This document shows positions 1-64,000 of a DNA stretch of 64,000 nucleotides, piece after piece. Numbering within the stretch: the stretch's first letter is position 1; every line of letters begins with the position of its first letter. The position numbers and the translations under genes are program-made. The notes under the pieces were generated by a model. The model saw only the letters and a program-made list of their open reading frames with translations. It had not been told where the DNA came from and ran no database searches. The DNA comes from Candidatus Parcubacteria bacterium. Its GTDB lineage: Bacteria > Patescibacteriota > Patescibacteriia > Patescibacteriales > UBA12465. The DNA lies in NCBI GenBank assembly GCA_023444045.1, contig JAEZRQ010000002.1, positions 76,102 through 140,101 of the forward strand. Reading direction: 5' to 3'.

Positions 1-2034
1 AGAATCTTCATAAACGATAGCTCCTAAGCCATTTCTAATCGGCCAAGCCCAGTTACTAGTAATACTTGAAGTATCACCAATATTATTAGCGCTAAAACTA
101 GAATCCATGATGTAATTAACATCTGTCCAACCCGATTTTCCTCTTAACAGTTCAGTACAACCTTCACTACTGCTGTCACAATCAGTAATTTTTTGATTGA
201 AGAAAATGGAAGCATTTTTATTCCAAGCTACCTGGTTAGTTGAACTTGAGTAGACGCCCAAATAAGAATACTGCTTACAACCGGAATTATTGGAATCACA
301 GGTGCTAAAATCTAAGGTATTTTCTAAGTAAGAAACTTTTTTATTATCACTAACACTGGTAAAACTTTGACAGGTGTTATAAACCGGCTCACAAGTTTCT
401 GAGTTAAACTTCCAAGTCCTCTTCTCCTCATTACAGTAACCATACAACTCGCAAGAACCGTCATTTTTTTCCTTAATACAGCTTTTTTCATCAGCACAAT
501 AATCATCCGCTCTTGAGATAGCTAAAATTGGAAAACCATTCTCGTCTTGAGATAGCAAACTGCTCATTATCTGGCTACCATAACCTTGTTTAGCGCAGTA
601 ATTAAGCGGCGCTTTTAAAACCCAATTAGGATCTACCAATCCTTGGCACCAAGCGATATCATTTTTATCAAATCCAGAACTAAAGACACCCTTACCATCA
701 AAACAAGAAATTAAATCCTGAAAAGTCACTTGATAGTTTTTAGAAGCCGCTGTTAGAATAGCCTGCTCCCAACCAAGAGGAACAATGCGATATTTTCTTA
801 AAATTGAGGCACTTCTTAAAGTATAAGCACTCTCCGCCTTGCTGTCTGAAGTTACTAACCAGTCACCATGAAGATAACCTTTCTTCAAGGCATCACCAAC
901 TGTCATCTTTTCAGAGATTGCTTGAGAGAATTTATCATCAATTACACAATTATTTGGACCAGGATTTTCTTGATCAGGACAAACCGCTAATTCTGACAAA
1001 ACACTATAATCGCTTCTAACATCAAATCTTGGTTTAATCACACTAGCCATTTTTTCACCAACAACTGATTCTCCATATTGAATAAGAGAAGTAAAGCCGC
1101 TGTTAACTCTATTAGCTAAAGCGTTGGTATCCAGTGGTCGGCTTGTTTCTGCTCCTTGAGTAACGGTTTGCAGTATTTTTTGAAAAGCCTCATAAGCTAA
1201 TTGATTTAAGAAAGTGTTAGCCGCATCAACTAAAGCATCGCCAGTAGTAGTTAATAAATTCTGTGTTTGAGCCTCCTGAGCTTGTTTTAATTTTTCCTCA
1301 GCGGTTCCTGGAGCTGTTTTAGCCTTACCAGCAATATTTCTCACATCAAGCCAACCCTCAGTAATAGTGTTTTTGGTTTTTTCTTCTTCCGTGGCTTTTG
1401 TGCTAGCCTCCTGAGTTCTGCCAAAAAGTGTAAAGGCGCCACTTAATTCACTGACGCCGGGATCAAAACTAACTTGAACAGATTTTACAAAGTCACCGGT
1501 TTCCATAGCGGCCAGTTTTTCCCAGGCCGAAGCATAATTAGATGATAGTTGAGAAAGGGTACAATTTGGAGTTTTTGGTTCTAGAGTCTGTACTAAACCT
1601 AAACCAACTTTTACCTGTAAGTCAGCACTTGGTGGTTGGCATAAATCAACGCCCCACCCCTCACCTAAGCCATCAATAAAATCACCGGCGGCGGCATCGC
1701 CGATATTTTTCCAATAAGTACTAAATTCTTCCACCACGAAGGTCGGCTGCTGACCCATACCGGCTGAAGCAACATAAGAAGCAGCACTTAAAGCCACTCT
1801 ATTTAAAGTATTACGAATTGTTGTGCCAATTAATTTAGCGCCAAAACTTTTGTACCACTTCTCGGCAGCTTTCTCTATTTTATCCCAAGCGTTTTTTAAA
1901 ACCTGAGGGATACTGACCGTCTCTACAGTTGCCACAGTAGCTTTAGCTGAACTAAGATTAAAGTTAAAAAAAGTTAAAGTTAAGAGAGAAATTAGGAAAG
2001 CAACTTTAATCTTTGAAAAAATATTTTTCTTCAT
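1..2034 (-). CDS. large secreted hypothetical protein (3' end truncated by window edge)
   Basis: The reverse frame is open from ATG 2034..2032 to position 1 (678 codons). It is absent from the ORF track because no stop lies in the window. The N-terminus MKKNIFSKIKVAFLISLLTLTFFNFNLSSAKA looks like a signal peptide, and the distal part is Cys-rich. I recognise no catalytic motif. Confidence 0.7.
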   Translation of the reverse strand, partial: MKKNIFSKIKVAFLISLLTLTFFNFNLSSAKATVATVETVSIPQVLKNAWDKIEKAAEKWYKSFGAKLIGTTIRNTLNRVALSAASYVASAGMGQQPTFVVEEFSTYWKNIGDAAAGDFIDGLGEGWGVDLCQPPSADLQVKVGLGLVQTLEPKTPNCTLSQLSSNYASAWEKLAAMETGDFVKSVQVSFDPGVSELSGAFTLFGRTQEASTKATEEEKTKNTITEGWLDVRNIAGKAKTAPGTAEEKLKQAQEAQTQNLLTTTGDALVDAANTFLNQLAYEAFQKILQTVTQGAETSRPLDTNALANRVNSGFTSLIQYGESVVGEKMASVIKPRFDVRSDYSVLSELAVCPDQENPGPNNCVIDDKFSQAISEKMTVGDALKKGYLHGDWLVTSDSKAESAYTLRSASILRKYRIVPLGWEQAILTAASKNYQVTFQDLISCFDGKGVFSSGFDKNDIAWCQGLVDPNWVLKAPLNYCAKQGYGSQIMSSLLSQDENGFPILAISRADDYCADEKSCIKEKNDGSCELYGYCNEEKRTWKFNSETCEPVYNTCQSFTSVSDNKKVSYLENTLDFSTCDSNNSGCKQYSYLGVYSSSTNQVAWNKNASIFFNQKITDCDSSSEGCTELLRGKSGWTDVNYIMDSSFSANNIGDTSSITSNWAWPIRNGLGAIVYEDS

Positions 2035-2044
2035 ATGTTATTTA

Positions 2045-2689
2045 TTATTGACTTGAGGTGGTGGCAGTAAAAGTTGCTGCCGGATTTTGAACAGACAAAA
2101 TTTCCATATACATATTCATTAAATCTTCATCTGAGATTAAATCCACTTCTTCTTTACTGGCCCCTGCTTGGAGCAAGATTTGCCGCATTGTTTCCGCATT
2201 ACCATCGCCGCTTAAAGCTTTAATTAAGAGGTCATCTTCAACTTTTTCAGCTGGATTTTGTGATACTTCTTCTGTAGCATCTCCTAAATTGTCGGTCTTA
2301 TCTCCAGTAAATAAGCTACAATCCGAACCCTCAGCGCAAAGAGGATCTTTACCAGTTCTTACCTCATCAAAATCAGAAATATTATCACCATCAGTGTCTT
2401 CAAGATATGGAGAGGTACCATAAATGTTTATTTCATCATAGTCAGACAAACCGTCCTTGTCAGTATCTTTAGTTCTGTTAATTGTTTCTTCTTCGGCTTT
2501 CTTTTTAGCAGCTTCTTCGGCTAAAATTTTATCCTCCGGACTAAGTCTAAAGGGACTGTTAATTCTATTTTCAAACTGCCAAATCCAAACACCGATAATG
2601 CCACAAGCAACTAAAGATAATAAAATAACCGCGATTTTTTGAGGACGCGGTAAGCTAGAAAAAGACTGACGCTCTTGTCTGTCGTTCAT
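2045..2689 (-). CDS. membrane-anchored protein with thrombospondin type-3-like acidic Ca-binding repeats
   Basis: There is an N-terminal TM segment (IAVILLSLVACGIIGVWIW). Two DxDxDGxxDxxE-type motifs are present (DTDKDGLSDYDE, DTDGDNISDFDE). Confidence 0.55.
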   Translation of the reverse strand: MNDRQERQSFSSLPRPQKIAVILLSLVACGIIGVWIWQFENRINSPFRLSPEDKILAEEAAKKKAEEETINRTKDTDKDGLSDYDEINIYGTSPYLEDTDGDNISDFDEVRTGKDPLCAEGSDCSLFTGDKTDNLGDATEEVSQNPAEKVEDDLLIKALSGDGNAETMRQILLQAGASKEEVDLISDEDLMNMYMEILSVQNPAATFTATTSSQ

Positions 2690-2718
2690 AATATTTTGAT
2701 TATAAGATAACGCTTAAA

Positions 2719-3558
2719 TTATAACACAAAATGAGAGCTGGCGGCAAACAAATTTTGCCAATCTTTTAAACTTAAATCTTGAGCACGAATATTTTTTTCT
2801 AATTTAGCTTTTTCAAGGATTTCTTCAGCTTCTTGAGAGCTTATTTTAAACCCGGAGACTAGATTATTTTTGAGCATTTTACGCTTAGAGCTAAAGCCAA
2901 TTTTAGCTAAACGAAAAAAGTTTTTTTCATTTTCTTTTGAAACTACCTGATTAGCTTTTTTTAGCACTAACTTAACAACCGCACTATCAACTTTTGGTTC
3001 CGGCCAAAAGTTTCCAGCTTTTACCTCACGAATAATTTTGATATCAGCAAAGAATTGAGCAGAAAGGGACAACATGCTCATTTCCCCCGAGGCAGCAACC
3101 AGTCTCTCGGCCACCTCTTTTTGTAACATCAAAACTAAGGAATGAGGTTTGTTAACTTGAGTTAGAAAGGTTCTTAAAAAAATAGAGCTGATATTATATG
3201 GTAAGTTGGCCACTATTTTATAGTTAAGCGGTAAATTACTGGGATTAAATTTCAAAACATCTTGGTTAACTATAGAAACATTACTTACCTCCTGAGAATC
3301 AAGACCAATTTGTAAGAAATTAGCAATTTTATCATCAAGCTCCACTGCTATTACTTCTTTAGCCACTTTAGCCAATCTAGCCGTTAAAAAACCTAAACCT
3401 GGACCAACCTCTAAAATTGTATCAGTTTCCTTAATCTCAGCCGCCGCCACAATTTCATCATATATTTTTTCATTAATTAAAAAATTTTGCCCTTTACTAC
3501 GGCTGGGATTAATGCCATACATTCTGCATAATTCAATTGTTTTTTGTGCTAAAGTCAT
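2719..3558 (-). CDS. rsmA: 16S rRNA (adenine1518/1519-N6)-dimethyltransferase RsmA/KsgA
   Basis: Motifs GQNFL, the SAM-binding EVGPGLGFLT, and NLPYNISS. Confidence 0.9.
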   Translation of the reverse strand: MTLAQKTIELCRMYGINPSRSKGQNFLINEKIYDEIVAAAEIKETDTILEVGPGLGFLTARLAKVAKEVIAVELDDKIANFLQIGLDSQEVSNVSIVNQDVLKFNPSNLPLNYKIVANLPYNISSIFLRTFLTQVNKPHSLVLMLQKEVAERLVAASGEMSMLSLSAQFFADIKIIREVKAGNFWPEPKVDSAVVKLVLKKANQVVSKENEKNFFRLAKIGFSSKRKMLKNNLVSGFKISSQEAEEILEKAKLEKNIRAQDLSLKDWQNLFAASSHFVL

Positions 3559-3559
3559 T

Positions 3560-6010
3560 TTATTTGATTACAATACTAAGAAGTTTTCCTTTAACATAAA
3601 CTACTTTAACTATTTCCTTGCCATCAAGCCATTTTTTAACATTTAAGTCAGCTAGAGCCAGCTCTTTAGCATCTTCCTCAATGATATCAGCTGGTGCTTC
3701 AATGGTAGCCCGAATCTTACCATTAATCTGAACAGCTAAAGTAAAAGAATCATCCTGGAGTAAAACCTTGTCATATTCTGGCCAAGAAGATTTAAGAATA
3801 CTTTCTTTATTACCAATTCTCTCCCATAATTCTTCAGCTAAGTGCGGGGCAAATGGCTCTAAAATTCTAATAAATAATTCTAAATTTTTAAGAGTTAGTG
3901 GCCAAGAATTATTTTTGTTTTTAAAATCATAGAGATGATTAACAAAGATCATCAGAGCGGAAATAGCGGTATTATATTTAAAATCTTCAATGTCATTTCC
4001 CACCTTTAAGATTGTTTTATGTAGTAAAGATATGGTTTTTTTATCATCTACTCGTGGCAAATCCTGTATTAAGTCACTAACTTTATCCAGAAAACGAACG
4101 ACACCAATAATACCCTGGCTATTCCAAGGTTTCATATCTTCCAGCGGCCCCATAAACATTTCATAAAGACGTAAAGAGTCAGCGCCATGTGCTTTAACTA
4201 AGTCATCTGGATTAACTACATTGCCTTTTGATTTACTCATTTTATTACCATCCTCGCCCAAAATAATACCTTGATGACGAAGTTTCAAAAATGGTTCATC
4301 AAAATTTAAATAACCATATTTCTTTAAAACTTTAGTAAAGAAACGAGCATATAATAAGTGTAAAACGGTATGTTCAGCGCCACCAAAATATAAATCCACC
4401 GGCAACCATTTAGCTAATTTTTTTGGGTCAGCAAAAAGTTGAGCATTCTTAGGATCAGCATAACGCAAATAATACCAGGAAGAACAAACAAAAGTATCCA
4501 TAGTGTCACTTTCTCTACGTGCCTTAGCACCACACTTAGGGCAATTAACTTGGTGGAATTCTTCAGAATATTTTAAAGGTGATTCTCCTGTTGGACGAAA
4601 GTCTACATCAGTTGGTAATTTAACCGGTAAATCTTCAAGTGGTACAGGAACTTCGCCACAAGAGCTACAGTAAATAATTGGGATTGGTGCCCCCCAATAA
4701 CGTTGACGAGAAACCAACCAATCACGCAGGCGATAGTTAATCGTTTTTTCTCCTTGATTGGTGCGACTTAAAAAGTCGGTCATTCTTTGTCGAGCTTCAG
4801 CTGATTTTAACCCAGTAAATTCACCGGAATCAACCAGCAGACCGTCATCACAATAAGGCTCTTCTCCTAAATTATTTTCCGAAACGATAGAGTTTCTAAT
4901 CTCTAAATCATATTTTTTAGCAAACTCAAAATCACGTTCATCATGAGCCGGAACAGCCATCACCGCCCCAGTACCATAATTAGCTAAAACATAATCGGCC
5001 ACAAAAACTTTAACTTCTTCATTATTAAAAGGATTAATGGCGCTAATTCCCTCTAAAATAACTCCGCTTTTATCTTTATTTAAATCTGTTCGCTGCAGTT
5101 CCGTTTTAGCAGAAACTTCATTAATATATTTTTCAACGACTGCTCTATTTTTTGTCAGTGGTAAAAGTTCTTTAGTTAAAAGGCTCTCCGGAGCTAAAAC
5201 GACATAAGTGCAGCCAAAGATAGTATCAACTCTAGTGGTAAAAACTCTAATTTTTTTCTCACCAGTTAAGTTGTCAGCAACGATAGTAAAATCAACTAAA
5301 GCCCCTTCGCTACGACCAATCCAGTTACGCTGAGCGGTTTTAGTAGAATCAGGCCAATCTAAATTATCAAGTCCGGAAAGTAAACCAGAAATTTCACGAC
5401 CTTCGTGCTTTTGGTCTTCTACAAAATCAGTAATCTTAAAGAACCACTGTTCTAAGTCCTTTTGAATTACGGAATTACCACAACGCTCACACACCCCGCC
5501 TTCGGCTTGTTCACGGGCCAGAACCGTCTGACAACTATCACACCAATTTACTTTGGCTTTCTTTTTATAAGCTAAACCGTTTTGATACATTAAAAGAAAC
5601 ATCCACTGCGTCCATTTATAATATTCTGGATCAGAAGTCATAAGTACCCGTTCCCAATCATAGGAAAAACCCAGCGAATCAATTTGTTTAATAAAATTAG
5701 CACTAGCTGTCTTAGTGGTTTCATTGGGGTGAATGCCGGTTTTAATAGCGTAATTTTCGGCCGGCAAACCAAAGGCATCAAAGCCTTGAGGGTGAAGAAC
5801 GTTAAAACCTTTAGCCCGAGAGTATCTGGAATAGATATCAGTTGCAGTATATGACTCAACATGACCGGCGTGTAGTCCAGCCCCAGATGGATAAGGAAAC
5901 ATGTCTAAAATGAAACGTTTTGGCTTGTCGCTTGTCTCATCGGTTTGGTAAGCCTTAGTTTCCCGCCAACGAGCTTGCCATTTTTTATCAATATTTTGAT
6001 GGTCGTACAT
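3560..6010 (-). CDS. leuS: leucyl-tRNA synthetase
   Basis: 816 aa with a HIGH-type motif (HAGHV), KMSKS, and Cys-cluster insertions typical of LeuS. Confidence 0.95.
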   Translation of the reverse strand: MYDHQNIDKKWQARWRETKAYQTDETSDKPKRFILDMFPYPSGAGLHAGHVESYTATDIYSRYSRAKGFNVLHPQGFDAFGLPAENYAIKTGIHPNETTKTASANFIKQIDSLGFSYDWERVLMTSDPEYYKWTQWMFLLMYQNGLAYKKKAKVNWCDSCQTVLAREQAEGGVCERCGNSVIQKDLEQWFFKITDFVEDQKHEGREISGLLSGLDNLDWPDSTKTAQRNWIGRSEGALVDFTIVADNLTGEKKIRVFTTRVDTIFGCTYVVLAPESLLTKELLPLTKNRAVVEKYINEVSAKTELQRTDLNKDKSGVILEGISAINPFNNEEVKVFVADYVLANYGTGAVMAVPAHDERDFEFAKKYDLEIRNSIVSENNLGEEPYCDDGLLVDSGEFTGLKSAEARQRMTDFLSRTNQGEKTINYRLRDWLVSRQRYWGAPIPIIYCSSCGEVPVPLEDLPVKLPTDVDFRPTGESPLKYSEEFHQVNCPKCGAKARRESDTMDTFVCSSWYYLRYADPKNAQLFADPKKLAKWLPVDLYFGGAEHTVLHLLYARFFTKVLKKYGYLNFDEPFLKLRHQGIILGEDGNKMSKSKGNVVNPDDLVKAHGADSLRLYEMFMGPLEDMKPWNSQGIIGVVRFLDKVSDLIQDLPRVDDKKTISLLHKTILKVGNDIEDFKYNTAISALMIFVNHLYDFKNKNNSWPLTLKNLELFIRILEPFAPHLAEELWERIGNKESILKSSWPEYDKVLLQDDSFTLAVQINGKIRATIEAPADIIEEDAKELALADLNVKKWLDGKEIVKVVYVKGKLLSIVIK

Positions 6011-6036
6011 AAATTTAACGCTAATAATATGGGATT

Positions 6037-6065
6037 ATCTTATCTCATAATCAGCCTTTTGGCAA
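6037..6065 (-). promoter_or_regulatory. candidate sigma70-type promoter for leuS
   Basis: Minus strand reads TTGCCA, a 17-nt spacer, then TAAGAT, about 25 nt upstream of the leuS ATG. Confidence 0.35.
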
Positions 6066-6098
6066 CTAAAAAATAGCCTTTATCTAGCTATTTTTTAA
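6066..6098 (-). terminator. intrinsic terminator after xth
   Basis: AAUAGC/GCUAUU stem flanked by an A-run and a U-run (aaaaaatagcctttatctagctatttttt). Confidence 0.55.
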
Positions 6099-6104
6099 TT
6101 AATT

Positions 6105-6869
6105 TTAGAATTCTAAACTAACTGGACAATGGTCTGATCCTAGAATATTGTCTAATATTTTAGCTTTTTGTATTTTTGTGCCTAAAATCTGAGAAACGCA
6201 AAAATAATCAATCCGCCAACCAACATTCCGCGCCCGAGCTCCAGCGCGATAAGACCACCAAGTATACTGGATTTTATTACCATTTAGGGTTCGATAGCTA
6301 TCAATAAAACCATCACTTAAAAATGCTTCCATCCAAGCACATTCTTCTTTAGTAAAGCCTGGGCTACCAATATTCTCCTTCGGTCTGGCTAAATCAATTT
6401 CCCGGTGGGCAACATTAAAGTCACCACAGATAACCACCGGCTTTTTCTGCTCCAAATCTTTCAAATGATGTTGCAATTTTTGATTATATTCTATCTTATA
6501 ATCCAATCTTGATAGTTCACTGTTGGCATTAGGAAAATAGCAATTAACTAGATAAAAATCAGTAAATTCTAGAATTTGCGTTCGCCCCTCATCATCAAAA
6601 ATTGGTTCTCCAAAACCACTAGCCACAGAAATTGGTTTTTCTGCTCCGTTTTTAATTAAAATAGCCGTTCCGCTATACCCTGGCCTTTTGGCACAATTCC
6701 AGTATTCGTCATATCCGGGAAAGTCCAAGTTAGCATCATTTTTACTCTCCTCAGAGATTTTAACCTCTTGTAAACAGAGAATATCTGGAGATTCAGAGGA
6801 TAAAAATTCTAAAAAATTTTTTTTAAGAATTGCTCTAATACCATTTACATTCCAAGAAACAATTTTCAT
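6105..6869 (-). CDS. xth: exodeoxyribonuclease III (AP endonuclease, EEP family)
   Basis: MKIVSWNVNGIRA at the N-terminus, CLQE, and the C-terminal SDHCPV motif. Confidence 0.9.
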   Translation of the reverse strand: MKIVSWNVNGIRAILKKNFLEFLSSESPDILCLQEVKISEESKNDANLDFPGYDEYWNCAKRPGYSGTAILIKNGAEKPISVASGFGEPIFDDEGRTQILEFTDFYLVNCYFPNANSELSRLDYKIEYNQKLQHHLKDLEQKKPVVICGDFNVAHREIDLARPKENIGSPGFTKEECAWMEAFLSDGFIDSYRTLNGNKIQYTWWSYRAGARARNVGWRIDYFCVSQILGTKIQKAKILDNILGSDHCPVSLEF

Positions 6870-6933
6870 AGTGTCAATTTTTCATAAATTATGTATAATG
6901 AAAGTATAATTTAAAAAGGTAAAAGAGACAATT

Positions 6934-7710
6934 ATGCCACTTGACTTAGGTAATATGAACCTTGAAGAAAGGGTTAAATATTTGGAATTAAAACAAAAGT
7001 ACAAAAAGAAATTGCTTCCTTGGTATAAAAAATGGTGGGGAGTAATAATTTTAGTTATCTTAGGGCTAATTATAGTCTTTGGCACCATGTCCGGCTTTTA
7101 TATTTTTAACGAAACAAAAAGAATAATTGCTGAAAATGAAAATTCTTCAAAAATCGGAAGTGATGTTTTGTTAAAACAGGCTATTTATGGATCTGGCCTA
7201 AATTATTCCCTAGGAAGCGACACAGCGCCGGTTAAAATTGTGGAGTTTGCTGATTTTGCCTGCCCTTATTGTGAACAAGCTCACACTATTTTAAGAAAAA
7301 TTGTAAATAAATATCCTGGGCAAATAAAAATAATATACCGCGACCTGCCACTGCACGAACAATCTGTTAGCCTTGCTTTAGGAGCAAGGTGTGCCGGAGA
7401 GCAAGGAATGTTTTGGGAGATGCACGATCAGCTTTTTGCCAACCAAAGTGTTCTAACTGGCAGCGAAGAAGAGATAAAAGCAATAATTTATAGCCTGGCG
7501 GGGACAATCGGTTTAAATGCGGCTACTTTTGATAGTTGTTACACTAGTAAAAAGTATCTCTACAATATCAGTCAGGATTTTACTGATGCTGGAATTTTAA
7601 AAATAAAAGGCACTCCTTCTTGGTTCATTAATGAAAAATTAGTTTCTGGTTATATTGAAGAGGAAGATTTTTTCAACCTCTTAGAAGGCTACCTTAGTGT
7701 TATAAAATAA
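6934..7710 (+). CDS. membrane-anchored DsbA-family thiol:disulfide oxidoreductase
   Basis: N-terminal TM helix, a CPYC active-site motif (FACPYCEQAH), and the GTPSWFIN cis-Pro-loop-like region. Confidence 0.75.
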   Translation: MPLDLGNMNLEERVKYLELKQKYKKKLLPWYKKWWGVIILVILGLIIVFGTMSGFYIFNETKRIIAENENSSKIGSDVLLKQAIYGSGLNYSLGSDTAPVKIVEFADFACPYCEQAHTILRKIVNKYPGQIKIIYRDLPLHEQSVSLALGARCAGEQGMFWEMHDQLFANQSVLTGSEEEIKAIIYSLAGTIGLNAATFDSCYTSKKYLYNISQDFTDAGILKIKGTPSWFINEKLVSGYIEEEDFFNLLEGYLSVIK

Positions 7711-7712
7711 CT

Positions 7713-8285
7713 ATGAGTAAAGAAATAATCCAAATCAGAGTCCATGGTCGTGGCGGACAAGGGGTGGTAACAGCGGCTGAATTAATTGCCATGGCGGCTT
7801 TTTATGAAGGTAAAGAAGCTCAGGCCTTTCCTTTTTTTGGGGTAGAAAGAAGTGGCGCACCAATCATGGCTTTTGCTAGAATTTCTGATAAAAAAATAAA
7901 AACCAGAGAACAGGTTTATGAGCCTGATTATTTAATTATTCAAGATGAAACCTTAATTGATGATGACGGGGTTTTAGTTGGTTGTAACAACCATACTAAG
8001 TTGATTGTTAATTCTAGCAAATCAGCTAAAGACATTTTTCATAATTTACCAAACTCAAAAATAAAGATAAATAATATTTTTACCACTCCAGCCACAGAAA
8101 TTGCTCTAGAATTTTTAGGAAGAAATATCGTTAATACTGTTATTTTAGGAGCCATGGCAAAATACAGCGGTCTTTTTTCTTTAGCAGCCTTAAAACAAGC
8201 AGTCACTAAAAAATTAATCAGTAAAGGAGAGAATATCTTACAAAAAAATCTGGCCGCTATAACAAAAATATATGAAAGCAATTAG
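7713..8285 (+). CDS. porG: pyruvate/2-oxoacid:ferredoxin oxidoreductase gamma subunit
   Basis: IRVHGRGGQGVVTAAELIA motif typical of the POR gamma subunit, plus operon context. Confidence 0.85.
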   Translation: MSKEIIQIRVHGRGGQGVVTAAELIAMAAFYEGKEAQAFPFFGVERSGAPIMAFARISDKKIKTREQVYEPDYLIIQDETLIDDDGVLVGCNNHTKLIVNSSKSAKDIFHNLPNSKIKINNIFTTPATEIALEFLGRNIVNTVILGAMAKYSGLFSLAALKQAVTKKLISKGENILQKNLAAITKIYESN

Positions 8286-8535
8286 TAAACCAAATACTTC
8301 TTTAAGTAACAAGACTGGTTCTTGGCGAATTTTTAAACCAATTACTGATTATAGTATTTGTATTGGCTGCTCCATGTGCGCCAAGGTTTGTCCTGACGCT
8401 TGCATTTTAATGAAGTCACAGAAAAAATTTGATAATAAATTAAAGCCGGTTACTGATTATGATTATTGTAAAGGCTGTGGCCTATGCGCTAAAGAATGCC
8501 CAGTAAAAGCCATAAAAATGATTAAAGATTTTTAG
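8272..8535 (+). CDS. porD: POR delta subunit (2x[4Fe-4S] ferredoxin)
   Basis: Two CxxCxxCxxxCP motifs (CIGCSMCAKVCP, CKGCGLCAKECP). Confidence 0.85.
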   Translation: MKAISKPNTSLSNKTGSWRIFKPITDYSICIGCSMCAKVCPDACILMKSQKKFDNKLKPVTDYDYCKGCGLCAKECPVKAIKMIKDF

Positions 8536-8536
8536 T

Positions 8537-9679
8537 ATGAAAAAAACTAAGCGCCAATTTTTAGAAGGTTCAGAGGCAATCGCTTTAACTATTAAAGAAA
8601 TTGCCCCTCAGGTAGTAAGTGCCTACCCGATTACTCCACAAACACATATTGTTGAAGACCTATCTAAATTTAAAGCTAATGGGCAAGCAAAATATGAATA
8701 TGTAAGAGCTGAAAGTGAATTCGCGGCCGCTTCAATTGTTTTAGGGGCTAGTGCCACTGGAGTACGTACTTACAGTGCTACCTCATCTCAAGGATTGCTA
8801 CTGATGGCTGAGGTAATTTACAATATTTCTGGCATGAGATTGCCGGTCGTGATGACTGTGGCTAACAGAGCAGTATCAGCGCCGATTAATATTTGGAATG
8901 ATCATAGTGACATAATGGGACTACGTGACGCTGGTGCGATTTTGTTTTTCGCTGAAACTCACCAAGAAGCAATTGACCAGCATGTTTTAGCTTACAAGAT
9001 AGCCGAAAAACTATCATTGCCAGTCTTTGTTAATGTTGATGGTTTTATTCTAACCCACTCCTATGAAGCTTGTGAAATTCCAGAGAGAAAATTAATAAAA
9101 AAGTTTTTACCGGACTACCAAGCGACTAAAGGAGAAATTCTTGACCCTAAAAATCCGGTAACTCTAGGGATGTTTGCTGGGCCAAATTATTATTTTGGTT
9201 TTAGAAAAAAATTACAAGACGATTTACTCTCCAGCACTACTTTAATTGAAAAAGAATATCTTAATTGGAAAAAAATCTTTAATCCAGAAAAAAAAGATAA
9301 GGCTGTTATAATAGACTCTGGTTTATTAGAGTTTTATGGCAATAAGAATCCTAAAACAGTAATTATCACCTTAGGAACACTTACCGGAACAGTTAAATCA
9401 CTGATTGATAATTCAAAAAATAAAACACTGGCTGTTTTAAAAATAAAATGCTATCGCCCTTTCCCAGCTGAACAGATTAAAAAAGTTTTGCGTGGGGTTA
9501 AAAATATAATTGTTTTAGAAAAAACCTACGGCTTAGGATATCAACCGCCTATTCTTCTAGACTTAAGCGCCGCCTTATTTAATGAAAACATAAAAATATT
9601 TTCTGAGGTTGTCGGCCTCGGCGGTAAAGACATTACTGAAAAAGAAATTAACCAAATAATTAAAAAATATGAAAAATAA
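8537..9679 (+). CDS. porA: POR alpha subunit
   Basis: AYPITPQT motif, 380 aa, operon context. Confidence 0.85.
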   Translation: MKKTKRQFLEGSEAIALTIKEIAPQVVSAYPITPQTHIVEDLSKFKANGQAKYEYVRAESEFAAASIVLGASATGVRTYSATSSQGLLLMAEVIYNISGMRLPVVMTVANRAVSAPINIWNDHSDIMGLRDAGAILFFAETHQEAIDQHVLAYKIAEKLSLPVFVNVDGFILTHSYEACEIPERKLIKKFLPDYQATKGEILDPKNPVTLGMFAGPNYYFGFRKKLQDDLLSSTTLIEKEYLNWKKIFNPEKKDKAVIIDSGLLEFYGNKNPKTVIITLGTLTGTVKSLIDNSKNKTLAVLKIKCYRPFPAEQIKKVLRGVKNIIVLEKTYGLGYQPPILLDLSAALFNENIKIFSEVVGLGGKDITEKEINQIIKKYEK

Positions 9680-10748
9680 TATTTATAAGAAGATAGTTTT
9701 TATTTTTGGTTTTTTATTCTTAATATCCATCGCTCAACCAATTAACGCTGCCATAGAGATAGAGGATGTAAAATTTACCCCACAAATAGGAATTCCGGGA
9801 TCAGAATTTCAACAAGGCAAAGCCGTAGAGGTTGGAGGGGTTAGCGTTAAAGGAGAAAATAAGGTTTTAACAGCTAATCTAATATCCAGATATGTTAATT
9901 CCTTTTATTCTTGGGGCTTATCAATCCTTGGGATTTTAGCCGTTTTAATTTTGATGACTGGGGGAATTTTATGGTTAACATCTAGAGGTGATAACGGACA
10001 AATAGAAAAAGCTAAGAAGATGATTAGTGGTAGTTTATTTGGTTCTTTATTATTATTAGGAGCTTGGTTTATTTTAAATACCATTAACCCAGATTTAGTT
10101 AAGCCGGCGAGTATTGAAATCACTACTATAAATAAAAAAAGTATAGATACGAGTGATTTTTTAGATGAAGCTGAAAAATTTAAATTCGTCTGTTTAAGTG
10201 GGAGTTTAACGTGTGCTAACACAACCCCGCCGACAGTAAATGTAGACATCCAAGCTTGTTATGATAAATATGGCTCCCATGATTGTAAGTATCCTGAAAA
10301 GGCTTGGTGTTGCGGACTAAACTCTGATTCTGAAGAAAAGGCTAACGCTCTTTGTGTAGGAAAACAAAATGGCACACCTTGTCAGATAAATGAAACTGCT
10401 CTTATGGGTACTGGTTATTGCTTTAATAATGTTTGCAAACCTTGTATTTATTTCGGAAAAGAGTGTGACAATAATTACGAATGCTTAGGGGCGAGTTTAT
10501 TAATATGCGGCTACGGAGAAACTTCTGGAGTAGAGTATGCTAGTGATTGTAATTCAGGTTATTGTGCTGGCAGAACTGAAGAGAACGAGGGGGGATCTTG
10601 CGGTCCAAACTTTGAAGGTAGGTGCTACAGTTATACGGGTATTTATTCATGCCCCCAGGATACGAAAGCTTACTCTGGAGGCACACAGTGCGGGAAAGGC
10701 TTAAAGTGTTGTATAAGAACATCTACTGGTGTAACCGGTAATTGGTAA
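9669..10748 (+). CDS. secreted/membrane Cys-rich protein with TrbC/VirB2-type (T4SS-pilin-like) two-helix core
   Basis: Signal peptide (…ISIAQPINA). Hydrophobic helix pair GILAVLILMTGGILWLTSRGDNGQIEKAKKMISGSLFGSLLLLGAWFILNTINPDL. The C-terminal ~190 aa carry more than 20 Cys. The start overlaps the porA stop by 11 nt. Confidence 0.6.
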   Translation: MKNNIYKKIVFIFGFLFLISIAQPINAAIEIEDVKFTPQIGIPGSEFQQGKAVEVGGVSVKGENKVLTANLISRYVNSFYSWGLSILGILAVLILMTGGILWLTSRGDNGQIEKAKKMISGSLFGSLLLLGAWFILNTINPDLVKPASIEITTINKKSIDTSDFLDEAEKFKFVCLSGSLTCANTTPPTVNVDIQACYDKYGSHDCKYPEKAWCCGLNSDSEEKANALCVGKQNGTPCQINETALMGTGYCFNNVCKPCIYFGKECDNNYECLGASLLICGYGETSGVEYASDCNSGYCAGRTEENEGGSCGPNFEGRCYSYTGIYSCPQDTKAYSGGTQCGKGLKCCIRTSTGVTGNW

Positions 10749-10760
10749 AAAATAAAAACT

Positions 10761-11624
10761 ATGAATAATAAATTTCTATCATCAGGACATAATGCTTGCG
10801 CTGGTTGCGGTGAACTATCGGCGGCTCAAGCGGTGATGCGCGGACTCACTAAACAAACCATTATTGCTAATGCGACCGGTTGTTTAGAGGTGACTACTAC
10901 CGCTTACCCTCAAAGCGCTTGGGGATTACCCTGGATTCATTCTTTGTTTGAAAATGCTTCTTCGGTCGCTTCTGGAATACTTGCTGCTTTAAAACAAAAA
11001 AATGATAAAGAAACAAAAGTAGTTGTTTTTGGTGGTGATGGCGGAACCTATGATATCGGTTTTGGACAAATTTCCGGCATGTGGGAAAGAGGAGAAAATA
11101 TTTTATACATTTGCTTTGATACCGAAGCTTATTCTAATACTGGCATCCAAGCTTCTGGGTCCACCCCATATGGTGCCGCAACTACCACCACACCAAACGG
11201 ATTAAATTCTATTGGATCAAACACACAAAAAAAAGATATGATTGGCGTTGCCTTAGCTCATGGTCTAAAATATATCGCTCAAAGTACTGCTGGTTTCCCA
11301 GATGATATTACTAATAAAGTAAAAAGGGCATTAACAATAACTGGCCCTAGTTATATTCAAATATTATCCCCTTGTATTCCCGGTTGGAAAATAAATTACG
11401 ATGAAGCTGGTGAGATGGGTAAGTTAGCCGCCCAAACCGGACTGTACCCACTCCTTGAATATATTGACGGGAAATTAACTTCATCAAATATTAAAGAGGG
11501 GTTTAAAAATAAGCCTGTTGCTGACTATCTATTAAAACAGGGTCGTTTTAAACATTTAAAAGAAGAGGAAATAACGGTTATTCAAAAATTAGCTGATGAA
11601 AATATTTTAAAATGTAAAATATGA
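10761..11624 (+). CDS. porB: POR beta subunit (TPP-binding)
   Basis: GHNACAGCGE and the GGDGGTYDIG TPP motif. Confidence 0.85.
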   Translation: MNNKFLSSGHNACAGCGELSAAQAVMRGLTKQTIIANATGCLEVTTTAYPQSAWGLPWIHSLFENASSVASGILAALKQKNDKETKVVVFGGDGGTYDIGFGQISGMWERGENILYICFDTEAYSNTGIQASGSTPYGAATTTTPNGLNSIGSNTQKKDMIGVALAHGLKYIAQSTAGFPDDITNKVKRALTITGPSYIQILSPCIPGWKINYDEAGEMGKLAAQTGLYPLLEYIDGKLTSSNIKEGFKNKPVADYLLKQGRFKHLKEEEITVIQKLADENILKCKI

Positions 11625-12961
11625 AAAAAATATTAATCTCTTTTATTTTTGTTATATCAGTATTCTTTGTTTTTAGCGCTACTCAAGCTTCAGCTGCCTG
11701 CTATTGGGTAAAAAAAGAAACATATTATGATACAGTAAAAAGAGAAACCGTTATTAAGGGTGGTTGCGCTGCCATACAAACAGAAAAAAGTGATAGCAGC
11801 TGCTCTGGTACCAAACCTAAATATGACTCATCTGATGGGATTGCTCGGGTGGCTGTCTGTTGTTGCGATAAGAGTGAGGCAAACACTGCAACCGCAAAAG
11901 ATACTTGCTCTTGGCAGATATCGAAATCATATTATGATACTGCCTCTAGAGAAACTGTTAAAACTACTTGCAGTACCGGCACAGCTCTTTACGGTGATAA
12001 CAATTGTTCTACCCCAAAACCAGAAAACAAAACTTCTAATGGAATTGCGGAGACACCTATTTGCTGCTGTAAGGCTGGTGTTACCGCCAAAAGCCAAACA
12101 AAAGCTGCTCCTAGATTTATAATGCCAGAGTTTCAAATAAAAATTCCTGGCCTTAATAAACTAAGTGATGTAAGTTGTGCTAATGGAGTCTGTAAGATAC
12201 CGTGGATATCAGAATATACTTTTGCCGTGTATGAATACGGCCTATCTATTGCGGGAATTTTAGGTGTTTTAATCCTGATGGCGGCCGGTCTTCTCTGGAT
12301 TGTTTCAGGCGGCGATCAAAACAAAATAACCAAAGCTAAAAAAATGATTTTTGGCAGCATAGTCGGTTTAATTATACTTGTCGGAGCAAATTTACTTCTA
12401 ACAAATATAAATCCCGACTTAGCTGAGTCAAAAACTATTAATATTGGTTATGTAGAAAGAATTGAATTAGAGAAAGATGTTGATATTATGGTGGTTGGTG
12501 GTGTAACTGGTTATTTAGCTGGTTGTAAAGCTGCTAAAAATGGGGATTTATCAGTTTGCGAAGCTTATGGAAACGCTGAGCCAGGAGGATTGATTGATGC
12601 CCCAGGGAAAAAAGGCACCATCAGGATTAAAGCGGATGTCTACCAAAAATATCAAGCGGTCATGGAATGCGTTCGTCAAAAAAATAATGGTCAAGATTTG
12701 TTTGTAATCAACGAAGCGTTTCGTTCGGCTGCTGAGCAAATCCGCTTAAAGGAACAAGGATACCCCGCCGCAACTCCATGCTGCTCAAATCACAGCTCTG
12801 GACAAGCAATGGATATCCACCGCAAAGATGGTAATAAAATGACTTGGGAATATAATATATCTTCTGGCTTAAAAGAATGCATGAATGCTCAAGGTCTATA
12901 TGCAAACCTTAACAAAGCCCCTTATGATGAACCTTGGCATTGGTCACCAACCGGAAAATAA
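11621..12961 (+). CDS. Cys-rich repeat + T4SS-pilin-like core + C-terminal M15 (VanY/LAS-type) peptidase fusion protein
   Basis: Signal peptide, then two internal Cys-rich repeats (CYWVKKETYYDTVKRETV…VCCC and CSWQISKSYYDTASRETV…ICCC). The helix pair is paralogous to the one in 9669..10748. The C-terminus has SNHSSGQAMDI and EPWHW, which look like metal ligands of D-Ala-D-Ala carboxypeptidase-type M15 enzymes. ATGA overlap with porB. Confidence 0.65.
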   Translation: MKKILISFIFVISVFFVFSATQASAACYWVKKETYYDTVKRETVIKGGCAAIQTEKSDSSCSGTKPKYDSSDGIARVAVCCCDKSEANTATAKDTCSWQISKSYYDTASRETVKTTCSTGTALYGDNNCSTPKPENKTSNGIAETPICCCKAGVTAKSQTKAAPRFIMPEFQIKIPGLNKLSDVSCANGVCKIPWISEYTFAVYEYGLSIAGILGVLILMAAGLLWIVSGGDQNKITKAKKMIFGSIVGLIILVGANLLLTNINPDLAESKTINIGYVERIELEKDVDIMVVGGVTGYLAGCKAAKNGDLSVCEAYGNAEPGGLIDAPGKKGTIRIKADVYQKYQAVMECVRQKNNGQDLFVINEAFRSAAEQIRLKEQGYPAATPCCSNHSSGQAMDIHRKDGNKMTWEYNISSGLKECMNAQGLYANLNKAPYDEPWHWSPTGK

Positions 12962-12976
12962 TTTTAAACACTAATA

Positions 12977-13006
12977 AAAAAGACCTTTTAAAAAGGTCTT
13001 TTTTAT
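12977..13006. terminator. bidirectional intrinsic terminator between convergent genes
   Basis: Palindrome aaaaagaccttttaaaaaggtctttttt between the 446-aa gene and rnhA. Confidence 0.7.
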
Positions 13007-13407
13007 TTACCTCTATCCATAGCGAGATTAGCTAAGTGATCAGCTTCTTTGTTATATTCTCGTCTAACGTGGTGATAAGTAATTTTTTTAAAAGAAAGTG
13101 AGAGGTTGTGAATTTGTAAAAACAGTGGCGCCAGTTCAGCATTTTTTACTTTATATTCTCTGTTAAGCTGTTTAACCACTAATTCACTATCTAAATAACA
13201 TTCCAGTTCTTCACCTTTTAGCTCTTTAGCTTTTTCAAGAGCAGCAATTAGAGCCCGATATTCCGCTTGATTATTAGTTGTCTCTCCTAAGTATTTAGAA
13301 ATCTCTGCCAAAACAACCCCTGCTTCAGAAGTTAAAACCGCACCAATTCCTGCCGGCCCTGGGTTGCCGCGTGCACCTCCATCACTATGAATAATTATTT
13401 TTTTCAT
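13003..13407 (-). CDS. rnhA: ribonuclease HI
   Basis: HSDGGARGNPGPAGIG, NNQAEYRALI and the C-terminal NKEADHLAN acidic residues of the RNase H fold. Confidence 0.85.
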   Translation of the reverse strand: MKKIIIHSDGGARGNPGPAGIGAVLTSEAGVVLAEISKYLGETTNNQAEYRALIAALEKAKELKGEELECYLDSELVVKQLNREYKVKNAELAPLFLQIHNLSLSFKKITYHHVRREYNKEADHLANLAMDRGK

Positions 13408-13410
13408 ACT

Positions 13411-15225
13411 TTAATTATTTGTTAAATTAGGCCTTAAGTCAACTAAGCGCAATTGCGCTTCCCGGCGCCCATTAAATTCGTTTATTTCTAAATAATAGAC
13501 AGCATCAACCAAATCACCAACCGAAACAGCTTTATACTCCTGAGCGGAACCGAAAGAAATTGCCCAAATTCCTTTAGCGAAATTTTTCTCAGCGGATGAT
13601 AAACGAAATTTAATATGTTGATTATCAAATCCCAGGACTACGATTTCATCAACCCTTAAGCGATAGCTAACGAATTTCGGTTGTTGGTTATTCTGTCCAT
13701 AGGGAGCCAGCAGAAGGGTCTCCTCAATTAAATTTAAATTAATATCATCAATACTTAACTCCGCCTCAATTCTAAGACGTGGTGATAACTCCTTGCCACT
13801 TAATTCCCTCTTGGCAATAGTTAGAATTTTCTCTTTAAATTTTTCCAAACGCTCTTCGCTCTCCACCGAAAAACCACAAGCCATTGGGTGCCCACCATAC
13901 TTATCTAAAAATTCTGAAGCCTCATTGATACTGGCAATTAAATTTAATTCTTCAATTGAACGGCCCGAAGCTTTAAAAGAAGTTTTTGTTTTTCCATCTT
14001 CCTCCTCAGTAATTCTAGAAATAATTAAAGTTGGTCGGTAATATTTTTCACAAATTCGACCAGCCACCAAGCCAATAACCCCTTCATTCCAAATTTGATC
14101 ACAACTAGCCATGCCAATAATAATTGGCGGGATATTATTAGGGTCTATCTGCTCCTCCACTTGAAAAATAATATCTTCGGTAATTTTTTGGCGATCGGTA
14201 TTTCTTTGATTAAGCTCTGCCGCTAAATCTGCAGCATCTATTTCGTTATCGGTAGTTAAAAGAGCAAAAGCATTATTGGCGTGACCCAAACGACTAGCCG
14301 CATTTAAACGAGGTCCTATTTGCCAACCAACATTCCAAGCTTCTAACTTCTTGTTATTACCGCCCTTAGAGAGCTTGATTAATTCATTAAGCCCTAAACG
14401 GCGCCCCTGATTTAAAAATTTAAGTCCCTGTTTTACTAACAATCTATTTTCGCCCAATAAAGATACCATATCAGCGATGGTGCCAACTGCTACTAAATCT
14501 AAACACTTCTCAATAATTAGTTTCTTTTGCGGAGTTGATATTTTTGCCTTATAAACTAAAGCACTAACCAGTTTAAAAGAGACCCCGACTCCAGCTAAAT
14601 ATGGCCAGGGGTATGAATCATTTTTATCTGCTGGATTAATATATAGACATTGAGGCAGGTCACTTTCCGCTTCCGGTAAAGTATGGTGATCGGTGACAAT
14701 AATATCCAGTCCATTATTTTTTGCATAAGCCACTTCTTCTTTGTTTCTAATACCATTATCTACTGTAATAAGCAGTGAAGCCCCCTGCTTAATTAACTGA
14801 TCAATTGCACTGATATTTAAGCCATAGCCTTCACTCACTCTATCAGGCAGATAAACCTCTACTTTAGCTTGTAATATTTTTAAAGTTTCAAAAAGGATGG
14901 CTGATGAAGTAACACCGTCAGCATCATAGTCACCATAGACAATAATCTTCTTTCCCTCTTTTATATTATTAATAATAAGATCAACTGCTGCGGCCATATC
15001 ACGAAATAAAAAAGGATTGTAGAAACTTAGATCTGGTACGCCGGCAATATCTAATACTTTTTCACTTGGCAAAATATCATATAAAAAAGACTTAATCGCT
15101 TCTTCCTCCTTGATATCCCTGTTATAGAGCAACTGTAAAATCGTTTTAGATAGCCCAAGATTTTGATTCAAAAAACCATCTGGAGCAGCTTCATATAATT
15201 GCCATTTTTTAGAAACTTGTATCAT
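13411..15225 (-). CDS. recJ: single-stranded-DNA-specific exonuclease RecJ
   Basis: DHH family motifs (DYDADGVTS, VTDHH) and 604 aa of RecJ-like architecture. Confidence 0.9.
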   Translation of the reverse strand: MIQVSKKWQLYEAAPDGFLNQNLGLSKTILQLLYNRDIKEEEAIKSFLYDILPSEKVLDIAGVPDLSFYNPFLFRDMAAAVDLIINNIKEGKKIIVYGDYDADGVTSSAILFETLKILQAKVEVYLPDRVSEGYGLNISAIDQLIKQGASLLITVDNGIRNKEEVAYAKNNGLDIIVTDHHTLPEAESDLPQCLYINPADKNDSYPWPYLAGVGVSFKLVSALVYKAKISTPQKKLIIEKCLDLVAVGTIADMVSLLGENRLLVKQGLKFLNQGRRLGLNELIKLSKGGNNKKLEAWNVGWQIGPRLNAASRLGHANNAFALLTTDNEIDAADLAAELNQRNTDRQKITEDIIFQVEEQIDPNNIPPIIIGMASCDQIWNEGVIGLVAGRICEKYYRPTLIISRITEEEDGKTKTSFKASGRSIEELNLIASINEASEFLDKYGGHPMACGFSVESEERLEKFKEKILTIAKRELSGKELSPRLRIEAELSIDDINLNLIEETLLLAPYGQNNQQPKFVSYRLRVDEIVVLGFDNQHIKFRLSSAEKNFAKGIWAISFGSAQEYKAVSVGDLVDAVYYLEINEFNGRREAQLRLVDLRPNLTNN

Positions 15226-15229
15226 TTAG

Positions 15230-15328
15230 TTAAAATAAAACAGACCCCAGGGATAAGGCAACCATTGAGGTAATGACAATCACTGAAACGATTACCCAAA
15301 AAATCCTAAACATTTTTTTTCTTTTCAT
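15230..15328 (-). CDS. possible 32-aa single-TM peptide (below ORF-track cutoff)
   Basis: ATG at 15328 gives MKRKKMFRIFWVIVSVIVITSMVALSLGSVLF*. It fills the lepA-recJ gap exactly. There is no other support. Confidence 0.25.
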   Translation of the reverse strand: MKRKKMFRIFWVIVSVIVITSMVALSLGSVLF

Positions 15329-15330
15329 AC

Positions 15331-17154
15331 TTATCTCTTTAAAATTTTAATAAAAGTATCAGGGGGAATATCAACCCGACCACGACCAAGCGCCATCATT
15401 TTTTTCTTACCTTTTTTTTGTTTATCTAACAATTTATTCTTTCTAGTGACATCACCACCGTACAATTTTGCAGTAACATCCTTTCTCATGGCACTAATTC
15501 TTTCAGAGGCAATAACTTTACCACCAATCGCTGCCTGAAGTTTAATGACAAACATTTGTCGGGGAATAGTATCTTTTAAAATCTCCACCACTTCTCGCCC
15601 TTGACGATAAGCATCATCGCGATAAACAATAGTGGCTAGTGATTCTACAATATCTTCAGCGACCATAATATCCATTTTCACAACATCCGCCTTACGGTAC
15701 TCTAAAAATTCATAATTAATAGAAGCATAACCAGCAGAAACGCTTTTTATTTTGTCATAATAATCAGTTAAAATAGCCGACATTGGAATATCATAGTGAA
15801 GAATAACACGCGCCTCATCTCCTTCTACAGAGATATATTCGGTATTCTTATAAATCCCTCTTTTCTCTTGCGTCACCTTCATAATTCCCCCTAAGTAAAC
15901 CTTAGGAGTAATAATATCTAAAGTTACAATCGGCTCTTCAATATAATCAATATGATTCGGATCAGGCAATCTCTGTGGCGTACGGACGACAATTTCTTCA
16001 CCACCTTTTTTATAAACTTTATAAGCTACACTAGGAACAGTGACAATTAAATCTAAATTATATTCACGACGCAGACGTTCTTGAAAAATTTCTAAATGTA
16101 GTAAACCTAAGAAACCACAACGGAAACCAACACCAATAGCATCTGATTGTTCTGGTTCGTAGGCCAAGGCCGCATCATTTAATTTTAATTTCTCCATGGC
16201 GTCTCTTAGATTCTGCAGATTATCACCCTCGCTAGGAAAGATGCCGGCAAAAACCATAGGTTTTACTTCTTTGTAACCAGAAAGTGGTTTTACCTCTTTA
16301 ACATTAGAAACACCAATATTAGCGGTAAGAGTATCACCAACACGGCAATCACCAACTTGTTTAAAGCCGGTAACAATATAGCCAATTTCCCCCTGCTTAA
16401 GTTCCCCAGTTGAAAAATAATCTGGTCTAAACACGCCAATATCTAAAACTTCTGAAATTGCCCCAGTGGCGATTAATTTTATCTTATCACCTTTTTTTAT
16501 CTGACCATCAAAAACTCTAATATAAGCCACCACCCCCTTATACTCATCATATTTAGAATCAAAAATAAGGGCCCGAGGATAGTCTTGTTTTTTTTCACCT
16601 AACAATTCTGTTGGTGGTAAGCCATATTTAATGACCGCTTGCAGAACTTCTTCAACACCTTCACCAGTTTTACCAGAGCAACAAATAATCTCCTCTTCTT
16701 TGCAGCCAAGTAGCCTAACAATCTCTGCTTTAGTTTTTACAATATCAGCCGCCGGTAAGTCAATCTTATTAACTACTGGGATAATAGTTAGGTCCTGCTC
16801 TAGAGCCAAATATAAATTAGCTAAAGTCTGAGCTTGAATTCCCTGAGTACAGTCCACTAACAAAACCGCCGCTTCAACAGCCGCGAGTGACCGGGAAACT
16901 TCATAAGAAAAGTCAACGTGCCCTGGAGTATCAATTAAATTTAGTTGATAGCCATCATAACTCATTGTTACTGGCTGTAACTTAATGGTAATCCCCCGCT
17001 CCCGTTCAATATCCATGCCATCTAGAATCTGATTTTTCATCTTTCTCTTATCAACAGTTCCCGTAATTTCTAACATTCTATCAGCCAAAGTTGACTTACC
17101 ATGATCAATATGGGCAATGATACAGAAATTTCTAATTTTATCTAAATTATTCAT
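15331..17154 (-). CDS. lepA: translation elongation factor 4 (LepA)
   Basis: IRNFCIIAHIDHGKSTLADR G1 motif, DTPGHVDF, and a LepA-specific C-terminus. Confidence 0.95.
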   Translation of the reverse strand: MNNLDKIRNFCIIAHIDHGKSTLADRMLEITGTVDKRKMKNQILDGMDIERERGITIKLQPVTMSYDGYQLNLIDTPGHVDFSYEVSRSLAAVEAAVLLVDCTQGIQAQTLANLYLALEQDLTIIPVVNKIDLPAADIVKTKAEIVRLLGCKEEEIICCSGKTGEGVEEVLQAVIKYGLPPTELLGEKKQDYPRALIFDSKYDEYKGVVAYIRVFDGQIKKGDKIKLIATGAISEVLDIGVFRPDYFSTGELKQGEIGYIVTGFKQVGDCRVGDTLTANIGVSNVKEVKPLSGYKEVKPMVFAGIFPSEGDNLQNLRDAMEKLKLNDAALAYEPEQSDAIGVGFRCGFLGLLHLEIFQERLRREYNLDLIVTVPSVAYKVYKKGGEEIVVRTPQRLPDPNHIDYIEEPIVTLDIITPKVYLGGIMKVTQEKRGIYKNTEYISVEGDEARVILHYDIPMSAILTDYYDKIKSVSAGYASINYEFLEYRKADVVKMDIMVAEDIVESLATIVYRDDAYRQGREVVEILKDTIPRQMFVIKLQAAIGGKVIASERISAMRKDVTAKLYGGDVTRKNKLLDKQKKGKKKMMALGRGRVDIPPDTFIKILKR

Positions 17155-17196
17155 CGTGTTTATCTTACTTTATTTTAATCTGCTGGTCAATTAAAA

Positions 17197-18828
17197 TTAA
17201 TTACTCCTAGCAGTACTAGAATCCTCCAAATTATTAGTTTTTATATTCATCTTGCGGCGAACAGAATTAATAAAAGTAAGCAATTCTTCACTGCCAAAGA
17301 GATAGCAAAGAAGTAAATAAACCAGAATCCCGGCCAATGAAGCGCCTACTAATTGGGTTAATACGCCAGTAAATCTCGTCATATCAATTAGGGGAGCGAT
17401 GACAATTTTCATTAATTGAATAGTTAAGCCTGCCCCGATACCTGACAGAGAAAATTTAATAGTTGAATTAGCGATTTTAGCAATCCCTAGGTTACCAATC
17501 TTAATATGCATGAAAGTCCACAGTAGAACAAAATTTAAAATATTAGCAATTGAATAAGCTAAGGCTAAACCAATTACCCCCATTCTATTAGCCAACACAA
17601 CACCTAGTATAATATTTACAATAATAGTTACCAAACTAAGATAAAAAGGAGTCTTTGAATCTTGCCTTGCATAAAAAACTCTGATTAAAAGAGGGATAGA
17701 GGCTTGAGCAAATAAGCTGATAGAAAAAAGAGCTAGGCTGTTCATTGTTAAAATGGTGTCCTGCCAATTAAATTGCCCCGCACCCAAAACGACACGAATA
17801 ATCTGAGCCCTTAGAGTAATTAAAAAAATTGTTGCTGGGACGACAAAGAAAAATATCTGTCTGATGGTTGAGGAAAAGTTACTCTCCAATTTTTCTTTGT
17901 CATGAGCATATTGAGAAAGTGCTGGGAAAGCGGCAATCGCAAACGAAATTCCAAAGATGCCAACCGGAAATGATTGTAAGTTGTTAGCTAAATTAAAAAT
18001 TGTTAGAGAGCCAGATGATAATCCAGAGGCGATAACGGTAGTTACCAGTAATCCGAGTTGGGTTACCGCCAAACTTAGGGTTCTAGGAATCATTAATTTG
18101 CCAATCTTAAAGGTAGCAGCGTCTTTCCAGTTTAATTTAAAATAATACTTAAATCCTAAAGAATAAACAGCGGGGATTTGGATGGCCATATGGAAAAAAG
18201 CACCTAAAACAACACCCCAAGCTAGTCCAGGGAGCCCCAGATAATCAGTGAAATAAAGAGCTCCAAAAATGATTCCTAAGTTATAAAAAATAGGAGCTAA
18301 GGAATAGATAAGAAATCTTCTAAATGATTGCAAAATTCCACCCAAGACCCCAGAAATACCTAAAAATAGCGGCGACAAAAACATTATCCTAGTTAGAAGA
18401 ACTGTTGATTCCTGGGCCGACTGGGAAAAACCGGGCGTGATTAAACTCACTAATTCTGGAGTAAAAATTACTCCTAATAAGGAGAATGATAAGAGGAGTA
18501 GAGACAGAAAATTAAGAACATTAGAAGCTAAATGCCAAGCTTCTTCATTTTCCGATGTTTGTTTAGGATCAGAAAAGTTTTTAATTAAAGAACTAAAAAT
18601 GGGAATAAAACCAGCTGAAAGCGCCCCTAAAACAACTAGGTTAAATAATAAATCAGGTACCCTAAAAGCGGCATAATAAATATCTAACTGCTCACCAGCA
18701 CCAAATTCACTAGCTAAAATACGATCTCTAAAAATACCAAGAATTCTAGAAAATAAAGAAGAGGTGGCCACTAAAATGGCCGCAATGGTAATACTATTAG
18801 CTTTCTGTTTAAAAATTTTTTTGAACAT
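17197..18828 (-). CDS. murJ: lipid II flippase MurJ (MviN family)
   Basis: Polytopic membrane protein with the N-terminal LSRILGIFRDRILASEFGAG…YYAAFRVPD signature. Confidence 0.85.
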   Translation of the reverse strand: MFKKIFKQKANSITIAAILVATSSLFSRILGIFRDRILASEFGAGEQLDIYYAAFRVPDLLFNLVVLGALSAGFIPIFSSLIKNFSDPKQTSENEEAWHLASNVLNFLSLLLLSFSLLGVIFTPELVSLITPGFSQSAQESTVLLTRIMFLSPLFLGISGVLGGILQSFRRFLIYSLAPIFYNLGIIFGALYFTDYLGLPGLAWGVVLGAFFHMAIQIPAVYSLGFKYYFKLNWKDAATFKIGKLMIPRTLSLAVTQLGLLVTTVIASGLSSGSLTIFNLANNLQSFPVGIFGISFAIAAFPALSQYAHDKEKLESNFSSTIRQIFFFVVPATIFLITLRAQIIRVVLGAGQFNWQDTILTMNSLALFSISLFAQASIPLLIRVFYARQDSKTPFYLSLVTIIVNIILGVVLANRMGVIGLALAYSIANILNFVLLWTFMHIKIGNLGIAKIANSTIKFSLSGIGAGLTIQLMKIVIAPLIDMTRFTGVLTQLVGASLAGILVYLLLCYLFGSEELLTFINSVRRKMNIKTNNLEDSSTARSN

Positions 18829-18832
18829 AATT

Positions 18833-19003
18833 TTACAAAAGCCAGAGCCAGAAAATAACCCAAACTACAAAAATATAATTAATATTAAAATAGGCTAGCA
18901 CACTACTTGGCCAAATAATCTCCGCTAAAAAAAATAATAGCAAAAGAGCTGATAAAAAATAAAAAATTAGTTTAATTATTTTCTTATTTATTTTAATTCC
19001 CAT
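18833..19003 (-). CDS. possible 56-aa two-TM membrane peptide (below ORF-track cutoff)
   Basis: MGIKINKKIIKLIFYFLSALLLLFFLAEIIWPSSVLAYFNINYIFVVWVIFWLWLL*. The start overlaps the stop of the upstream 499-aa gene by 11 nt, and it ends 4 nt before the murJ start. Confidence 0.35.
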   Translation of the reverse strand: MGIKINKKIIKLIFYFLSALLLLFFLAEIIWPSSVLAYFNINYIFVVWVIFWLWLL

Positions 19004-20492
19004 AGAAACCAAAAAATTCTTTTACTTTATCAAATATAGTCCGCCCCCTAAACTCTGCTTTAATTTCCTTAATTACTAAATAACCATCATTACTTAAAGA
19101 CAGTCCCGGAACAGAAAGAATAAAACTATATTTCCCGCGCTCTCGATACGCTTCTTTGGTATTTAAAACAACTGAAGCCTGTTTTAAACCATTTTTTAAA
19201 ATCAGAGGTTCTTTGTGTTTTGTAAGCAGAAACTGCAAATTGTCATCTAATGCAAAATGTCTATCAATATTAGTAAATTTATAATTAAAAAAACTATCTG
19301 AAGAGAAAGAGAATATGCCGTCGGTTTCTAAAATAATGTCACCTTTCTCCAATCTAATTGCTTTAACGCCATTTTCCTGATTTAAAAACTCAAATTGTTT
19401 ATATGGCTCAGGTAGAGAAAAACTTTTCTGGCCAAAATAAATGTTCTGTAAATTTGCCGGATCATTAACAGAGGCTTGAATAAAATTACTGTCGGTATAA
19501 AAAATTAGGGGAGCGGAATCTGTTTCAAGGGGTCTAATCCTATTAATCGCATTTAAAGCACCTGGCGCTTCTTTAATTTTTTTTATTACCACATCATCAT
19601 TAATCTTTATTTCTAAACGATAAAGGTAGCTATCACTATCTTCAGCTGCCCAAGAAAATGAAGTTGAAAAATTTCGCACTAAAGCACTTTCTTCCGCGCC
19701 AAAATCATCAACTATTTTTTGAGAATATACTTTATTAGAGTCTTTATAAATACTTATTTCTACCTGGTCAGCATCTTTATTTAAATTTAAATCAGCAAAA
19801 TCAAAAGAAAAATTAAAGTTTCTGCCTTCTGGTTTGATAAAATAAAATTGATGTGCTCCTTGTAAAGGAGTATTTATTTCTTTAAATCTTTTTTCTTGCC
19901 CGGAAAAATCTTCCGGTGGCAAATAAGCATCGGTATTTTTAAGATTATAAAAAGCCAAACAGCCTCTTAAATTATTTTGGCAAAGACTATCTGGTTTATT
20001 TTTTAAGGTAGTTAAAAAATCAGCTAAACTAGCAAACACCTTTTTTCTCTGAAATAATGTTAAATCGCCATCAGAAATCACATCCCAATCAGAAAAACTG
20101 GCTAATTTTTTATTCTCCAAAGAATCAAGTTGGTAGCGCCAAATAATATTATCAACCAAAACCCCGGCCTCAATCACTGGTGTGCTGGAAGATAAATAAT
20201 CCTCATAAACAAGGGTAATTTTAGCTTCATTAAAAGTACGAGAGGTAAAAATAGAAAAATAAACCGGATCAGCAAAAACCTTAGCGCCAGAAACATCTTG
20301 AACATCCACCCTTTCTACTGGAGTTAAGCGGCCAATAAAGCCTTTGCCGCCAAACAGACTTTGCTTGATTGGGTATTTTAAGGAATAAGATACTTTTCCA
20401 AGAGGCAACACCTTAAACCAGACAATTAGTCCGGCTATGATAAGCCACAATAAAATTAAAAAAAGGCTTATTTTCCTTGATTTCATAATCAT
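18993..20492 (-). CDS. N-terminally anchored hypothetical extracytoplasmic protein
   Basis: 499-aa ORF with a single N-terminal TM (ISLFLILLWLIIAGLIVWF). No recognised motif. Confidence 0.6.
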   Translation of the reverse strand: MIMKSRKISLFLILLWLIIAGLIVWFKVLPLGKVSYSLKYPIKQSLFGGKGFIGRLTPVERVDVQDVSGAKVFADPVYFSIFTSRTFNEAKITLVYEDYLSSSTPVIEAGVLVDNIIWRYQLDSLENKKLASFSDWDVISDGDLTLFQRKKVFASLADFLTTLKNKPDSLCQNNLRGCLAFYNLKNTDAYLPPEDFSGQEKRFKEINTPLQGAHQFYFIKPEGRNFNFSFDFADLNLNKDADQVEISIYKDSNKVYSQKIVDDFGAEESALVRNFSTSFSWAAEDSDSYLYRLEIKINDDVVIKKIKEAPGALNAINRIRPLETDSAPLIFYTDSNFIQASVNDPANLQNIYFGQKSFSLPEPYKQFEFLNQENGVKAIRLEKGDIILETDGIFSFSSDSFFNYKFTNIDRHFALDDNLQFLLTKHKEPLILKNGLKQASVVLNTKEAYRERGKYSFILSVPGLSLSNDGYLVIKEIKAEFRGRTIFDKVKEFFGFYGN

Positions 20493-20579
20493 ATTGTAAG
20501 GTATTTTATAGGAAAAAACAATGCCTAAAAATAAAAAATACCCCTAAAAGTAGGGGTATTTTTATCTAATATCAGAGAC

Positions 20580-23500
20580 TTATTTATAAATTTCTCTGGC
20601 CTTCTTGCCTTTGTAACCGGTTCCGGCTGGAATCAGGCAACCGATAATAACATTTTCTTTAAGACCCTCTAAATAATCAATCTTACCATTAACTGCCGCC
20701 TCAATTAAAACGCGCGGAGTCTCTTGAAAAGATGCGGCTGATAAGAAAGAATCTGTGGTAAGAGAAGCTTTAGTAATACCCATAAGCAGACGATCAGCTT
20801 TAGCCTCAGTTTCACTTTCTTTGTTAGCTTGATAGAGAACTTCTTCCTCAATAGTTTCGCCTGGAAGTAAGCTTGTTTCGCCAGCATCTTTAACTAAATA
20901 TCTGGAGAACATCTGACGAGCAATGATTTCTACGTGCTTATCATTAAGTGGCTGACCTTGAGACGAATAAACATACTGAATCTCTTTAATAATATATTTT
21001 TGAGTTTCAAGGCGTCCTCTTAATTTATAAAGTTCACGCAAGTCAAGACTACCCTCAGTTAATTGAGTACCTTTTTCAACCACATCACCATCTTTTACCA
21101 TCAACATAGTACCCTTAAGAATCTGGTGCTCTTTAACCTTAGTGACATCTTTAGAAATACTGACATATTTTTCAGAAACTGAAGCGGTACCAGCAGTCTT
21201 TGCCTTAACTGATTCACTGCCAACTTTAAATATCTCCATACCAGCTTTAACTTTCTGACCATCTTCAACCAAAACTTTAACTTCTAATTTCTTTTTATCT
21301 TTAGCGGTAGCACCGGATGACAACTTTACTTCATTTACTTTTTCGGAGAAGTAATATTTATCACTGTCTTTACCTTGGTAAGAAATGCTTAAAATCTTAG
21401 ATTGTGGGTTGTTAACAACAATTTCTTTACCATCCTGATCGCGAATAACTTTTTTATCATATTCTACCTTAACACTACCAGCAACATCAGAAATCAAAGC
21501 TTTTTTCTTAGGGGTGCGGCTTTCAAAAATTTCTTCAACACGTGGCAAACCTTGAGTAATATCATCTGATCCAGCAACACCACCAGTATGGAAGGTTCTC
21601 ATGGTTAACTGAGTACCAGGTTCACCAATTGACTGAGCGGCAATAATACCAACAGTAGCCCCTAATTTAACTGGTTTGTTATAGGCCAAATCATAGCCAT
21701 AACATTTAGCACAGATACCTTTATGTAAGTGACAACTTAAAACAGTTCTGATTTTTACCTCAGTAACACCACTCTCCTTGGCTTCTTTTAAAACCTCTTC
21801 GCTTAAAAGATCGCCAGCCTTAGCAATGGTTTTACCTTTAGCACCCTTTAAATCAGCTACCAAGAAACGGCCAGCAATTTTCTTAAAGAAATCTTCACCG
21901 GCTTTTTCAGTTTCTTCTTTAGTAACTAGCATACCAACAGTATCACCACAGTCCTCTTCGGTGACAATCACATCCTGAGAAACATCAACTAAACGACGGG
22001 TCAAATAACCAGCATTAGCGGTACGTAAAGCGGTATCAGATAAACCTTTACGAGTAGCGTGAGTAGAGAAGAAATATTCAAGTACACCAAATCCTTCTTT
22101 GAAGTTTCCTTTAACTGGTAATTCAATAATTGCACCAGATGGTGAAGTTACCAACCCTTTCATACCTAGAATCTGAACTGGCTGAGCCCAAGAACCACGA
22201 GCACCGGAATCAATCATGGAAAATACTGGTAGAGAATTGGTTAGCCCTTTCTTACAGATATCAGCAATTTGATCTTTAGTTTTAGACCACTCCTCAATAA
22301 CTTTAGCGTAGCGTTCACTGTCAGTTAAAAGACCCTCTTCATATTGCTCTTGGATTAAGTCAACTTTTTTATTAGCCTCCTCAATTAATAAATCTTTCTC
22401 TTTTAAGTCTGGCAAATCACCAAAGCCCCAAGAAAGTCCGGATTTAGTAATAAAGGCAAAACTCTTATTCTTTAAATTATCAATAAATTGAACTGTTTCT
22501 TCTTCAGAATAAAGACGCAAGCATTCCTTAATTAAATCTTTAATTTTACCCTTACCCACAACCTCATTAATAAATCTTAATTTTTCTGGTAAGATTAAAT
22601 TAAAGATTAAACGACCAACAGTAGTTCTCAGTCTTTCGCCTTCCCACTTCACAATAATCGGTTCATGTAAATCAATGAAATTATTATCGTAAGCTAGTTT
22701 TGCTTCGTCATCACTGAAGAAGTGTTTTAAATCACTGTCCTTTTTATCAGCTAAAGCCTTATCTTCAAAAGTCATGTAATAAGTGCCCCAAACGATATCT
22801 TGTGAAGGAGTAACAATCGGTTCACCGGTAGCTGGTTTTAATAAGTTGTGAGAAGAAAGCATGATGTCTTTAGCTTCACGACGAGCTTCGGTTGTCAGGG
22901 GAACATGAACAGCCATTTGGTCACCATCAAAATCAGCGTTAAAAGCGGTACAAACCAGTGGATGAATCTGAATCGCTTTACCTTCAATTAATACTGGTTT
23001 AAAAGCTTGGATACCTAGGCGGTGTAAAGTAGGAGCACGGTTAAGCAGCACATATGACTCCTTAACAGTTTCTTCTAAAATATCCCAAACTTCATCATGT
23101 CCGGCTTCAATATAGCGAGAAGCACTTCTAACATTATGAACAATTTCCCTTTTAATAAGTTGAGAGACAATGAACGGTTTAAATAATTCCAAAGCCATAA
23201 TTTTTGGCAGACCGCATTGATCAAGGTTAAGGCGTGGGTTAACAACGATTACCGAACGTCCGGAATAGTCAACGCGTTTACCAAGTAAGTTCTGACGAAA
23301 ACGACCCTGTTTACCTTTTAAAGCATCAGCTAAGGATTTAAGTTGTCTTTTTTGCCCAGTAGAAGCAGTTACAGTTTTAGAATGACGTGCAGAGTTATCA
23401 ATTAAAGCATCAACCGCTTCCTGCAACATGCGTTTTTCATTACGACAAATAACCTCTGGTGCGTTTAGATCGGTTAGTTGTTTTAAGCGATTATTACGGT

Positions 23501-24497
23501 TGATAACACGGCGATATAAATCATTTAAATCAGAAGCGGCAAAGCGTCCACCATCAAGAGCCACCATCGGACGTAAATCTGGTGGGACTACCGGTAAGAC
23601 AGTCATAATCATCCACTCCGGACGAATATTATTTTTTGCTAGACTCTTAATCAGTTTTAAACGTTTAATTAATTTTTCTTTTTTAGAATCAATGGCGGTA
23701 GTAACTTTTTCCTCAAGCTTATCAATACTCTTCTCTAAATCAATTTTAGATAATAAATCACGAATAGCCTCCGCCCCAATACCAGCTTCAAAAATATGAC
23801 CAAATTTTAAACTTAAATTTTGGTATTGTTGTTCAGAAATAATAAGAAGCGGCTTAAGTTCTTTTAACTCTTTTAGAGTGGCATTAAAATCTTCATCCAA
23901 CTTCTCAATTTTTTCGTCACGTTCTTTATTTAAAGCTTTAAGATCAGCTCCCTTAGCTTCATTTTCTGTTTTATTTTTTAACTTGTGCTGATAATCATTT
24001 TCAATATTCTTTCTTTTAGATTTATATTCCTGTTTAATTTGCTCAATAGTAGCCTCCTTTAAATCCTCATCTACAGCTGTAACGATGAAACTAGCAAAGT
24101 AAATAACTTTCTCCAGAGACTGAATGCCTAAGTTAAGCAGTAATCCAATTTTTGAAGAGATACCGCGCAGGAACCAAATGTGAGTACAAGGGATCTGTAA
24201 ATTGATATGGCCCATACGTTCACGTCTGACAACGCTTCTAGTTACTTCAACACCACATTTATCACAAACAATGCCTTTGTAACGGATTTTTTTGTACTTA
24301 CCGCAAGCACACTCCCAGTCTTTGGTTGGACCAAATATTTTTTCACAAAACAAACCATCGCGCTCTGGTTTTTGGGTGCGGTAGTTGATTGTTTCCGGTT
24401 TAGTGACCTCGCCATGAGACCAAGCTTCAATTTCTTCTGGTGAAGCTAACTTTAAACGAATGGCATCGAAGTCGCTAGTTTTTATAGGGTTTAGCAT
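20580..24497 (-). CDS. rpoC: DNA-directed RNA polymerase beta' subunit
   Basis: NADFDGD catalytic motif, Zn-binding Cys cluster, 1305 aa. Confidence 0.97.
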   Translation of the reverse strand: MLNPIKTSDFDAIRLKLASPEEIEAWSHGEVTKPETINYRTQKPERDGLFCEKIFGPTKDWECACGKYKKIRYKGIVCDKCGVEVTRSVVRRERMGHINLQIPCTHIWFLRGISSKIGLLLNLGIQSLEKVIYFASFIVTAVDEDLKEATIEQIKQEYKSKRKNIENDYQHKLKNKTENEAKGADLKALNKERDEKIEKLDEDFNATLKELKELKPLLIISEQQYQNLSLKFGHIFEAGIGAEAIRDLLSKIDLEKSIDKLEEKVTTAIDSKKEKLIKRLKLIKSLAKNNIRPEWMIMTVLPVVPPDLRPMVALDGGRFAASDLNDLYRRVINRNNRLKQLTDLNAPEVICRNEKRMLQEAVDALIDNSARHSKTVTASTGQKRQLKSLADALKGKQGRFRQNLLGKRVDYSGRSVIVVNPRLNLDQCGLPKIMALELFKPFIVSQLIKREIVHNVRSASRYIEAGHDEVWDILEETVKESYVLLNRAPTLHRLGIQAFKPVLIEGKAIQIHPLVCTAFNADFDGDQMAVHVPLTTEARREAKDIMLSSHNLLKPATGEPIVTPSQDIVWGTYYMTFEDKALADKKDSDLKHFFSDDEAKLAYDNNFIDLHEPIIVKWEGERLRTTVGRLIFNLILPEKLRFINEVVGKGKIKDLIKECLRLYSEEETVQFIDNLKNKSFAFITKSGLSWGFGDLPDLKEKDLLIEEANKKVDLIQEQYEEGLLTDSERYAKVIEEWSKTKDQIADICKKGLTNSLPVFSMIDSGARGSWAQPVQILGMKGLVTSPSGAIIELPVKGNFKEGFGVLEYFFSTHATRKGLSDTALRTANAGYLTRRLVDVSQDVIVTEEDCGDTVGMLVTKEETEKAGEDFFKKIAGRFLVADLKGAKGKTIAKAGDLLSEEVLKEAKESGVTEVKIRTVLSCHLHKGICAKCYGYDLAYNKPVKLGATVGIIAAQSIGEPGTQLTMRTFHTGGVAGSDDITQGLPRVEEIFESRTPKKKALISDVAGSVKVEYDKKVIRDQDGKEIVVNNPQSKILSISYQGKDSDKYYFSEKVNEVKLSSGATAKDKKKLEVKVLVEDGQKVKAGMEIFKVGSESVKAKTAGTASVSEKYVSISKDVTKVKEHQILKGTMLMVKDGDVVEKGTQLTEGSLDLRELYKLRGRLETQKYIIKEIQYVYSSQGQPLNDKHVEIIARQMFSRYLVKDAGETSLLPGETIEEEVLYQANKESETEAKADRLLMGITKASLTTDSFLSAASFQETPRVLIEAAVNGKIDYLEGLKENVIIGCLIPAGTGYKGKKAREIYK

Positions 24498-24530
24498 ATT
24501 ATTTTAATTCGATATTTATTAAAAAGTTTT

Positions 24531-27500
24531 TTATTCTTCACCCAAAGAATTATCTACTTCTGTTGAATCAACAGCGGCAATTATTTCTGGTGCTTCTATT
24601 TCATATTTATCATCTTTTTTTTCTTCGCCATCTTTAAGTGTCATATCAGCCTCAGCAATTAACTCATCTTCTGAAGAAATTACTTCACTAGCAGCAATGC
24701 CACCTTTACTCAATAATTCTACGTTTAAGCCAAGACCTTTAAGTTCACGAATTAAAACGTTAAATGACTCTGGAACATTAAGTTTTTCAATCTGCTCACC
24801 CTTAATAATACTTTCATAAGCCTTACTGCGGCCAGGAACGTCATCAGACTTAATAGTTAACATCTCTTGTAAAGTGTGAGAGGCGCCATAACCTTCAAGA
24901 GCCCATACTTCCATTTCACCAAAACGCTGACCACCAAATTGAGCTTTTCCACCTAAAGGTTGTTGCGTAATTAAAGAGTAAGGACCAATTGATCGTTGGT
25001 GGATTTTATCTTCCACCATATGGTTAAGCTTTAAGACATATTTATAACCAACTGTAATAGTATTATCATAAGGGGTACCGGTTTTACCGTCATAAAGAGT
25101 AACCTTACCATCTTCTGGTAACCCAGCTTTTTTTAACTCCCCTTTAATTTGATCTTCAGAAATACCATCTAAGGCCGGAGTAGCCACTTTATAACCTAAT
25201 TTTTTAGCCGCAAAGCCTAGGTGAGTTTCCAGCAACTGTCCCAAGTTCATACGAGAGATAATACCGAGTGGCGAAAGGATAATATCAATTGGAGTTCCAT
25301 CGGCCATATAAGGCATATCTTCAACGGGAACGACTTTAGAAATAACCCCTTTATTACCATGACGACCGGACATTTTATCACCAACCTGAATCTTTCTTAA
25401 ATTAGCGACAGAAACTTGAATAGATTTTAAAACTCCAGCTGACAATTTATCACCTTCCTCACGAGAGAAAACTTTTACGTCAACCACTTTTCCGTGTTCA
25501 CCATGCTCTAAATACAAGGAAGAGTCACGAACATCTTTAGCTTTTTCACCAAAAATAGCTCGCAACAATTTTTCTTCAGCTGATAAAGTAGTTTCACCTT
25601 TTGGAGTAATTTTACCAACTAAAATATCACCGGAAGAAACTTCAGCGCCAATTCGGATAATACCATCTTCATCTAAGTTCTTTAATTTCTCCTCACTAAT
25701 ATTTGGAATATCATTAGTAATAACCTCTGGACCAAGTTTAGTGTCGCGAACATCAATAGTGTAATTTTCAATACTAATTGAAGAGAATGTATCTTCACGA
25801 ACTAAACGTTCAGAAATAATCACCGCATCTTCATAATTAAAACCTTCCCAGGTCATGAAAGCCACTAAAACATTGCGACCTAAAGATAATTCACCATTAT
25901 CAATCGCCGGACCATCAGACATGATCTGACCAGCAACCACTTTATCGCCGACATTAACAATCGGATGTTGGTTAATACAGGTAGAAGAATTGGATCTTAA
26001 AAATTTATTAAGTGGGTATTTAACTACTTGCCCCTTTTTACCTTCAACATCAATTTCTAAACCATCAGCACGAGTAACAATCCCATCTATAGCCGAAACT
26101 ACTACGTGACCACTATCACGAGCCGCTCTAGCTTCCATGCCAGTACCAACAATCGGGGCCTCGGCTTTAATTAGAGGGACTGCCTGACGTTGCATGTTGG
26201 TGCCCATCAAAGATCTCTGACCATCGTTATGTTCCATGAAAGGAATTAAAGAGGTGGCCACTGAAATAATCTGGTTAGCAGCGACACCGACAAAATCTAT
26301 TTTATCAGTATCTTCAACACTTGGTTGGCCATTTTTTCTAACTTCAAATTTGTGAACTAAAATTTTTCCATTTTCATCAGTTGGAATGGTACAGTCAGCG
26401 GTGGTATATTTCTCTTCTTCAAAAGCATCCATGTAAATAATATCTGAAGTCACTCGGCTACCAGTTTTTTCATGAATTACTTTACGATATGGAGTTTCTA
26501 AAAAGCCGTAACTATTTAATTTTGCATAAGTAGCTAAGTGTCCGACTAAACCAATATTTGGACCTTCAGGAGTAGCAATCGGACAAATTCTGCCATAGTG
26601 AGTAGAGTGCACATCGCGAACATCAAAACCAGCGCGTTCACGAGTTAAACCACCAGGACCCATCGCTGATAAACGGCGTTTATGTTCTAACTCAGCTAGT
26701 GGATTAACTTGATCCATGAACTGAGATAATTGTGAAGACATGAAGAATTCTTTAACCACCCCGATAACTGGACGAGCATTAATTAATTTAGTGGCTGTTA
26801 AAGTAGCAATATCTGAAGTAGACATGCGGTCTTTGATGATACGTTCCATGCGGGCAAGACCAACTCTGAATCTAGTTTGAATTAAACCACCAATTGCTCT
26901 AACACGACGATTACCCAAATGGTCAATATCGTCTTCTGGTTCTTTAGTAATATTTAATCTGATTACTTCACGAATAATTAATACTAAATCCTCTTTGCGT
27001 AAAACTCTATTTTCTTTTTTGTTAGCCAGATCTAAACCAAAGCGACGATTTAATTTATATCTACCAACACGACCAAAATCGTAACGATCAAAACGGAAGA
27101 ACATGGAGTGAATTAGTTGTCTGGCATTCTCTACCGAAGCCAAATCACCGGGACGAATACGACGATAAACCTCTTGTAAACCATCAGCTTCATTTTTAGC
27201 AGCATCCTTTTCAATTGTCGCCTCTATAAATGTTTTTTCTTCAGGACTCTTAACTAAATCAATGTCTTTAAATAATTTAATAATCTCTTCATCTGTTTCA
27301 TAACCAAAAGCACGAAGTAATGAAGTAACGGCTACTTTCCTCTTACGGTCAATACGCACCCAAATAACCTTATTGGGGTCAGTTTCAATTTCCAACCAGG
27401 CGCCACGATTAGGAATAATTTTAGCACCATAACATTTTTTACCCTTAGTAAACTCAGCGGTAAACATTACACCCGCGCTACGGATTAATTGGGAAACGAC

Positions 27501-27902
27501 AACTCTCTCAATACCATTAATAATAAAGGTTCCCTTATCGGTCATCAAAGGAAAATCACCAAGATAAACTTCTTGGCTCACTGATTGATCAGTCTTCTTA
27601 TTTACTAAACGAGTTTTAACACGTAAAGGAGCCTCATAGGTAATATTTTTCTGGCGGCTTTCAGTTTCGTTAAACTTGGGCTCATCTAAATAATAATCTT
27701 CAAAATATAATTCTAGATCACGGCCGATGAAATCAGTTACTGGATTAATTTCTTCAAATAACTCAGCCAGGCCTTCATCTAAAAACCATTTGTAGGAGTC
27801 TTTTTGAATCTCAATTAACTCCGGCATGGGCATAACCTCTTGTTGGGCGTTAAAAAATTGACGTGCAACAATCTTTTTATCCACGGTTTGTGTTTTGGGC
27901 AT
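24531..27902 (-). CDS. rpoB: DNA-directed RNA polymerase beta subunit
   Basis: Typical beta-subunit conserved blocks (…GRHGNKGV…, …QFGGQRFGEMEVWALE…), 1123 aa. Confidence 0.97.
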   Translation of the reverse strand: MPKTQTVDKKIVARQFFNAQQEVMPMPELIEIQKDSYKWFLDEGLAELFEEINPVTDFIGRDLELYFEDYYLDEPKFNETESRQKNITYEAPLRVKTRLVNKKTDQSVSQEVYLGDFPLMTDKGTFIINGIERVVVSQLIRSAGVMFTAEFTKGKKCYGAKIIPNRGAWLEIETDPNKVIWVRIDRKRKVAVTSLLRAFGYETDEEIIKLFKDIDLVKSPEEKTFIEATIEKDAAKNEADGLQEVYRRIRPGDLASVENARQLIHSMFFRFDRYDFGRVGRYKLNRRFGLDLANKKENRVLRKEDLVLIIREVIRLNITKEPEDDIDHLGNRRVRAIGGLIQTRFRVGLARMERIIKDRMSTSDIATLTATKLINARPVIGVVKEFFMSSQLSQFMDQVNPLAELEHKRRLSAMGPGGLTRERAGFDVRDVHSTHYGRICPIATPEGPNIGLVGHLATYAKLNSYGFLETPYRKVIHEKTGSRVTSDIIYMDAFEEEKYTTADCTIPTDENGKILVHKFEVRKNGQPSVEDTDKIDFVGVAANQIISVATSLIPFMEHNDGQRSLMGTNMQRQAVPLIKAEAPIVGTGMEARAARDSGHVVVSAIDGIVTRADGLEIDVEGKKGQVVKYPLNKFLRSNSSTCINQHPIVNVGDKVVAGQIMSDGPAIDNGELSLGRNVLVAFMTWEGFNYEDAVIISERLVREDTFSSISIENYTIDVRDTKLGPEVITNDIPNISEEKLKNLDEDGIIRIGAEVSSGDILVGKITPKGETTLSAEEKLLRAIFGEKAKDVRDSSLYLEHGEHGKVVDVKVFSREEGDKLSAGVLKSIQVSVANLRKIQVGDKMSGRHGNKGVISKVVPVEDMPYMADGTPIDIILSPLGIISRMNLGQLLETHLGFAAKKLGYKVATPALDGISEDQIKGELKKAGLPEDGKVTLYDGKTGTPYDNTITVGYKYVLKLNHMVEDKIHQRSIGPYSLITQQPLGGKAQFGGQRFGEMEVWALEGYGASHTLQEMLTIKSDDVPGRSKAYESIIKGEQIEKLNVPESFNVLIRELKGLGLNVELLSKGGIAASEVISSEDELIAEADMTLKDGEEKKDDKYEIEAPEIIAAVDSTEVDNSLGEE

Positions 27903-28139
27903 AGTATTCCAAATAAATTTTATTTAGCAAAAAAATCCTAAGCTCCTTTTCCGGGAACTTAAGCTTGAGACTCGTTATTCAATTAACTTGCGAAGAGGTA
28001 AGTCACTGGGGCAAAAAAGTTATTGAATTAACCACTTTAAAGCGCAGACAACAAAAAAAACAGATTTGGTCTTTTTTGTTTTGACGCCTAATCTACCGTT
28101 TATATCTAGTTTTATCTAGTAGTTTAAATTGTGATTTTT

Positions 28140-28168
28140 ATTATATGATAATTTTTTTATTCTGTCAA
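28140..28168 (-). promoter_or_regulatory. consensus sigma70-type promoter upstream of rpoB
   Basis: Minus strand reads TTGACA, a 17-nt spacer, then TATAAT (both hexamers perfect). This implies a ~230-nt rpoB leader. Confidence 0.6.
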
Positions 28169-28224
28169 CGGACACTCAATACACATTTTATCCACAATTA
28201 GCCAAGAAATGGTAGTTATTCCTC

Positions 28225-29658
28225 TTATTCTCCAGTTTTTTCTTTTATTTTAGCCAATTCCTCCCGAACAATTCGTCTGTCATCCCAAGGAATTTTCTTA
28301 CCGTTAGCTAAACAAATATACTGCTCGGCACCCTTTCCAGTTATTAAAACTAAGTCATCAGTTTCAGCTAATTCTAAGGCCCTAGCAATTGCCTCCCGAC
28401 GGTCACTAATTTTAAATAAATTACCCCCTAATTGTTTGCCAGCCGTCTCCGCACCAGCGGCAACCTGATTAATAATTAGTTCTGGATCTTCATCATAAGG
28501 GTCCTCGTTAGTGACAATAACAAAGTCAGCTTTTTCTCCAGCGATTTTCCCTAAAACCGGACGGCGATCCTGATCGCGGCCACCACCACAGGAACCAAGC
28601 AAATGAATAACTTTGTTTTTCGGAAGCACGTCAACGACTTGATACATTTTTTTCATCGCTCGCGGTTCAAAAGAGTAATCAACAATAATTTTAAAATCCT
28701 GACCTAAATCAATTGTTTCCATTTTTCCCGACAAACAAGTAACGCCCTCTAGTCCACTTTTAACTTGTTCAAAAGATAGCCCCTGACTAAAACCAACCAA
28801 AGCAGCGTTAACGGCGTTAAAGGCATTAAAATTTCCTAGCAGTTTTAAATTAATTATTTCATTATTAAAGTCAAATACTGTTCCTTCGGAACTAGTGATA
28901 ATATTGCCAAATTGGTAAACTTGGCTGTTTTTTAGAATCTTGTCCTCGCCACCACGTTCCATAAAAGAGTCTAAATTAAAGTTTTGATCAGTGGTGTAAA
29001 TAAGTTGTTCCTCACTCCAAAAACTTAAGAAATATGGGGCGTGCTCATCATCACCATTTATAACCACTGTTTTCTTAACTTTAGTATAATCTAATTTCTT
29101 TAAAGCAGTTTTAGGATGACTGACTACTTTATGATCATCAACATATTTAGACTGGCACTTCTTCAGATGGGCAAATAAAAGCCCTTTAGCCTCCTTATAT
29201 TTTTGAAAACCACCATGGCTCTCTAAATGTTCTGGATAAAGACCAGTAAAAACCAATACGTCATAATTAATAAATTGGTGACGGAATTGTTTAATTCCCT
29301 CAGAAGTAGTTTCTACAATGGCATACTGACAGCGATTAGCAACCATGCGACGCAAAATTTTCTGGACAAAAAAACGTCCTGGCATGGTCATTTTTTTGTC
29401 ATTTAACCACTCTCTTTTACCATCATCAAACATGGCGGTTGAAGTGTAGCCAACATTATAACCAGCGGATTCCAGCATTTTAGCAATAAAATAAACAGTA
29501 GAGGTTTTGCCGGCCGTTCCGGTGACACCGATAACAATCAAATTGCGACTGGGATAGCGATACCAAAAAGCGGCGGCGGCGGCCATTAGATAATGATAAA
29601 GGGGTTGGATTTTTTTAAATAATTTTACCGGAATTAACTTTTTTATAAATGAAATCAT
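28225..29658 (-). CDS. murE: Mur ligase family protein, MurE-like (UDP-MurNAc-tripeptide synthetase)
   Basis: P-loop GVTGTAGKTST and the NEDPYDEDP variant of the MurE DNPR motif. Confidence 0.7.
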   Translation of the reverse strand: MISFIKKLIPVKLFKKIQPLYHYLMAAAAAFWYRYPSRNLIVIGVTGTAGKTSTVYFIAKMLESAGYNVGYTSTAMFDDGKREWLNDKKMTMPGRFFVQKILRRMVANRCQYAIVETTSEGIKQFRHQFINYDVLVFTGLYPEHLESHGGFQKYKEAKGLLFAHLKKCQSKYVDDHKVVSHPKTALKKLDYTKVKKTVVINGDDEHAPYFLSFWSEEQLIYTTDQNFNLDSFMERGGEDKILKNSQVYQFGNIITSSEGTVFDFNNEIINLKLLGNFNAFNAVNAALVGFSQGLSFEQVKSGLEGVTCLSGKMETIDLGQDFKIIVDYSFEPRAMKKMYQVVDVLPKNKVIHLLGSCGGGRDQDRRPVLGKIAGEKADFVIVTNEDPYDEDPELIINQVAAGAETAGKQLGGNLFKISDRREAIARALELAETDDLVLITGKGAEQYICLANGKKIPWDDRRIVREELAKIKEKTGE

Positions 29659-29696
29659 ATATTTATAGACTACCAGTATAGCAGAAAAAAGAAAAA

Positions 29697-29727
29697 TTAA
29701 AACCCGACTTAAAAAATCGGGTTTTTA
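29697..29727 (-). terminator. intrinsic terminator after ftsK
   Basis: aaaacccgacttaaaaaatcgggttttt hairpin with flanking A and U runs. Confidence 0.65.
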
Positions 29728-29729
29728 GT

Positions 29730-32294
29730 TTATCTAGCAAAATAATCATCGTCATCACTTAAATCGTGTATCTTTTTTTCAGAAGTCTTTTCTTTATTAT
29801 CTTTAATTTCCTCTAAAATCTCTTCTTCGCTAGCAACTTCGTCCTCAGGGCCATCATCATCTAGCAAAAAATCAGGGACATCTTCACTTTCTGTTTCTAC
29901 TTCTATTTCCTCTTCATCCTCACTTTCAGTTTCATCTACCTCATCTTCAACTTCTTCTTCCTCCTCATCCTCTTCATTGTTAGACCCATTAAAGTGAAGC
30001 GTATCATCATTGCCTTCATCTAAATAAGATTCAGGGGCAACAGCCGAAGATCGGCTGTGAACTGGCATCCCGGAAATACCACCACTTTCATACTGCTCTT
30101 TACTAACTAATACTTCACGGGGCTTAGAACCATTAGAGGGACCAATAAAGCCGGACTCTTCTAACATGTCTAGTATTTTTGCTGCCCGGCCATAACCAAT
30201 TGATAATCTTCTTTGTAATAATGAAGTTGAAGCTCTTCCAGCAGCAATAATAATTTCTTTAGCTTGCTCCATCAGTTCATCTTCATCACCATAAGTGCCA
30301 TCCATGCCAACACCGGCAACACCGCCAACTTTTTGTCTGTCTGTTACGCCCTCTAAGTAATCCGGTTCGCCACTTTTTTCTTTTATATAATTAATGACAT
30401 CATTAATTTCTTCATCACTAACATAAGCGCCTTGAATACGTTTTGGTTTAGATAATTCTGAAGTAGAGAGCAACATATCACCCTGGCCAAGCAATTTTTC
30501 AGCGCCACTCATATCTAAAATAGTTTTAGAATCAACAATGGAGGTCACTGAAAAAGCAATACGGGCCGGAATATTAGCTTTAATTAAGCCAGTGATAACA
30601 TCAACGCTAGGTCTTTGGGTAGCTAGAATTAAGTGAATACCAACAGCCCGAGACATCTGCGCTAAACGAATAATAGCCGCTTCCATTTCTTTACCGGCGG
30701 TCATCATAAAGTCAGCAAGTTCATCAATAATAAATACGATGTAAGGTAATTTTTCTTTACTACTAGAATTGTAACTTTGAATATTTTTCTTACCACTTTT
30801 ATTTAAAATATCGTAGCGGTTATTCATTTCATTAAGACACCATTTTAGAGCATTAATGGTCTTAGATACATCGGTAATAACTGGCACCAGTAAGTGAGGA
30901 ATGCCATTATACACTGGAAGCTCCACTCTTTTAGGATCAACCATAATGAAGCGTAAATCTTCCGGATTATTTTGGTAAAGTAAACTAACAATAATTGTGT
31001 TGAGACAGACTGACTTACCAGAATTGGTCGCACCAGCAACTAATAAATGAGGCATACGGGTAATATCATAAATCCAAGAAGTACCAGAAACATCCTTACC
31101 AAGAGCAATCATTAAATTATGTTTGCGAGTTTTAAAAACATTATCTTCTAGAATTTCTCGGAGTCCAACCATCGCTTTAGTTTTATTTGGCACTTCAACT
31201 CCAACTAAAGATTGGCCCGGAATCGGTGCTTCAATACGAATTGGGTGAGCCGCTAAGGCCAGTGACAAGTCATTACTTAAAGTCGTAATCTTAGAAAGCT
31301 TAACGCCTTCAGCGGGTTTAAAAGTGTATTGCGTGACAGTCGGACCAACTTTAGTTTCCGACATTTCTACCGGAATACCAAAATTTTCCAAAGTCTTCTT
31401 AATTCTTGCTTCGCCCATTTTAGTGTCGCCACCAACCGCTTGTCCACTTTTGTGGTTTAGCAGCTCAATCGGAATATCAATCTTAATTTGCTTCTTAGGC
31501 CAAACTATTTTTTCTTGAACTTTGGGAGTGTTTTGTTTTAAAACGGCGGCTGTTGGGACTTCTTCCTCCTCCTCTTCATCATCTTCCTCAGTTTCCTCTT
31601 CGATAGCTTCTTCGCTCAATTCTTTCTTTGACCAAGAGCCTAAAATTTCTTCTCTAGCCTCATCAATAAATTCCTTAGCCCGATTACGAGGCTTTCTTTC
31701 ATTATCTTCCGCTGGAGTAAAAGCAATTTTAAATAATTTAACTAAAGGACTAAAAATAATAGCCAGAAAACTTTCGCGGCCGACTATTTTTGACAGTGAA
31801 GTATTAAAAACTAGAACTAAAGAAATTAAAAATAAACAAATTAGAATAATCACCCCACCCCAGAAACCAAAAAGATAATAGAAAGCTTGGCTGAGCCATA
31901 AACCGATATAACCACCGCCAACGCCAGTGGCTACCGTTTCTTGCCACTGTTCTTTATCAATAAAAAAATGAAATAGGGTTTGGTAGGAAATAAATAAAAT
32001 TACCAAACCAATGTAATCGCTAGCTTTAATTTCATATCTTTTATTACCAACTAGCAACATCCCCCAAAATAAAAAAACTAGCGGCACTAACCAGCGGCCA
32101 AAACCGAAGATTAAGGTTAACCATTTAGATAAGAAGACGCCGACAGCGCCAGAAGAATTAAATAGCCCGAGTAGACTAATAAGACCAACAGCAAAAACCA
32201 GCACAATTCCTAAACTGCGCTTCGCTCTTTCGTCTAAGTTTAAACTCGGCAAAGAAAGATAATCCAAATTACCGTCTTTTTTCTTTTTTCCCAT
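29730..32294 (-). CDS. ftsK: DNA translocase FtsK/SpoIIIE with acidic linker and acidic C-terminal tail
   Basis: N-terminal TM helices, Walker A GATNSGKS, and a gamma-domain-like LLQRRLSIGYGRAAKILDMLEESG. The poly-E/D linker and tail are extra. Confidence 0.9.
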   Translation of the reverse strand: MGKKKKDGNLDYLSLPSLNLDERAKRSLGIVLVFAVGLISLLGLFNSSGAVGVFLSKWLTLIFGFGRWLVPLVFLFWGMLLVGNKRYEIKASDYIGLVILFISYQTLFHFFIDKEQWQETVATGVGGGYIGLWLSQAFYYLFGFWGGVIILICLFLISLVLVFNTSLSKIVGRESFLAIIFSPLVKLFKIAFTPAEDNERKPRNRAKEFIDEAREEILGSWSKKELSEEAIEEETEEDDEEEEEEVPTAAVLKQNTPKVQEKIVWPKKQIKIDIPIELLNHKSGQAVGGDTKMGEARIKKTLENFGIPVEMSETKVGPTVTQYTFKPAEGVKLSKITTLSNDLSLALAAHPIRIEAPIPGQSLVGVEVPNKTKAMVGLREILEDNVFKTRKHNLMIALGKDVSGTSWIYDITRMPHLLVAGATNSGKSVCLNTIIVSLLYQNNPEDLRFIMVDPKRVELPVYNGIPHLLVPVITDVSKTINALKWCLNEMNNRYDILNKSGKKNIQSYNSSSKEKLPYIVFIIDELADFMMTAGKEMEAAIIRLAQMSRAVGIHLILATQRPSVDVITGLIKANIPARIAFSVTSIVDSKTILDMSGAEKLLGQGDMLLSTSELSKPKRIQGAYVSDEEINDVINYIKEKSGEPDYLEGVTDRQKVGGVAGVGMDGTYGDEDELMEQAKEIIIAAGRASTSLLQRRLSIGYGRAAKILDMLEESGFIGPSNGSKPREVLVSKEQYESGGISGMPVHSRSSAVAPESYLDEGNDDTLHFNGSNNEEDEEEEEVEDEVDETESEDEEEIEVETESEDVPDFLLDDDGPEDEVASEEEILEEIKDNKEKTSEKKIHDLSDDDDYFAR

Positions 32295-32329
32295 ATTTTT
32301 TATTATAGCAAAAATCCATAAAATAAAAA

Positions 32330-32430
32330 CTCCACCATGATCTTTAGAGCGATTTGAAAAGCAATGATAATTTCAAGGAGAGAGATTTTGAAAATATCTT
32401 CACTTCTCCGCTCTAAAGGTCGCGGCGGAG
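32330..32430. other. 101-nt element closed by a 22-bp imperfect inverted repeat (terminator/insulator-like or small structured RNA)
   Basis: ctccaccatgatctttagagcg … cgctctaaaggtcgcggcggag, with two internal small hairpins. U-runs follow on both strands (minus: UUUUUAUUUU). Confidence 0.4.
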
Positions 32431-32529
32431 TTTTATAGGTTTTCTAAATATGCTGATATGTTTATTATATCAGTTTTTCTTCTCTGAGACGACTAATTAT
32501 TAGAATTAATTAATCAGCTCGGAAAGGAA

Positions 32530-32553
32530 GCGGACAGTTGAACGACTGTCCGC
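32530..32553 (-). repeat. fourth copy of the GUUCAA-loop hairpin (no ribozyme attached), followed by UUCCUUUCC
   Basis: Minus strand reads GCGGACAG-UCGUUCAA-CUGUCCGC then UUCCUUUCC. The loop and trailing motif match the three cassette hairpins, but the stem sequence is completely different. Confidence 0.6.
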
Positions 32554-32575
32554 GATTTTAGAGTATTTTTAAGAG

Positions 32576-32956
32576 CTACTCTTTACTCTTTTTTTCTCTT
32601 TCTATGCGCCTTCGTTCGCAGAAGCGGCAGTTACCCTTGTGAACCATAGCCACGCCCCTGTCAACTTTAGTTACGATATATTCGCAGCCATCTAAATAGA
32701 TAACCTTGTATGATTCTGGGTTAAATCCATACCTATCAATATAATAAGGATATGTGATAGAATCACTTACTGCGACCATAGAATCACTTACTGCGACCAT
32801 AGAATCACTTACTACTTCTATAGTATTTATCTCCGCAGAATCATTCTTGTCTGACAAATATACCACCTTATACGACGGCACATCCGAACATCCCACACAA
32901 AAAAATGCTAAAATAAAAATTATATTTTTCATTTTTTTAATTTTTAAATTCTCCAA
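32576..32956 (-). CDS. small lipoprotein with VSDSMVA tandem repeat (probable true start ATG at 32932)
   Basis: MKNIIFILAFFCVGC is a lipobox-like signal. The track start at 32956 is a TTG. The basic C-terminus contains CRFC. Confidence 0.6.
   Translation of the reverse strand: MENLKIKKMKNIIFILAFFCVGCSDVPSYKVVYLSDKNDSAEINTIEVVSDSMVAVSDSMVAVSDSITYPYYIDRYGFNPESYKVIYLDGCEYIVTKVDRGVAMVHKGNCRFCERRRIEREKKSKE
32757..32815. repeat. 21-bp tandem repeat x ~2.8 inside the lipoprotein gene
   Basis: atagaatcacttactgcgacc occurs twice, followed by the partial copy atagaatcacttactac. It encodes the in-frame VSDSMVA repeats. Confidence 0.9.
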
Positions 32957-33063
32957 AGCACTATTGCCTGGATTATTCTGAAACTAATTAATTTAATAAG
33001 ATTCAAAATAATCCAAACAATAATTTGAGAATAAAAAATGAAAAGATTTTTTTTAAAGAACAT

Positions 33064-33116
33064 TTCCTTTTCGTCGTTTCCGACTCATCAGCCAAGATAC
33101 ACATCTTGGGAAGGAA
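33064..33116 (-). ncRNA. type III hammerhead self-cleaving ribozyme (copy A)
   Basis: Minus strand reads UUCCU-UC^CCAAGAU-GUGU-AUCUUGG-CUGAUGA-GUCG-GAAA-CGAC-GAAA-AGGAA. The full catalytic core is present (CUGAUGA, GAA, A15.1-U16.1, C17). Stems I and II are closed and stem III is open. Confidence 0.9.
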
Positions 33117-33222
33117 GAGCAGATTTGAACTATCTGCTCTCTATTAAACTATTTTATCCATCCGATTTCGCTCTTAGGATTTAAGGCGCTCAATTTAATG
33201 TCAAGAGGGGACAAAATAATAT
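33117..33222 (-). repeat. intergenic cassette A: conserved ~80-nt module + GUUCAA-loop hairpin
   Basis: The module starts immediately after the stop codon (TAG|ATATTATTTTGTCCCCTCTTGACATTAAATTGAGCGCCTTAAATCCTAAGAGCGAAATCGGATGGATAAAATA). The hairpin GAGCAGAU-AGUUCAA-AUCUGCUC follows. The module is near-identical to cassette B. Confidence 0.8.
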
Positions 33223-33366
33223 CTATTTTTTTCTTACTACCAAGGCAACAAAAATAATTGACACCACGGCTAATGGAATAACACTAAAATTGTTATTATA
33301 GCCCATGAGATAGTTTAAGCCCCACATGCAAGCAAGACCTAAGATAATAATTATTATTTTTTTCAT
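33223..33366 (-). CDS. 47-aa hydrophobic peptide (below ORF-track cutoff)
   Basis: MKKIIIIILGLACMWGLNYLMGYNNNFSVIPLAVVSIIFVALVVRKK*. The conserved cassette begins directly after its stop codon, exactly as it does after the 529-aa gene. Confidence 0.5.
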   Translation of the reverse strand: MKKIIIIILGLACMWGLNYLMGYNNNFSVIPLAVVSIIFVALVVRKK

Positions 33367-33412
33367 TTTATTTGCCTACTCTATTACAGGTTTTCGGCTT
33401 CCCCTGATTTTT

Positions 33413-36400
33413 TTATACTAGTCCGGCTCTGCGCAGAGCGTCGGCTAAGAGGCCATCGCTTGAAGTTTCGCTAGACTCACCATCCACCTCATCTTTACCT
33501 TCTTCATATTGGTAATTTCCAAAATGATAATCATATACATAATATTTGACATCATTTGGGTCGGCCCCTACGAAGAAATCTAAGCCACCAAGCTCCGTCA
33601 GGTGGTCGTACACTCGCGCCCGTCCGCAGTGCCCGACAATATGTTCGTCGAGTTTTTCGGCGGGAAGATTTTCTACATTCTTGACAAATTCAAGTGTGCG
33701 ATTTAAATCTCCACCGAAAGCGTTTAAAAGATAGCGAGGTAACTTGTTTCTTTTTTCAAGCTCCTCTCTTTCTTTTTGACGCACTTTGAACAATTGACTC
33801 AGCTCCGCAATCATTTCTTCTATCTCACGACAGATATTATTAACGTCCGTAAAATCACCTTTTTGCAAAGCTGATTTTACTTCCGAAAGCTGATTGCGAA
33901 TTTCGCGGATTTTCTCGGAAATAAGTTCAGGCTCAACCTCAGTTAAAGTTTTTTCAAAACTTTCTTCGGCATTAATAATTAAAGCATTAGCTTTCTCATA
34001 TTCAACACGAAGATTGTTTTTTATTTCCTCAGCTTTAGTTTCCATCCCTCCTACTCGCTCGGAAGAATTTTCAAGAGTTAACCCCTCTATCATTTCCATT
34101 CTAAGCATTTCAAGGTGATTTTTCAGCGCATTTCCCAGCTCGGTCAGCCCCCAACAATTACGAAAGATTTCTTCATTGGGGATCGTCAAAGCTTCAGAAA
34201 CTTGATTGTTAAAATTACTAACCAAATTTCTTTTCGCTCTTTCAATTTGCTCCTGACGAGCTTTTTCTATTCTTGCTCGGTGTTCACCCAAGGTTTGAGT
34301 ATAACCATCGCAAGAAAGTTTTAGCTCGCGACCACTGGGGAGCGAAACACTCTCCGGTTTGGTTTCAAAAATAAAATTTTCTGAGACCTCAATCTTGGCA
34401 ATAAAATCACCATAATAATGAGTATATACAACAGAAAATTCTTTATCTTCAATCTCTATAACTAAAGGATTTTTTTCCTCAATAGAAGCTATCTCCTCTG
34501 GTGAAATTAATTGAGATAAATTTATTCTTAAATCATCTTGACTTATCTCTTTCTCAAGGAGATTTTCAAGTTGAGTAAAACCAAGTACCTTCCAAGGCTC
34601 CAATACTTTGCAGTATTGTTCGCCAATAACTTCGCTATTGTTTTTTGATTCAATAGCTCCGCCACTACGCGCCCAATATGCATCATATTGGTTCATAATT
34701 TCTGTGTTATCATGATAGAGATTTCTTACAACTTCCGAAGAAGCGTATCTACTCATCATATTGTTCACAAAAATTTTGAAAGCCTCAGCGCTCCACGGAG
34801 CAGTCTTTGCCACCCGAGCAATTTCCATATCGTTAAAAACCGTAATATGGTCTTCAACAACACAATTTTGCTCATCATCCCAATGAAGGTTTTCAACCTT
34901 CTCTGAGACCAGATGTGGCGCCACTTCAGCTAACCAGGCTGGGTCCACTTTTGATGCCATACTTACCAAATTAAGAGTCATAGACCCTCTTCTGGTAGCA
35001 ATCTGCAGATCAAAAGGGATTCCTACGATCCAATCAGGAGTAGATCTCTCTACCACTGAACTAGACCCCAACTCACGGTCAGTGTCATCTCCGTTGCGAT
35101 ATGACCCATACTGGTTTTTATATAGATGGTCTACCATACCGGCACAAACAGCTTTCAGGATGTTTTCCCTTTTACCATTTGTACCAAAACGGAAATGTCC
35201 TTTCAAGGCCTCAGATAAAAGATGTCGAATTTCTTTGGCGCGATAAAAATCACGCAAAGCAATCCCTTTTTCTTTCATCTCGACTTCACTCATTGTGCGA
35301 GATATTTCCCACACTTTGAGCTGAGCCATGATGTCAGACTCTCTTTCATCCGGCACCATACCACGCCAATCTGGGCGGTCGGGTCGATTGCGACTCGGCG
35401 GAGGAACAGTAATGCCGTCCATCTCCATAATCGCAGCAACAGTCAAGACGTCACTTACGACGCCAAGACGATCAGCTTCAATTAACATCCGACCATATTT
35501 CACCGAAACCGGAAGCTTGTTTACCAAGCGACCAATTCCAGTTACCTTGCCTTCGCTAGTCATACAGCCCAAACCAATTAAGGTCTTGCGAGCATCACTG
35601 ATGTCTGATTTAGCGGGCTGATGGAAAAATTCCATCATCTCCATATCAAACCCAGCGATTGCCAGACGCAAAACTGTTTGGTCCAAGCGTTTACGCAGAA
35701 TCTCGGCCACCGGGAAGTCGGGCCTGTTTGAACTCGAGCAGTGATCAATATAGATTCCTGCTTTTGTTCTTCCTGCGCGCCCCTTTCTTTGCTTCGAATC
35801 GGCCAGTGAAATTGGTTTCAGGTATAAACCCTCAACTCCATCAACTAGCTCAATCCGACGTTCAAGTCCGGAATCCACGACGGCATCAATGTCATCAATT
35901 GTCACACTGGTTTGCGCAACATTTGTCGACACTACAACCTTCGGCTTACCATAGTGCGCAAAGCACTTGGCTTGCTCATCTGGTGTGAGTTGTCCGTGAA
36001 GTGGCAGGACTACCGCCGAAACATTCAACTGCGCCAGGCGGTTAATAGTCTCATTGATTTCCTGCTGTCCGGGTTGGAAAACCAGAACATTGTGACCTTC
36101 AGCAACTAAAGTTGCAACATCGGACTCAATGTTATAACCGGCCGTTTTTTCCTCAACCGTGAATGTTCGCCCTGGGACAGAAATGATTGGTGCATTATTA
36201 AAAAATGCACTCAACTTTTCCGACTCCAAAGTCGCACTCATGAGAACTACTTTCATAGTTGAGCCAGTGGCAATTTGAGATTTCACCCAGGCCACCAGAA
36301 CTTCCATGTTTTCGTTCCACTCATGCACCTCATCGAGGACGAGAATGCCTCGATTCTGACCCATAAGCTCACGCACAAGTGCGAGGCCATCGGTGCAAAA

Positions 36401-36688
36401 TAGACAACGGGTTGCGGAACTATCCGCTCGTTCTACCGCGGTGCGGTAGCCGATGGTAACCCCAATTTTTTCGCCCATCTCATAAGCCACGCGAGCAGCA
36501 ACAGAACGGGCGGCGAGTCGGCGGGGTTGAGTCACGACTAAGTCATAACCTGCCTCCAGCAAGTACTGCGGTACTTGCGTGGATTTCCCCGCTCCAGTTT
36601 CGGCCGTAATGACCGTTACTGGATTTTCTTTGATGCTCTTCAGAATCTCATTCCGAAACGCATCAATGGGTAATATTGTTTTTTTCAT
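33413..36688 (-). CDS. DEAH-box (HrpA/HrpB-like, SF2) ATP-dependent RNA helicase with long coiled-coil C-terminal extension
   Basis: Motifs I ETGAGKST, Ia TQPRRLAARSVA, II DEVH, III SAT, V TNVAQTSVTI and VI QRKGRAGR. About 450 aa of K/E-rich C-terminal region follow. Confidence 0.85.
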   Translation of the reverse strand: MKKTILPIDAFRNEILKSIKENPVTVITAETGAGKSTQVPQYLLEAGYDLVVTQPRRLAARSVAARVAYEMGEKIGVTIGYRTAVERADSSATRCLFCTDGLALVRELMGQNRGILVLDEVHEWNENMEVLVAWVKSQIATGSTMKVVLMSATLESEKLSAFFNNAPIISVPGRTFTVEEKTAGYNIESDVATLVAEGHNVLVFQPGQQEINETINRLAQLNVSAVVLPLHGQLTPDEQAKCFAHYGKPKVVVSTNVAQTSVTIDDIDAVVDSGLERRIELVDGVEGLYLKPISLADSKQRKGRAGRTKAGIYIDHCSSSNRPDFPVAEILRKRLDQTVLRLAIAGFDMEMMEFFHQPAKSDISDARKTLIGLGCMTSEGKVTGIGRLVNKLPVSVKYGRMLIEADRLGVVSDVLTVAAIMEMDGITVPPPSRNRPDRPDWRGMVPDERESDIMAQLKVWEISRTMSEVEMKEKGIALRDFYRAKEIRHLLSEALKGHFRFGTNGKRENILKAVCAGMVDHLYKNQYGSYRNGDDTDRELGSSSVVERSTPDWIVGIPFDLQIATRRGSMTLNLVSMASKVDPAWLAEVAPHLVSEKVENLHWDDEQNCVVEDHITVFNDMEIARVAKTAPWSAEAFKIFVNNMMSRYASSEVVRNLYHDNTEIMNQYDAYWARSGGAIESKNNSEVIGEQYCKVLEPWKVLGFTQLENLLEKEISQDDLRINLSQLISPEEIASIEEKNPLVIEIEDKEFSVVYTHYYGDFIAKIEVSENFIFETKPESVSLPSGRELKLSCDGYTQTLGEHRARIEKARQEQIERAKRNLVSNFNNQVSEALTIPNEEIFRNCWGLTELGNALKNHLEMLRMEMIEGLTLENSSERVGGMETKAEEIKNNLRVEYEKANALIINAEESFEKTLTEVEPELISEKIREIRNQLSEVKSALQKGDFTDVNNICREIEEMIAELSQLFKVRQKEREELEKRNKLPRYLLNAFGGDLNRTLEFVKNVENLPAEKLDEHIVGHCGRARVYDHLTELGGLDFFVGADPNDVKYYVYDYHFGNYQYEEGKDEVDGESSETSSDGLLADALRRAGLV

Positions 36689-36794
36689 TTTTTTATTTTT
36701 TTGGTTTTATCAACTACTCAGTAATTTGAGTAACTAATAGAGCCAAAAAAATAGGTAAAATGATAAACCTACTAACTATTTATTTTTTAACGTT

Positions 36795-36847
36795 CTCCTT
36801 TTCGTCGTTTCCGACTCATCAGCTAGGATGCACATCCTAGGAAGGAA
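36795..36847 (-). ncRNA. type III hammerhead self-cleaving ribozyme (copy B)
   Basis: UUCCU-UC^CUAGGAU-GUGC-AUCCUAG-CUGAUGA-GUCG-GAAA-CGAC-GAAA-AGGAG. Stem I has two compensatory base-pair changes relative to copy A. Confidence 0.9.
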
Positions 36848-36951
36848 GAGCAAGTTTGAACGACTTGCTCTTTTTTGAACTTATTTTATCCATCCGATTT
36901 CGCTCTTAGGATTTAAAGCGCTCAATTTAATGTCGAGAGGGGACAAAATAT
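36848..36951 (-). repeat. intergenic cassette B: conserved ~80-nt module + GUUCAA-loop hairpin
   Basis: TAA|ATATTTTGTCCCCTCTCGACATTAAATTGAGCGCTTTAAATCCTAAGAGCGAAATCGGATGGATAAAATA, then the hairpin GAGCAAGU-CGUUCAA-ACUUGCUC (compensatory relative to A). Confidence 0.8.
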
Positions 36952-38541
36952 TTACGCCTGGAGTTTATCGTAGGCTCCAGCAAACCCGCGGCCAGCGTCA
37001 CCGTAAGCCTGATATAGGCCATTGGCAGCTGCCCAGCCGTTGGGATACGTCGGGCGACCGTCAACCATCGCAACTTCACCGAGAAATTCGGCAACAACCG
37101 GTTTAGGTCCAGACAGGTTTACCTTATCTGGGAAACGTTTGTCGCCTTTGGCAAGATATGCGGTTCCAGTCATCACCCCCGCCTCAACGAGAAAAGGAAT
37201 AGGACCTAAATCGCGAACATCAGCCACCTGAATGTCGCCCAATGTTACGGTTCTGTCCGGATTTTTCAGCAGCTTCACAGCCGCTTCAATCTCTGTCATT
37301 GCTTCAGCCTCCGATGAAACGTTTTCGCGTTTCATGATTTCCGGAAGACGCATAGCGAGCACTTCAGCTGCAGTAACACCAGGACACTGTCCGGCGTAAG
37401 CAGCGGCCAAGCAATGGTCGGCGGCGGCGATTACCCTGTCTTCTTGCGTTGGTTCAATTCTCAAAAATTTCAGGAGTTGACCCAAACTGGAAGCTTCCAG
37501 GTATTGAGCTGGTGGCAAACCGAATCCAGCGTTACCAGGATTATGATGGTCGCACTGAGCGACAATCGTAAGTCCAGCCGCGGCAGACGGAGCACATTCA
37601 AATATGATGCACTCCAGGCAATCCGTAGATTCACCTGCTTCGCTATCTATCTGATATCCGTCCGCCCGGTAAGCCGTCATGGGGTTACATTTTTCACCAC
37701 CCATGGTTGCGGTAGCTAAAAGTAAACCGTGCTGAATCGCAATTTTTCTGGCCCGTTGCTCCTCGATGTCGGGAGCACCAAAAATGATTACTCGCGGACA
37801 AAATGTTTCGTGGATGAAATTTTCCAAAGCGGTTTGGTCTGCGTATCCACCCCAGAAGGCATTAGTTTTAGTCGTAAGTCCTCCAGTCCAACCGCCAGGA
37901 AATTTGGCATCAATAGCCTTCACCACAGCAGGTGTGCCATAATAATTACTTTCACCATCTCCTGATAAAATCAAAAGATTTTGGCGAGTGCCCTGGGTTT
38001 CAAAAACTCTGTCAGCAATCGGCGCCGTTTTAGAATGTGCACAACGCACAACAACTAATCCGTTCGTGAATTTTTCCTGAGCCGCGACTGCCCGCTCGGC
38101 TTCAATCTCCTGCTCTGAAGTAATCCCCTGGCAAGAGCGGTCGAAAGCGCGCACTTGACGTATTTCTTCGATGGAAGCACCAGAGGCAACAAGCCCCGGG
38201 ATATACCCTTCGTCGTTAATGGCAATAAGAATATCTTCGCGGGTCGGTTTTACACCGATTAATTCAAGCACCTGCAGAATACTCTGCGGATTTCCGCTAA
38301 AATCACCATGATGATCAATTATCAAAGCATTAGTTGGCAGCTCAATATCAACCACCAATTCAATGAGAACAGGGATTTTACCAGCAGTTGTAACAGCTTT
38401 AATTGCGTCACTATAAGCTGAAGCTTTCGCACCCCAACCTAAATTGCCATTTATAACCTCGGCGCTAACCTCGGTTAAAATTTTTTCAATTTGCATCATT
38501 TCAGCATCTTTGCCTCCTAAAAAAAATACGAACTTTTTCAT
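36952..38541 (-). CDS. hypothetical two-domain protein with duplicated DHH-type motif (possible phosphoesterase)
   Basis: 529 aa and very GC-rich. IIDHHGD is at aa 74-80 and CDHHNPG at aa 330-336, each preceded by a similar beta-strand-like start (FVFFLGGKDAEM and VIIFGAPDIEEQ). Family not recognised. Confidence 0.6.
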   Translation of the reverse strand: MKKFVFFLGGKDAEMMQIEKILTEVSAEVINGNLGWGAKASAYSDAIKAVTTAGKIPVLIELVVDIELPTNALIIDHHGDFSGNPQSILQVLELIGVKPTREDILIAINDEGYIPGLVASGASIEEIRQVRAFDRSCQGITSEQEIEAERAVAAQEKFTNGLVVVRCAHSKTAPIADRVFETQGTRQNLLILSGDGESNYYGTPAVVKAIDAKFPGGWTGGLTTKTNAFWGGYADQTALENFIHETFCPRVIIFGAPDIEEQRARKIAIQHGLLLATATMGGEKCNPMTAYRADGYQIDSEAGESTDCLECIIFECAPSAAAGLTIVAQCDHHNPGNAGFGLPPAQYLEASSLGQLLKFLRIEPTQEDRVIAAADHCLAAAYAGQCPGVTAAEVLAMRLPEIMKRENVSSEAEAMTEIEAAVKLLKNPDRTVTLGDIQVADVRDLGPIPFLVEAGVMTGTAYLAKGDKRFPDKVNLSGPKPVVAEFLGEVAMVDGRPTYPNGWAAANGLYQAYGDAGRGFAGAYDKLQA

Positions 38542-38659
38542 TTTTTTATTTTTTTACCTCCTAACACATGTTCGGATTATTCTAAAACCCAAAATAATAA
38601 TTGAGATTTAAAATAATCCAAACAAATGCTTGATAAAAAAATATTTTATTTAAATGAAC

Positions 38660-38712
38660 TTCCTTTTCGTCGTTTCCGACTCATCAGCCAAGACACACAT
38701 CTTGGGAAGGAA
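38660..38712 (-). ncRNA. type III hammerhead self-cleaving ribozyme (copy C)
   Basis: UUCCU-UC^CCAAGAU-GUGU-GUCUUGG-CUGAUGA-GUCG-GAAA-CGAC-GAAA-AGGAA. The core is intact, with one U-G wobble in stem I. Confidence 0.9.
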
Positions 38713-38735
38713 GAGCAGATTTGAACTATCTGCTC
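38713..38735 (-). repeat. GUUCAA-loop hairpin (copy C)
   Basis: GAGCAGAU-AGUUCAA-AUCUGCUC sits directly 5' of hammerhead C. Here the upstream ~200 nt differ from the A/B module. Confidence 0.75.
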
Positions 38736-38939
38736 ATTTGTATTCTGTGTCGCCAGAATTTGCGTTGCCTAACTTTTTCCTGGTCAGGAGATATGAACAT
38801 ATCTCTTTTCGACAATCAAACCAGACTAAATTTTTACGTGTTAATTAGTTTTTCACGTCCAAGAAATTTATTCTAGATGAAGGCTTTACCTTCTTGGATT
38901 CCCCTGTTATGCCAACAAGACAGGGGTTAGCTAACCGAT

Positions 38940-39185
38940 TTATGACCAAACTTCTTTGATAATTTCAATCGGAATGCCAAGAATATCTAAATCTGATGGG
39001 GTTAACCCTTCAGATTTTAATTTCTTAGCTGTAGCTAAGGCCTTAGATCTCTCCGATTTTATTCGGAAATCTTCGACCTCTCTGCTGCAAGCATCACAGT
39101 AGCCGTCAGTGCCGCCCATATAATGGCCAGTCGCATTAGCTCCACAGCGCTTACAGGAACCAAAATATCCCGCCATAGCTTTCAA
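38940..39185 (-). CDS. small Zn-ribbon protein (CxxC…CxxC) with helical C-terminus
   Basis: CKRC…17 aa…CDAC. The track start is a TTG, and an in-frame ATG at 39176 gives 78 aa. Confidence 0.55.
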   Translation of the reverse strand: MKAMAGYFGSCKRCGANATGHYMGGTDGYCDACSREVEDFRIKSERSKALATAKKLKSEGLTPSDLDILGIPIEIIKEVWS

Positions 39186-39940
39186 AAATCTTACTATAAA
39201 AATTTCTAGAAGCTATAGCTGATTTTTTAAAATTTAAGGAACAACTCTTCCGAAGAAGTTTCTAAGTCCCAAACTTGTTCAAGGTTTAGAGGCTTAGCCG
39301 ATCTCTTCGTAAGAAAACGGTTGAAGAAACGATTGTTCTTGGAACTTACTCGTCGCTTACATTACGCAAGCTAATTGGGCCACCAAATACTTAATCAAAG
39401 TCTTTCGTGAGTTCCGGTTTGCAACGGACCTAACTACTTAACTAATTTCTTCTACCCACTTTTGTGGAGCAAACTAACAGAGCTGTAAATCTTAGGACAT
39501 GGACTCTCTCCGTCCACCTCAATCTCCTAAAATTTTCAATCACCTGTTTGGTGCTGCTTATTCCCTAAGCAACTTGGGAAGATTATGTACTAATCTTTTT
39601 TATGAATAGAATAGGCAATCATGAAGGGGAAAATTGCTTTATTAACTGAGTTAAACTAGGCATGGGGCGTCTAGTCATCTTAATCTCAATGTTTTTTGGC
39701 AGTTTATATATTGAGCTTCAACTTAAGTCTTGTGGCTAAAGCAGAGCTAAACCATCTTTATTCCTCTTCATAACTGCCTATTCTAAAAAAAGATAATAAA
39801 TGGAAACGGGTTAAACCTCATATAAGGAGATAAGCCGCTTTCACCTATTATCTTTATAGTTGAATGCTTTGACTTAATATCTGGCTCTCTCCTTCCATTT
39901 ATTAATTGTTTCTTTTGTTTGAATGTACTACCATCTTAAC
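39186..39940 (-). ncRNA. ~750-nt ORF-free, hairpin-rich leader / candidate large non-coding RNA of the island operon
   Basis: No ORF of 60 aa or more occurs in any frame. It lies downstream of a near-consensus minus-strand promoter. Many strong local helices are visible, for example an 11-bp AAAUUUUAGGA/UCCUAAGAUUU stem, an 11-bp AAUAAAUGGAA/UUCCAUUUAUU stem, and UUCG- and GNRA-like loops. The strand is inferred from the promoter and operon context. Confidence 0.4.
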
Positions 39941-39947
39941 TGTCTAA

Positions 39948-39976
39948 AGTATAGCATTATTTTATACTATTGTCAA
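39948..39976 (-). promoter_or_regulatory. near-consensus sigma70-type promoter driving the island operon
   Basis: Minus strand reads TTGACA (39976..39971), a 17-nt spacer, then TATACT (39953..39948). The -35 is embedded in the palindrome TATTGtCAATA. Confidence 0.55.
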
Positions 39977-40072
39977 TACTAAATAAGACATTTTTAGACT
40001 AATGTAAGTAAAGATGCTGACAATATTCATCTATATCCGCTTATTTATTATTAAATATTGTCATTTTATAAG

Positions 40073-40101
40073 TTGACATTTTTATTTTAAGGCGCTATAA
40101 T
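40073..40101 (+). promoter_or_regulatory. consensus sigma70-type promoter for the TrmB-like regulator gene
   Basis: TTGACA, a 17-nt spacer, then TATAAT (both perfect), about 50 nt upstream of the ATG at 40155. Confidence 0.65.
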
Positions 40102-40154
40102 ATAGACATAAATATTAAAATTTGTAAAGTTATCCACAGTCTAAAAATAAAAAT

Positions 40155-40904
40155 ATGTACGAAAAAATCATTAATAATTTAGGGCTTTCAAAGGTCCAGG
40201 CAGAAATATTTAACTGTCTACTAATAAACGGCAGTGATAAAGCTAGTAATATCGCTAGAAAAATAAAAAGGCCACGTGGTGTGGCTTATAAGGGTTTAGA
40301 AGAATTAGTATTTATGAAACTAGCAATCAAAGACGAGGATAAAAAAGGAATTGCTGTTTTTTCCGCTGAACACCCCAGCCATTTAGAAGATATTTTGGAT
40401 AAAAAAGAAAAAGAGTTTAAACACAGTCGTCAAGAATTTTTAAATAATTTACCGGACCTAATTTCTTCTTATAATTTAAGCAATAACAAACCGGGAGTTA
40501 AGTTTTATGAGGGTGAGGAAGGAATAGAGAAATCATTAAACGATACTTTACTAGCTAAAGACATTATTTATACTTTCGCTGATATTGAGGCGGTTGAGAA
40601 TAATATCAAACCAATTCAAGATGCTTATGCTAAAAAAAGAGAAAAGCAAAAAATAAAAAAAAGAGTTATCGTTGCCGACACCTCTTTTAATAGAAATTTT
40701 TTAAAAGGATTCAATAATGAATGGACTGAATTTAAATTCTTGCCACCAGAATTCTATAATTTTAGCAGCGGAGTTCAGATTTACGATAATAAGGTGTCTT
40801 ACCAGGTAATTGCCCCAGATAAAAAAATGGCAATAATTATTGAAGACTCCCACGTTTATCAGATGAATAGATTAATCTTTGAGTATCTTTGGAAAACCCT
40901 TTAA
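40155..40904 (+). CDS. TrmB-like winged-helix transcriptional regulator
   Basis: The N-terminus LGLSKVQAEIFNCLLINGSDKASNIARKIKRPRGVAYKGLEELVFMKL fits the TrmB-type wHTH pattern. Confidence 0.6.
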   Translation: MYEKIINNLGLSKVQAEIFNCLLINGSDKASNIARKIKRPRGVAYKGLEELVFMKLAIKDEDKKGIAVFSAEHPSHLEDILDKKEKEFKHSRQEFLNNLPDLISSYNLSNNKPGVKFYEGEEGIEKSLNDTLLAKDIIYTFADIEAVENNIKPIQDAYAKKREKQKIKKRVIVADTSFNRNFLKGFNNEWTEFKFLPPEFYNFSSGVQIYDNKVSYQVIAPDKKMAIIIEDSHVYQMNRLIFEYLWKTL

Positions 40905-43900
40905 TTTTTTTCAAAAACCAAATAACGGACATCACCAGGAAGATTTTTATCTTTAAAATACCTAGTTAGTAAGTATTTGTCTTCTTCTTTTTTTACTAAT
41001 TGATCATCTGACTCAGCTAAGAATAAAGATAAGGCTTTCTCATATTCAGACATTTCTGAAACTAAATCAAACTTCAAAACAACTACTGGTTCCCCCAAGG
41101 ATTCTTTAATTTCTTTTTTATTAATAATTAATTTTTTTAAACTATCTTCACTTAAATTTTTTGTATTCAACCTTTGATTTAAATTTTTATCTAATTTAAT
41201 AGAAAACATTTTTTCTCCGCTGCCATGATAACTATCAATAATAGCATCAGCAATAAAACCAACTTTTTCAACATAAGAACAGCCGGCTGGAATTTTAATT
41301 GATACTGCCGCCTCCAAAACATTTTTATTCCCTTCTGCCATCAGAGCTTTTTCCATTAAAACGTTGCCAATTGACAAACCTCTTAAATCTTTTGAAACAT
41401 TAAAAGACCCAGCATAAATATTATCATGATCAGTTTTCTCAAAACGGACAAAACCAATAACATCATCTTGATGTTTTAAAATATAAGCTTTTTGTTCTTT
41501 AACATCAACTAGAGACTTCTCTAAACCGTCAAGAACCGTCTCGGCCATTTTTTTATTATCAAAATCTGACCAGTTGTCCCTAGCAATACCAAGAACTTGC
41601 TGTTTATCATCTTCCGACATATCCTGGCCATAATCTTTAATATCTAAACTAATATTTTTGATAAGTTCAAGATCTAAGGTATCGCCACTGTTCTTAAGAG
41701 ATTCTAGGACCGAAACAAGAAAGAGGGTTTCAATTTTATTGTTTTCTAGTTTATCTAAGATAATTTTTAAATCATCTGAATTATTGTTTTCTAAGTCGCC
41801 CGAAAAACTAACAATAATATTATGCATTTTTTCTAAAAGTTTTTCTCTAAGTACCTTAAAATTTAGTTCCTTTTTTTCTTTGAAAAATAGGTTTTGCAAT
41901 TCCTCATTTTTTTTATCAATCAAATCAACAATTTGAGCAACTTTTCCAAAGAATAAGCTGCTGTTATCTCTCATTTTCTGGTCTATTGAGATTATTTTTT
42001 CAGCATCACTCTCTTCTACTCTTAAAGACAGGAATGATTTTACCTTATTTAATTTATCGTCCCCATCTTTTGCATTATTTATAAATTCAGCAGTTTGTTT
42101 AATTTTTTCTTCATTACTCTCGCTTAAAAATTTGAGTAAATATATCTGATATCGAAAGGGAATCTCTTTTAAGTTAATACCAACAACGTCTTTGATGTAT
42201 GATTCCATATCCGGACGATGCATGTGTTTTAAAAGCAAAATCGTCTCGTCACTATTATCTTCGGGGATAAAATTGACAATCTGATCGTCTTTAGTTAAAT
42301 CATTATAAGCACTAAAGTTAACTTTCAAAACATCACCATCTAAGGCCGCCTTTATTTCGGTTATTTTTTTAGCAATGCCGTTTAACAAAGACTCAGGGTC
42401 AGAGCAAATTGAAGATAACACCTGATAATGAGACTGAATTAATTCATAATTATCTTTTTCAGCTTTAGAGTATAAATCATTAATTTGTTTTTCCGCTGAA
42501 TTAAAATTTTCGTGATGGAGTGACCTTAATTTATTATATTCAATAAATAAACCATGGTCGTTTTTCCCTAGATTATTTAAGACAACGACAAAATCAACAG
42601 CAGTTGAATAAGCTAACTCTATTTTTTCTTTATCATAAGACTCAATAAAATCTTGAATCATTTCTTGAAAGCCACTATTTAATGAGTTAAAGACCCCTTT
42701 GCTAATTTCTTTTTTAAAAAAATCTAAAAAATTCTCCGATGCCTTAAGATTTTTTTCTTCCGCCTCATTCATAATACTAGAACGCTTAAGAAGTAAGTCA
42801 TCTTTAATCATCTCCAATTCTTTTTGTTTATTAAAAAAGTCAGAAAAATCATCTTCTGAAAGATTATCACTAATCTCTGACCAAGATTTAGCTAGTTTTT
42901 TTTCATCGCTACCACAATAAGGAATTAAAATTTTATGATTCAAGTAAACAATTAGATTTTCAAAATTTATTTTATTTGGCTGACTTAAAACGCTCTCTAA
43001 CTTTGTTATATCCTTAACAGAAATTTCACTTCCCATTTCTGTCTTTTTCTTCTGGTTAAACTCATCTTCTGAAAATAAACCATATTTTATTGGCATATTA
43101 CTATGATCAACTATAGCAACCGTATCAGAAGCCACCCGCACAATTTTATTATTAGGATCAACTAAGACATCTGGTAAAATTAATTTTTCTATATATTGAG
43201 AATCTTTTTTTTCTTCTTCTGATAAAGACTCATTTAATCTTAGATTACCAACATTTTCGGAAAACTTAACTATTCCTAAAGTAGGATTATCTTCTTCACT
43301 ATCAACTCTTTTTTCAACCAAATCAATTGCCCACCGTAAGAGAGCTGAGTCTGTTTTCTCTCTCATATCGGCTAATAGTTGATGAAGATTGTCCAAACCT
43401 TTTTGAGACGAACCAGTGCCAGCGGAATTGGCCGCTAACAATTTTATCAAATGAAGTTCATCAAATTGCTCTGCATAAGAGCTCCTATTAAATGCTTCTA
43501 ATAATTTAGCAAAGTCTTTTTCTCTATATTCCCAAGACAGACTGTAAACCAAGTCATCAGCCATACAGCCGCCAATTTGACCATAATTTTCTACCGCCCT
43601 AGTAGCTCTAGCTGTCAAGGCAAATTTGTCCGCTATATCCAAATTGGAACTTAAACTGGGACTGCTGCTGAAAAAATTATTTCTAACTGCTTTTAAAAAA
43701 TAATCAAAATTCGGATGCTGGCTATTGTGCTCACAAAAGTTTAATAAAGAAGTGACAATTATTTTATTAGCTGCTCTAAGCTTGCCAGAATATTCCTCCC
43801 TGGGATCAAAATCTTTGTCCCTAGCTTTAAAAAAAGAATTAATTTGCTCCTCGAAATAAACAATAGCCTCAAAACTATCATTAATTTCTACATTTTTATT

Positions 43901-44062
43901 TAAATATTTAGTAAAAAAATCCGTGGCCAAATCTTCTAAGGCATTTTTTTCCTGCTGGCTTAAAATACTCTGGTCTGCTAACAAAATCTCCTTTTCTTTA
44001 CCAGGATTATCTTTTTCGTTGCTAATTAGATTAAAATTATTTGGGTTGTTTTCTTTAAACAT
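40901..44062 (-). CDS. large orphan protein with C-terminal GNAT acetyltransferase-like domain
   Basis: 1053 aa and K/E/N/D-rich. The C-terminal ~150 aa carry a GNAT motif-A-like LRGLSIGNVLMEKAL, preceded by VIGFVRFE. Confidence 0.6.
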   Translation of the reverse strand: MFKENNPNNFNLISNEKDNPGKEKEILLADQSILSQQEKNALEDLATDFFTKYLNKNVEINDSFEAIVYFEEQINSFFKARDKDFDPREEYSGKLRAANKIIVTSLLNFCEHNSQHPNFDYFLKAVRNNFFSSSPSLSSNLDIADKFALTARATRAVENYGQIGGCMADDLVYSLSWEYREKDFAKLLEAFNRSSYAEQFDELHLIKLLAANSAGTGSSQKGLDNLHQLLADMREKTDSALLRWAIDLVEKRVDSEEDNPTLGIVKFSENVGNLRLNESLSEEEKKDSQYIEKLILPDVLVDPNNKIVRVASDTVAIVDHSNMPIKYGLFSEDEFNQKKKTEMGSEISVKDITKLESVLSQPNKINFENLIVYLNHKILIPYCGSDEKKLAKSWSEISDNLSEDDFSDFFNKQKELEMIKDDLLLKRSSIMNEAEEKNLKASENFLDFFKKEISKGVFNSLNSGFQEMIQDFIESYDKEKIELAYSTAVDFVVVLNNLGKNDHGLFIEYNKLRSLHHENFNSAEKQINDLYSKAEKDNYELIQSHYQVLSSICSDPESLLNGIAKKITEIKAALDGDVLKVNFSAYNDLTKDDQIVNFIPEDNSDETILLLKHMHRPDMESYIKDVVGINLKEIPFRYQIYLLKFLSESNEEKIKQTAEFINNAKDGDDKLNKVKSFLSLRVEESDAEKIISIDQKMRDNSSLFFGKVAQIVDLIDKKNEELQNLFFKEKKELNFKVLREKLLEKMHNIIVSFSGDLENNNSDDLKIILDKLENNKIETLFLVSVLESLKNSGDTLDLELIKNISLDIKDYGQDMSEDDKQQVLGIARDNWSDFDNKKMAETVLDGLEKSLVDVKEQKAYILKHQDDVIGFVRFEKTDHDNIYAGSFNVSKDLRGLSIGNVLMEKALMAEGNKNVLEAAVSIKIPAGCSYVEKVGFIADAIIDSYHGSGEKMFSIKLDKNLNQRLNTKNLSEDSLKKLIINKKEIKESLGEPVVVLKFDLVSEMSEYEKALSLFLAESDDQLVKKEEDKYLLTRYFKDKNLPGDVRYLVFEKN

Positions 44063-44109
44063 ATATTTTATGGTTTCATTATACCATAATATCAGCTTTT
44101 TGTAAATAG

Positions 44110-44598
44110 TTACTTTAAAGCTATTAATTTAGAATTCAAAGCACACATGGCAATGGCTAACGCATCAGCGGCATCATCCGGACGAGGGATTTCTTTTAAA
44201 CCTAGTAGCACTTTAACCATTTTCTGCACCTGATTTTTAGTGGCGGCACCATAACAAGCGACCGCCTGTTTAACTTGGGATGGCTTAAATTCAAATAATT
44301 TTAAATTATTCTGTTTAATGGTTAGTAAAATTACCCCTCGGGCATGACCAACAGTTAAAGCAGTTTTTACATTCTTACTAAAAAACAATTCCTCTACCGC
44401 GACCAAGTCAGGCTGGTGTTTTTTAATAATTTTATCTAGTTCCTGATGAAGCAGACTTAGCCTGGTGATTAAATCGTCTTTAGGACTAGTCTTAACAGAA
44501 CCATAGCCCAGGCAAGTTATTTTTCCCTTGTCATCTTTAATAATCCCATACCCAGTATCGGCAATTCCCGGATCAAGGCCTAAGATTATTTTTGGCAT
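44110..44598 (-). CDS. ruvC: crossover junction endodeoxyribonuclease RuvC
   Basis: ILGLDPGIADTGYGII N-terminus and DAADALAIA C-terminal motif. Confidence 0.9.
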   Translation of the reverse strand: MPKIILGLDPGIADTGYGIIKDDKGKITCLGYGSVKTSPKDDLITRLSLLHQELDKIIKKHQPDLVAVEELFFSKNVKTALTVGHARGVILLTIKQNNLKLFEFKPSQVKQAVACYGAATKNQVQKMVKVLLGLKEIPRPDDAADALAIAMCALNSKLIALK

Positions 44599-44600
44599 AT

Positions 44601-45323
44601 TTATAAGTCAGTATTAGTATAGTAATCACTAATGTCTTCATTATCCTCCATCTCTTCAAAGAATTTCTCCACTTTAACGGCATCATCATCGCTTAAAGAA
44701 ACTTTTTCTTTAGCCACATATTCAATTTCGCCAGAGTCAGTTTTAATATTTTTAGTCGTTAAGAAGTCTTCCATTTTTTGAAAATCACTTAGAGCCGTAT
44801 AAATAGTTACTCCTTCGGCTTCTTTTTTGATATCTTCAGCGCCACCATCAATTAATTCCAGTTCCAAATCTTCAAAATTTATTTTCTTCGCATCAAGTTC
44901 TTCTTGGTTAATCATAAAAACACCTTTCTGAGAGAAATTCCACATCACTGAAGTAAAAGAACCGCCATTTTTAGTAAATAAATGCCTAATAGTTGAAGCC
45001 GAACGATTCTTATTATCGGTAACACTTTTAACAACTACTTGAATACCACAAGGACCTAGCCCCTCATAATAAAGTTCTTCCACGGTGACACCGCCAAGTT
45101 CACCAGTACCTTTTTTAATTGCCCTTTCAATATTATCTTTAGGCATATTAGCTTCACGCGCCTTATCAATCGCCGCTCTTAAGGTTGAATTAGTATTAGG
45201 ATCCCCGCCTTTTCTGGCCGCGATGGAAATGTTATTAGCTAATTTGGTAAAAATAGCGCCACGCTTAGCATCAACGAGCTCTTTTTGACGATGCGTTGTT
45301 GCCCATTTTGAGTGTCCTGACAT
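44601..45323 (-). CDS. yebC: YebC/PmpR family DNA-binding regulator
   Basis: MSGHSKWATTHRQKELVDAKRG signature N-terminus. Confidence 0.9.
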   Translation of the reverse strand: MSGHSKWATTHRQKELVDAKRGAIFTKLANNISIAARKGGDPNTNSTLRAAIDKAREANMPKDNIERAIKKGTGELGGVTVEELYYEGLGPCGIQVVVKSVTDNKNRSASTIRHLFTKNGGSFTSVMWNFSQKGVFMINQEELDAKKINFEDLELELIDGGAEDIKKEAEGVTIYTALSDFQKMEDFLTTKNIKTDSGEIEYVAKEKVSLSDDDAVKVEKFFEEMEDNEDISDYYTNTDL

Positions 45324-45448
45324 ATTTTTTAGAAAATCACTTAATTATTATTCGTTTTTAGCTTATCTTAAATTGAAATAAAAATCAATATTGGCTATAA
45401 TTAAAAGACCAATAAAATTGGGCAAAAAATTAATTAACTGAGAACAAT

Positions 45449-46354
45449 ATGGGTAAGTATAAAATAAAAACACTAGATGAAATAGTTCTAAAAGCTTTAG
45501 ATTTTTTTAGCATTAAACAACCAGAGAAGATTAATACAAAAACTTTTAGTTTTCCGATCGTTGCAGGTAGCGGCAACGCTTTTCAAACTGGAAAGACTAT
45601 CTTTGGTAATCAAGCGGCTGTTTTTGCTACTGAGAGTAATTTTAAAGAAGTGCTAAATAATTATGGTAAGCTAACTAAAGAAGTAGTAATAATTTCCGCT
45701 TCTGGAGAAAAGGATGCGGTTTGGGAAATTGAATTAGCTAAAGAACTTGGTTTTAAAACTTTTTTAATCACCTGCTCACCTGATTCTAGTGCCGCTAAAA
45801 TAGCTGATCAAGTTTTTTCTTATTCCAAGCTACCTGAACCATACACTTATAATACCTCTACTTATTTGGGGATGATTTTAGGGGCTACCGGCGAAAAGGC
45901 TCAGAATATTCAAAAAATTATCAAAAAAATCAAAGTCCCCAGAAAATTTAAACAATACCAAGCTTATTCCTTTATCCTGCCTGATAGGTTTCAGGAGCTT
46001 GGACCAATGTTAGATATTAAACGTCATGAATTGTTTGGCCCCAAAGTGTCGCTCCGAGCTTTCAGTTTTGGTGAGGCGCGTCATGCAAAGTTTGTTATCC
46101 GTGATAAAAAAGAGTTAGTAATTAGTTTTGGGAAAAATTTATATTTTGGCGACCCCGGATCACGCTTTGAAATTAACTTACCTGAAAAAATTGATTATGG
46201 AACACTGATGGCCGTCACTTATTATTTAGTTGGTTTAATCCAGAAATCAAAACCAGATTACTTTAAAAAAAATATTGAAAGATTTTGTTTAAACGACGGA
46301 CCACTAGCTTATGGCAGCGATAAACCATTTGAAATAATTGTGCCAGGAAACTAA
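45449..46354 (+). CDS. hypothetical protein (weak SIS-domain-like features)
   Basis: 301-aa ORF. GSGNA…VVIISASGEKD…FLITCSP is reminiscent of a sugar-isomerase fold, which is a weak call. Confidence 0.5.
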   Translation: MGKYKIKTLDEIVLKALDFFSIKQPEKINTKTFSFPIVAGSGNAFQTGKTIFGNQAAVFATESNFKEVLNNYGKLTKEVVIISASGEKDAVWEIELAKELGFKTFLITCSPDSSAAKIADQVFSYSKLPEPYTYNTSTYLGMILGATGEKAQNIQKIIKKIKVPRKFKQYQAYSFILPDRFQELGPMLDIKRHELFGPKVSLRAFSFGEARHAKFVIRDKKELVISFGKNLYFGDPGSRFEINLPEKIDYGTLMAVTYYLVGLIQKSKPDYFKKNIERFCLNDGPLAYGSDKPFEIIVPGN

Positions 46355-46360
46355 GAACAC

Positions 46361-46396
46361 AAAAAAACTCTGCCTAATGGGCAGAGTTTTTTTTAA
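46361..46396. terminator. bidirectional intrinsic terminator between convergent genes
   Basis: aaaaaaactctgcctaatgggcagagtttttttt. Confidence 0.7.
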
Positions 46397-46410
46397 ATTA
46401 ATATATTGTT

Positions 46411-47973
46411 TTAAATTAAACTTTTCCCACTCATTTCCTTAGGTTGCTTGAGATTAATTGTTTTTAAAATTGTTGGCGCCACGTCAGCCAAAGAGCCGCT
46501 AATTTTTAATTTATCTAGAACTATTTTTTGTTTTTTTGATTTTTTAAATTGATTAGCAACGACAATAAAAGGAACGGGGTTCATGGAATGCTCTTTAATT
46601 ATTTGCTTCTTCTTATTATCAAACATCACATCTGCATTACCATGATCGGCGGTGACTAAAACGGTACCATCATTTTTTAAAGCTTCAGTAACAATTTCCT
46701 TTAAACAATTATCTACCGTCTTTATTCCTTTTGTAGCAGCTAAAATATCACCAGTATGCCCAACCATATCAGCGTTAGCGAAATTAACTAAAATGAAATC
46801 ATACTTTTTTGCTTTGATTGCAGTAATTACTTTTTTAGTAATTAGTTTGGCAGACATCTCTGGTTTAGTAGCATAAGAATCAACTCTCGGAGATGGCACT
46901 AAAATTCTATCCTCCCCTTTGAAAGAAACTTCATTACCACCATTAAAGAAGTAAGTAACATGGGCATATTTTTCAGTTTCAGCAATTCTTAACTGCTTTA
47001 AGCCCGCCCGAGAAATTATTTCCCCCAAACAATTAGTCGGTCTGATTGAAGGAAAAACCACCTTTAAACCTAGTTTCTTATCATAATCAGTAAAAGCACT
47101 AAAATGTAGATTTTTAAATTTTTTGGTTTTTAGATCAGCTGATTTAAATTTAGAGTCAACAAAAGTTTTGCTAAGTTCCCTAGCTCTATCCGCACGGTAA
47201 TTAAAAAAGCACAGAGCATCACCGTCTTTAACCACTTGTCCTCCTTTAATAAATACCGGTTTAAATTCTTCATCATAAACCTGGTTAATATAACTAGTTT
47301 TTATTGCTTCTGCGGCACTACCAAACTCTTCACAGGCTCCATTTACAATTACTTGATAAGCTTTACTTATTCTCTCCCAGTGGTTATCGCGATCCATCGC
47401 ATAAAAACGGCCAGAAATACTAGCAATCTTTCCTACACCCAATTTTTTCATTTCTTTTTCAAGTAGAGATAAATAGTAAGCACCACTATCACGAGCCGTA
47501 TCGCGACCATCTAAAAAAGCATGAACAAAAACTTTTTTAAGACCTTCTTTCTTGGCAAACCGCAAGAGAGCAAATAAATGGTTTAAAGATGAATGAACCC
47601 GGCCATCAGAAACAAGCCCCATCAAATGCCAAGCCCCTTTAGTCTTTTTTAAGTGCTTTACTGCCGCTTTTAATTCTAAGTTACTGAAAAAAGTCTTATC
47701 CTTAATCGCTTGATCAATTTGCAGAAGATCTTGATAAACAACCCTGCCAGCTCCCAAATTAAGATGGCCAACTTCTGAATTACCAAACACTCCTTTAGGT
47801 AAGCCGACTTTTTCCTCAGAAGCGCTTAATAATTTAACTGGGTAATGCTTAGCTAGCTCCGAGAAAAATAAAGGCTCTGCTAAAGAAATAGCATTATTTT
47901 TTGACTTTTTAGCCACCCCCCACCCATCTAAAACTATTAAAATTGTTGTTTTTTTAGATAATTTTTGTTTCAT
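46411..47973 (-). CDS. gpmI: 2,3-bisphosphoglycerate-independent phosphoglycerate mutase
   Basis: LDGWG, GNSEVGHLNLGAGR and TADHGNA motifs. Confidence 0.92.
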   Translation of the reverse strand: MKQKLSKKTTILIVLDGWGVAKKSKNNAISLAEPLFFSELAKHYPVKLLSASEEKVGLPKGVFGNSEVGHLNLGAGRVVYQDLLQIDQAIKDKTFFSNLELKAAVKHLKKTKGAWHLMGLVSDGRVHSSLNHLFALLRFAKKEGLKKVFVHAFLDGRDTARDSGAYYLSLLEKEMKKLGVGKIASISGRFYAMDRDNHWERISKAYQVIVNGACEEFGSAAEAIKTSYINQVYDEEFKPVFIKGGQVVKDGDALCFFNYRADRARELSKTFVDSKFKSADLKTKKFKNLHFSAFTDYDKKLGLKVVFPSIRPTNCLGEIISRAGLKQLRIAETEKYAHVTYFFNGGNEVSFKGEDRILVPSPRVDSYATKPEMSAKLITKKVITAIKAKKYDFILVNFANADMVGHTGDILAATKGIKTVDNCLKEIVTEALKNDGTVLVTADHGNADVMFDNKKKQIIKEHSMNPVPFIVVANQFKKSKKQKIVLDKLKISGSLADVAPTILKTINLKQPKEMSGKSLI

Positions 47974-48100
47974 AAGGAATAATTAAGGTAAATTTTAAAA
48001 ACTAAGGGCAAATTGACTGAAAATCATCAAAGATGATACTATAAATTAATAATACTATAATAATCATATTAAAGACAATTCCCTAAAACTAAAGAATTTA

Positions 48101-49432
48101 TTGATTAGCGTTTTAATGATTTTGGTTAAATCGCTAATCGGTCTTAAAAGATTAATCTACGGCATAGCAATTATTGTTCTAAGGCCGCTTTTTTTGTTAT
48201 TTAAATTAATCCTTACTAAACCGCTAATTAAAGTTTATCACTTAATTTTTAAATTAAAGAAATCTTCATTAGCTGAAAGCCCTTGGCATGAACTTTTAAG
48301 ACAAAGGTTGGTTCACGTATTAGTACTTTGTTTGACTTTAATAATGATTATTCTCAACTTCTTTAACTTTTATGAAGATTCTCATCAAGCTAGTACTAGA
48401 GCTAACAAAACAATAATTTTTCATTTAGCTAAAAATGAATTTAGCACTATCAGTGATGAGAGCGCTTTAATTGAAGAAAAAAGTAATTTAAAACAACTAC
48501 TAACGAATAAATTTGACCAATATGAAGAAGGGGCGATGGCTCTGATTAATCGCCCCTGGCTGAGCTCCGGCGGTGAAGAGACTAATATAATAGCTTACGA
48601 AAATGATGCTTTAGTTAATAGAAATCCACTGACCCTAAATACTACTGGCTCAACAGAAACAAGTAGTGCTCGTGAAGGAATTATTTCTTACACTGTAGAA
48701 AACGGTGATACCGTTTCGGGAATTGCTAATAAATTTCAAGTCAGCGTCAACACTATTTTATGGGCTAATAATTTAAGCGCCTATAGCCTAATCCGCCCCG
48801 GTAATACGCTAACAATTCTACCAACTAGTGGTGTAATGCATAAAGTAAAAAGCGGTGAAACGGTTGGTAAAATTGCCCTACAATATGGCGTTGAAGAAAA
48901 AGATATCTTTAGTTACAATGACATCAAGAGCGCCAATAGTTTAGTTATTGGCCAAAATATAATTATTCCTGGCGGCCGAAAAACTACCACCCAAACAGCG
49001 GTAGCCAGTAAACCAAGTACACCGGCGAGCGTGGTAGAAAAATTAACCACCCCCAAGAAAGCGACTGATTCTGGATCAAGCATGGTCTGGCCAACTGAAG
49101 GTCACCGCATCACTCAGTATTATTCTTGGCGCCATACCGGTCTTGATATCGCTAACAAAACTGGAACCCCTCTTTATGCTGCTGAGGCTGGAACGGTTGA
49201 ATACTCCGGCTGGAGTAATGGTTATGGTTATAATGTTCTTGTCAACCATGGTGGCGGTAAAAAAACCAGATATGCTCACGCTTCAAAATTATATGTAAAA
49301 GTTGGCGATAAGGTTGCTCGTGGTGAGCAAATTGCTGCCATGGGTTCAACTGGTTGGTCAACTGGTCCTCATATCCACTTTGAAGTGATTGTAAACGGGG
49401 TTAAACAAAATCCTTTAAATTATATACGTTAA
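48101..49432 (+). CDS. LysM-domain M23 family metallopeptidase
   Basis: Two LysM repeats (YTVENGDTVSGIANKF…, HKVKSGETVGKIALQY…). M23 motifs HTGLDIA and GSTGWSTGPHIHFEV. N-terminal TM. Confidence 0.85.
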   Translation: MISVLMILVKSLIGLKRLIYGIAIIVLRPLFLLFKLILTKPLIKVYHLIFKLKKSSLAESPWHELLRQRLVHVLVLCLTLIMIILNFFNFYEDSHQASTRANKTIIFHLAKNEFSTISDESALIEEKSNLKQLLTNKFDQYEEGAMALINRPWLSSGGEETNIIAYENDALVNRNPLTLNTTGSTETSSAREGIISYTVENGDTVSGIANKFQVSVNTILWANNLSAYSLIRPGNTLTILPTSGVMHKVKSGETVGKIALQYGVEEKDIFSYNDIKSANSLVIGQNIIIPGGRKTTTQTAVASKPSTPASVVEKLTTPKKATDSGSSMVWPTEGHRITQYYSWRHTGLDIANKTGTPLYAAEAGTVEYSGWSNGYGYNVLVNHGGGKKTRYAHASKLYVKVGDKVARGEQIAAMGSTGWSTGPHIHFEVIVNGVKQNPLNYIR

Positions 49433-49437
49433 AAAAT

Positions 49438-49689
49438 ATGCAAATTATCTTGGGAATTATCTTTACTGCTGTTGGCTCAATGTTAGTAATTAAGACTGAG
49501 TGGTTCTTACAAAATTTTGGTCGCATTACTTGGTTTGAGGAAAAACTCGGCACCGATGGCGGATCGCGCTTAGGCTATAAATTATTAGGCATACTAATTA
49601 TTTTTATTGGCATTATTATGATGACTGGTAGTGGTGACAGTTTTTTCGGTTGGGCGCTTTCACCGCTGACTAAATACTCAACACCATAA
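49438..49689 (+). CDS. small membrane protein
   Basis: 83 aa with two hydrophobic helices, tightly following the M23 gene. Confidence 0.5.
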   Translation: MQIILGIIFTAVGSMLVIKTEWFLQNFGRITWFEEKLGTDGGSRLGYKLLGILIIFIGIIMMTGSGDSFFGWALSPLTKYSTP

Positions 49690-49735
49690 ATCTTGACCGC
49701 TTTTAATTATTAATATATTATAGAAAAGAAATTAG

Positions 49736-49809
49736 GGGCCCCTAGCTCAGCTGGTTAGAGCACCTGCTTTGCAAGCAGGGGGTCAAGGGTTCGAATCCCT
49801 TGGGGTCCA
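49736..49809 (+). tRNA. tRNA-Ala (UGC)
   Basis: Cloverleaf folded by hand: acceptor GGGCCCC/GGGGUCC with G3:U70, anticodon loop UUUGCAA, T-loop UUCGAAU. No encoded CCA. Confidence 0.92.
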
Positions 49810-49810
49810 C

Positions 49811-49837
49811 AAGCAGGTTTCATTACCTGCTTTTTTC
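49811..49837 (+). terminator. intrinsic terminator after tRNA-Ala
   Basis: aagcaggt-ttcatt-acctgctt followed by tttttt. Confidence 0.7.
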
Positions 49838-49862
49838 TAAGAGTTCACTAAAACTATATATC

Positions 49863-50018
49863 ATGGAAAACAGCAGCGTCTTCCCATCTTTAAATTTTGG
49901 TAAAACACCAATTTTTAAAGACTGGGGAAAAAGAATCATCCGACCGCGCAAAAAACAGGGGCAACTGGCAAAACCAAAAATTAAACCAGTAAAGCGGCCA
50001 GGAACTATGAAAAAATAG
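49863..50018 (+). CDS. possible 51-aa basic peptide
   Basis: MENSSVFPSLNFGKTPIFKDWGKRIIRPRKKQGQLAKPKIKPVKRPGTMKK*. It is bracketed by two strong terminators. The track ORF start at 49800 lies inside the tRNA. Confidence 0.3.
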   Translation: MENSSVFPSLNFGKTPIFKDWGKRIIRPRKKQGQLAKPKIKPVKRPGTMKK

Positions 50019-50039
50019 CCCCTCTGCAATTCAAAGTCA

Positions 50040-50079
50040 AAACACCCCCATAAAGGCAAAATGCTTGGGGGTGTTTTTA
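50040..50079 (+). terminator. intrinsic terminator
   Basis: acaccccca…tgggggtgt 9-bp GC-rich stem followed by ttttt. Confidence 0.75.
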
Positions 50080-50115
50080 AATGGCAAAAAACCTTAGATA
50101 TGATAAAATAAGTTT

Positions 50116-52911
50116 ATGACTACTAAAAATAAAGATAGGTTAATGATAATTGATGGGCATGCTTTAATCCACCGCAGTTTTCATGCTCTGCCCACTACAC
50201 TAACTACTAAAGATGGTCAGGTGGTTAATGCTGTTTATGGTTTTACCTCTTTTTTACTTAAGGCTTTTTTAGAATTTAAGCCAGAATATGTGGCTTTAAC
50301 TCTTGACCACAAAGGACCAACTTTTAGGCATGAAGAATATACAGAGTATAAGGGCACCAGGACCGCTGCCCCAGATGAACTCTATGAGCAGATTCCGATT
50401 GTAAAACAGGTGGCTCAAGTTTTAGATATTCCTATCTTTGAACTCGCCGGTTTTGAGGCCGATGATTTAATTGGCACAATCACTAAAAGAGCTGAAGAAG
50501 AAACTGAATTTGAAAGCTACATTGTTACCGGCGACATGGATAGTTTGCAACTGGTAAGCCCACAAACAAAAGTCTATGCTATGAGTCGCGGTTTAAATGA
50601 CAGCACTACCTATGATGAAGCACAGGTAAAAATTAAGTATGGCTTAACCCCTAATCAAATAGTAGATTACAAAGCTTTAAGGGGTGATGTCAGCGACAAC
50701 ATCCCTGGAGTTAAAGGAATTGGCGAAAAAACCGCTACTGAGTTACTCCAAAATTTTAAAAATTTAGATGGCGTTTACCAAGCGGCTTTAAAAAGTGACC
50801 CCAAAATAAAACCGAGGATTGTTGAACTTTTAAAGACATATAAAAAAGATGCCTACTTAAGCCAGGGACTGGCTACTATAAAAAGAGATATTGATTTAAA
50901 AATAAATTGGGAAGATTTGCGCCTTAACTCTTTTGATCTTAAAAAAGCCACCGCTCTTTTTTCTGAGTTAGAATTCCGTTCTTTAATCAGTAAATTAAAC
51001 CAAGTGAAAGGAGGGGGGAGTGAAGTTTCCGCGCCAAAACAGAGTTATAATGATAAATTTGAACGTAATCGTAAAGAAAAAAAATATTTATTAATTAACA
51101 ATGATAAAGACTTTAACTCCTTCTTAAAAAAAATAAAGTCTATCAAAGAATTTGCCTTTGACACGGAAACTAGCGGACTGGACCCAATTAACTGTGAACT
51201 GCTGGGCATTTCTTTCTCTTGGGAAAAGGATGGCGCATATTATTTAGATTTATCCAGTGGCAAGAAACAAGAAACAGCCGATCTTTTTAGTTACCAAAAA
51301 ACTAGTGAAAAAATAAATAATAAATGGCTGGCTGATTTAAAGGTTATTTTTAATAACCCTAAAATAAAAAAGGTAGCTCACAATGCTAAATTTGATTTAA
51401 GGGTTTTAGAAAATCAGGGAGTAGTAGTGGCTGGTTTACTATTTGATACCATGATTGCTTCCTACTTGCTAAATCCAGATAACAGGCAGCACGGACTAGA
51501 TGCTTTATCATTTAGAGAATTAGGCTGGGAAAAAATTTCTACCGAAGAAATAATTGGCAAGGGGAAAGAGCAAATCTCTTTTGCTCAAGCTGATCCAGAA
51601 AAAATTGCCCAATACGCCGGCGAGGATGCTAATTGCACGTGGCTACTTAGTAAAATTTTAAACAAAAAACTAAAAGCGGAAGGACTTGATAAATTACTTA
51701 ATGACATTGAACTGCCTCTTACTAACGTCTTGGCTGAGATGGAAGAAAACGGCATTACTCTAAATCCAAAAATTTTAAAAACCATTGAAGTCGATTTAAA
51801 AATTAGATTAAATAATCTGGCTGAGGATATTTATCAAAAATCAGGCTCAGAATTTAATATCAACTCCCCCAAGCAACTGCAAGAAATACTATTTAATAAA
51901 TTAGGAATAAGCACCAAGAATATTAAAAAAACCAAAACTGGTATTTCTACTGCCGATGATGAGCTGGAAAAAATCCGAGAAGAACGCGAAATTATTCCTT
52001 TAATCCAGGAATATCGCGAACTTAATAAATTACAAAGTACTTATGTGCTATCTCTCCCTGAACTAATTAACTCTAAAACAAAAAGAATCCATACTAGCTA
52101 TAACCAAACTATTGCTGCTACCGGGCGTCTTTCCTCAACTGAGCCAAACTTGCAAAACATTCCCACCAGAACCGAAGAGGGACAAAAAATTCGTTCGGCT
52201 TTTGTGGCGGCTAGCGGTTTTAAACTTGTAGGTCTTGATTACTCACAGATTGAGCTCAGACTCGCCGCCCATTTATCGGGTGACAAAAAAATGATTAAAT
52301 CGTTTAAAGACGGGGAGGATATCCATAGGGCTACTGCGGCGGAGATTAATGATGTATCTTTAAGTGAAGTGACAAAACAAATGCGCTATGAAGCTAAAGC
52401 AATTAATTTTGGCATTCTTTATGGACAGGGGCCTCACGGTTTAGCACAAACTGCCAAGATTCCCTACAGAAGGGCTCAAGAATTTATTGCTAAATACTTT
52501 GAGTCATACCGTGGGGTTAGAAAAATGATTAACGCCTCAATTGAAGAAGCTCGTCAAAATGGTTACGCTAAAACTTTATTTGGTCGCAGGCGTTATCTAC
52601 CAGAACTTGATTCCAGTAATATAATGATTCGTCGCTCAGCTGAGAGGATGGCCACCAACACTCCAATTCAGGGTACAGCGGCCGATTTAATTAAACTAGC
52701 AATGATAAACATTGATAAAGAAATTAAAGATTATCGTGAAGAAATAAAAATGCTCCTACAAATTCATGATGAGTTGATTTTTGAGATTAAAGAAGATAGG
52801 GTTAATTATTGGCTACCAAAAATCAAAAAACTAATGGAGGAAGTAATAACTTTAAAGGTGCCAATTATTGTTGAATCTGCTATTGGTGATAATTGGGGCC
52901 AGTTAAAATAA
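50116..52911 (+). CDS. polA: DNA polymerase I (5'-3' exo, 3'-5' exo-like and polymerase domains)
   Basis: IDGHALIHRSFHAL, the AFDTETSGLD exo motif, and polymerase motifs DYSQIELR, RYEAKAINFGILYG and QIHDEL. Confidence 0.95.
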   Translation: MTTKNKDRLMIIDGHALIHRSFHALPTTLTTKDGQVVNAVYGFTSFLLKAFLEFKPEYVALTLDHKGPTFRHEEYTEYKGTRTAAPDELYEQIPIVKQVAQVLDIPIFELAGFEADDLIGTITKRAEEETEFESYIVTGDMDSLQLVSPQTKVYAMSRGLNDSTTYDEAQVKIKYGLTPNQIVDYKALRGDVSDNIPGVKGIGEKTATELLQNFKNLDGVYQAALKSDPKIKPRIVELLKTYKKDAYLSQGLATIKRDIDLKINWEDLRLNSFDLKKATALFSELEFRSLISKLNQVKGGGSEVSAPKQSYNDKFERNRKEKKYLLINNDKDFNSFLKKIKSIKEFAFDTETSGLDPINCELLGISFSWEKDGAYYLDLSSGKKQETADLFSYQKTSEKINNKWLADLKVIFNNPKIKKVAHNAKFDLRVLENQGVVVAGLLFDTMIASYLLNPDNRQHGLDALSFRELGWEKISTEEIIGKGKEQISFAQADPEKIAQYAGEDANCTWLLSKILNKKLKAEGLDKLLNDIELPLTNVLAEMEENGITLNPKILKTIEVDLKIRLNNLAEDIYQKSGSEFNINSPKQLQEILFNKLGISTKNIKKTKTGISTADDELEKIREEREIIPLIQEYRELNKLQSTYVLSLPELINSKTKRIHTSYNQTIAATGRLSSTEPNLQNIPTRTEEGQKIRSAFVAASGFKLVGLDYSQIELRLAAHLSGDKKMIKSFKDGEDIHRATAAEINDVSLSEVTKQMRYEAKAINFGILYGQGPHGLAQTAKIPYRRAQEFIAKYFESYRGVRKMINASIEEARQNGYAKTLFGRRRYLPELDSSNIMIRRSAERMATNTPIQGTAADLIKLAMINIDKEIKDYREEIKMLLQIHDELIFEIKEDRVNYWLPKIKKLMEEVITLKVPIIVESAIGDNWGQLK

Positions 52912-52912
52912 G

Positions 52913-54175
52913 ATGAATAAAATTTCTAAAACAAAGATTGCTTTTATCGGCTATGGTATAGAAAACCAAGCCTTATTTTCTTGGCTTAAAAAACACAACG
53001 CTCCAGCAGAGTATACTTTTTGTGATAGCCGTGAAGAAATAATAAAGCCACTAAAAGGAGCTGCTTGGCGCGTTGGTAAAAATTATCTAAAAAACCTAGC
53101 TGATTTTGATGTTATTTTTAGGTCCCCAGGATGTCCTTTATTTTTGCCAGAAATAAAGAAGGTAAAAAATAAAATTAGCAGTGCGATGAATTTATTTATG
53201 GAACTCTGCCCAAGTAAAAACATTATTGGCGTAACCGGCAGCAAAGGTAAAGGAACGACTGCTAGCTTGATTTATCACATCTTAAAAAAAGCAGGCTACC
53301 AAGTTTTTTTAGGAGGAAATATTGGCATCGCCCCCTTCTCTTTTTTGGATAAAATAACCGCCGATTCTTATATCGTTTTAGAGTTATCAAGTTTTCAGCT
53401 GGAAGATTTTAAAGTTAGTCCTCGCTATAGCATCCTAACAAATTTATTTAAAGAGCATCTGGAACCAGCTGATCCAAATAACCCGAACTACCACAAAACT
53501 TTTAGTGACTATAAAAAAGCTAAATTAAATATTGCCATACATCCAGAAAATAAAATTTTATTAACTCATAAAAAACTGAAGAAGACTGTGAAAGGCTCAA
53601 AAATTAAATATTTTGAAAGTTGCGATTACCCCAGCAAATTAGCAGGGGAATTTAATAAAGAGAATATTGCGGCCGCCGTTTATTTGACGAGAATTTTAAA
53701 AGTTAAAGAAAATATTATTACAAAGGCAGTAGCTTCTTTTACTGGCTTACCACACCGCTTAGAAAAGGTGGCTGTTAAAAAAGGGGTTGCCTATTATGAT
53801 AATAGCTTTTCTACCACCCCTGAAAGTACAATCGCCGATTTAAAATCATTTCCTGGTGCCATAATTATGTTAGGCGGAGCCGACAAAGGGGCTAGTTTTA
53901 AAGAACTAGCTATGGAAGTTAAAAAAAGCGCTAAATTAGTGATTCTATTTAAAGGTAGCGCCTCACCTAGATTAAAAAAGGAAATTATTAATACTGGTTT
54001 TCCCACTAAAAAAATAATCACCGCTAACAGCATGGAGGAGGCTGTAAGAAAAGCCGCCATTAAAACTTCAAAAGGTGATACTGTTTTACTCTCCACCGCT
54101 TGTGCTAGTTTTGGTTTATTTAAGAATTATAAAGAAAGAGGTGATCTCTTTAAGAAATATGTCAAAGAGCTCTAA
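52913..54175 (+). CDS. murD: UDP-N-acetylmuramoylalanine--D-glutamate ligase
   Basis: N-terminal Rossmann-like IAFIGYGIENQA, P-loop GVTGSKGKGTTAS, 420 aa. Confidence 0.8.
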   Translation: MNKISKTKIAFIGYGIENQALFSWLKKHNAPAEYTFCDSREEIIKPLKGAAWRVGKNYLKNLADFDVIFRSPGCPLFLPEIKKVKNKISSAMNLFMELCPSKNIIGVTGSKGKGTTASLIYHILKKAGYQVFLGGNIGIAPFSFLDKITADSYIVLELSSFQLEDFKVSPRYSILTNLFKEHLEPADPNNPNYHKTFSDYKKAKLNIAIHPENKILLTHKKLKKTVKGSKIKYFESCDYPSKLAGEFNKENIAAAVYLTRILKVKENIITKAVASFTGLPHRLEKVAVKKGVAYYDNSFSTTPESTIADLKSFPGAIIMLGGADKGASFKELAMEVKKSAKLVILFKGSASPRLKKEIINTGFPTKKIITANSMEEAVRKAAIKTSKGDTVLLSTACASFGLFKNYKERGDLFKKYVKEL

Positions 54176-54980
54176 TAATTTAATCGGTGTTTTTGATTCT
54201 GGCTTAGGAGGATTGTCGGTATTAAAAAATTTCTTAAAAATACTGCCTGGTTATCACTATCTTTATTTAGGTGACACCGCTCGTGTTCCCTATGGTGACA
54301 AGTCACCGGAAATTATTTATAAATATACCACTCAAGCGGTAGATTTCTTATTTAAAAAAGGTTGCCGCTTAGTAATTATTGCTTGTAACACCGCCTCAGC
54401 CCAAGCCTTAAGAAAACTACAACAAGAATGGTTACCTAAAAAATACCCTAACCGCCGAGTACTTGGCGTTATTAGACCGCTGGCCGAAGCTACCGCTAAA
54501 TATAATTTTAAAAAAGTTGGCATTATTGGGACTAAGGCAACAATCACCTCTGGATCATACAAAAGAGAAATCAATGATTTAAACTCTAAAATAAAAGTTT
54601 ACAGCCAGGCTGCTCCACTGCTAGTTCCTTTAATTGAAGAAGGTCGCGTTCAGAAAGAGGAAACTAGACTGATTCTAAAATCATATTTAAAGCCCCTGCA
54701 ACAGAAAAAAATTGACGGTCTAATTTTAGCTTGTACCCACTACCCTCACCTACAAAAAGCTATTAAAAAAATAGTTGGGCCTAAGGTGGCTGTTCCTGAT
54801 ACTGGCAAAATTGTTGCCCTTAGTTTAAAAGAGTATTTAGAAAGACACCCTGAATTAGAAATTGAAAGTAAAAAAACTACTTGTGAATTTTTTACTACCG
54901 ACCAACCGAGGTTGTTTAAAAGTTTAGCCGAGAAATTTTTGGGCAGAAAAATTAAGAAAATAAGCCAGATTAAACTATGA
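54159..54980 (+). CDS. murI: glutamate racemase
   Basis: IGVFDSGLGGLSV, IIACNTAS and LACTHYP motifs. I prefer the start at ATG 54159 over the track start 54075, which overlaps murD by 101 nt. Confidence 0.88.
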   Translation: MSKSSNNLIGVFDSGLGGLSVLKNFLKILPGYHYLYLGDTARVPYGDKSPEIIYKYTTQAVDFLFKKGCRLVIIACNTASAQALRKLQQEWLPKKYPNRRVLGVIRPLAEATAKYNFKKVGIIGTKATITSGSYKREINDLNSKIKVYSQAAPLLVPLIEEGRVQKEETRLILKSYLKPLQQKKIDGLILACTHYPHLQKAIKKIVGPKVAVPDTGKIVALSLKEYLERHPELEIESKKTTCEFFTTDQPRLFKSLAEKFLGRKIKKISQIKL

Positions 54981-55960
54981 TAATTTTTATCTACGGACCA
55001 GATTCATACCGCAGCCGTGCCAAATTAATAGAACTAAAAGAGAAATTTATTAAAGAACTTGATCCTAATGCTCAAAGTCTTAATGTTATTGACGGGTCTG
55101 GCACAACCATGAAAGAAATTAGTGAAAAAATAAACACTGGCTCTTTATTTATCAAAAAGAGAATGGTAATAATTGAAAACATTTTTGAAAACAAAAAAGA
55201 AAAAGTTTTTGAAGAGTTAGAAAATTTTTTAAAAAATAAAAAAGAAGCAAGCAAGGCCGATGAAGATGATATTATTATTTTTAAAGATAGCGATTTAAAT
55301 AACAAAGAAACAAAACTAAAAAAAGAAGCTAAAAAATTATTTACTTTTCTCTCCTCTCAAAAATACGTTCAAGAATTTAAAAACCTCAGCGGCAGTCAAT
55401 TAAACATTTTTGCTCAAGAGGAATTTAAAAAGCTTAACAGAAAAATAGAGACTCCGGCTCTAAAGCTGCTTTTAGAAAGAACAGGAGATGACTTGTGGCG
55501 TTTGAGCTCAGAGATTCATAAACTGGCAATGATGGTAAAAGAAAATGGAGTTGTGACAACTGATGATGTTAAAAATGAAATTAGCGGCAGCTTTGATGAA
55601 AATATTTTTCAACTGACTGATGCTATTAGTGCCCGTCAGCAAAAAATCGCCCTCCGTCTTTTAGAAGAGCAATATCTAGCTGGACTGAGCGAAGATTACA
55701 TCCTGACCATGCTTATTAGGCAGTTTAAAATAATGCTACAGGTAAAAAGTGCCCAGCTGGAGAATCAAAGTCCCACCCAAATGGCCAGCAACTTAAAATT
55801 ACATCCATTTGTGATTAAAAAGAGTCTCTCTCAGGTGAGTAATTTTAGCCTTGAGGAACTGAAAAGAAAACTAAACCATTTAATTAGTCTTGATTTTGGC
55901 AATAAAACCGGACAAAAAGACCTAAAAACCGAACTAGCTCTTTTTGTTTTTAAGATTTAG
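54977..55960 (+). CDS. holA: DNA polymerase III delta subunit
   Basis: Size and the N-terminus MIIFIYGPDSYRSRAKLIELK are typical of HolA. ATGA overlap with murI. Confidence 0.6.
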   Translation: MIIFIYGPDSYRSRAKLIELKEKFIKELDPNAQSLNVIDGSGTTMKEISEKINTGSLFIKKRMVIIENIFENKKEKVFEELENFLKNKKEASKADEDDIIIFKDSDLNNKETKLKKEAKKLFTFLSSQKYVQEFKNLSGSQLNIFAQEEFKKLNRKIETPALKLLLERTGDDLWRLSSEIHKLAMMVKENGVVTTDDVKNEISGSFDENIFQLTDAISARQQKIALRLLEEQYLAGLSEDYILTMLIRQFKIMLQVKSAQLENQSPTQMASNLKLHPFVIKKSLSQVSNFSLEELKRKLNHLISLDFGNKTGQKDLKTELALFVFKI

Positions 55961-56071
55961 ATATTGACACAAAACAATAAATGTGCTATATTTCTCTAAG
56001 TTAAGCGCTGGAGGTCTGTTAGCTTTTTTGTCTAACAACAGCGTCTAATAAGAACTTTAAAAACATAAATC

Positions 56072-57061
56072 ATGAAAAAAATAATTTTTTTCTTTGTTAT
56101 TGCTGGTTTACTCTTATCCCTTATGAGCTGTTCCCCTAAGGTAAAATTAGAGGACAAAATTACTATTGAACAAATAAACGGCCAATATTTGGTCTTGGAG
56201 CTCAACTTAGAACATCACGACCCTGATAATTTATTTTTATCAAAAAGTCATTCATCCGGGTTTGGGACCGAAGGAGAGTGGTATAAAAAAGATAAAGATG
56301 GATACAAAACAATCTCCATTAACTTCTCAAGCCCTCGGAATCTTGACCCTTCTCTGACTTATAGGGTAATTGATACCGTTAGCTTTAATGGTTATTTTAA
56401 TTATTTCAATGAACAAAACTCATGCAATAAAGAAGCGGATAATTATAAACTTTTTAATAAAGTTTACTTAGAAAAAACCCCGGAAATTATAAAGCAAGAA
56501 AGTAAAGAAGACTATCTTTCTTTATGGAGAAAAAATCTAACAATAACAGAAAAGTACTTAAACTATAACCCTCAAGATAAAGCTTTCTTTATTTCAAAAG
56601 AATCTTCTAAAAGTAACAAGATTGATTTAACGCCACTAATTATAATAGTCTTTATGTTTGTGGCTGGATTGTTTTTCAAATCAGAAATTATTTCCAAAAG
56701 CGTTATATTCTGGGCAATTTTCTTAATAAATGTTATTTATATCTTTTTATCTACCCCGGGAATTTGGTATACGACTATTGGAACAGCGGTGGTGGTGGCC
56801 CTTATATTAAACCTATTACTACTTATAGTTTATTGGTTTAGCAGCAAAGTATCGTGGTTTACATTTAATAAAATATTAAAAGAAGAGCGCGATGAAAAAC
56901 ACCCCATGTTTATCCTTACTGCTATTAGTACAGTAACTATATGTGAACTGTTCTTAATAACGGGAGTAATTAATCTATCAATTATTGGTGCTATTCCGGT
57001 AATAATTCTGACAATTGTCATGGCAATGTTGGAAGAAAAAAAATTAAAAACTAAACACTAA
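56072..57061 (+). CDS. lipoprotein-signal membrane protein (hypothetical)
   Basis: LLLSLMSC lipobox-like signal and four C-terminal TM helices. Confidence 0.55.
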   Translation: MKKIIFFFVIAGLLLSLMSCSPKVKLEDKITIEQINGQYLVLELNLEHHDPDNLFLSKSHSSGFGTEGEWYKKDKDGYKTISINFSSPRNLDPSLTYRVIDTVSFNGYFNYFNEQNSCNKEADNYKLFNKVYLEKTPEIIKQESKEDYLSLWRKNLTITEKYLNYNPQDKAFFISKESSKSNKIDLTPLIIIVFMFVAGLFFKSEIISKSVIFWAIFLINVIYIFLSTPGIWYTTIGTAVVVALILNLLLLIVYWFSSKVSWFTFNKILKEERDEKHPMFILTAISTVTICELFLITGVINLSIIGAIPVIILTIVMAMLEEKKLKTKH

Positions 57062-57070
57062 AATAAAAAA

Positions 57071-57102
57071 GAGTCTGAAATAATTCAGGCTCTTTTCTTT
57101 TT
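57071..57102 (+). terminator. intrinsic terminator
   Basis: gagtctgaa-ataa-ttcaggctc followed by ttttcttttt. Confidence 0.7.
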
Positions 57103-57213
57103 AAAACACTGTTTTTCTCTCTTGCTTTTTTCTTTTTTGTTTGTTATATTCTACTAAGAGTTTGAAAAACCCTCTTTTTGTTTGTTTTGTTAAAAATAAA
57201 TAAGCTAAAATAG

Positions 57214-57287
57214 GGGCAATTAGCTCAGTTGGTTAGAGCGCAACACTGATAATGTTGAGGTCGGAGGTTCGAATCCTCCATTGCCCA
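57214..57287 (+). tRNA. tRNA-Ile (GAU)
   Basis: Acceptor GGGCAAU/AUUGCCC, anticodon loop CUGAUAA, T-loop UUCGAAU. Confidence 0.92.
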
Positions 57288-57313
57288 CCGAATCATTTTT
57301 AAATGATTAGTAT

Positions 57314-57386
57314 CGCGGGGTAGAGCAGTTGGCAGCTCGTCGGGCCCATAACCCGAAGGTCGTCGGTTCGAATCCGACCCCCGCAA
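57314..57386 (+). tRNA. initiator tRNA-fMet (CAU)
   Basis: C1xA72 mismatch (CGCGGGG…CCCCGCA) and three G:C pairs closing the anticodon stem. The anticodon loop is CCCAUAA, so position 33 is C. Confidence 0.88.
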
Positions 57387-57407
57387 CAAGTTTTTTTAAA
57401 AACTTAT

Positions 57408-57730
57408 GCCTCGGTAGCTCAGTGGTAGAGCAAAGGACTGAATTTCGGTCCGTCCTGTAGAAACACAGGAATGAAAATCGGGTGAATTCGGAGAAACCTT
57501 AATTATTAAAATTTTTAATAAAAGGCAATTCCGAGCCAAGCCTTAACTGGGATAAAATGTTAAGGAAGGTGTAGAGACTAGCGGGTGAGCCCAACAATAA
57601 CCCCGCCGCGAGCGCCCGACTCCGTCTTTGTAGAAATATAAACGGAGATGATATAGTCCGATCCTTAAGGAAACTTAAGAAAATACTAAGGAAAATCCTT
57701 GTGTCGTCAGTTCGATTCTGACCCGGGGCA
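57408..57730 (+). tRNA. tRNA-Phe (GAA) interrupted by a group I intron in the anticodon loop
   Basis: Exon 1 is 57408..57439 and exon 2 is 57691..57730. Joined, they give a 72-nt cloverleaf with acceptor GCCUCGG/CCGGGGC, anticodon loop CU|GAAAA and T-loop UUCGAUU. Confidence 0.85.
57440..57690 (+). ncRNA. group I self-splicing intron (251 nt)
   Basis: P1 forms between the exon end GGACU and the internal guide GGUCC, with a U.G wobble at the splice site. The intron ends in G. There are P7-like strands AGACUA…AUAUAGUC and a terminal CUUAAG-GAAA-CUUAAG hairpin. The core resembles bacterial tRNA group I introns. Confidence 0.8.
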
Positions 57731-57791
57731 CAAAAGTAGACAAAAAAATGAACTGGTAATATAATTATACTGTTACCGATGGTTCAATTTA

Positions 57792-58481
57792 TTGTTTATG
57801 CGTTCTGATAAAAATTTAGCAATAAAACTTAGAAGGTTAGGTAAATCTTATAGTCAAATAAGTGATGTTTTAGCTATACCAAAAAGCACCTTAAGCTCTT
57901 GGCTAAAAGATATTAATATCTCTCAAAAAGCTCAAGACAAAATTCAATCTAGAGTAAACTCAACAAGCGTAGCTAAACTTATTGAGAGAAATAAAAATCA
58001 AACAAAATTGGCAGCAGAAAGGCACACTAAGATTTATGAATTAGCTAAAAAAGAGTCCCAAGAATTAATGTTTAACCATTTATTTGTGATAGGTGTGGCA
58101 TTATACTGGGGGGAGGGCTATAAACAAGGCGCTAATGGAAGCAAATGGAAGAGTATTGATTTTGCAAATTCTGACCCAGAAATGATTAAGATAATGATGT
58201 TGTTTTTTGTTAAGTTTCTAGACTTAAAAGAATCTGACATTAAAATCCAAATCATGCTTCATAATCCTAAAAACACTAAGAAATCTATAAATTTTTGGTC
58301 AGAATTAACAAAAATTCCTGAAAATAATTTTACTAGCACTTGTTACTCAATTAGTTCTGCTAGCACCAACAAACAAAAGAGAAAGCTGGAACACGGAACT
58401 GTACATTTAAGAATAAATAATGTACAAAAATTCTTTCGTTTAATTGGTTGGATTGATGGATTAAAACAAAAATTTTTATAA
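57792..58481 (+). CDS. HTH + single-motif LAGLIDADG-like homing endonuclease family protein (probable start ATG 57798)
   Basis: N-terminal HTH (LGKSYSQISDVLAIPKSTLSSWLK) and the LAGLIDADG-like block VIGVALYWGEGYK. The stop codon abuts the first base of tRNA-Pro. Confidence 0.6.
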   Translation: MFMRSDKNLAIKLRRLGKSYSQISDVLAIPKSTLSSWLKDINISQKAQDKIQSRVNSTSVAKLIERNKNQTKLAAERHTKIYELAKKESQELMFNHLFVIGVALYWGEGYKQGANGSKWKSIDFANSDPEMIKIMMLFFVKFLDLKESDIKIQIMLHNPKNTKKSINFWSELTKIPENNFTSTCYSISSASTNKQKRKLEHGTVHLRINNVQKFFRLIGWIDGLKQKFL

Positions 58482-58552
58482 CGGGGTGTCGTATACCGGT
58501 AGTACGCATGCTTTGGGAGCATGTTGACTGGGTTCAATTCCCAGCACCCCGA
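58482..58552 (+). tRNA. tRNA-Pro (UGG)
   Basis: Acceptor CGGGGUG/CACCCCG, anticodon loop UUUGGGA, T-loop UUCAAUU. Confidence 0.9.
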
Positions 58553-58664
58553 CATTTTTGGCTTATTTAAGCCAACTACTCAAAAAAACTAGCCCTTGAT
58601 TTTTATTTAGGTTTATGCTAGAGTCTTTGAGTAATAATTAACGAATTTTTATTTAAAACCCTGT

Positions 58665-58925
58665 ATGCCAAATAAGAAATCTGCTAAGAAAGAATTACGT
58701 AAAAATGTAAAACGTAATATCGCCAACACTAAGGTAAAGAATGTAATGAAAAAAGCGGTTAAAACTAGCGTTAAATCTATTAACGCTGGTGAAAAACTAA
58801 GCCCAGAAGTTATTTCTTCTACTATCAAGGCGATTGATAAAGCTGCTAAAAAAGGCGTTATCAAGAAAAATACTGCTGCTCGCAAGAAATCTCGCTTACA
58901 AAAAAAGATTAACACTTTAAAATAA
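58665..58925 (+). CDS. rpsT: 30S ribosomal protein S20
   Basis: MPNKKSAKKELRKNVKRN… is typical of S20. Confidence 0.9.
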   Translation: MPNKKSAKKELRKNVKRNIANTKVKNVMKKAVKTSVKSINAGEKLSPEVISSTIKAIDKAAKKGVIKKNTAARKKSRLQKKINTLK

Positions 58926-58995
58926 TCTCTAAGTTAAGACTCTTTCTTGGATATGACGACATTTCTCATCATTTCTCGGTAGAGCCACTAAAAAA

Positions 58996-59382
58996 ATGTT
59001 AGACAAAAAAATTAAAGAGAAAATTATCAAAAAGTTCCGCGTTCACGAAACTGATACCGGATCAACTCAAGTACAGATTGCTATTTTAACTGAAGAAATT
59101 AAGGAATTAACTGAGCATTTAAAACAGCATAAACATGACTACTCTTCCCGCCGCGGACTACTTAAGAAAGTTGGTGAAAGAAGAAAGTTATTAAAATATT
59201 TACAAAAAGAAAGCGAAGAACAGTTTAAAGAATTAGCAGAAAAACTAAAATTAAAAATTGCCAATAAATTAATTGCTGAAGAAGAAGAGGCTAAACTAAA
59301 AGAAAAGAAGTATGCCCCAGCTGACAGCGACGAATCTTTAGAAGAACCTAAAGATTTAGTAGATGAGGTAATTGAAGAATAA
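58996..59382 (+). CDS. rpsO: 30S ribosomal protein S15 with ~40-aa K/E-rich C-terminal extension
   Basis: [53 protein letters not shown]. Confidence 0.9.
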
Positions 59383-59406
59383 GACGCATACCCGGTTTAC
59401 AATTTT

Positions 59407-59910
59407 ATGATAAAACACAAAGAACAGAGAGTCGGAATTTTGGTGGATGTATCAAATATGTATCATTCTGCCAAGAATTTGTATAACCGTCGGGTAAATT
59501 TTCAACAGATACTTACACAAGCAGTGGCTGATCGGAAACTTATCCGAGCCACTGCTTATGTTATTAAGAGTGATAATGATGATGAGATGTCCTTTTTTGA
59601 AGCTTTAAGCCAACAAGGATTTGAAGTGAAGATGAAAGGACTACAGACATTTGCCGGTGGTTCAAAGAAGGGTGATTGGGATGTCGGAATTGCCATTGAT
59701 GCTATTAAATTAGCTGATAAGCTAGACGTGATTGTTTTGGTTTCTGGTGATGGTGATTATTTGCCGCTAGTTTCCTATCTGCAAAATAATAAGGGGTGTT
59801 TAGTAGAAATTATGGCTTTTAGAAAAACCTGTTCCTCCCAGTTAATTGAAGAATCAGACGACTTTACCGACCTTTCTAGTAATAAAAAGTTTTTAATTGG
59901 AAAAAAGTAA
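59407..59910 (+). CDS. NYN-domain (LabA/DUF88-like, PIN-fold) putative ribonuclease
   Basis: VGILVDVSNMY…VLVSGDGDYLPLV acidic-residue pattern of NYN domains. Confidence 0.7.
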   Translation: MIKHKEQRVGILVDVSNMYHSAKNLYNRRVNFQQILTQAVADRKLIRATAYVIKSDNDDEMSFFEALSQQGFEVKMKGLQTFAGGSKKGDWDVGIAIDAIKLADKLDVIVLVSGDGDYLPLVSYLQNNKGCLVEIMAFRKTCSSQLIEESDDFTDLSSNKKFLIGKK

Positions 59911-60040
59911 TTAAAATAGCCGCGCTTTTTTAGTGCGGCTAATTTAATAATAAAAATAAATAACGAGCTGCTGGTTAGTAGATAGATAGCGCTGTAATAA
60001 TTTACAGTTCTGTAATTTACTTTCCAGCCTCACTAAAAAA

Positions 60041-62332
60041 ATGATAAACGAACAAGTTTTTAAGACTGAGTGGCTGGGCCGCGAATTGATTGTCAAAACT
60101 GGACGCTTAGCACTACAAGCTGACGCTTCTGTTTTAGTTCAATATGGTGAGACTGTCGTGATGGCTAATGTTGTCCAGTCTAAAACCGAAAGAGAGGGAG
60201 TTGATTTCTTCCCTTTAATGGTTGATTTTGAAGAAAAACTTTATGCCGCTGGAATTATTAAAGGTTCTCAGTGGGTTAAACGTGAAGGCAGACCAACTGA
60301 TCAATCCGTCTTAACCGGCCGCATGATTGATAGATCAATTAGGCCTTTATTTAACCAAGAAGACAGACGCGATGTCCAAGTAATTATTTCTGTGCTCGCG
60401 GTTGATGGTGAAAATGATTATGACATTGTTTCTTTGCTAGCTGCTTCGGCAGCGCTTTCTATTTCTGGTGTTGACTGGGCGGGACCAATTGCTGGTGTCA
60501 GAGTCGGCTTAATTGATGGTCAATTCGTCTTTAACCCAAACTACGAACAACAAGAAAAAAGTAGTTTAGATTTAATTGTCGCTGGCACTACTGAGAGATT
60601 ATTAATGGTTGAAGCCGGTGCTAACGAGGTGCCAGAGGGCGTTGTTGCTGATGCTATTATCGCTGGGCTTAAATCAATGGAGGGCGCTATTCAACTCTTT
60701 AAGGAACTTAAAGAAAAAGTTGCTCCCAAGGAAAGAAGCGCTAAACAAATTCTTAAGACCACTGAAGAAATAGCCAAAGAAGAAGTTAAAAAAGAATTAT
60801 TAGCTAAGGGTGAAGCTTGGCTTAAGAAAAATATTCCTGATATTTTATTTGATAAAATATACTACACCAAGACTGAAAGAAAAGGGGCGGTGGTAGAAAT
60901 AAAAAATCAATTAGACAAATATTTATTTGAAGAAGGTGTTGAAAAAGATGGTCGTTCTTACGTTATTAAAAAATTAGTAGAAAAATTAGTTGATGAGGAA
61001 ATTACTCGTTCAATTATTGAAGATAAGCGTCGTGTTGATGGCCGTGGTATTAATGAAATCAGAAATTTACTGGCTGATACCGCTATTTTACCTCGTGTTC
61101 ATGGTTCATCACTTTTTTCAAGAGGCGAGACCCAAGTGATGTCTGTTGTTACTCTTGGCGCTCCCGGACTAGAACAATCTTTAGAAAGCATTGAAGGCGC
61201 TAGTAAAAAACGCTACATGCATCATTACAATTTTCCGCCTTATTCAGTTGGCGAAGCAGCTCCTTTACGTGGTACTGGACGCCGAGAAATCGGTCATGGC
61301 GCTTTAGCCGAAAAAGCCCTGATGCCAGTTGTTCCTTCTAAAGAAGATTTCTCTTATACTATTCGTGTCGTTAGTGAAACCCTTGGTTCTAACGGATCAT
61401 CATCAATGGCTTCAACCTGTGCTTCTACTCTAGCCTTAATGGATGCTGGTGTGCCGATTAAAAAACATGTCGCTGGTATCGCTATGGGGCTCGCCTCAGT
61501 ACCTGACATGAGCCGTTGGCAAGTTATTACCGATATCCAAGACTTAGAAGATGGTGATGGTGGTATGGATTTTAAAATTACTGGTACTGACACCGGCCTC
61601 ACCGCCATTCAACTTGATACCAAAACTATTGGCCTTGATGAAGCTATTATTCGCCAAACTTTAATTCAAGGGCGCGAAGCTTTAAATCAAATTTTAGGCG
61701 TTCTTAAGGAAGCAATTCCAGCCCCAAGAGCAGATTTATCAAAATACGCTCCTAGAATTATTAGCTTCAGAGTTGATCCGACTAAAATTGGCGCTATCAT
61801 TGGTAGCGGCGGCAAAACTATTAATAAAATCATTGAGGAAACTGGTGTTTCCATTGATATTGAGGATGATGGTTTAGTGATGATCTGTGGTTCTGATGTT
61901 AATATGGTTAATGTAGCCGTTAGCAAAGTTCAAGAAATAGTTAAGGTCTTTGAGGTTGGCGAAATAGTCAACGGAAAAGTGGTCCGCCTAATGGATTTTG
62001 GTGCTTTTGTAGCGCTAAATTCTAACCAAGATGGCATGGTTCATGTCAGTAAAATGGCCCCATACCGAGTCAATAAACCAGAAGACATTGTTAAAATTGG
62101 CGATATGGTCACCGTTAGAATTGACGAAATTGATGACCAGGGCCGAATTAACTTGAGTATGAAAAGTTTAAAGGAGAATGAATCTCTTTGGAAGGATGAA
62201 AAAGGCAAATCAGATGGACCAGTTGGTGGTGGTGACGGACCTAGACCAGGGCGCTTTAGCAGACCAGGAATGTTTAATCGCCGCCCAGGAGGATTTGGCG
62301 GTCGCCGTGAAGAACGCGGACCCCAAAAGTAA
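60041..62332 (+). CDS. pnp: polyribonucleotide nucleotidyltransferase (PNPase) with RG/P-rich C-terminal tail
   Basis: Two RNase PH domains, a KH domain (IGAIIGSGGKTINKI) and an S1 domain, then the tail GGGDGPRPGRFSRPGMFNRRPGGFGGRREERG. Confidence 0.95.
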   Translation: MINEQVFKTEWLGRELIVKTGRLALQADASVLVQYGETVVMANVVQSKTEREGVDFFPLMVDFEEKLYAAGIIKGSQWVKREGRPTDQSVLTGRMIDRSIRPLFNQEDRRDVQVIISVLAVDGENDYDIVSLLAASAALSISGVDWAGPIAGVRVGLIDGQFVFNPNYEQQEKSSLDLIVAGTTERLLMVEAGANEVPEGVVADAIIAGLKSMEGAIQLFKELKEKVAPKERSAKQILKTTEEIAKEEVKKELLAKGEAWLKKNIPDILFDKIYYTKTERKGAVVEIKNQLDKYLFEEGVEKDGRSYVIKKLVEKLVDEEITRSIIEDKRRVDGRGINEIRNLLADTAILPRVHGSSLFSRGETQVMSVVTLGAPGLEQSLESIEGASKKRYMHHYNFPPYSVGEAAPLRGTGRREIGHGALAEKALMPVVPSKEDFSYTIRVVSETLGSNGSSSMASTCASTLALMDAGVPIKKHVAGIAMGLASVPDMSRWQVITDIQDLEDGDGGMDFKITGTDTGLTAIQLDTKTIGLDEAIIRQTLIQGREALNQILGVLKEAIPAPRADLSKYAPRIISFRVDPTKIGAIIGSGGKTINKIIEETGVSIDIEDDGLVMICGSDVNMVNVAVSKVQEIVKVFEVGEIVNGKVVRLMDFGAFVALNSNQDGMVHVSKMAPYRVNKPEDIVKIGDMVTVRIDEIDDQGRINLSMKSLKENESLWKDEKGKSDGPVGGGDGPRPGRFSRPGMFNRRPGGFGGRREERGPQK

Positions 62333-62442
62333 AGCATTGACTTTTTAAAGTCTTTAAGTTAGAATTTCTTTATTAAATCAGCATTTTAAGCAATTAAACG
62401 ATATCCTGAATTTTTAAGAGTCAGATAGCGTTTTAGAAGATT

Positions 62443-62862
62443 ATGTTAACTATAAAATTATCCAAAATTGGTAAAAAAAACAAAAAAGTATTCCGTATGA
62501 TCATTTCCGAAAAAGGCCGTGATCCATATGGAAATGCTTTAGAAATTCTTGGCTCCTATAACCCTTATCACAAGGAATTACAGGTTAAAGCTGAAAGAAT
62601 TAACTATTGGTTATCTAAAGGTGCCCAAATGACTCCAACTGTTAATAATTTATTAGTCGGAAAAGAGATTATTGAAGGGCAGAAAGTTGTGGCCTCTAAA
62701 AAAGGTAAAGTTAGCGAAAAAAGACAGAACCAAATAAAAGCCAAGGAGGATAAAAAGAAAAAGGCGGCCGCGGCGGCAGCAGCTCCAGCTGAAGAGGTTG
62801 TAGAAGCTGCAGCAACTGAAGAAGTGGCTCCTGAAGAAAAGACTGAAGAGGCTGTTGCCTAA
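62443..62862 (+). CDS. rpsP: 30S ribosomal protein S16 with Ala/Glu-rich C-terminal extension
   Basis: MLTIKLSKIGKKNKKVFRMIISEKGRDPYG…. Confidence 0.9.
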   Translation: MLTIKLSKIGKKNKKVFRMIISEKGRDPYGNALEILGSYNPYHKELQVKAERINYWLSKGAQMTPTVNNLLVGKEIIEGQKVVASKKGKVSEKRQNQIKAKEDKKKKAAAAAAAPAEEVVEAAATEEVAPEEKTEEAVA

Positions 62863-62978
62863 ATTAGTGATTAACTGCTAAAATAAAATAAACCTTACTC
62901 ATCTGAGTAAGTGAATATAATTAACAATATTTCTTTTAAAACTGGTACGTCTATCAATTTTGGAAGAAAAATAAAAGT

Positions 62979-63314
62979 ATGGAAGCTCAAGACAAGCAAT
63001 TCTTAGAAACCATTGTTAAACACATCGTAAGCAACCCTGATGATGTTAACGTAGAAAGAACTGTAGATGAAATGGGAGTTCTTTTAACCTTAAAAATCAA
63101 TCCAGCTGACATGGGATATGTCATTGGTAGAAAGGGGCAAACTGCTCAAGCAATCCGAACTTTATTAAAGATTGTCGGTGCTAAAAATAATTCTCGCGTA
63201 AACTTAAAGATTTACGATCCAGAAGGCGGCAAGAGATATGAAAGACCAGTATCACAAGAAGATAATTCTTCTTTAGATATTGATACTTCAGCAATTGATG
63301 ATTTAAACATCTAA
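62979..63314 (+). CDS. KH-domain RNA-binding protein (YlqC/UPF0109-like)
   Basis: The GxxG-type motif VIGRKGQTAQAIRTLL and its position between rpsP and trmD. Confidence 0.75.
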   Translation: MEAQDKQFLETIVKHIVSNPDDVNVERTVDEMGVLLTLKINPADMGYVIGRKGQTAQAIRTLLKIVGAKNNSRVNLKIYDPEGGKRYERPVSQEDNSSLDIDTSAIDDLNI

Positions 63315-63328
63315 ACAAAAACATAAGA

Positions 63329-63360
63329 AAAGCCCCGCTTTCCAAGCGGGGCTTTTCTGT
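63329..63360 (+). terminator. intrinsic terminator
   Basis: agccccgc-tttccaa-gcggggct followed by tttt. Confidence 0.75.
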
Positions 63361-63372
63361 TATAATAGTAAT

Positions 63373-64000
63373 ATGAAATTCCAAGCTATTTCTATTTATC
63401 CAAACATGTTTAGCTCTTATTTAAATGAGGGTATTTTAAAACGAGCGCTTGATAATAAAATTATTGATTTTACCGCGCACGATCTGCGTAATTGGTCAAC
63501 AGATAACTACAAAAGTGTTGATGATACCCCATATGGTGGCGGTGTCGGCATGATTATGAGAGTTGATATTTTGCATAGTGCTTTAGAAGAAGTAAAGCAA
63601 AAGCACCAAACACCTAGTGAAAAAAGAAAAATAGTTTTACTATCAGCTTCTGGAACAACCTGGAATCAACAACTAGCCAAAGAATATAGTAAGTTAGATG
63701 AGGTAATTTTTATTTGCGGCCGATTTGAAGGCGTTGATGCTAGAATTTCTAATTTTATTGACGAGGAAATATCTATTGGCGATTATGTGCTTACTGGCGG
63801 TGAATTGCCAGCAATGATTATTACTGATTCAATAACACGTCTACTTTCCGGAGCCCTAGGCAAAGATGAAAGCTCACTTGATGAATCGCATAGCGAGGTC
63901 GGTGTTTTAGAATATCCACAATACACCAAACCAGCGATTTTTGAAACAGACGGAAAACAATATATAGTGCCCGAAGTTCTAACTAGTGGTAATCATGCAG
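63373..64000 (+). CDS. trmD: tRNA (guanine37-N1)-methyltransferase TrmD (3' end beyond window)
   Basis: ATG at 63373. Motifs include DDTPYGGGVGM, ICGRFEGVD, IGDYVLTGGELPA and GNHA. The frame stays open to the window edge. Confidence 0.9.
   Translation, partial: MKFQAISIYPNMFSSYLNEGILKRALDNKIIDFTAHDLRNWSTDNYKSVDDTPYGGGVGMIMRVDILHSALEEVKQKHQTPSEKRKIVLLSASGTTWNQQLAKEYSKLDEVIFICGRFEGVDARISNFIDEEISIGDYVLTGGELPAMIITDSITRLLSGALGKDESSLDESHSEVGVLEYPQYTKPAIFETDGKQYIVPEVLTSGNHA

Follow-up and report, generated by a model that had tools for sequence, protein, structure and literature searches.

Three type III hammerhead ribozymes, each joined to a conserved hairpin, stand at gene junctions of a conserved operon, one that encodes an RNA helicase, in an ultra-small bacterium of the Patescibacteria type, in the 64,000-nucleotide (nt) stretch of DNA analysed here (hereafter, the window). 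They probably chop one long transcript into separate, hairpin-capped linear mRNAs, which would leave each cistron with its own stability and translation context. All three were found by direct reading of the minus strand (Table 1), and an independent repeat finder returned three copies of a 99-nt family, with spacings of 3731 and 1865 nt; both results bear out the three C17 cleavage sites placed here by the initial annotation. The two units it had drawn between them, 38705..36841 (unit 1, 1865 nt) and 36840..33110 (unit 2, 3731 nt), are exact in length, and the contents it listed, a 529-amino acid (aa) open reading frame (ORF) alone in unit 1 and a 1091-aa helicase with a 47-aa ORF in unit 2, match the ORF list. 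Its proposal that the units could be stabilised monocistrons or circularisable RNAs divides on inspection: intact cores, covariation, conserved hairpins and junction placement in relatives support ribozyme-defined units with structured ends, whereas circularisation is unsupported.

Table 1 Features of the operon, in minus-strand order (positions in the window)
Feature	Position	Strand	Remark
Likely operon promoter, TTGACA-17 nt-TATACT with TG extension	39948..39976	-	11 of 12 positions match
Conserved non-coding leader, about 750 nt, with GGAGAGAG motifs	39200..39945	-	5′ part of first cleavage product
78-aa ORF, two CxxC pairs (zinc-ribbon-like)	38940..39176	-	Last feature before hammerhead 1
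Terminal hairpin 1, GAGCAGAU-AGUUCAA-AUCUGCUC	38713..38735	-	Abuts stem III
Hammerhead 1 (type III)	38658..38715	-	Cleavage after C17 = C38706; RF00008 42.2 bits, E 8e-7; own model 86.2 bits
Long 5′-UTR hairpin, GGAUUAUUUU...AGAAUAAUCC	38560..38620	-	Upstream of 529-aa ORF; direct repeat D5
529-aa double DHH-type phosphodiesterase	36952..38541	-	Only ORF of unit 1
69-nt structured block, copy 1	36882..36950	-	Directly after stop codon of 529-aa ORF; fold z-score -4.2
Terminal hairpin 2, GAGCAAGU-CGUUCAA-ACUUGCUC	36848..36870	-	Compensated changes set the stem apart from those of hairpins 1 and 3
Hammerhead 2 (type III)	36793..36850	-	Cleavage after C17 = C36841; RF00008 partial, 18.6 bits; own model 82.5 bits
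1091-aa DEAH/RHA RNA helicase	33413..36688	-	HrpA/Prp43-like core, residues 1-620; 470-aa C-terminal extension of no assigned family
DUF805b RNA motif (RF02914)	33373..33407	-	Directly upstream of 47-aa ORF; 49.7 bits against gathering score of 35.6
47-aa hydrophobic ORF	33223..33366	-	Second ORF of unit 2
69-nt structured block, copy 2	33150..33218	-	Repeat and fold
Terminal hairpin 3, GAGCAGAU-AGUUCAA-AUCUGCUC	33117..33139	-	Sequence and fold
Hammerhead 3 (type III)	33062..33119	-	Cleavage after C17 = C33110; RF00008 39.1 bits, E 6e-6; own model 87.2 bits
Last-unit ORF	32576..32956	-	126 aa as listed, 111 aa as called in related locus L001; 21-nt tandem repeat inside
Fourth hairpin, GUUCAA loop, then UUCCUUUCC	32530..32553	-	Terminator-like (terminator scan); no hammerhead after it
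Long irregular hairpin, UUCCUUUCCGAG...CUCAGAGAAGAA	32470..32529	-	Same element stands for hammerhead at equivalent junctions in relatives

The three sites share one layout, in which a hairpin (GAGCAxxx-nGUUCAA-xxxUGCUC) leads into UUCCUU and C17, and the cut is followed by the stem I hairpin (CCAAGAUGUGURUCUUGG or CUAGGAUGUGCAUCCUAG), CUGAUGA, GUCGGAAACGAC, GAAA and AGGAR. The core, CUGAUGA ... GAAA with U16.1 and C17, is present in every copy: C3 U4 G5 A6 N7 G8 A9, G12 A13 A14, the A15.1–U16.1 pair and a residue other than G at position 17 (H17) are all intact at 3 of 3 sites. The core pattern CTGATGAG-N6-30-CGAAA occurs three times in the window against 0.05 expected from shuffles, and none of 100 shuffles reached at least three matches. 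The copies are 76–89% identical over 99 nt; stem III is the same at all sites (UUCCUU/AAGGAA), whereas the upstream hairpins have drifted and so has stem I of site 2, which reads CUAGGA/UCCUAG and is doubly compensated when set against sites 1 and 3. Minimum-free-energy folds recover the upstream hairpin with the three-way junction at sites 1 and 2, and the hairpin with stems I and II at site 3, with Z-scores of -3.3 to -3.9.

Covariation among 15 related cassette-linked copies supports the same architecture. Double, compensatory changes affect 15 of the 17 base pairs, and 92.9% of cells are paired, compared with 68% in shuffles and 29–55% in slid controls; none of 500 shuffles reached the observed values. 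Together with the folds, this gives a type III arrangement, in which loops close stems I and II and stem III stays open. The dimensions are those of the bacterial and phage subclass, which has a 6–7-bp stem I capped by a UGUGUR loop and a 4-bp stem II capped by an NAAA tetraloop, and the UGUGUR loop I of the window sites recurs in well over a hundred natural copies. A model built from the window's own subfamily scores its sites at 82–87 bits. None of the three copies reaches the gathering score of Rfam RF00008 (Hammerhead_3), 48.5 bits, which we attribute to a seed made up mainly of viroid, satellite and plant sequences, as no structural feature is missing. The three window hammerheads are a real motif. 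The sub-threshold Rfam scores might be read as a sign of inactive look-alikes and a transcript that stays full-length and polycistronic, but the complete invariant core with its A15.1–U16.1 pair and C17, the strong covariation, the widely shared loop I and the efficient cleavage that Perreault et al. (PMC3088659) saw in clustered bacterial hammerheads make this extremely improbable. Some related copies do carry core changes (CCGAUGA in locus L073, CUGGUGA in L034) and, to judge by these, not every member of the family need be fast.

Our promoter scan finds one strong promoter-like site on the minus strand upstream of the cassette and no strong internal one; its TTGACA...TAxACT block is conserved in two relatives (L007 and L009), as are blocks of the leader, which has no long ORF and no match to an Rfam family. 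At the other end, only the last hairpin, near 32530, is terminator-like among the operon hairpins. The start context AAAAAAUAAAAAAAUGAAAAA is common to all four cistrons.

In the 529-aa protein, residues 2–204 are NrN-like and residues 250–529 form an uncharacterised domain with a CDHHNPG motif. The protein matches PADLOC families C3a116 and DHH_CorA and, in the PDB, NrN (9lq9, E 4.5e-26); a PDB profile search with its C-terminal half gave no matches. Foldseek places its AlphaFold model (pLDDT 92) with NrN (TM 0.80), then GdpP, NrnA and RecJ-like proteins. A ligase or cyclic-phosphate enzyme hidden in this protein was considered and rejected, the model matching DHH phosphodiesterases only. The 1091-aa helicase matches the Pfam families DEAD, Helicase_C and HA2_C, the NCBIfam family HrpA (E 6e-94, below the family cut-off) and HrpA in the PDB (6zwx, E 1.6e-72). 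The 78-aa ORF, called as a gene in three relatives (L001–L003), has no family match in protein-family searches, and the 47-aa ORF has no homologue in related loci.

The hairpins that precede the ribozymes are conserved in relatives, with a fixed nGUUCAA loop and covarying stems, and a second GUUCAA frequently lies just upstream. A hairpin abuts stem III at 3 of 3 window sites and in 48% of 122 related hammerheads, where tails are typically 6–7 nt, against 30% of control windows, a modest enrichment across the wider ribozyme class (Mann–Whitney p = 0.03). The GUUCAA hairpin was also examined as a tRNA T-arm or tRNA-like end and dropped, because ARAGORN calls no tRNA there and UUCAA is out of register within the 7-nt loop. 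Kissing of GUUCAA loops with UUGAAU of the 5′-UTR hairpins proved inconsistent across copies. The long 5′-UTR hairpin has a second copy at 32970-33040 (direct repeat D5) and is also found in L005, L006, L007, L143 and L144.

The two copies of the 69-nt structured block, which precedes two of the three window hammerheads, are 97% identical. In L005, L007, L144 and L145 the block follows the orthologous gene, and L006 has a variant of it. Its UUAAAU and CCUAAG strings resemble those of the env25 pistol; a pistol ribozyme was nevertheless rejected, as RF02679 gave no match at E up to 10 and the covarying hairpin CYCGA-loop-UYGRG with its closing stem is another architecture. Kissing between its loop and the hairpin loop was likewise set aside, a perfect match occurring in L005 only. 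These elements bear on the idea that cleavage is regulated, with a factor on the nGUUCAA hairpins or on the 69-nt block controlling hammerhead folding; the DEAH helicase or the DHH enzyme of the operon itself might be this factor, feeding back on the ratio of polycistronic to processed RNA. The conserved loop, the covarying stems, the frequent second GUUCAA, the block before two of three sites and the RNA helicase encoded in the operon would all fit such control. However, no competing alternative fold is seen, and the minimum-free-energy folds already show hairpin plus ribozyme, leaving regulation improbable.

The locus is flanked by FtsK, MurE, RpoB, RuvC and TrmB-like genes, and L007 and L012 show the same synteny; assignment to Patescibacteria rests on synteny with named metagenome-assembled genomes, and related Patescibacteria keep the operon at the same chromosomal site. 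Judged by this gene context, the host of the cassette is a bacterial chromosome and not a phage. A phage origin of the cassette was examined and rejected, as a search of viral contigs found no relatives of its DHH protein. Hammerheads lie upstream of the DHH gene in L005, L006, L007 and L022, upstream of the helicase in L025, on both sides of it in L034 and around a 132-aa gene in L073; with L022, operon homologues that carry them reach as far as Saccharibacteria. An 1808-nt Logan contig (L004) that holds exactly the 529-aa gene was considered as a released RNA unit and rejected: its start falls 16 nt into hammerhead 1 and its end within the 69-nt repeat, which marks both as assembly breaks at repeats and not as cleavage sites. 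Contigs L143–L145 have no terminal overlap.

The distribution of hammerheads is uneven, with none in L009 or L013 and none at the DHH–helicase junction of L005–L007. The same ribozyme subclass is abundant elsewhere, at 100 loci in viral contigs and more than 120 in metagenomes, and the identity of the three window copies suggests recent duplication. These observations could mean that the hammerheads are passengers, phage-type modules spread by local duplication into the operon's intergenic spacers, whose cleavage is incidental or mildly harmful and has no selected role in stability. We consider this rather unlikely: the stems stay paired through compensated changes even inside the operon family, the ribozymes always lie at gene junctions in sense orientation and fused to the conserved hairpin, operon homologues as far away as Saccharibacteria carry them too, and the viral contigs searched hold no relative of the cassette's DHH protein.

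At equivalent junctions, relatives have a long plain hairpin where the window has a ribozyme. Four such copies, one each in L005 and L006 and two in L007, share a consensus fold, which RNAalifold draws as one long irregular hairpin with GAAA paired to UUUC. The replacing element, UUCUUUC-CCGAAA-hairpin-UUUCAGAAGAG, was examined as a permuted hammerhead or new ribozyme and rejected for lack of room for stem I; we treat it as a putative protein-nuclease-type site or stabiliser. What stands at orthologous junctions is a hammerhead or else a plain long hairpin, always after the same conserved hairpin. This natural swap argues that the selected function is to define RNA ends between cistrons, and the occurrence of one or the other at equivalent junctions and at the window's last site fits a shared role in processing or end formation.

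In the linear processing that we favour, a single transcript would run on the minus strand from the promoter near 39950 to the terminator-like hairpin near 32530, and the three hammerheads would fold during transcription and cut after their C17 residues. Four linear products are predicted: the leader with the 78-aa ORF (about 1.2 kb), the DHH phosphodiesterase mRNA (1865 nt), the helicase and 47-aa mRNA (3731 nt) and a short last mRNA (about 0.6 kb). Hammerhead cleavage leaves 5′-OH and 2′,3′-cyclic phosphate termini, and it is from this established chemistry that we infer the ends of the window units. Each upstream product would end in a stable 23-nt hairpin with the nGUUCAA loop and a 7-nt pyrimidine tail, UUCCUUC, bearing the cyclic phosphate; such an end resembles the terminator type and would form with the polymerase not stopped. 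The 5′-OH at the start of each downstream product would lie on what is left of the folded ribozyme, at the stem I hairpin; the product's own UTR hairpin and the shared A-rich start region would come next. Such ends may stabilise the mRNAs, by analogy with bacteria other than Patescibacteria, and every cistron would then probably have its own stability and translation context. Tandem bacterial hammerheads cut polycistronic constructs of about 2 kb efficiently in vitro, and those of A. tumefaciens, once cloned, are active in vivo as well (PMC3088659). RiboJ, an engineered hammerhead insulator, is reported to increase transcript abundance (PMC6206723).

The same ends could in principle be joined. 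In that case the tail UUCCUUC>p would pair with AAGGAR at the unit's own 5′ end and rebuild the hammerhead across the junction, to be sealed by the reverse reaction of the ribozyme or by an RtcB-type ligase, and the excised units would become circular mRNAs of 1.9 and 3.7 kb. Hammerhead and RtcB chemistry makes the ends right for ligation, and the three window stem III sequences are identical despite the diverged stem I of site 2. For a circle to close, the 3′ tail at one site has to pair with the stem III 3′ strand of the preceding site; in the window these junction helices would have 7 and 6 bp, and 9 of 18 neighbouring pairs in metagenomes (against 13% of random pairs) and 26 of 41 in viral contigs are junction-compatible. 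However, compatibility outside the operon is inflated by local duplication and, in phages, also by how very few stem III sequences occur there (CYGU/ACRG). Within homologous operons, five of seven neighbouring pairs lack a junction helix, with 1–2 bp (L007, L025, L034 twice and L073); the two that keep the pairing are both in the window. In the closest relative, L007, a change from U:A to G:C or A:U at 16.2/15.2 is compensated inside each ribozyme and not across the unit.

Other observations point the same way. Relatives, and the window's own fourth site, carry a plain hairpin at the junction, which cannot make ligatable ends by itself and thus counts against circles. No ligase-like protein was found in the operon by Pfam, NCBIfam, PDB profile and Foldseek comparisons, and no RtcB among the 18 window ORFs scanned against Pfam; the predicted circle junctions, ACUUGCUCUUCCUUC joined to CCAAGAUGUGUG for unit 1 and AUCUGCUCUUCCUUC to CUAGGAUGUGC for unit 2, were absent from all DNA examined. 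Known hammerhead circles are mostly small and non-coding. The window units are neither small (0.2–1.1 kb) nor non-coding repeats of one unit, being 1865 and 3731 nt long, different from each other and protein-coding. The idea of circles from gene-flanking hammerheads is not new: in 2011, Perreault et al. proposed both single-gene mRNA processing and spliced or circular products, and such products were sought for clustered bacterial hammerheads and went undetected (PMC3088659). We therefore grade a circular outcome as very unlikely and linear processing as likely. If true, the circular reading would be far more important: the DHH enzyme (1.9 kb) and the RNA helicase (3.7 kb) would have translatable circular mRNAs, the first natural case of coding mRNAs circularised through ribozymes in any bacterium. 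Comparison with relatives, however, speaks against it.

What hammerheads do in bacteria has yet to be settled, according to a review by de la Peña (PMC6155905). Nearly all known bacterial cases are in phages, beside small genes of unknown function. The window locus is a cleaner case, a chromosomal operon at a fixed position in related Patescibacteria with recognisable RNA-metabolism enzymes, and offers a compact set of constructs for asking whether ribozyme-made ends alter mRNA stability.

In the prophage clusters of Perreault et al. 2011 (PMC3088659), same-sense hammerheads 0.3–4 kb apart bracket single genes or short blocks, and here too same-strand hammerheads, three copies 1865 and 3731 nt apart, bracket ORFs, one or two in each unit. 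The window locus differs in lacking a prophage or phage context: it is chromosomal, between TrmB-like and FtsK/MurE/RpoB genes, and syntenic across Patescibacteria. It flanks large conserved RNA-metabolism genes, whereas theirs are small non-conserved ORFs, and all its sites have the conserved nGUUCAA-loop hairpin, with relatives swapping in a plain long hairpin. With RF00008 type III ribozymes the window copies share loop-closed stems I and II, an open stem III, the CUGAUGA...GAAA core and C17 as the cleavage position; they fall under its gathering threshold, that model being mainly of viroid, satellite and plant sequences, and they have the stem lengths and loops of the bacterial and phage subclass. 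Retrozymes, viroids and obelisk-like or ambivirus-like RNAs likewise have hammerhead-bounded units with 5′-OH and 2′,3′-cyclic phosphate ends, and in the window the three stem III sequences are identical, so that unit ends could pair. However, those RNAs are mostly small and non-coding repeats of one sequence, in which junction pairing is automatic, whereas the window units hold distinct protein-coding genes of a DNA operon, with pairing unconserved in relatives and with no rolling-circle replication, reverse transcriptase or ligase context.

In phage T7 early mRNA, RNase III cuts at intercistronic sites to give discrete mRNAs, whose 3′ hairpins hold back exonucleases. The long hairpins found in place of hammerheads in relatives resemble sites of this kind, whereas at the window sites the cut would be made by the RNA itself and not by a protein, leaving cyclic-phosphate and 5′-OH ends. 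RiboJ insulators and ribozyme-assisted polycistronic expression also use a boundary hammerhead that removes upstream context and leaves a structured 5′-OH end, with higher transcript abundance and independent expression reported (PMC6206723, PMC9872166). Those systems are synthetic, whereas the window sites are natural and the hairpin upstream of each cut would cap the 3′ end of the preceding RNA. By analogy, the window sites are likely a natural counterpart of both engineered ribozyme insulators and the RNase III processing of T7 early mRNA.

Reading the minus strand of the window directly, we found one common module at three positions (sites 1–3): a 23-nt hairpin, UUCCUU followed by C17 directly 3′ of it with no spacer, a stem I hairpin, and the core, stem II hairpin and closing strand of stem III. 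All invariant core bases are present at each, and the modules are type III hammerhead ribozymes. Independently, a repeat finder grouped three 99-nt copies into one family, at spacings of 3731 and 1865 nt, and the hammerhead core pattern has three matches where 0.05 would be expected. Rfam Hammerhead_3 matches score 42.2, 39.1 and 18.6 (partial) bits, with E-values down to 8e-7, all three below the gathering score of 48.5; a model built from the subfamily scores the window copies at 82–87 bits. The RNAfold minimum free energy structures comprise the hairpin plus the three-way junction at sites 1 and 2, and everything except stem III at site 3, with z-scores from −3.3 to −3.9 over the sites. Because C17 sits at 38706, 36841 and 33110, the two internal RNAs delimited in the initial annotation are exact: unit 1 at 38705..36841 (1865 nt) and unit 2 at 36840..33110 (3731 nt). 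Their assigned content, the 529-aa ORF in unit 1 and the 1091-aa helicase plus a 47-aa ORF in unit 2, is borne out by the window ORF list.

RNA features of the operon, its relatives (L-numbers, related metagenome loci) and the rest of the window
Feature	Position	Strand	Sequence or remark
Sole strong minus-strand promoter, predicted	39976..39948	−	TTGACA-17-TATACT; conserved in L007, L009
Non-coding leader, ~750 nt	39200-39945	−	between operon promoter and first ORF
Hairpin before stem III, sites 1 and 3, 23 nt		−	GAGCAGAU-AGUUCAA-AUCUGCUC
Hairpin before stem III, site 2, 23 nt		−	GAGCAAGU-CGUUCAA-ACUUGCUC
Stem I hairpin, sites 1 and 3		−	CCAAGA-UGUGUR-UCUUGG
Stem I hairpin, site 2		−	CUAGGA-UGUGCA-UCCUAG
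After stem I, all sites		−	CUGAUGA, stem II hairpin GUCG-GAAA-CGAC, GAAA, AGGAR closing stem III
69-nt structured block, two copies	36882-36950, 33150-33218	−	97% identical; directly after stop codons preceding sites 2 and 3
A-rich start context, four cistrons	32908-32945, 33333-33379, 36664-36701, 38517-38554	−	repeat family D2; AAAAAAUAAAAAAAUGAAAAA
DUF805b RNA motif (RF02914)	33373-33407	−	49.7 bits; directly upstream of 47-aa hydrophobic ORF, inside unit 2
Last operon ORF	32956..32576	−	
Fourth GUUCAA-loop hairpin	32553..32530	−	flagged in terminator scan
Long irregular hairpin element (with fourth hairpin)	32470-32553	−	UUCYUUYCCGA...CAGARRAG
Long-hairpin element in relatives	L005 1959-2010; L006 2430-2480; L007 10980-11040, 14658-14710		occupies hammerhead position at equivalent junctions
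Group I intron (RF00028)	57430-57680	+	96 bits; 42 nt past tRNA-Met

The ribozymes are conserved as well as intact. A hammerhead of the same subclass, with a stem I of 6–7 bp and UGUGUR loop and a stem II of 4 bp and NAAA loop, precedes the DHH gene in L005, L006, the closest relative L007 and the Saccharibacteria locus L022. The helicase gene is flanked by hammerheads upstream and downstream in L034 and has one upstream in L025, and in L073 they lie around a 132-aa gene. Across 15 operon-linked copies, 92.9% of cells pair, compared with 68% in shuffles and 29–55% with slid partners, and 15 of 17 base pairs have changed on both sides. Set beside this covariation and the complete cores in the window, the reading that the motifs are inactive is hardly credible. 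Two copies elsewhere combine intact stems with core substitutions (CCGAUGA in L073 550–607; CUGGUGA in L034 13915–13972), and these may be slow or inactive variants. In L007, a hammerhead sits between an NrN-like gene (256 aa) and a gene for the CDHHNPG half (291 aa), at 8971–10876; the two halves form one fused ORF with no ribozyme between them in the window (36952–38541), L005 and L006, a pattern that points to DHH gene fusion or fission coupled to ribozyme loss or gain.

The subclass is abundant, with at least 120 metagenome loci and 100 loci from viral contigs, and its members in the operon could be passengers; we regard this as unlikely. The locus neighbours in the window are FtsK (with membrane domain), MurE, RpoB/C, RuvC, LepA, RecJ and MurJ. 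The genome is present in ENA samples ERZ27268862, ERZ27268874 and ERZ24910825 and in run SRR13358364. An identical 529-aa protein is encoded on metagenome contigs in ENA, the longest of 291 kb, with the gene order unchanged, and the neighbourhood in L007 and L012 is fully syntenic (TrmB-like gene, long non-coding leader, the cassette of DHH and helicase genes, FtsK, MurE, RpoB). The nearest named relatives are Patescibacteria MAGs (Paceibacterota, Minisyncoccia, Moranbacteria and Saccharibacteria), and no relatives of the cassette DHH protein were found in viral contigs. Housekeeping flanks, synteny and this viral null result together indicate a chromosomal, vertically kept operon, not a prophage. 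The cassette genes (window 33413–38541; L007 8024–14610) exceed the housekeeping genes on either side by about 10 GC points, 48% versus 36–38% in the window, which suggests ancient acquisition or else strong coding constraints.

The 1091-aa protein combines a DEAH RNA helicase core of HrpA/Prp43 type, an HA2 domain and a 470-aa tail without assignment, and the 529-aa protein has two DHH-type domains in tandem. NrN is a phosphodiesterase that accompanies CorA-type type III CRISPR systems, and residues 2–204 of the 529-aa protein match it (PADLOC families; PDB 9lq9). Residues 250–529, which carry the CDHHNPG motif and are 71–84% identical across genomes, gave no match in Pfam and PDB sequence searches. 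The AlphaFold model of the whole protein (pLDDT 92) has structural matches solely to NrN and other DHH enzymes (GdpP, NrnA, RecJ-like).

Downstream of the promoter, the leader has no Rfam family match, has counterparts in L007 (6900–8020) and L009 (9060–9700), and contains blocks conserved across genomes, among them AAUGGAAGGAGAGAGCC and GGAGAGAGUYCAU; a compensated change is seen in at least one of its stems. Possibly the leader is a large structured RNA, freed by hammerhead 1 along with the 78-aa zinc-ribbon-like ORF that follows it. Next come three ribozyme-bounded units and the last ORF, within which a 21-nt tandem repeat (three copies, 32757–32826) encodes a repeated VSDSMVA peptide. All four cistron proteins start with MKK or MKN, and a clear Shine-Dalgarno sequence precedes only the 529-aa ORF. 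The 69-nt block folds into two hairpins and a closing stem, in which L006 and L007 carry compensated changes, and recurs at about 1860–1930 in L005 and 10880–10945 in L007; by Rfam it does not match the pistol ribozyme, and that identification was rejected. That cleavage is regulated through this block or the GUUCAA hairpin seems quite improbable. The DUF805b motif has no counterpart in the related loci. Elsewhere in the window, the group I intron lies among clustered tRNA genes (Ile and Met, followed by Pro at 58482) with a 229-aa ORF downstream of it (57792..58481).

We propose, and consider it probable, that one operon transcript cleaves itself co-transcriptionally at the three hammerheads, which would give four linear RNAs of 1.2, 1.9, 3.7 and 0.6 kb from a region of 7.4 kb, each with structured ends and a fate independent of the others. 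The hairpin is flush with stem III at every site, so that a cleaved upstream RNA would end in a hairpin and a 7-nt pyrimidine tail, the architecture of the terminator-like fourth site. Each downstream RNA would begin with a 5′-OH on the folded ribozyme remnant, and such ends evade 5′-monophosphate-dependent decay in other bacteria. We infer both cleavage in vivo and an effect on stability. Among 122 related hammerheads, an abutting hairpin is present in 48%, whereas control windows show one in 30% of cases and shuffles in 11%; tails are typically 6–7 nt. In L034 the upstream hairpin resembles an H-type pseudoknot (10115–10160, 11718–11765 and 13973–14020, minus strand), with stem 1 being CAUAGG/CCUAUG, AUGGGU/ACCCAU or CAUGAGU/ACUCAUG and stem 2 GGAGC/GCUCC or GCAGAU/AUCUGC; both stems covary across the three copies.

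At the window's last site, a long irregular hairpin, and no hammerhead, comes after the fourth hairpin. The same replacement of the ribozyme, after an nGUUCAA hairpin and pyrimidine tract, occurs in L005, L006 and at two sites in L007. This long hairpin looks like the intercistronic RNase III-type sites known from, for example, T7 early mRNA; it may serve as a processing site of that type or be a relic. The simplest shared role of the two elements is to define hairpin-capped RNA ends between cistrons while transcription is not stopped.

The initial annotation had read the units as structured-end RNAs, possibly circularised; intact, conserved ribozymes and hairpins support the first part, and comparison of stem III speaks against the second. 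In a type III hammerhead, the upstream product keeps the stem III 5′ strand and the downstream product the remaining ribozyme, so a unit can close on a rebuilt hammerhead only if the tail from its 3′ site pairs with the 3′ strand of stem III retained at its own 5′ site. We compared this pairing across the unit with that within the ribozyme for all neighbouring pairs. The window's units could form junction helices of 7 and 6 bp, as circular mRNAs would need, but all five other pairs in homologous operons are broken, at 1–2 bp (L007, L025, L034 twice, L073). At position 16.2/15.2 in L007, one ribozyme has G:C and the next A:U, each change compensated inside its own ribozyme and leaving a mismatch across the unit. 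Such broken cross-unit pairing with internal compensation suggests that selection maintains cleavage-competent ribozymes, not junction-competent units. Among 18 metagenomic neighbour pairs, 9 are compatible, 1 partial and 8 broken, over a random baseline of 13%, an excess expected from local duplication; on viral contigs, 26 of 41 neighbouring pairs (0.3–2.6 kb apart) are compatible, apparently because few stem III sequences are in use. The circle-diagnostic junctions ACUUGCUCUUCCUUC|CCAAGAUGUGUG (unit 1) and AUCUGCUCUUCCUUC|CUAGGAUGUGC (unit 2) are absent from the DNA, and a joint circle of both units would read as genomic site 1. A 1808-nt public contig with only the 529-aa gene was rejected as a released RNA, its ends lying inside repeats and not at cleavage sites. 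Circular mRNAs also sit poorly with the hairpin-for-ribozyme swap at orthologous junctions, the lack of any resemblance to an RNA ligase among the operon proteins, the large, coding units and a negative 2011 precedent (PMC3088659), and we judge them very improbable.

Gene-flanking hammerhead clusters are not new as a kind, and the circle idea, disfavoured here, is about fifteen years old. Perreault et al. (2011) described multiple hammerheads flanking single genes or short gene blocks, efficient cleavage of polycistronic constructs of about 2 kb, and proposed processing to operon- or gene-length mRNAs (PMC3088659); a 2017 review still regarded the prokaryotic role as open and phage-linked (PMC6155905). 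New here are the non-phage, syntenic Patescibacteria setting, the large RNA-metabolism genes flanked by hammerheads, the conserved nGUUCAA hairpin at the sites and the ribozyme-for-hairpin swap at orthologous junctions. The locus is a tidy natural test bed for the long-open question of what hammerheads do in bacteria. Among engineered systems, the hammerhead insulator RiboJ is described in one account as increasing transcript abundance (PMC6206723).

Follow-up and report, generated by a model that had tools for sequence, protein, structure and literature searches.

A 529-aa protein encoded in the window (the whole 64-kb stretch of Patescibacteria DNA analysed here) is best explained overall, and probably correctly, as a head-to-tail fusion of two paralogous minimal NrN-type DHH phosphodiesterases. 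Both modules are homologous to NrN and have the NrN fold, and the full metal-binding and catalytic sets are kept in both (D12/E14, D76-H77-H78 and D110 in the N-half; D258/E260, D331-H332-H333 and D375 in the C-half). Judged from its sequence, the protein is most likely a two-site, metal-dependent phosphodiesterase for dinucleotide-sized substrates.

The ORF is a genuine gene. It is preceded by an AGGAGG Shine-Dalgarno sequence, and five full-length homologues of its product were found, with identities of 61–69%. The two halves begin with FVFFLGGKDAEM and VIIFGAPDIEEQ, respectively. The first-pass annotation had called the protein GC-rich, in agreement with a GC content of 0.44 for the N-half and 0.52 for the C-half versus 0.36 for the window. 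As a whole, the protein matches nothing in Pfam (E ≤ 1) or NCBIfam; the AF2 model of the full length reaches a pLDDT of 92.5 and a pTM of 0.78. The coordinates of all features are summarized in Table 1.

Table 1. Positions in the window of the tandem gene, its modules and motifs, the neighbouring helicase gene and the flanking RNA elements
Feature	Positions	Strand	Basis or remark
HHR3, type III hammerhead downstream of helicase unit	33063..33117	-	Rfam, 39.1 bits; predicted cleavage 33110/33109
HrpA/HrpB-like DEAH-box RNA helicase, 1091 aa, co-oriented neighbour	33413..36688	-	Pfam DEAD, Helicase_C, HA2_C
HHR2, type III hammerhead between ORF and helicase gene	36794..36848	-	predicted cleavage 36841/36840
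Hairpin with CGTTCAA loop, directly 5' of HHR2	36849..36871	-	repeat families D1 and D4
Conserved 3' motif D3 (roughly 57 nt), starting right at the ORF stop codon	36878..36952	-	repeat comparison
Tandem NrN-type DHH phosphodiesterase ORF (family A + family B fusion)	36952..38541	-	529 aa, ATG start
C-terminal module, aa 251-529, unannotated NrN-like sister family (family B)	36952..37791	-	hhalign, AF2 fold
Motif IV of C-half, AAADHC, aa 372-377	37411..37428	-	family-B-specific His and Cys
DHH motif of C-half, CDHHNPG, aa 330-336 (DHH aa 331-333)	37534..37554	-	invariant in alignment A2
DxE motif of C-half, FGAPDIEE, aa 254-261 (D258, E260)	37759..37782	-	invariant in alignment A2
N-terminal module, aa 1-250, NrN family (family A)	37792..38541	-	PDB, PADLOC and Foldseek matches
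Motif IV of N-half, AINDEGYIP, aa 107-115	38197..38223	-	D110 = NrN D119
DHH motif III of N-half, IIDHHGD, aa 74-80	38302..38322	-	DHH aa 76-78 = NrN D85/H86/H87
Motif I variant DxE, GGKDAEM, aa 9-15	38497..38517	-	D12/E14 = NrN D19/E21
HHR1, type III hammerhead upstream of ORF	38659..38713	-	Rfam RF00008; predicted cleavage 38706/38705

The N-half is classed as a clear member of the NrN family (family A), the CorA-associated phosphodiesterases of type III CRISPR systems. It matches NrN in the PDB (9LQ9; E 4.5e-26, about 32% identity over aa 2–204) with the catalytic residues aligned, and also the PADLOC models DHH_CorA (E 3.8e-46) and C3a116 (E 6.1e-67, model positions 2–232 of 235), the latter being CorA-associated cluster 116 (PMC6546367). 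No match was found in PHROGs. When the full-length model was compared with solved structures by Foldseek, NrN came first (9lqc_A; E 3.8e-20, TMt 0.83, rmsd 2.7), followed by GdpP (E 1.3e-6), DhhP (E 4.7e-6) and PggH (E 1.9e-4); global TM-scores of DHH/DHHA1 enzymes to the model are low (0.2–0.37). The N-half and NrN are alike in sequence, fold, size (about 250 aa) and all known catalytic residues of NrN (E21, D85/H86/H87 and D119). These residues are almost universal among 135 family-A relatives: D12 and E14 are each kept in 129, the three DHH residues in 127, 134 and 134, and D110 in all 135.

The C-half, which shares the fold and the motif pattern of NrN, is assigned to an unannotated sister family (family B), as argued by profile comparison and its predicted structure. 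No match to it exists in Pfam, NCBIfam, PHROGs or PADLOC. The AF2 model of the C-half (pLDDT 93) has NrN as its nearest solved fold (9lqa; E 1.9e-5, TM 0.50–0.57), and the next PDB matches are family II pyrophosphatase, exopolyphosphatase, DhhP, PggH, NrnA and RecJ. Searched directly against NrN, the family-B profile gives a marginal hit (E 0.055), and the HMMs of families A and B pick up each other's members. The motifs are again conserved: among 51 family-B relatives, the DxE is kept in 48, the DHH in 49–50, and in motif IV D375 in 51, H376 in 50 and C377 in 47. Relatives of the C-half are found on 43 IMG/VR viral contigs, on Pseudomonas and Variovorax plasmids, and in Patescibacteria. The phage-like contigs with family B also carry baseplate, terminase-like, endolysin and phage helicase genes, and one plasmid-borne family-B gene adjoins orphan methyltransferase genes. 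A tblastn search with the C-half against 50,697 GenBank phage records returned no match, and a fold search in BFVD gave weak hits only, to giant-virus and phage "DHH family phosphohydrolases" (best E 1.4e-3). The first-pass annotation could not name a family for the protein; the N-half now has one, and the C-half falls in a family that is NrN-like and unnamed.

Conservation and fold together rule out a chance DHH tripeptide. With NrnA, PggH, DhhP and the catalytic domain of GdpP, the protein shares the DHH motif, the Asp of motif IV and the fold of the superfamily (Foldseek E 1e-6 to 2e-4). These enzymes hydrolyse pApA, pGpG or nanoRNA to 5'-NMPs. Unlike them, it has DxE rather than DxD as motif I, as NrN does, a smaller C-terminal lobe and no GGGH motif of DHHA1, which was seen neither in the 529-aa sequence nor in the family alignments. 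It had been remarked from the sequence that the canonical DxD and GGGH motifs are not evident, and neither Pfam DHH (PF01368) nor DHHA1 (PF02272) matches at E ≤ 1. Both models match the RecJ encoded in the window (13411..15225), which is a canonical DHH, DHHA1 and RecJ_OB protein. The two proteins had been described as distinct, and no sequence similarity was detected between them; a paralogue of RecJ or NrnA is rejected on this ground.

The two halves, each with its own DHH motif as originally described, are related to each other. BLASTP aligns them over 172 aa (E 0.006, 26% identity) with DxE, DHH and motif IV in register, and hhalign aligns the profiles of families A and B over 225 columns (98.6%, E 7.9e-16), so that the likeness goes beyond chance. 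An internal duplication had been proposed to account for it. The homology of two phosphoesterase modules stands, but the duplication in place does not: the protein arose by a rare fusion between old paralogous families that had long been separate. The six fused proteins belong to just one 50%-identity cluster among 1979 related clusters, and families A and B are usually encoded by separate genes (about 250–300 aa) that are sometimes adjacent. For example, the two genes lie next to each other unfused in locus L005, which together with the single fused cluster argues for fusion. A recent internal duplication is also rejected because the identity between the halves is only about 26%, and stand-alone genes are far more similar to either half.

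Each module pairs a catalytic DHH domain with a small lobe at its C-terminal end, which takes the place of DHHA1, and the fusion would form a covalent pseudo-heterodimer with two active sites. At each site, a divalent metal (Mn2+-type) would support hydrolysis of the 3'-5' phosphodiester in a dinucleotide-sized substrate, from which a 5'-NMP would be released, as by NrN with SAM-AMP. The protein is not expected to be a processive nuclease on long RNA or DNA. The substrate class cannot be read from phylogeny, since CorA-linked NrNs (L168, L176 and L178; 43–47% identical) are as close to the N-half as helicase- or KH-linked ones. The NrN of B. fragilis, the sole characterised relative, cuts SAM-AMP but not pApA or cA2-6 (PMC10600005), and NrN is therefore not a proven general nanoRNase family.

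For the biological role, we favour an RNA-centred module in which the protein clears away nucleotide conjugates or very short pieces of RNA, a reading to which we give somewhat less than an even chance. It is preferred because N-half relatives outside CRISPR loci repeatedly lie beside RNA-binding partners, or are joined to them in one protein (an HrpA-like helicase or a KH protein), and because a search near the gene turned up no homologue of CorA or RAMP. A DEAH helicase neighbour had been noted at the outset, and the annotation holds: the product of the adjacent gene contains DEAD, Helicase_C and HA2_C domains. It also scores against TIGR01967 (HrpA; E 6e-94, 316 bits) and TIGR01970 (E 1e-78, 266 bits), both under the curated cut-offs of 723 and 546. 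Such a helicase gene adjoins NrN-like genes in the window and in seven further loci (L005, L015, L017, L097, L098, L155 and L157); its absence near many Patescibacteria NrN-like cassettes (for example L130, L138 and L142) speaks against this role. A KH protein is encoded next to family A in six loci (L099, L149, L161, L164, L167 and L169) and is fused to it in P0070. Two modules in one chain, the location in a Patescibacteria island, the RNA helicase alongside and the lack of a CorA or RAMP homologue nearby all set the 529-aa protein apart from NrN.

It is also possible, though on balance doubtful, that the protein, through one module or both, breaks down SAM-AMP or a related nucleotide second messenger; it would then either regulate a host defence system encoded elsewhere in the genome or be an anti-defence enzyme that came from a mobile element and was fixed in the island. 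Several observations point this way: the N-half scores best against CorA-associated CRISPR accessory models, the one relative of it that has been characterised acts specifically on SAM-AMP, and fusions to CorA, and one to RAMP, occur among relatives. The island is GC-anomalous and variable in content, and family B is found on mobile elements, so a conflict function fits better than a housekeeping one. In addition, single genes flanked by hammerheads are typical of prophages, e.g. around the anti-restriction gene ardA (PMC3088659). Against these stand the surroundings of the gene. Neither the 64-kb window nor the first Patescibacteria loci examined (L005–L017 and L063–L065) yielded a homologue of CorA or RAMP, or a genomic link to CorA and type III CRISPR-Cas. 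The genes that flank this one are housekeeping ones (TrmB, FtsK, Mur ligase and RpoB), and the site downstream of TrmB is conserved across diverged genomes. Moreover, no family-A member was confirmed in IMG/VR, and family B, which lacks PADLOC and PHROGs models, showed no recurrent partner of any kind, defence and anti-defence genes included, when the neighbours of 75 loci outside the Patescibacteria operon were clustered.

Not all fused proteins keep both sites. In the homologue P0006, the C-half is intact but D12, the DHH motif and D110 are gone from the N-half, and among the fused homologues the C-half is about 80% identical compared with only 48–53% for the N-half. These figures would suit a protein with one catalytic module, the other being a pseudo-enzyme that acts as dimerisation scaffold or ligand sensor; however, every catalytic residue of both halves is present in the 529-aa protein and in P0002–P0005, and we consider this arrangement improbable here.

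The gene had also been placed between ribozymes, and three elements that bracket both it and the helicase gene are type III hammerheads as predicted from sequence and folding. The Rfam scores of HHR1 (42.2 bits, E 1.1e-6) and HHR3 (39.1 bits, E 8e-6) are under the gathering score of 48.5. The hammerhead core (CUGAUGAG ... GAAA) is present in all copies, the minimum-energy fold is a three-way junction, and across loci 94% of cells are paired versus 34–52% in slid controls, with 7 pairs changed on both sides. With hammerheads at either end of the unit from which the gene would be expressed, cleavage is predicted to release the mRNA as a 1865-nt RNA. In the prophage case, several hammerheads likewise bracket single genes or short blocks and gene-length mRNAs are predicted (PMC3088659), whereas those of the window are type III, come with a conserved hairpin and the 3' motif, and enclose GC-rich genes at a chromosomal site that is conserved in Patescibacteria.

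Both the ORF and the helicase gene are bounded by hammerheads and followed by the conserved 3' motif D3. A second D3 copy (33146–33220) is 97% identical to the first, and copies past the stops of homologous genes in L138, L005, L015 and L097 are 92–94% identical. D3 has no match in Rfam, and RNAalifold of eight copies gave no convincing structure. Hammerhead-like core patterns adjoin NrN-like genes in many loci. Some DHH enzymes, such as NrnA, have 3'-phosphatase (pAp) activity, and with the three covariation-supported hammerheads delimiting the transcripts, one could propose that, once the helicase has unwound the RNA, the protein acts on the 2',3'-cyclic phosphate or 5'-OH ends left by the flanking hammerheads, or on other RNAs that have been cleaved; we judge this very improbable, because hammerheads also flank unrelated cargo (the helicase, a lipoprotein and an AAA_5 ATPase cluster in L142) and so look like expression or cassette elements rather than substrates, the phage and plasmid family-B loci scanned contain only two isolated opposite-strand hammerhead-like regex matches (L047 and L059), and we know of no DHH enzyme that opens 2',3'-cyclic phosphates on long RNA.

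To our knowledge, the one role described for NrN so far is that of a SAM-AMP phosphodiesterase partnered with CorA in type III CRISPR systems. Close relatives occur here in reduced Patescibacteria genomes, with no CorA or RAMP gene nearby and paired with RNA-binding proteins. Beside them stands a sizeable sister family for which Pfam, NCBIfam, PHROGs and PADLOC hold no model, and fusion of members of both families can give a protein with two predicted active sites. With its presence on phages and large plasmids, family B is a concrete candidate for anti-CRISPR or anti-signalling function. Like the viral ring nuclease AcrIII-1 and the phage SAM-AMP lyase, it is small, stand-alone and phage- or plasmid-borne, and among its relatives is an enzyme that removes a CRISPR signal; the fold and predicted chemistry of family B are unrelated to theirs. 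These genes may offer leads to the turnover or subversion of SAM-AMP-type signals and to nucleotide recycling in ultra-small bacteria, and the layout predicted for the cassettes would be an unusually clean natural case of hammerhead-punctuated gene expression.

A linked pair of bolder readings appears unlikely: that family B is a mobile-element phosphodiesterase that destroys SAM-AMP-like immune signals, and that the Patescibacteria NrN-type genes travel as ribozyme-delimited, GC-rich cassettes. If true, family B would be the DHH-type counterpart of viral ring nucleases and SAM-AMP lyases. Each cassette would run from hammerhead through 5'UTR, ORF, the conserved 57-nt 3' motif and hairpin to the next hammerhead, and the cassettes would be stacked in a variable island downstream of the TrmB regulator, forming a new kind of RNA-processed, possibly RNA-mobilised or circularised, array.

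Pfam recognises none of the accessory ORFs (191, 177, 317, 296 and 120 aa) that lie between the NrN-like genes and the helicase gene. In L098, the gene just before the fused homologue, on its upstream side, carries a precomputed "Gad2" Pfam label, which hmmscan did not confirm (E ≤ 0.01). Among the accessory ORFs, only the 191-aa protein of L015 and the 177-aa protein of L098 are related to each other.

The 529-aa protein encoded next to the HrpA-like DEAH helicase consists of two related halves, each with a DHH motif (IIDHHGD, aa 74–80; CDHHNPG, aa 330–336), and on this point the first-pass annotation was essentially right and the finding is real. By sequence, the ORF is a genuine gene, because the identical protein occurs on several independent metagenome contigs and five full-length homologues share 61–69% identity with it. 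The halves start with FVFFLGGKDAEM (N-half) and VIIFGAPDIEEQ (C-half). When aa 1–247 were compared with aa 248–529 by BLASTP, 172 aa were matched at 26% identity (E 0.006), with the first strand and acidic motif, the DHH and the subsequent “AA(N/A)D” motif in register. Relatives of the N-half (family A, alignment A3) and of the C-half (family B, alignment A2) were aligned separately, and the two profiles match over 225 columns in hhalign (probability 98.6%, E 7.9e-16), while each family HMM picks up the other family's members, weakly. Judged from these comparisons, the halves are true paralogues and their common DHH is not coincidental.

Neither Pfam nor NCBIfam has a model that fits the protein, and no family had been assigned to it by eye; it can now be named as NrN type. 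The N-half matches the solved NrN (PDB 9LQ9, 9LQA, 9LQC) at aa 2–204 (E 4.5e-26), as well as the PADLOC CRISPR accessory models DHH_CorA (E 3.8e-46) and C3a116 (E 6.1e-67, along the entire model). Shah et al. 2018 list C3a116 as cluster 116 and link it to cluster 29, the CorA cluster (PMC6546367). NrN, the SAM-AMP-degrading phosphodiesterase of type III CRISPR, does not cut pApA and cA2-6, and is inactivated by D85A/H86A/H87A (PMC10600005). In the alignment (chain index = native number + 1), E21, D85/H86/H87 and D119 of NrN are equivalent to E14, D76/H77/H78 and D110 of the N-half. AlphaFold2 models the full-length chain with confidence (pTM 0.78, pLDDT 92.5); in the PDB this model is closest to the NrN structures (E 4e-20, TM 0.83 normalised to NrN) and then to GdpP, DhhP and PggH. 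Since the family is nameable, this is no new kind of enzyme.

The C-half has no match in Pfam, NCBIfam, PHROGs or PADLOC. Modelled alone (pTM 0.86, pLDDT 93; confident), its nearest solved fold is again NrN (TM 0.50–0.57, E 1.9e-5), and the next matches all belong to the DHH superfamily (family II pyrophosphatase, exopolyphosphatase, DhhP, PggH, NrnA and RecJ). Its catalytic-type residues are D258/E260, D331–H333 and D375, and family B has invariant positions of its own, namely AAADHC (H376, C377), C386, SSLGQ 351–355, D441, K473 and R518-GFAG. DxE, DHH and the motif-IV Asp are kept in 94–100% of sequences in a set of 135 proteins from family A and 51 from family B, so that both the conservation of DHH and the match to NrN agree with the phosphoesterase reading proposed at first. 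As also proposed, the protein is distinct from the RecJ of the window, a canonical DHH+DHHA1+RecJ_OB protein with which it has no detectable similarity.

An internal duplication, the origin first suggested for the ORF, was rejected in favour of fusion. Among 1979 related 50%-identity clusters (exhaustive HMMER search, E <= 1e-3), the two-module architecture is confined to one (P0003), and six fused proteins are known in all. Elsewhere both families are stand-alone proteins of about 250–310 aa; for example, in a related Patescibacteria genome (L005/L061), a family-A and a family-B gene are separate neighbours, a hammerhead lies in the space between the two, and the helicase comes next. The C-half is the more constrained module, because it is about 80% identical among fused homologues versus just 48–53% for the N-half, and because in the homologue P0006 the C-half is intact but D12, the DHH motif and D110 are gone from the N-half.

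Family A includes NrN-CorA fusions, one RAMP fusion and CorA-adjacent genes (loci L168, L176, L178), and CorA is absent from most of the best 80 metagenomic family-A loci. Neither the window nor the initial set of Patescibacteria loci examined yielded a CorA or RAMP homologue. Two non-CRISPR neighbours recur, an HrpA-like helicase (window, L005, L015, L017, L097, L098, L155, L157) and a KH-domain protein (L099, L149, L161, L164, L167, L169), the latter fused with family A in P0070. IMG/VR gave no confirmed close family-A relative, and 43 of its viral contigs encode family B. Family B is also present in phage-like contigs from metagenomes, alongside genes for baseplate, terminase-like, endolysin and phage-helicase proteins, in gammaproteobacterial genomes, and on large plasmids of Pseudomonas, Variovorax and Burkholderia, where its annotation is always “hypothetical protein”. 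One plasmid copy lies directly 3' of a DUF4942 gene, with TrfA and a cytosine methyltransferase near; no neighbour of family B recurs outside Patescibacteria. What is new is the tandem architecture of two NrN-type modules, an unannotated sister family borne by mobile elements, and an NrN-type gene in a non-CRISPR, RNA-helicase-linked, ribozyme-delimited Patescibacteria setting.

Features of the locus and its RNA elements (window positions unless a contig is named)
Feature	Position	Strand	Remark
Two-DHH ORF, 529 aa	36952..38541	-	ATG start, AGGAGG ribosome-binding site upstream
81-aa ORF	38940-39185	-	Cys pairs resembling zinc ribbon (CKRCG...CDAC); upstream of first hammerhead
Type III hammerheads (three, near-identical)	38659-38713, 36794-36848, 33063-33117	-	bounding each gene unit
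Fourth hairpin	32524-32552		without intact hammerhead
D3 (conserved 3' motif)	36878-36952	-	about 57-70 nt, core CUCUCGACAUUAAAUUGAGCGCUUUAAUCCCUAAGAGCGAAAUCGGAUGG; directly 3' of ORF stop codon
D3, second copy	33146-33220	-	97% identical
D3 copies elsewhere	L138:8057-8132; L005:8877-8949; L015:9062-9133, 13444-13518; L097:1856-1928, 5525-5592
DUF805b RNA motif (RF02914)	33373-33407	-	49.7 bits, above gathering score; just 3' of helicase stop codon
47-aa hydrophobic ORF, unannotated	33223-33366	-	MKKIIIIILGLACMWGLNYLMGYNNNFSVIPLAVVSIIFVALVVRKK; immediately downstream of DUF805b motif
Non-coding gap, about 1 kb	39186-40154		divergent TrmB gene to operon
Group I intron	57430-57680	+	Rfam 96 bits; directly 3' of tRNA-Ile (57214-57289) and tRNA-Met (57314-57387)

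Each of the three hammerheads has on its 5' side a hairpin whose loop reads (A/C)GTTCAA. In copies from four genomes the three helices are kept (94% of cells paired versus 34–52% in slid controls), changes on both sides in 7 pairs support the fold, and the minimum-energy structure of each window copy is the hammerhead junction; the Rfam scores of 42.2 and 39.1 are under the gathering score. Cleavage is predicted to free a 1865-nt RNA with this ORF, and the other processed RNA would be 3731 nt. Single genes flanked by hammerheads are known in prophages, e.g. the anti-restriction gene ardA (PMC3088659). The order 3' of the ORF is D3, hairpin and next hammerhead. D3 comes straight after the stop codon in NrN-like genes and helicase genes and is 92–94% identical in other genomes, though the homologous proteins are just 47–84% identical; no Rfam family matches it, and RNAalifold gives no clear or convincing fold.

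Relatives of the locus carry the names Patescibacteria or Candidatus Paceibacterota. Many genomes repeat one layout: a giant GNAT-domain protein, a divergent TrmB regulator, a non-coding stretch of about 1 kb and then NrN-like gene(s) with or without the helicase. The content of the island varies (A alone, B alone, A+B, AB fusion, extra small ORFs), and the flanks here are housekeeping genes (RuvC, YebC, FtsK, Mur ligase, RpoB). NrN-like genes are consistently GC-rich (0.44–0.67) and their flanks AT-rich (0.27–0.45); in this ORF the N-half has 0.44 and the C-half 0.52, compared with a window average of 0.36. The gap keeps its position and a similar size (about 0.8–1.7 kb) in related genomes. 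Two conserved blocks of the window's gap recur in L005 and L015, one at 39245–39314 and one at about 39944–40112, the latter with palindromes that may represent operators or a promoter. In Rfam the gap gives only a weak STnc410 hit below threshold. Small ORFs of 78–90 aa occupy the position of the 81-aa ORF in L015 and L017, with no detectable similarity.

As modelled, two NrN-type modules form one confident fold with catalytic residues intact in both. We infer that the chain is a covalent pseudo-heterodimer whose two active sites depend on metal and would each hydrolyse the 3'-5' phosphodiester of a dinucleotide-sized molecule and release 5'-NMP, as proposed from the precedents of NrN, GdpP and PggH. 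Because helicase and KH partners recur and neither a CorA nor a RAMP homologue was found nearby, we tentatively favour a role in an RNA-centred module, where the protein would clear very short RNAs or nucleotide conjugates. The chief competing reading, that the protein hydrolyses SAM-AMP or another immune signal, is possible but doubtful; it draws on the specificity of the sole characterised relative, on the spread of family B on mobile elements and on an island that is anomalous, variable and prophage-like. A pseudo-enzyme half, which appears to have arisen in P0006, is improbable for this protein, and processing of ribozyme-made RNA ends is quite improbable, because hammerheads bracket unrelated cargo too.

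Several minor observations were also made. Human-gut contigs (L101–L128, L139, L166, L172; up to 497 kb) from an organism of about 0.52 GC commonly carry a family-A gene 45–46% identical to the N-half; there its GC content is not anomalous, and neither a hammerhead nor a helicase, KH or CorA neighbour was detected. The precomputed Pfam label “Gad2” (PF26128) at L098:24-563, upstream of a fused homologue, was unconfirmed by fresh hmmscan (E <= 0.01), and the gene hosting the group I intron was not called by ARAGORN. NrN-like genes form single-gene GC-rich islands (0.51–0.67; flanks 0.27–0.45) on many Patescibacteria contigs, namely L005, L007, L015, L017, L130, L138, L142, L146, L158, L162 and others, and on L142 three hammerhead core patterns punctuate a GC-rich cluster including an AAA_5 ATPase. 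Contig L009 has a further DUF805b copy (3309-3341) and three copies of the giant GNAT-containing protein with its antisense TrmB (459-3060, 5583-7222, 9628-13016), each followed by a non-coding gap and then different cargo, an arrangement which suggests that the pair is a repeated or mobile module.

What the first reader, a model, noticed from the sequence alone, without database searches (positions are those of the whole stretch)
39186..39940. ~750-nt ORF-free, highly self-complementary leader between the island promoter and its first ORF: candidate large ncRNA
No ORF of 60 aa or more occurs in any frame across about 970 nt (39186-40154). The longest minus-strand reading frames I found are about 10-20 codons. 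A near-consensus promoter (TTGACA-17-TATACT) fires into this region on the minus strand. The predicted RNA contains many long helices. Examples are AAUAAAUGGAA(39806..39796)/UUCCAUUUAUU (about 39894-39904), AAAUUUUAGGA…UCCUAAGAUUU (11 bp enclosing UGGAC-GGAGAGA-GUCCA, near 39490-39535), GCUUGC-GUAAU-GUAAGC, CUUC-UUCG-GAAG and UGCUUA-GGGAA-UAAGCA. Its G+C (24/60 in the line 39301-39360) is intermediate. I could not match it to RNase P, tmRNA, 6S, group I/II introns or any other large RNA I can recall from memory.
Basis: partly seen in the sequence, partly recalled or inferred. Interest (0 to 1): 0.6.

Follow-up and report, generated by a model that had tools for sequence, protein, structure and literature searches.

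The report
New large leader RNA in Patescibacteria
This gene-free stretch encodes a conserved, intricately folded RNA of about 700 nt that matches no catalogued RNA family; it heads an operon in tiny 'CPR' bacteria whose variable genes are separated by predicted self-cleaving hammerhead ribozymes, an arrangement I could not find described.

Summary
Window 39244-39941 (minus strand) has no ORF over 36 aa. It folds far better than shuffles (z = -6.4) and is read from a TG-extended TTGACA-17-TATACT promoter. That promoter is divergent from a TrmBL2-like regulator gene. Homologues occur in more than 25 Patescibacteria loci, always upstream of the TrmB-like gene on the opposite strand, with the same promoter. 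The 3' domain (about 300 nt) has 53 predicted pairs, 31 with compensatory changes (17.7 +/- 2.1 in shuffles; 8-11 in slid controls), plus a covarying pseudoknot. A covariance model finds a shorter core in about 18 further TrmB loci. There is no Rfam match, no phage or plasmid match, no conserved reading frame, and I found no paper on it. Downstream genes vary (NrN/DHH, HrpA-like RNA helicase, Mvol_0529, Unk_01, Csx3, Csx16, viperin-like). They are separated by co-oriented type III hammerhead motifs, three in the window. Each hammerhead follows a hairpin carrying GUUCAA, the complement of the leader's invariant apical loop CCUUGAACAAG. Best reading: a new large leader RNA of a ribozyme-punctuated cassette operon, possibly docking onto the junctions. 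Its function is unproven.

The parts
40155..40904 (+). Divergent TrmB/TrmBL2-like regulator gene (249 aa): winged helix, long helix and PLD-like C-terminal domain
   Evidence: Pfam PF01978 TrmB matches residues 8-63. The AlphaFold model (pLDDT 92) best matches TrmBL2 (5bpd, E 1e-12), and its C-terminal domain matches PLD-fold proteins. Homologues flank every RNA copy.
39948..39976 (-). Promoter of the RNA: TTGACA-17-TATACT with a TG extension; predicted transcription start near 39941
   Evidence: scores it 11 of 12. The equivalent TTGACA-17-TAAACT/TATACT promoter is present in 18 of 20 homologous loci checked. It often overlaps a TTGACA-N4-TGTCAA palindrome.
39244..39941 (-). Large structured leader RNA, about 700 nt (5' boundary predicted from the promoter; 3' boundary is the end of the conserved terminal domain)
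   Evidence: nhmmer with the window RNA alone gives E 6e-34 to 4e-19 against 12 loci, aligning query positions 17-702. Folding z = -6.4. There is no ORF and no Rfam hit.
39543..39941 (-). Variable, modular 5' domain. It holds a hairpin presenting AAGGAGAGAG (39881-39903), a conserved ~65-nt hairpin (39789-39855), a long helix (39761-39778 with 39614-39633) enclosing a variable insert, and small hairpins at 39580-39596 and 39556-39570
   Evidence: See alignments A4 and A10. The long helix keeps 17 pairs. The hairpin at 39789-39855 has the same shape with different sequences in 9 genomes. The hairpin at 39556-39570 covaries. GGAGAGAG motifs are recurrent.
39247..39542 (-). Conserved 3' domain, the core of the family. 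It holds helix 1 (39512-39536 with 39487-39504, with GGAGAGAG at 39504-39511), a pseudoknot between GUUUGC (39469-39474) and the loop of hairpin 2 (39410-39431), a hairpin at 39355-39371, and the terminal domain (39247-39313)
   Evidence: It has 53 pairs, 95.5% paired, and 31 pairs with compensatory change against 17.7 +/- 2.1 in shuffles and 8-11 in slid controls. The covariance-model alignment of 41 sequences has 33 of 36 pairs compensatory. The pseudoknot covaries in L037 and L017.
39274..39284 (-). Invariant apical loop CCUUGAACAAG of the terminal domain, complementary to the GUUCAA motifs of the junction modules
   Evidence: It is identical in 24 of 25 main-family sequences, with one carrying UUGAAU. 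It has 6-8 nt of perfect complement in 26 of 27 main-family spacers scored, and 9 nt in L037.
39225..39245 (-). Cassette-start motif (GUUGUUCCUUAAAUUUUAAAA here; (A/G)GUUCUUUGAAAAUU.AAUAG in relatives). It follows the leader and also follows each hammerhead
   Evidence: Compare the sequences downstream of the leader with those downstream of hammerheads. Within locus L097 the two are identical.
38940..39185 (-). First small ORF (81 aa from TTG at 39185; ATG at 39176), Cys-rich and zinc-ribbon-like. It lies between the leader and the first hammerhead
   Evidence: One search lists the ORF, and it has no family match. The first ORF differs between loci.
38659..38735 (-). Junction module 1: hairpin GAGCAGAUAGUUCAAAUCUGCUC (38713-38735) followed by type III hammerhead 1 (38659-38713)
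   Evidence: Rfam Hammerhead_3 scores 42.2 bits, E 9e-7, with an intact CUGAUGAG...CGAAA core. The regex search also finds it. It is one copy of the 99-nt repeat D1.
36952..38541 (-). Cassette gene: 529-aa protein whose N-terminal half is an NrN-type DHH phosphoesterase
   Evidence: PADLOC C3a116 gives E 4e-69 and DHH_CorA gives E 6e-47. PDB NrN 9lq9 gives E 4.5e-26 over residues 2-204.
36795..36880 (-). Junction module 2: GUUCAA box (36875-36880), hairpin with a GUUCAA loop (36856-36861) and hammerhead 2 (36795-36847)
33413..36688 (-). Cassette gene: 1091-aa DEAH/RHA RNA helicase, HrpA-like
   Evidence: Pfam finds DEAD, Helicase_C and HA2_C. PDB HrpA 6zwx gives E 1.6e-72 over residues 6-619.
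33223..33407 (-). DUF805b RNA motif (33373-33407) followed by a 47-aa two-helix membrane mini-ORF (33223-33366)
   Evidence: Rfam RF02914 scores 49.7 bits, above its gathering score. The sequence was read.
33064..33139 (-). Junction module 3: hairpin with a GUUCAA loop (33117-33139) and hammerhead 3 (33064-33116). It is preceded by the 69-nt repeat D3 (33150-33218), which is 97% identical to the copy at 36882-36950
   Evidence: Rfam scores 39.1 bits, E 7e-6.
32530..32956 (-). Last cassette (126-aa lipoprotein-like ORF, 32576-32956) and the first terminator-like hairpin on this strand (32530-32553). That hairpin's loop again contains GUUCAA and is followed by a U-rich tail
   Evidence: No minus-strand terminator-like site lies between 39240 and 32560.

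Best explanation
The region encodes a real, previously uncatalogued large structured RNA. It is about 700 nt here and up to about 950 nt in relatives.

Proposed pathway:
1. The RNA is transcribed from its own conserved sigma-70-type promoter. That promoter is probably repressed by the divergently encoded TrmBL2-like protein.
2. The RNA forms the 5' leader ('unit 0') of one long transcript, running from about 39941 to about 32530.
3. The rest of that transcript is an array of variable gene cassettes, each separated from the next by a junction module.
4. Each junction module consists of a GUUCAA box, a hairpin with GUUCAA in its loop, and a type III hammerhead ribozyme.
5. Hammerhead self-cleavage is predicted to cut the transcript into units. 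This would release the leader together with the first small ORF.

The leader has a variable 5' domain rich in GGAGAGAG loops. Its 3' domain is highly conserved, contains a pseudoknot, and ends in a terminal hairpin with the invariant loop CCUUGAACAAG.

My preferred mechanism is that this loop base-pairs with the GUUCAA motifs next to every hammerhead. The leader would then act as an RNA hub that docks onto the junctions or onto the 3' ends of the cleaved cassette RNAs. In that way it could control their processing, stability or expression.

Shown by sequence and comparison: the conserved promoter, the covarying structure, the invariant loops, the co-oriented hammerhead motifs, the complementarity, and the absence of coding potential. 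Inferred: transcription, read-through, self-cleavage, repression by the TrmB-like protein, and the loop-junction pairing and its consequence.
For: A real, conserved RNA:
- Single-sequence nhmmer hits 12 loci at E 6e-34 to 4e-19. The profile search and the metagenome scan add about 12 more.
- The 3' domain has 31 of 53 pairs with compensatory change, against 17.7 +/- 2.1 in shuffles and 8-11 in slid controls.
- The 41-sequence covariance-model alignment has 33 of 36 pairs compensatory.
- The pseudoknot GCAAAC/GUUUGC becomes ACGAAC/GUUCGU in L037 and L017.
- The 5' hairpin at 39789-39855 keeps its shape with different sequences.

Transcription and direction:
- The TTGACA-17-TAAACT/TATACT promoter is found in 18 of 20 loci.
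- Every covariance-model hit outside the training loci lies on the strand opposite the TrmB gene, 0.3-1.6 kb upstream of it.

Leader of a ribozyme-punctuated operon:
- Rfam Hammerhead_3 hits at E 1e-4 to 9e-7 occur in the window and in three loci.
- A motif search finds 48 hammerheads, all on the RNA's strand and all downstream of it. They occur in 20 of 25 main-family loci.
- There is no terminator-like site on this strand until 32553.
- The same cassette-start motif follows the leader and each hammerhead.

Docking:
- GTTCAA is about 47-fold enriched in the 70 nt before hammerheads, at two fixed positions.
- It sits in hairpin loops whose stems covary.
- The leader loop is its exact complement over 6-8 nt. 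L037 shows a 9-nt match after changes on both sides.

RNA-centred cargo: an HrpA-like RNA helicase and an NrN phosphoesterase.
Against: - No expression, cleavage or binding data exist.
- The hammerhead motifs score below Rfam's gathering score (37-43 bits against 48.5).
- In distant family members the leader loop and the local spacers share only 4-5 complementary bases. That is no better than mismatched locus pairs.
- The UUGAAU/AUUCAA case (L013/L101) is weak, because AUUCAA loops also occur where the leader carries UUGAAC.
- GUUCAA(A) in a hairpin loop also looks like a tRNA T-loop. In phage contigs the same hairpin-plus-hammerhead geometry is a genuine tRNA T-arm. The motif could therefore be conserved for a structural or enzyme-recognition reason, and the complementarity could be fortuitous.
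- The first hammerhead lies after the first ORF, so the leader is not released on its own.
- Several distant loci with the RNA core show no recognisable ribozyme.
Confidence: 0.55

Rival explanations
1. The RNA is purely a cis-acting regulatory leader, such as a very large riboswitch, attenuator or antitermination element. It would sense a signal, for example a nucleotide second messenger or an RNA end. It would then set transcription or translation of the cassette array, without any contact with the junctions.
For: - It always sits in the 5' untranslated position of co-oriented genes, with no terminator of its own.
- It has many invariant unpaired nucleotides, as ligand-binding RNAs do.
- The cargo is rich in enzymes and sensors of cyclic-oligonucleotide signalling: NrN, Csx3, Csx16/B116-like and SAVED.
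- Some relatives carry a conserved SD-AUG mini-ORF module after the core.
Against: - At 700-950 nt it is several times larger than any known riboswitch.
- The downstream genes are not a constant class.
- No alternative terminator or antiterminator, or Shine-Dalgarno-sequestering platform, is conserved at the 3' end.
- This reading does not explain the complementarity to the junction motifs.
Confidence: 0.2
2. The RNA is a free-standing 'ornate' large RNA of the OLE, ROOL or GOLLD type. It would act as a scaffold, an RNP component or a self-assembling particle, and its position ahead of the cassettes would be only a matter of co-transcription.
For: - Its size, its number of conserved helices, its pseudoknot and its invariant loops resemble those classes.
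- The GGAGAGAG loops are repeated and could bind a protein or mediate RNA-RNA contacts.
- The cargo varies while the RNA is constant.
Against: - It has no independent 3' end signal, and the first hammerhead comes only after the first ORF.
- No specific partner protein is conserved apart from the TrmB-like regulator.
- The cassette-start motif shared with post-hammerhead positions ties it structurally to the array.
Confidence: 0.15
3. The conservation is at the DNA or single-stranded DNA level. The region would be a recombination platform, like an integron attI, for exchanging cassettes. The TTGAAC/GTTCAA motif would then be the same protein-binding site in opposite orientations in the leader and in the junctions.
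For: - The cassettes are highly variable between close relatives.
- Junction modules within a locus are near-identical repeats: D1 is 76-89% identical and D3 is 97% identical.
- TTGAAC and GTTCAA are reverse complements.
- The G+C-rich NrN-helicase block looks recently acquired.
Against: - No integrase or recombinase is found next to the element or among 117 cargo ORFs.
- G-U pairs and strand-specific features fit a transcribed RNA. These include the conserved promoter, the hammerheads on one strand only, and the better fold of the minus strand.
- A platform of 700 nt with more than 50 covarying pairs is far more than a recombination site needs.
Confidence: 0.07
4. The region is a decayed protein-coding gene, or a chance AT-rich spacer with fortuitous hairpins.
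For: Isolated reverse-strand ORFs of 120-140 codons occur in a few homologues.
Against: - The window has no open stretch over 50 codons.
- The open stretches in 23 homologues differ in frame, strand and position.
- The substitution pattern is compensatory in helices.
- Folding z = -6.4.
- The element is conserved together with its promoter across many genomes.
Confidence: 0.01

Closest known systems
Large 'ornate' bacterial ncRNAs: OLE, ROOL, GOLLD (also HEARO, raiA)
   Same: It is a non-coding RNA of several hundred nucleotides with many covarying helices, pseudoknotted tertiary contacts and blocks of invariant unpaired nucleotides. Its function is unknown and its phylogenetic range is narrow.
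   Different: It has no sequence or structure match to any of their covariance models. It is not near tRNAs or in phages: there was no hit in 2.9 million viral contigs or in the phage and plasmid collections. It has a fixed partner regulator (TrmBL2-like) and a fixed position as leader of a cassette array, and it has no terminator of its own.
Clustered hammerhead ribozymes flanking genes in bacterial or prophage polycistronic transcripts (Perreault et al. 2011, PMC3088659)
   Same: Several hammerheads on one strand bracket single genes or short gene blocks of variable identity. The presumed role is to cut a long transcript into gene-length RNAs. That paper showed cleavage in vitro for three such arrangements.
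   Different: That work describes no conserved large leader RNA, no TrmB-like regulator, and no conserved hairpin or box complementary to a leader loop. Its contexts were prophages in cultured bacteria, not chromosomal islands of Patescibacteria. I found no paper linking hammerheads and Patescibacteria.
Integron platform (intI, Pc promoter, attI) with attC-bounded gene cassettes
   Same: A divergent protein gene and an outward-facing promoter are followed by an array of promoter-less, highly variable cassettes. The cassettes are separated by structured repeat elements that are similar within an array.
   Different: No integrase is present. The boundaries are ribozyme-containing RNA modules, not attC sites. 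A 700-nt structured RNA sits where attI would be. No evidence for site-specific recombination was obtained.
RNAs that recognise tRNA-like T-arms or elbows (T-box leaders, the RNase P specificity domain), and kissing-loop regulators
   Same: The junction hairpins present a T-loop-like GUUCAAA. They are followed by 7-8 nt before the cleavage site, the geometry of a tRNA T-arm plus acceptor strand. A conserved apical loop of the leader could contact them.
   Different: The proposed contact is Watson-Crick loop-loop pairing, not stacking on an elbow. No tRNA-like structure is predicted in the array. This is a resemblance, not a tested relationship.
Type III CRISPR-Cas accessory gene neighbourhoods (Shah et al. 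2018, PMC6546367)
   Same: The cargo families (Mvol_0529-fam, C3a116/NrN, C3a69/Unk_01, AAA-Csx3, Csx16) are the ones defined as type III accessory genes.
   Different: No cas10, no other core cas gene and no CRISPR array appears in the loci examined. The genes are arranged as ribozyme-separated cassettes behind a large RNA.

Membership tests
Rfam large RNAs (GOLLD, ROOL, OLE, HEARO, raiA, RNase P, tmRNA, 6S) | Match to the family covariance model at or near the gathering score | tested here: not met
   The whole window at gathering thresholds gives no hit in 38700-40300. The permissive search (E up to 10) gives only scattered sub-threshold sRNA and miRNA hits. Seven homologous loci give nothing at the RNA position at E up to 1.
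Group I / group II introns | Covariance-model match to the catalytic core; interruption of a host gene; for group II, an intron-encoded reverse transcriptase | tested here: not met
   There is no Intron_gpI, Intron_gpII or group-II-D1D4 hit in the region. The element starts at a promoter, not inside a gene. No reverse transcriptase is among the neighbours.
Riboswitch / cis-regulatory leader | Position in the 5' UTR of the regulated genes | tested here: met
   It is always upstream of co-oriented ORFs, with 40-200 nt between the RNA core and the first ORF.
Riboswitch / cis-regulatory leader | Conserved expression platform (terminator/antiterminator or Shine-Dalgarno sequestration) and a constant class of downstream genes | tested here: not met
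   There is no terminator-like site at the 3' end. The first ORF and the cargo differ between loci.
Riboswitch / cis-regulatory leader | Specific ligand binding | not testable with these tools
   This needs in-line probing or ITC.
Operational class 'large ornate ncRNA' | More than about 500 nt, no coding potential, many helices supported by covariation, invariant unpaired blocks | tested here: met
Hammerhead ribozyme type III (the junction elements, not the leader) | Catalytic core CUGAUGA...GAAA, three stems with stem III open, and cleavage-site U-H | tested here: met
   The Rfam alignments show an intact core and stems for 38659-38713 and 33063-33117. A structure-aware motif search finds 48 examples whose stems covary.
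Hammerhead ribozyme type III (the junction elements, not the leader) | Score at or above the Rfam gathering score (48.5 bits) | tested here: not met
   Scores are 37.5-43.5 bits, with E 1.7e-4 to 9e-7.
Hammerhead ribozyme type III (the junction elements, not the leader) | Self-cleavage activity | not testable with these tools
   This needs in vitro transcription.
Integron | IntI tyrosine recombinase next to the platform; attC sites between cassettes | tested here: not met
   No integrase domain appears in the neighbours or in 117 cargo ORFs. The inter-cassette repeats are hairpin-plus-hammerhead modules.
CRISPR leader / array | Short direct repeats (about 25-40 nt) separated by unique spacers of similar size; cas genes | tested here: not met
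   The only repeats are the 99-nt and 69-nt junction modules, which are separated by genes. No core cas family was found.
TrmB family (the partner regulator) | N-terminal TrmB-type winged helix; TrmB/TrmBL2 architecture | tested here: met
   PF01978 scores above its cut-off. The best structural matches are TrmBL2 chains at E 1e-12. PDB sequence search finds nothing.

The most novel reading that the evidence does not exclude
The RNA is the organising component of a previously unrecognised kind of genetic system in Patescibacteria. The system would be an RNA-led, ribozyme-punctuated cassette array, functionally analogous to an integron or a CRISPR locus but operating at the RNA level. One large structured leader would dock, through its invariant UUGAAC loop, onto the T-arm-like GUUCAA hairpins left at the ends of each hammerhead-released cassette RNA. 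This would coordinate expression of interchangeable defence or anti-defence genes that act on cyclic-nucleotide signals and RNA ends.
Probability: 0.3. Interest if true: 0.9.

Novelty: categorically new. Interest (0 to 1): 0.82.

Why it matters
- New classes of large, highly structured bacterial RNAs are rare. Each earlier one (OLE, GOLLD, ROOL, raiA) opened a line of structural and functional work.
- This RNA comes from the Candidate Phyla Radiation, where almost no RNA biology is known.
- It comes with an unusually informative context: a dedicated regulator, a conserved promoter, and a downstream array of hammerhead-separated cassettes.
- It also offers a specific, mutationally testable RNA-RNA complementarity between the leader and every junction.
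- It could help explain a long-standing puzzle: why self-cleaving ribozymes cluster next to particular, variable bacterial genes.
- It places families known only as 'type III CRISPR accessory' genes (NrN, Csx3, Csx16, Mvol_0529, Unk_01) in a CRISPR-free, RNA-processing setting. That may revise ideas about what those proteins do.

Tried and rejected
- **Rfam.** Searches at gathering and permissive thresholds on the window and on 13 homologous loci found no family for the leader.
- **BLASTN and viral scans.** BLASTN of the region against phage and plasmid collections found nothing. A scan of 2.9 million viral contigs for the 3'-domain signature gave 0 hits. The covariance model found no leader in 17 viral stretches that carry a GTTCAA-hammerhead pattern. 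Several of those turned out to be tRNA T-arm plus hammerhead arrangements.
- **Metagenome pattern scan.** About 11 of its 31 hits were not recognised by the profile or the covariance model, and I treated them as chance matches.
- **All-against-all column-pair scan for helices.** It was swamped by the purine and pyrimidine tracts and was abandoned.
- **Cross-locus control for leader-loop/spacer complementarity.** It was uninformative for distant loci, with only 4-5 nt matches.
- **ARAGORN.** It found no tRNA-like gene in the array.
- **ORF126.** It is not an Mvol_0529 homologue, as I had guessed.
- **Literature.** Searches for a described Patescibacteria large RNA, a TrmB-linked RNA or hammerheads in CPR found nothing relevant. 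The two Breaker-lab ribozyme-neighbourhood papers are not held.
- **Ideas considered and dropped.** These were a retron or DRT ncRNA (no reverse transcriptase), a group II intron (no covariance-model hit, no intron-encoded protein), a CRISPR remnant (no repeats or cas genes), a CsrB-like sponge (too much conserved structure beyond the GGA loops), and a small conserved peptide starting at AUGGAAGGAGAG (the frame is not conserved beyond 6 codons).
Full report
**Observation.** Window 39186-40154 contains no ORF longer than 36 aa in any frame. A near-consensus promoter, TTGACA-17-TATACT with a TG extension, lies at 39976-39948 on the minus strand. The minus-strand RNA 39942-39186 folds to -208.2 kcal/mol, against -161.6 +/- 7.3 for dinucleotide shuffles (z = -6.4). 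The plus strand gives z = -5.75. So the description is accurate and the self-complementarity exceeds chance.

**Conservation.** Neighbouring genes placed the window in a Patescibacteria (CPR) genome, because homologues of them come from Patescibacteria MAGs. The gene divergent from the promoter (40155-40904) is a TrmB-type winged-helix protein. I fetched 80 genomic loci encoding relatives of this protein. nhmmer with the window RNA alone then hit 12 of them at E 6e-34 to 4e-19. The hits cover query positions 17-702 and always lie on the strand opposite the TrmB gene.

A DNA-pattern scan of metagenomes with the most conserved 3' motif added about 10 further distinct copies. The conserved element in the window spans about 39929-39244. 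Adding the predicted start site gives about 39941-39244, roughly 700 nt.

A TTGACA-17-TAAACT/TATACT promoter is present in 18 of 20 loci. It sits either directly before the aligned 5' end or 225-275 nt further upstream. In about half of the relatives the RNA is therefore about 950 nt, with an extra 5' module. Some relatives also have extra conserved modules after the core.

**Structure.**
- RNAalifold on 13 full-length sequences predicts 86 pairs, 41 of them with compensatory changes.
- For the 3' domain (22 sequences, 377 columns), 53 pairs are 95.5% canonical, against 85.2% in shuffles. Of these, 31 show double changes, against 17.7 +/- 2.1 in shuffles (0 of 500 reach the observed value) and 8-11 when partners are slid by 1-3 columns.
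- A covariance model of the last 198 positions recovered all known copies.
- It also found weaker hits (E 1e-17 to about 0.2) in about 28 further TrmB loci, about 18 of them at E below 0.01. Every one lies 0.3-1.6 kb upstream of the TrmB gene on the opposite strand.
- In the resulting 41-sequence alignment, 33 of 36 pairs covary. That alignment is fitted to the model, which favours the structure.
- The invariant loop GCAAAC of hairpin 2 (39410-39431) can pair with the invariant GUUUGC at 39469-39474. In L037 and L017 the loop is ACGAAC and the upstream segment is GUUCGU(A). That is two compensatory positions for a pseudoknot.
- The 5' domain is modular and less alignable. Even so, its long helix (39761-39778 with 39614-39633), its ~65-nt hairpin (39789-39855) and its small hairpins recur with different sequences.
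- Purine loops containing GGAGAGAG recur two to five times per RNA.

**What it is not.**
- No reading frame is conserved. The longest open stretches in 23 homologues differ in strand, frame and position.
- No Rfam 15 family matches at gathering or permissive thresholds, in the window or in 13 homologous loci.
- BLASTN against phage and plasmid collections, and a scan of viral contigs, found nothing.
- No tRNA-like gene is predicted.
- Literature searches found no description.

**Regulator.** The divergent protein models confidently (pLDDT 92) as a winged helix, a long helix and a PLD-like domain. Its best structural matches are the archaeal TrmBL2 chains at E 1e-12. TGACA/TGTCA palindromes overlap the -35 element in many loci. 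Repression of the RNA promoter by this protein is an inference.

**Downstream array.** The genes after the RNA differ from locus to locus. Among 75 co-oriented ORFs in 25 loci, the recurrent PADLOC families were:
- Mvol_0529-fam (11 ORFs)
- C3a116/DHH_CorA, which is NrN (7)
- Unk_01/C3a69 (7)
- a viperin-like radical SAM protein (2)
- a DEAD/DEAH helicase (2)
- AAA-Csx3 and Csx16/STIV-B116-like (1 each)

More distant loci add SAVED and MoxR. These are families defined as type III CRISPR accessory genes (PMC6546367), yet no core cas gene or CRISPR array is present.

In the window the cargo, in order, is:
- an 81-aa Cys-rich ORF
- a 529-aa protein whose N-terminal half is NrN (PDB 9lq9, E 4.5e-26)
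- a 1091-aa HrpA-like DEAH RNA helicase (E 1.6e-72)
- a DUF805b RNA motif with a 47-aa membrane mini-ORF
- a 126-aa lipoprotein-like ORF

**Hammerheads.** A permissive Rfam search of homologous loci and of window 32000-39300 unexpectedly returned type III hammerhead hits. They score 37-43 bits, below the gathering score of 48.5, but with E 1.7e-4 to 9e-7 and intact catalytic cores. They lie in the gaps between cargo genes, on the same strand as the RNA.

A structure-aware motif search found 48 such elements in the fetched loci. All are on the RNA's strand and downstream of it. They occur in 20 of 25 main-family loci. Three are in the window: 38659-38713, 36795-36847 and 33064-33116. Within a locus the copies are near-identical and form part of longer repeats, a 99-nt and a 69-nt unit in the window.

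No terminator-like site occurs on this strand between 39240 and 32560. The first one (32553-32530) follows the last cassette. The simplest reading is one transcript of about 7.4 kb that cuts itself into units. Clustered hammerheads flanking variable genes in polycistronic prophage transcripts have been reported and shown to cleave in vitro (PMC3088659). That part is therefore a known kind of arrangement.

**Link between leader and junctions.** Each hammerhead is immediately preceded by a hairpin whose stem covaries and whose loop contains GUUCAA. A second, unpaired GUUCAA box lies 30-41 nt upstream. GTTCAA is about 47-fold enriched in these 70-nt windows: 29 occurrences in 1,890 nt, against 76 in 234,782 nt. 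The terminal hairpin of the array carries it as well.

The leader's terminal domain (39247-39313) ends in the loop CCUUGAACAAG. This loop is identical in 24 of 25 main-family sequences and is the exact complement of the junction motif. Matches are 6-8 nt in the main family. L037 has loop CUUGAACC and spacer loop GGUUCAAGC, giving 9 nt.

In more distant members the loop changes to UAACC or UAAACC types. Only 4-5 complementary bases are then found, which my cross-locus control cannot distinguish from chance. The same cassette-start motif, (A/G)GUUCUUUGAAAAUU.AAUAG, follows both the leader and every hammerhead. The leader therefore occupies the position of 'unit 0' of the array.

A caveat applies. 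GUUCAAA in a hairpin loop, followed by 7-8 nt and then a cleavage site, is the geometry of a tRNA T-arm plus acceptor strand. In viral contigs the same pattern is a genuine tRNA T-arm followed by a hammerhead. The motif may therefore be conserved for T-loop-like reasons, and the complementarity may be secondary.

**Mechanism and rivals.** I commit to the following reading.
- The region is a new large structured leader RNA, under TrmBL2-like control, of a hammerhead-punctuated cassette operon.
- Its most likely mode of action is RNA-RNA docking of its invariant apical loop onto the junction hairpins.
- That docking would affect processing, stability or expression of the cassette RNAs.

Confidence by part:
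- About 0.95 that it is a real conserved structured RNA.
- About 0.8 that it is the leader of a ribozyme-cut transcript.
- About 0.4-0.5 for the docking step.
- 0.55 for the explanation as a whole.

Rivals are a purely cis-acting sensor or antitermination leader (0.2), a free-standing ornate scaffold RNA (0.15), a DNA-level recombination platform (0.07), and a pseudogene or chance feature (0.01).

**Novelty.** The RNA has no detectable relative among described families. I could find no description of the combination seen here: a dedicated regulator, a 0.7-1 kb structured leader, hammerhead-bounded variable cassettes, and leader-junction complementarity. Hammerhead-flanked genes themselves are known. 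I rate the leader and its system as categorically new. Two reservations apply: unpublished or non-Rfam motif lists could not be checked, and all functional statements are inferences from sequence.

Noticed in passing
window 38659-38713, 36795-36847, 33064-33116 (minus strand); 48 examples in loci L001-L115: Type III hammerhead ribozyme motifs lie between the cargo genes. All are co-oriented with the leader RNA. They fall below the Rfam gathering score but have E 1e-4 to 9e-7, intact cores and covarying stems. The three window copies are near-identical.
   Followed up: yes
window 38713-38735, 36848-36880, 33117-33139, 32530-32553 (minus strand); equivalent positions in about 20 loci: Hairpins with GUUCAA(A) in the loop, plus an upstream unpaired GUUCAA box, precede each hammerhead and form the array's terminal hairpin. 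The geometry (hairpin, 7-8 nt, cleavage site) mimics a tRNA T-arm plus acceptor strand.
   Followed up: partly
L121 4230-4292, L123 (minus strand, near 6091-6154 and 7521-7582), L125 9027-9089, L128 2795-2857 (IMG/VR viral contigs): In phage contigs the GTTCAA-plus-hammerhead pattern corresponds to a genuine tRNA T-arm (GGGGGUUCAAACCCCC) followed by 7 nt and a type III hammerhead. This suggests ribozyme-made tRNA 3' ends. No leader RNA is present there.
   Followed up: partly
window 33150-33218 and 36882-36950: A 69-nt direct repeat, 97% identical, lies at the 3' side of two different cassettes, just before the junction hairpin. It contains a TTGACA-like hexamer. Its role is unknown (internal promoter, structured element or recombination scar).
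   Followed up: no
window 33373-33407 (minus strand); L005 1309-1341: A DUF805b RNA motif scores above its Rfam gathering score. In the window it precedes a 47-aa two-helix membrane mini-ORF inside the array. In L005 it sits in the short gap directly after a TrmB-like gene, where the leader would otherwise be.
   Followed up: partly
window 35001-38000: The NrN and HrpA-like genes have 0.45-0.50 G+C, against about 0.35 for the rest of the window. They are bracketed by near-identical junction modules, which suggests a recently acquired cassette block.
   Followed up: partly
L005 (290-1060, 4467-5222, 10231-11016): Three TrmB-like genes lie within 13 kb, each divergent from a non-coding gap and a different gene set. 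At least one gap (11418-11540) holds the RNA core, and a weak hammerhead hit lies downstream (12733-12798). The modules can be tandemly multiplied.
   Followed up: partly
L015, L012, L094, L091, L092, L113, L087: 100-200 nt after the RNA core: An additional conserved module follows the core: ...AGGCCUUAA-[variable hairpin]-UUGAGGCUUAAGUUAUGG.... It contains a Shine-Dalgarno sequence and AUG followed by a mini-ORF of only 3-7 codons in most loci. It could be a leader peptide or a translational switch.
   Followed up: no
window 32954-33027 (minus strand); L001, L008, L009, L019, L095, L102, L112 upstream of Mvol_0529-family genes: A long perfect hairpin of the type UUGUCCGGAUUAUU...AAUAAUCCGGACAA sits immediately before the A-rich start region of some cassettes. 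It appears to be a cassette-specific 5' UTR element.
   Followed up: no
window 40901-44062 (minus strand); L001, L003, L005, L134: A large (about 900-1050 aa) protein with a C-terminal GNAT domain is convergent with the TrmB-like gene and overlaps it by 4 nt in several genomes. FtsK follows the array in the window and in L001. The array therefore occupies a fixed chromosomal slot.
   Followed up: no
window 57430-57680 (plus strand), next to tRNAs at 57214-57386: A group I intron scores 96 bits, above its gathering score, beside a cluster of tRNA genes.
   Followed up: no
window 32757-32826: Three tandem 21-nt repeats lie inside the 126-aa lipoprotein-like ORF, encoding VSDSMVA repeats.
   Followed up: no
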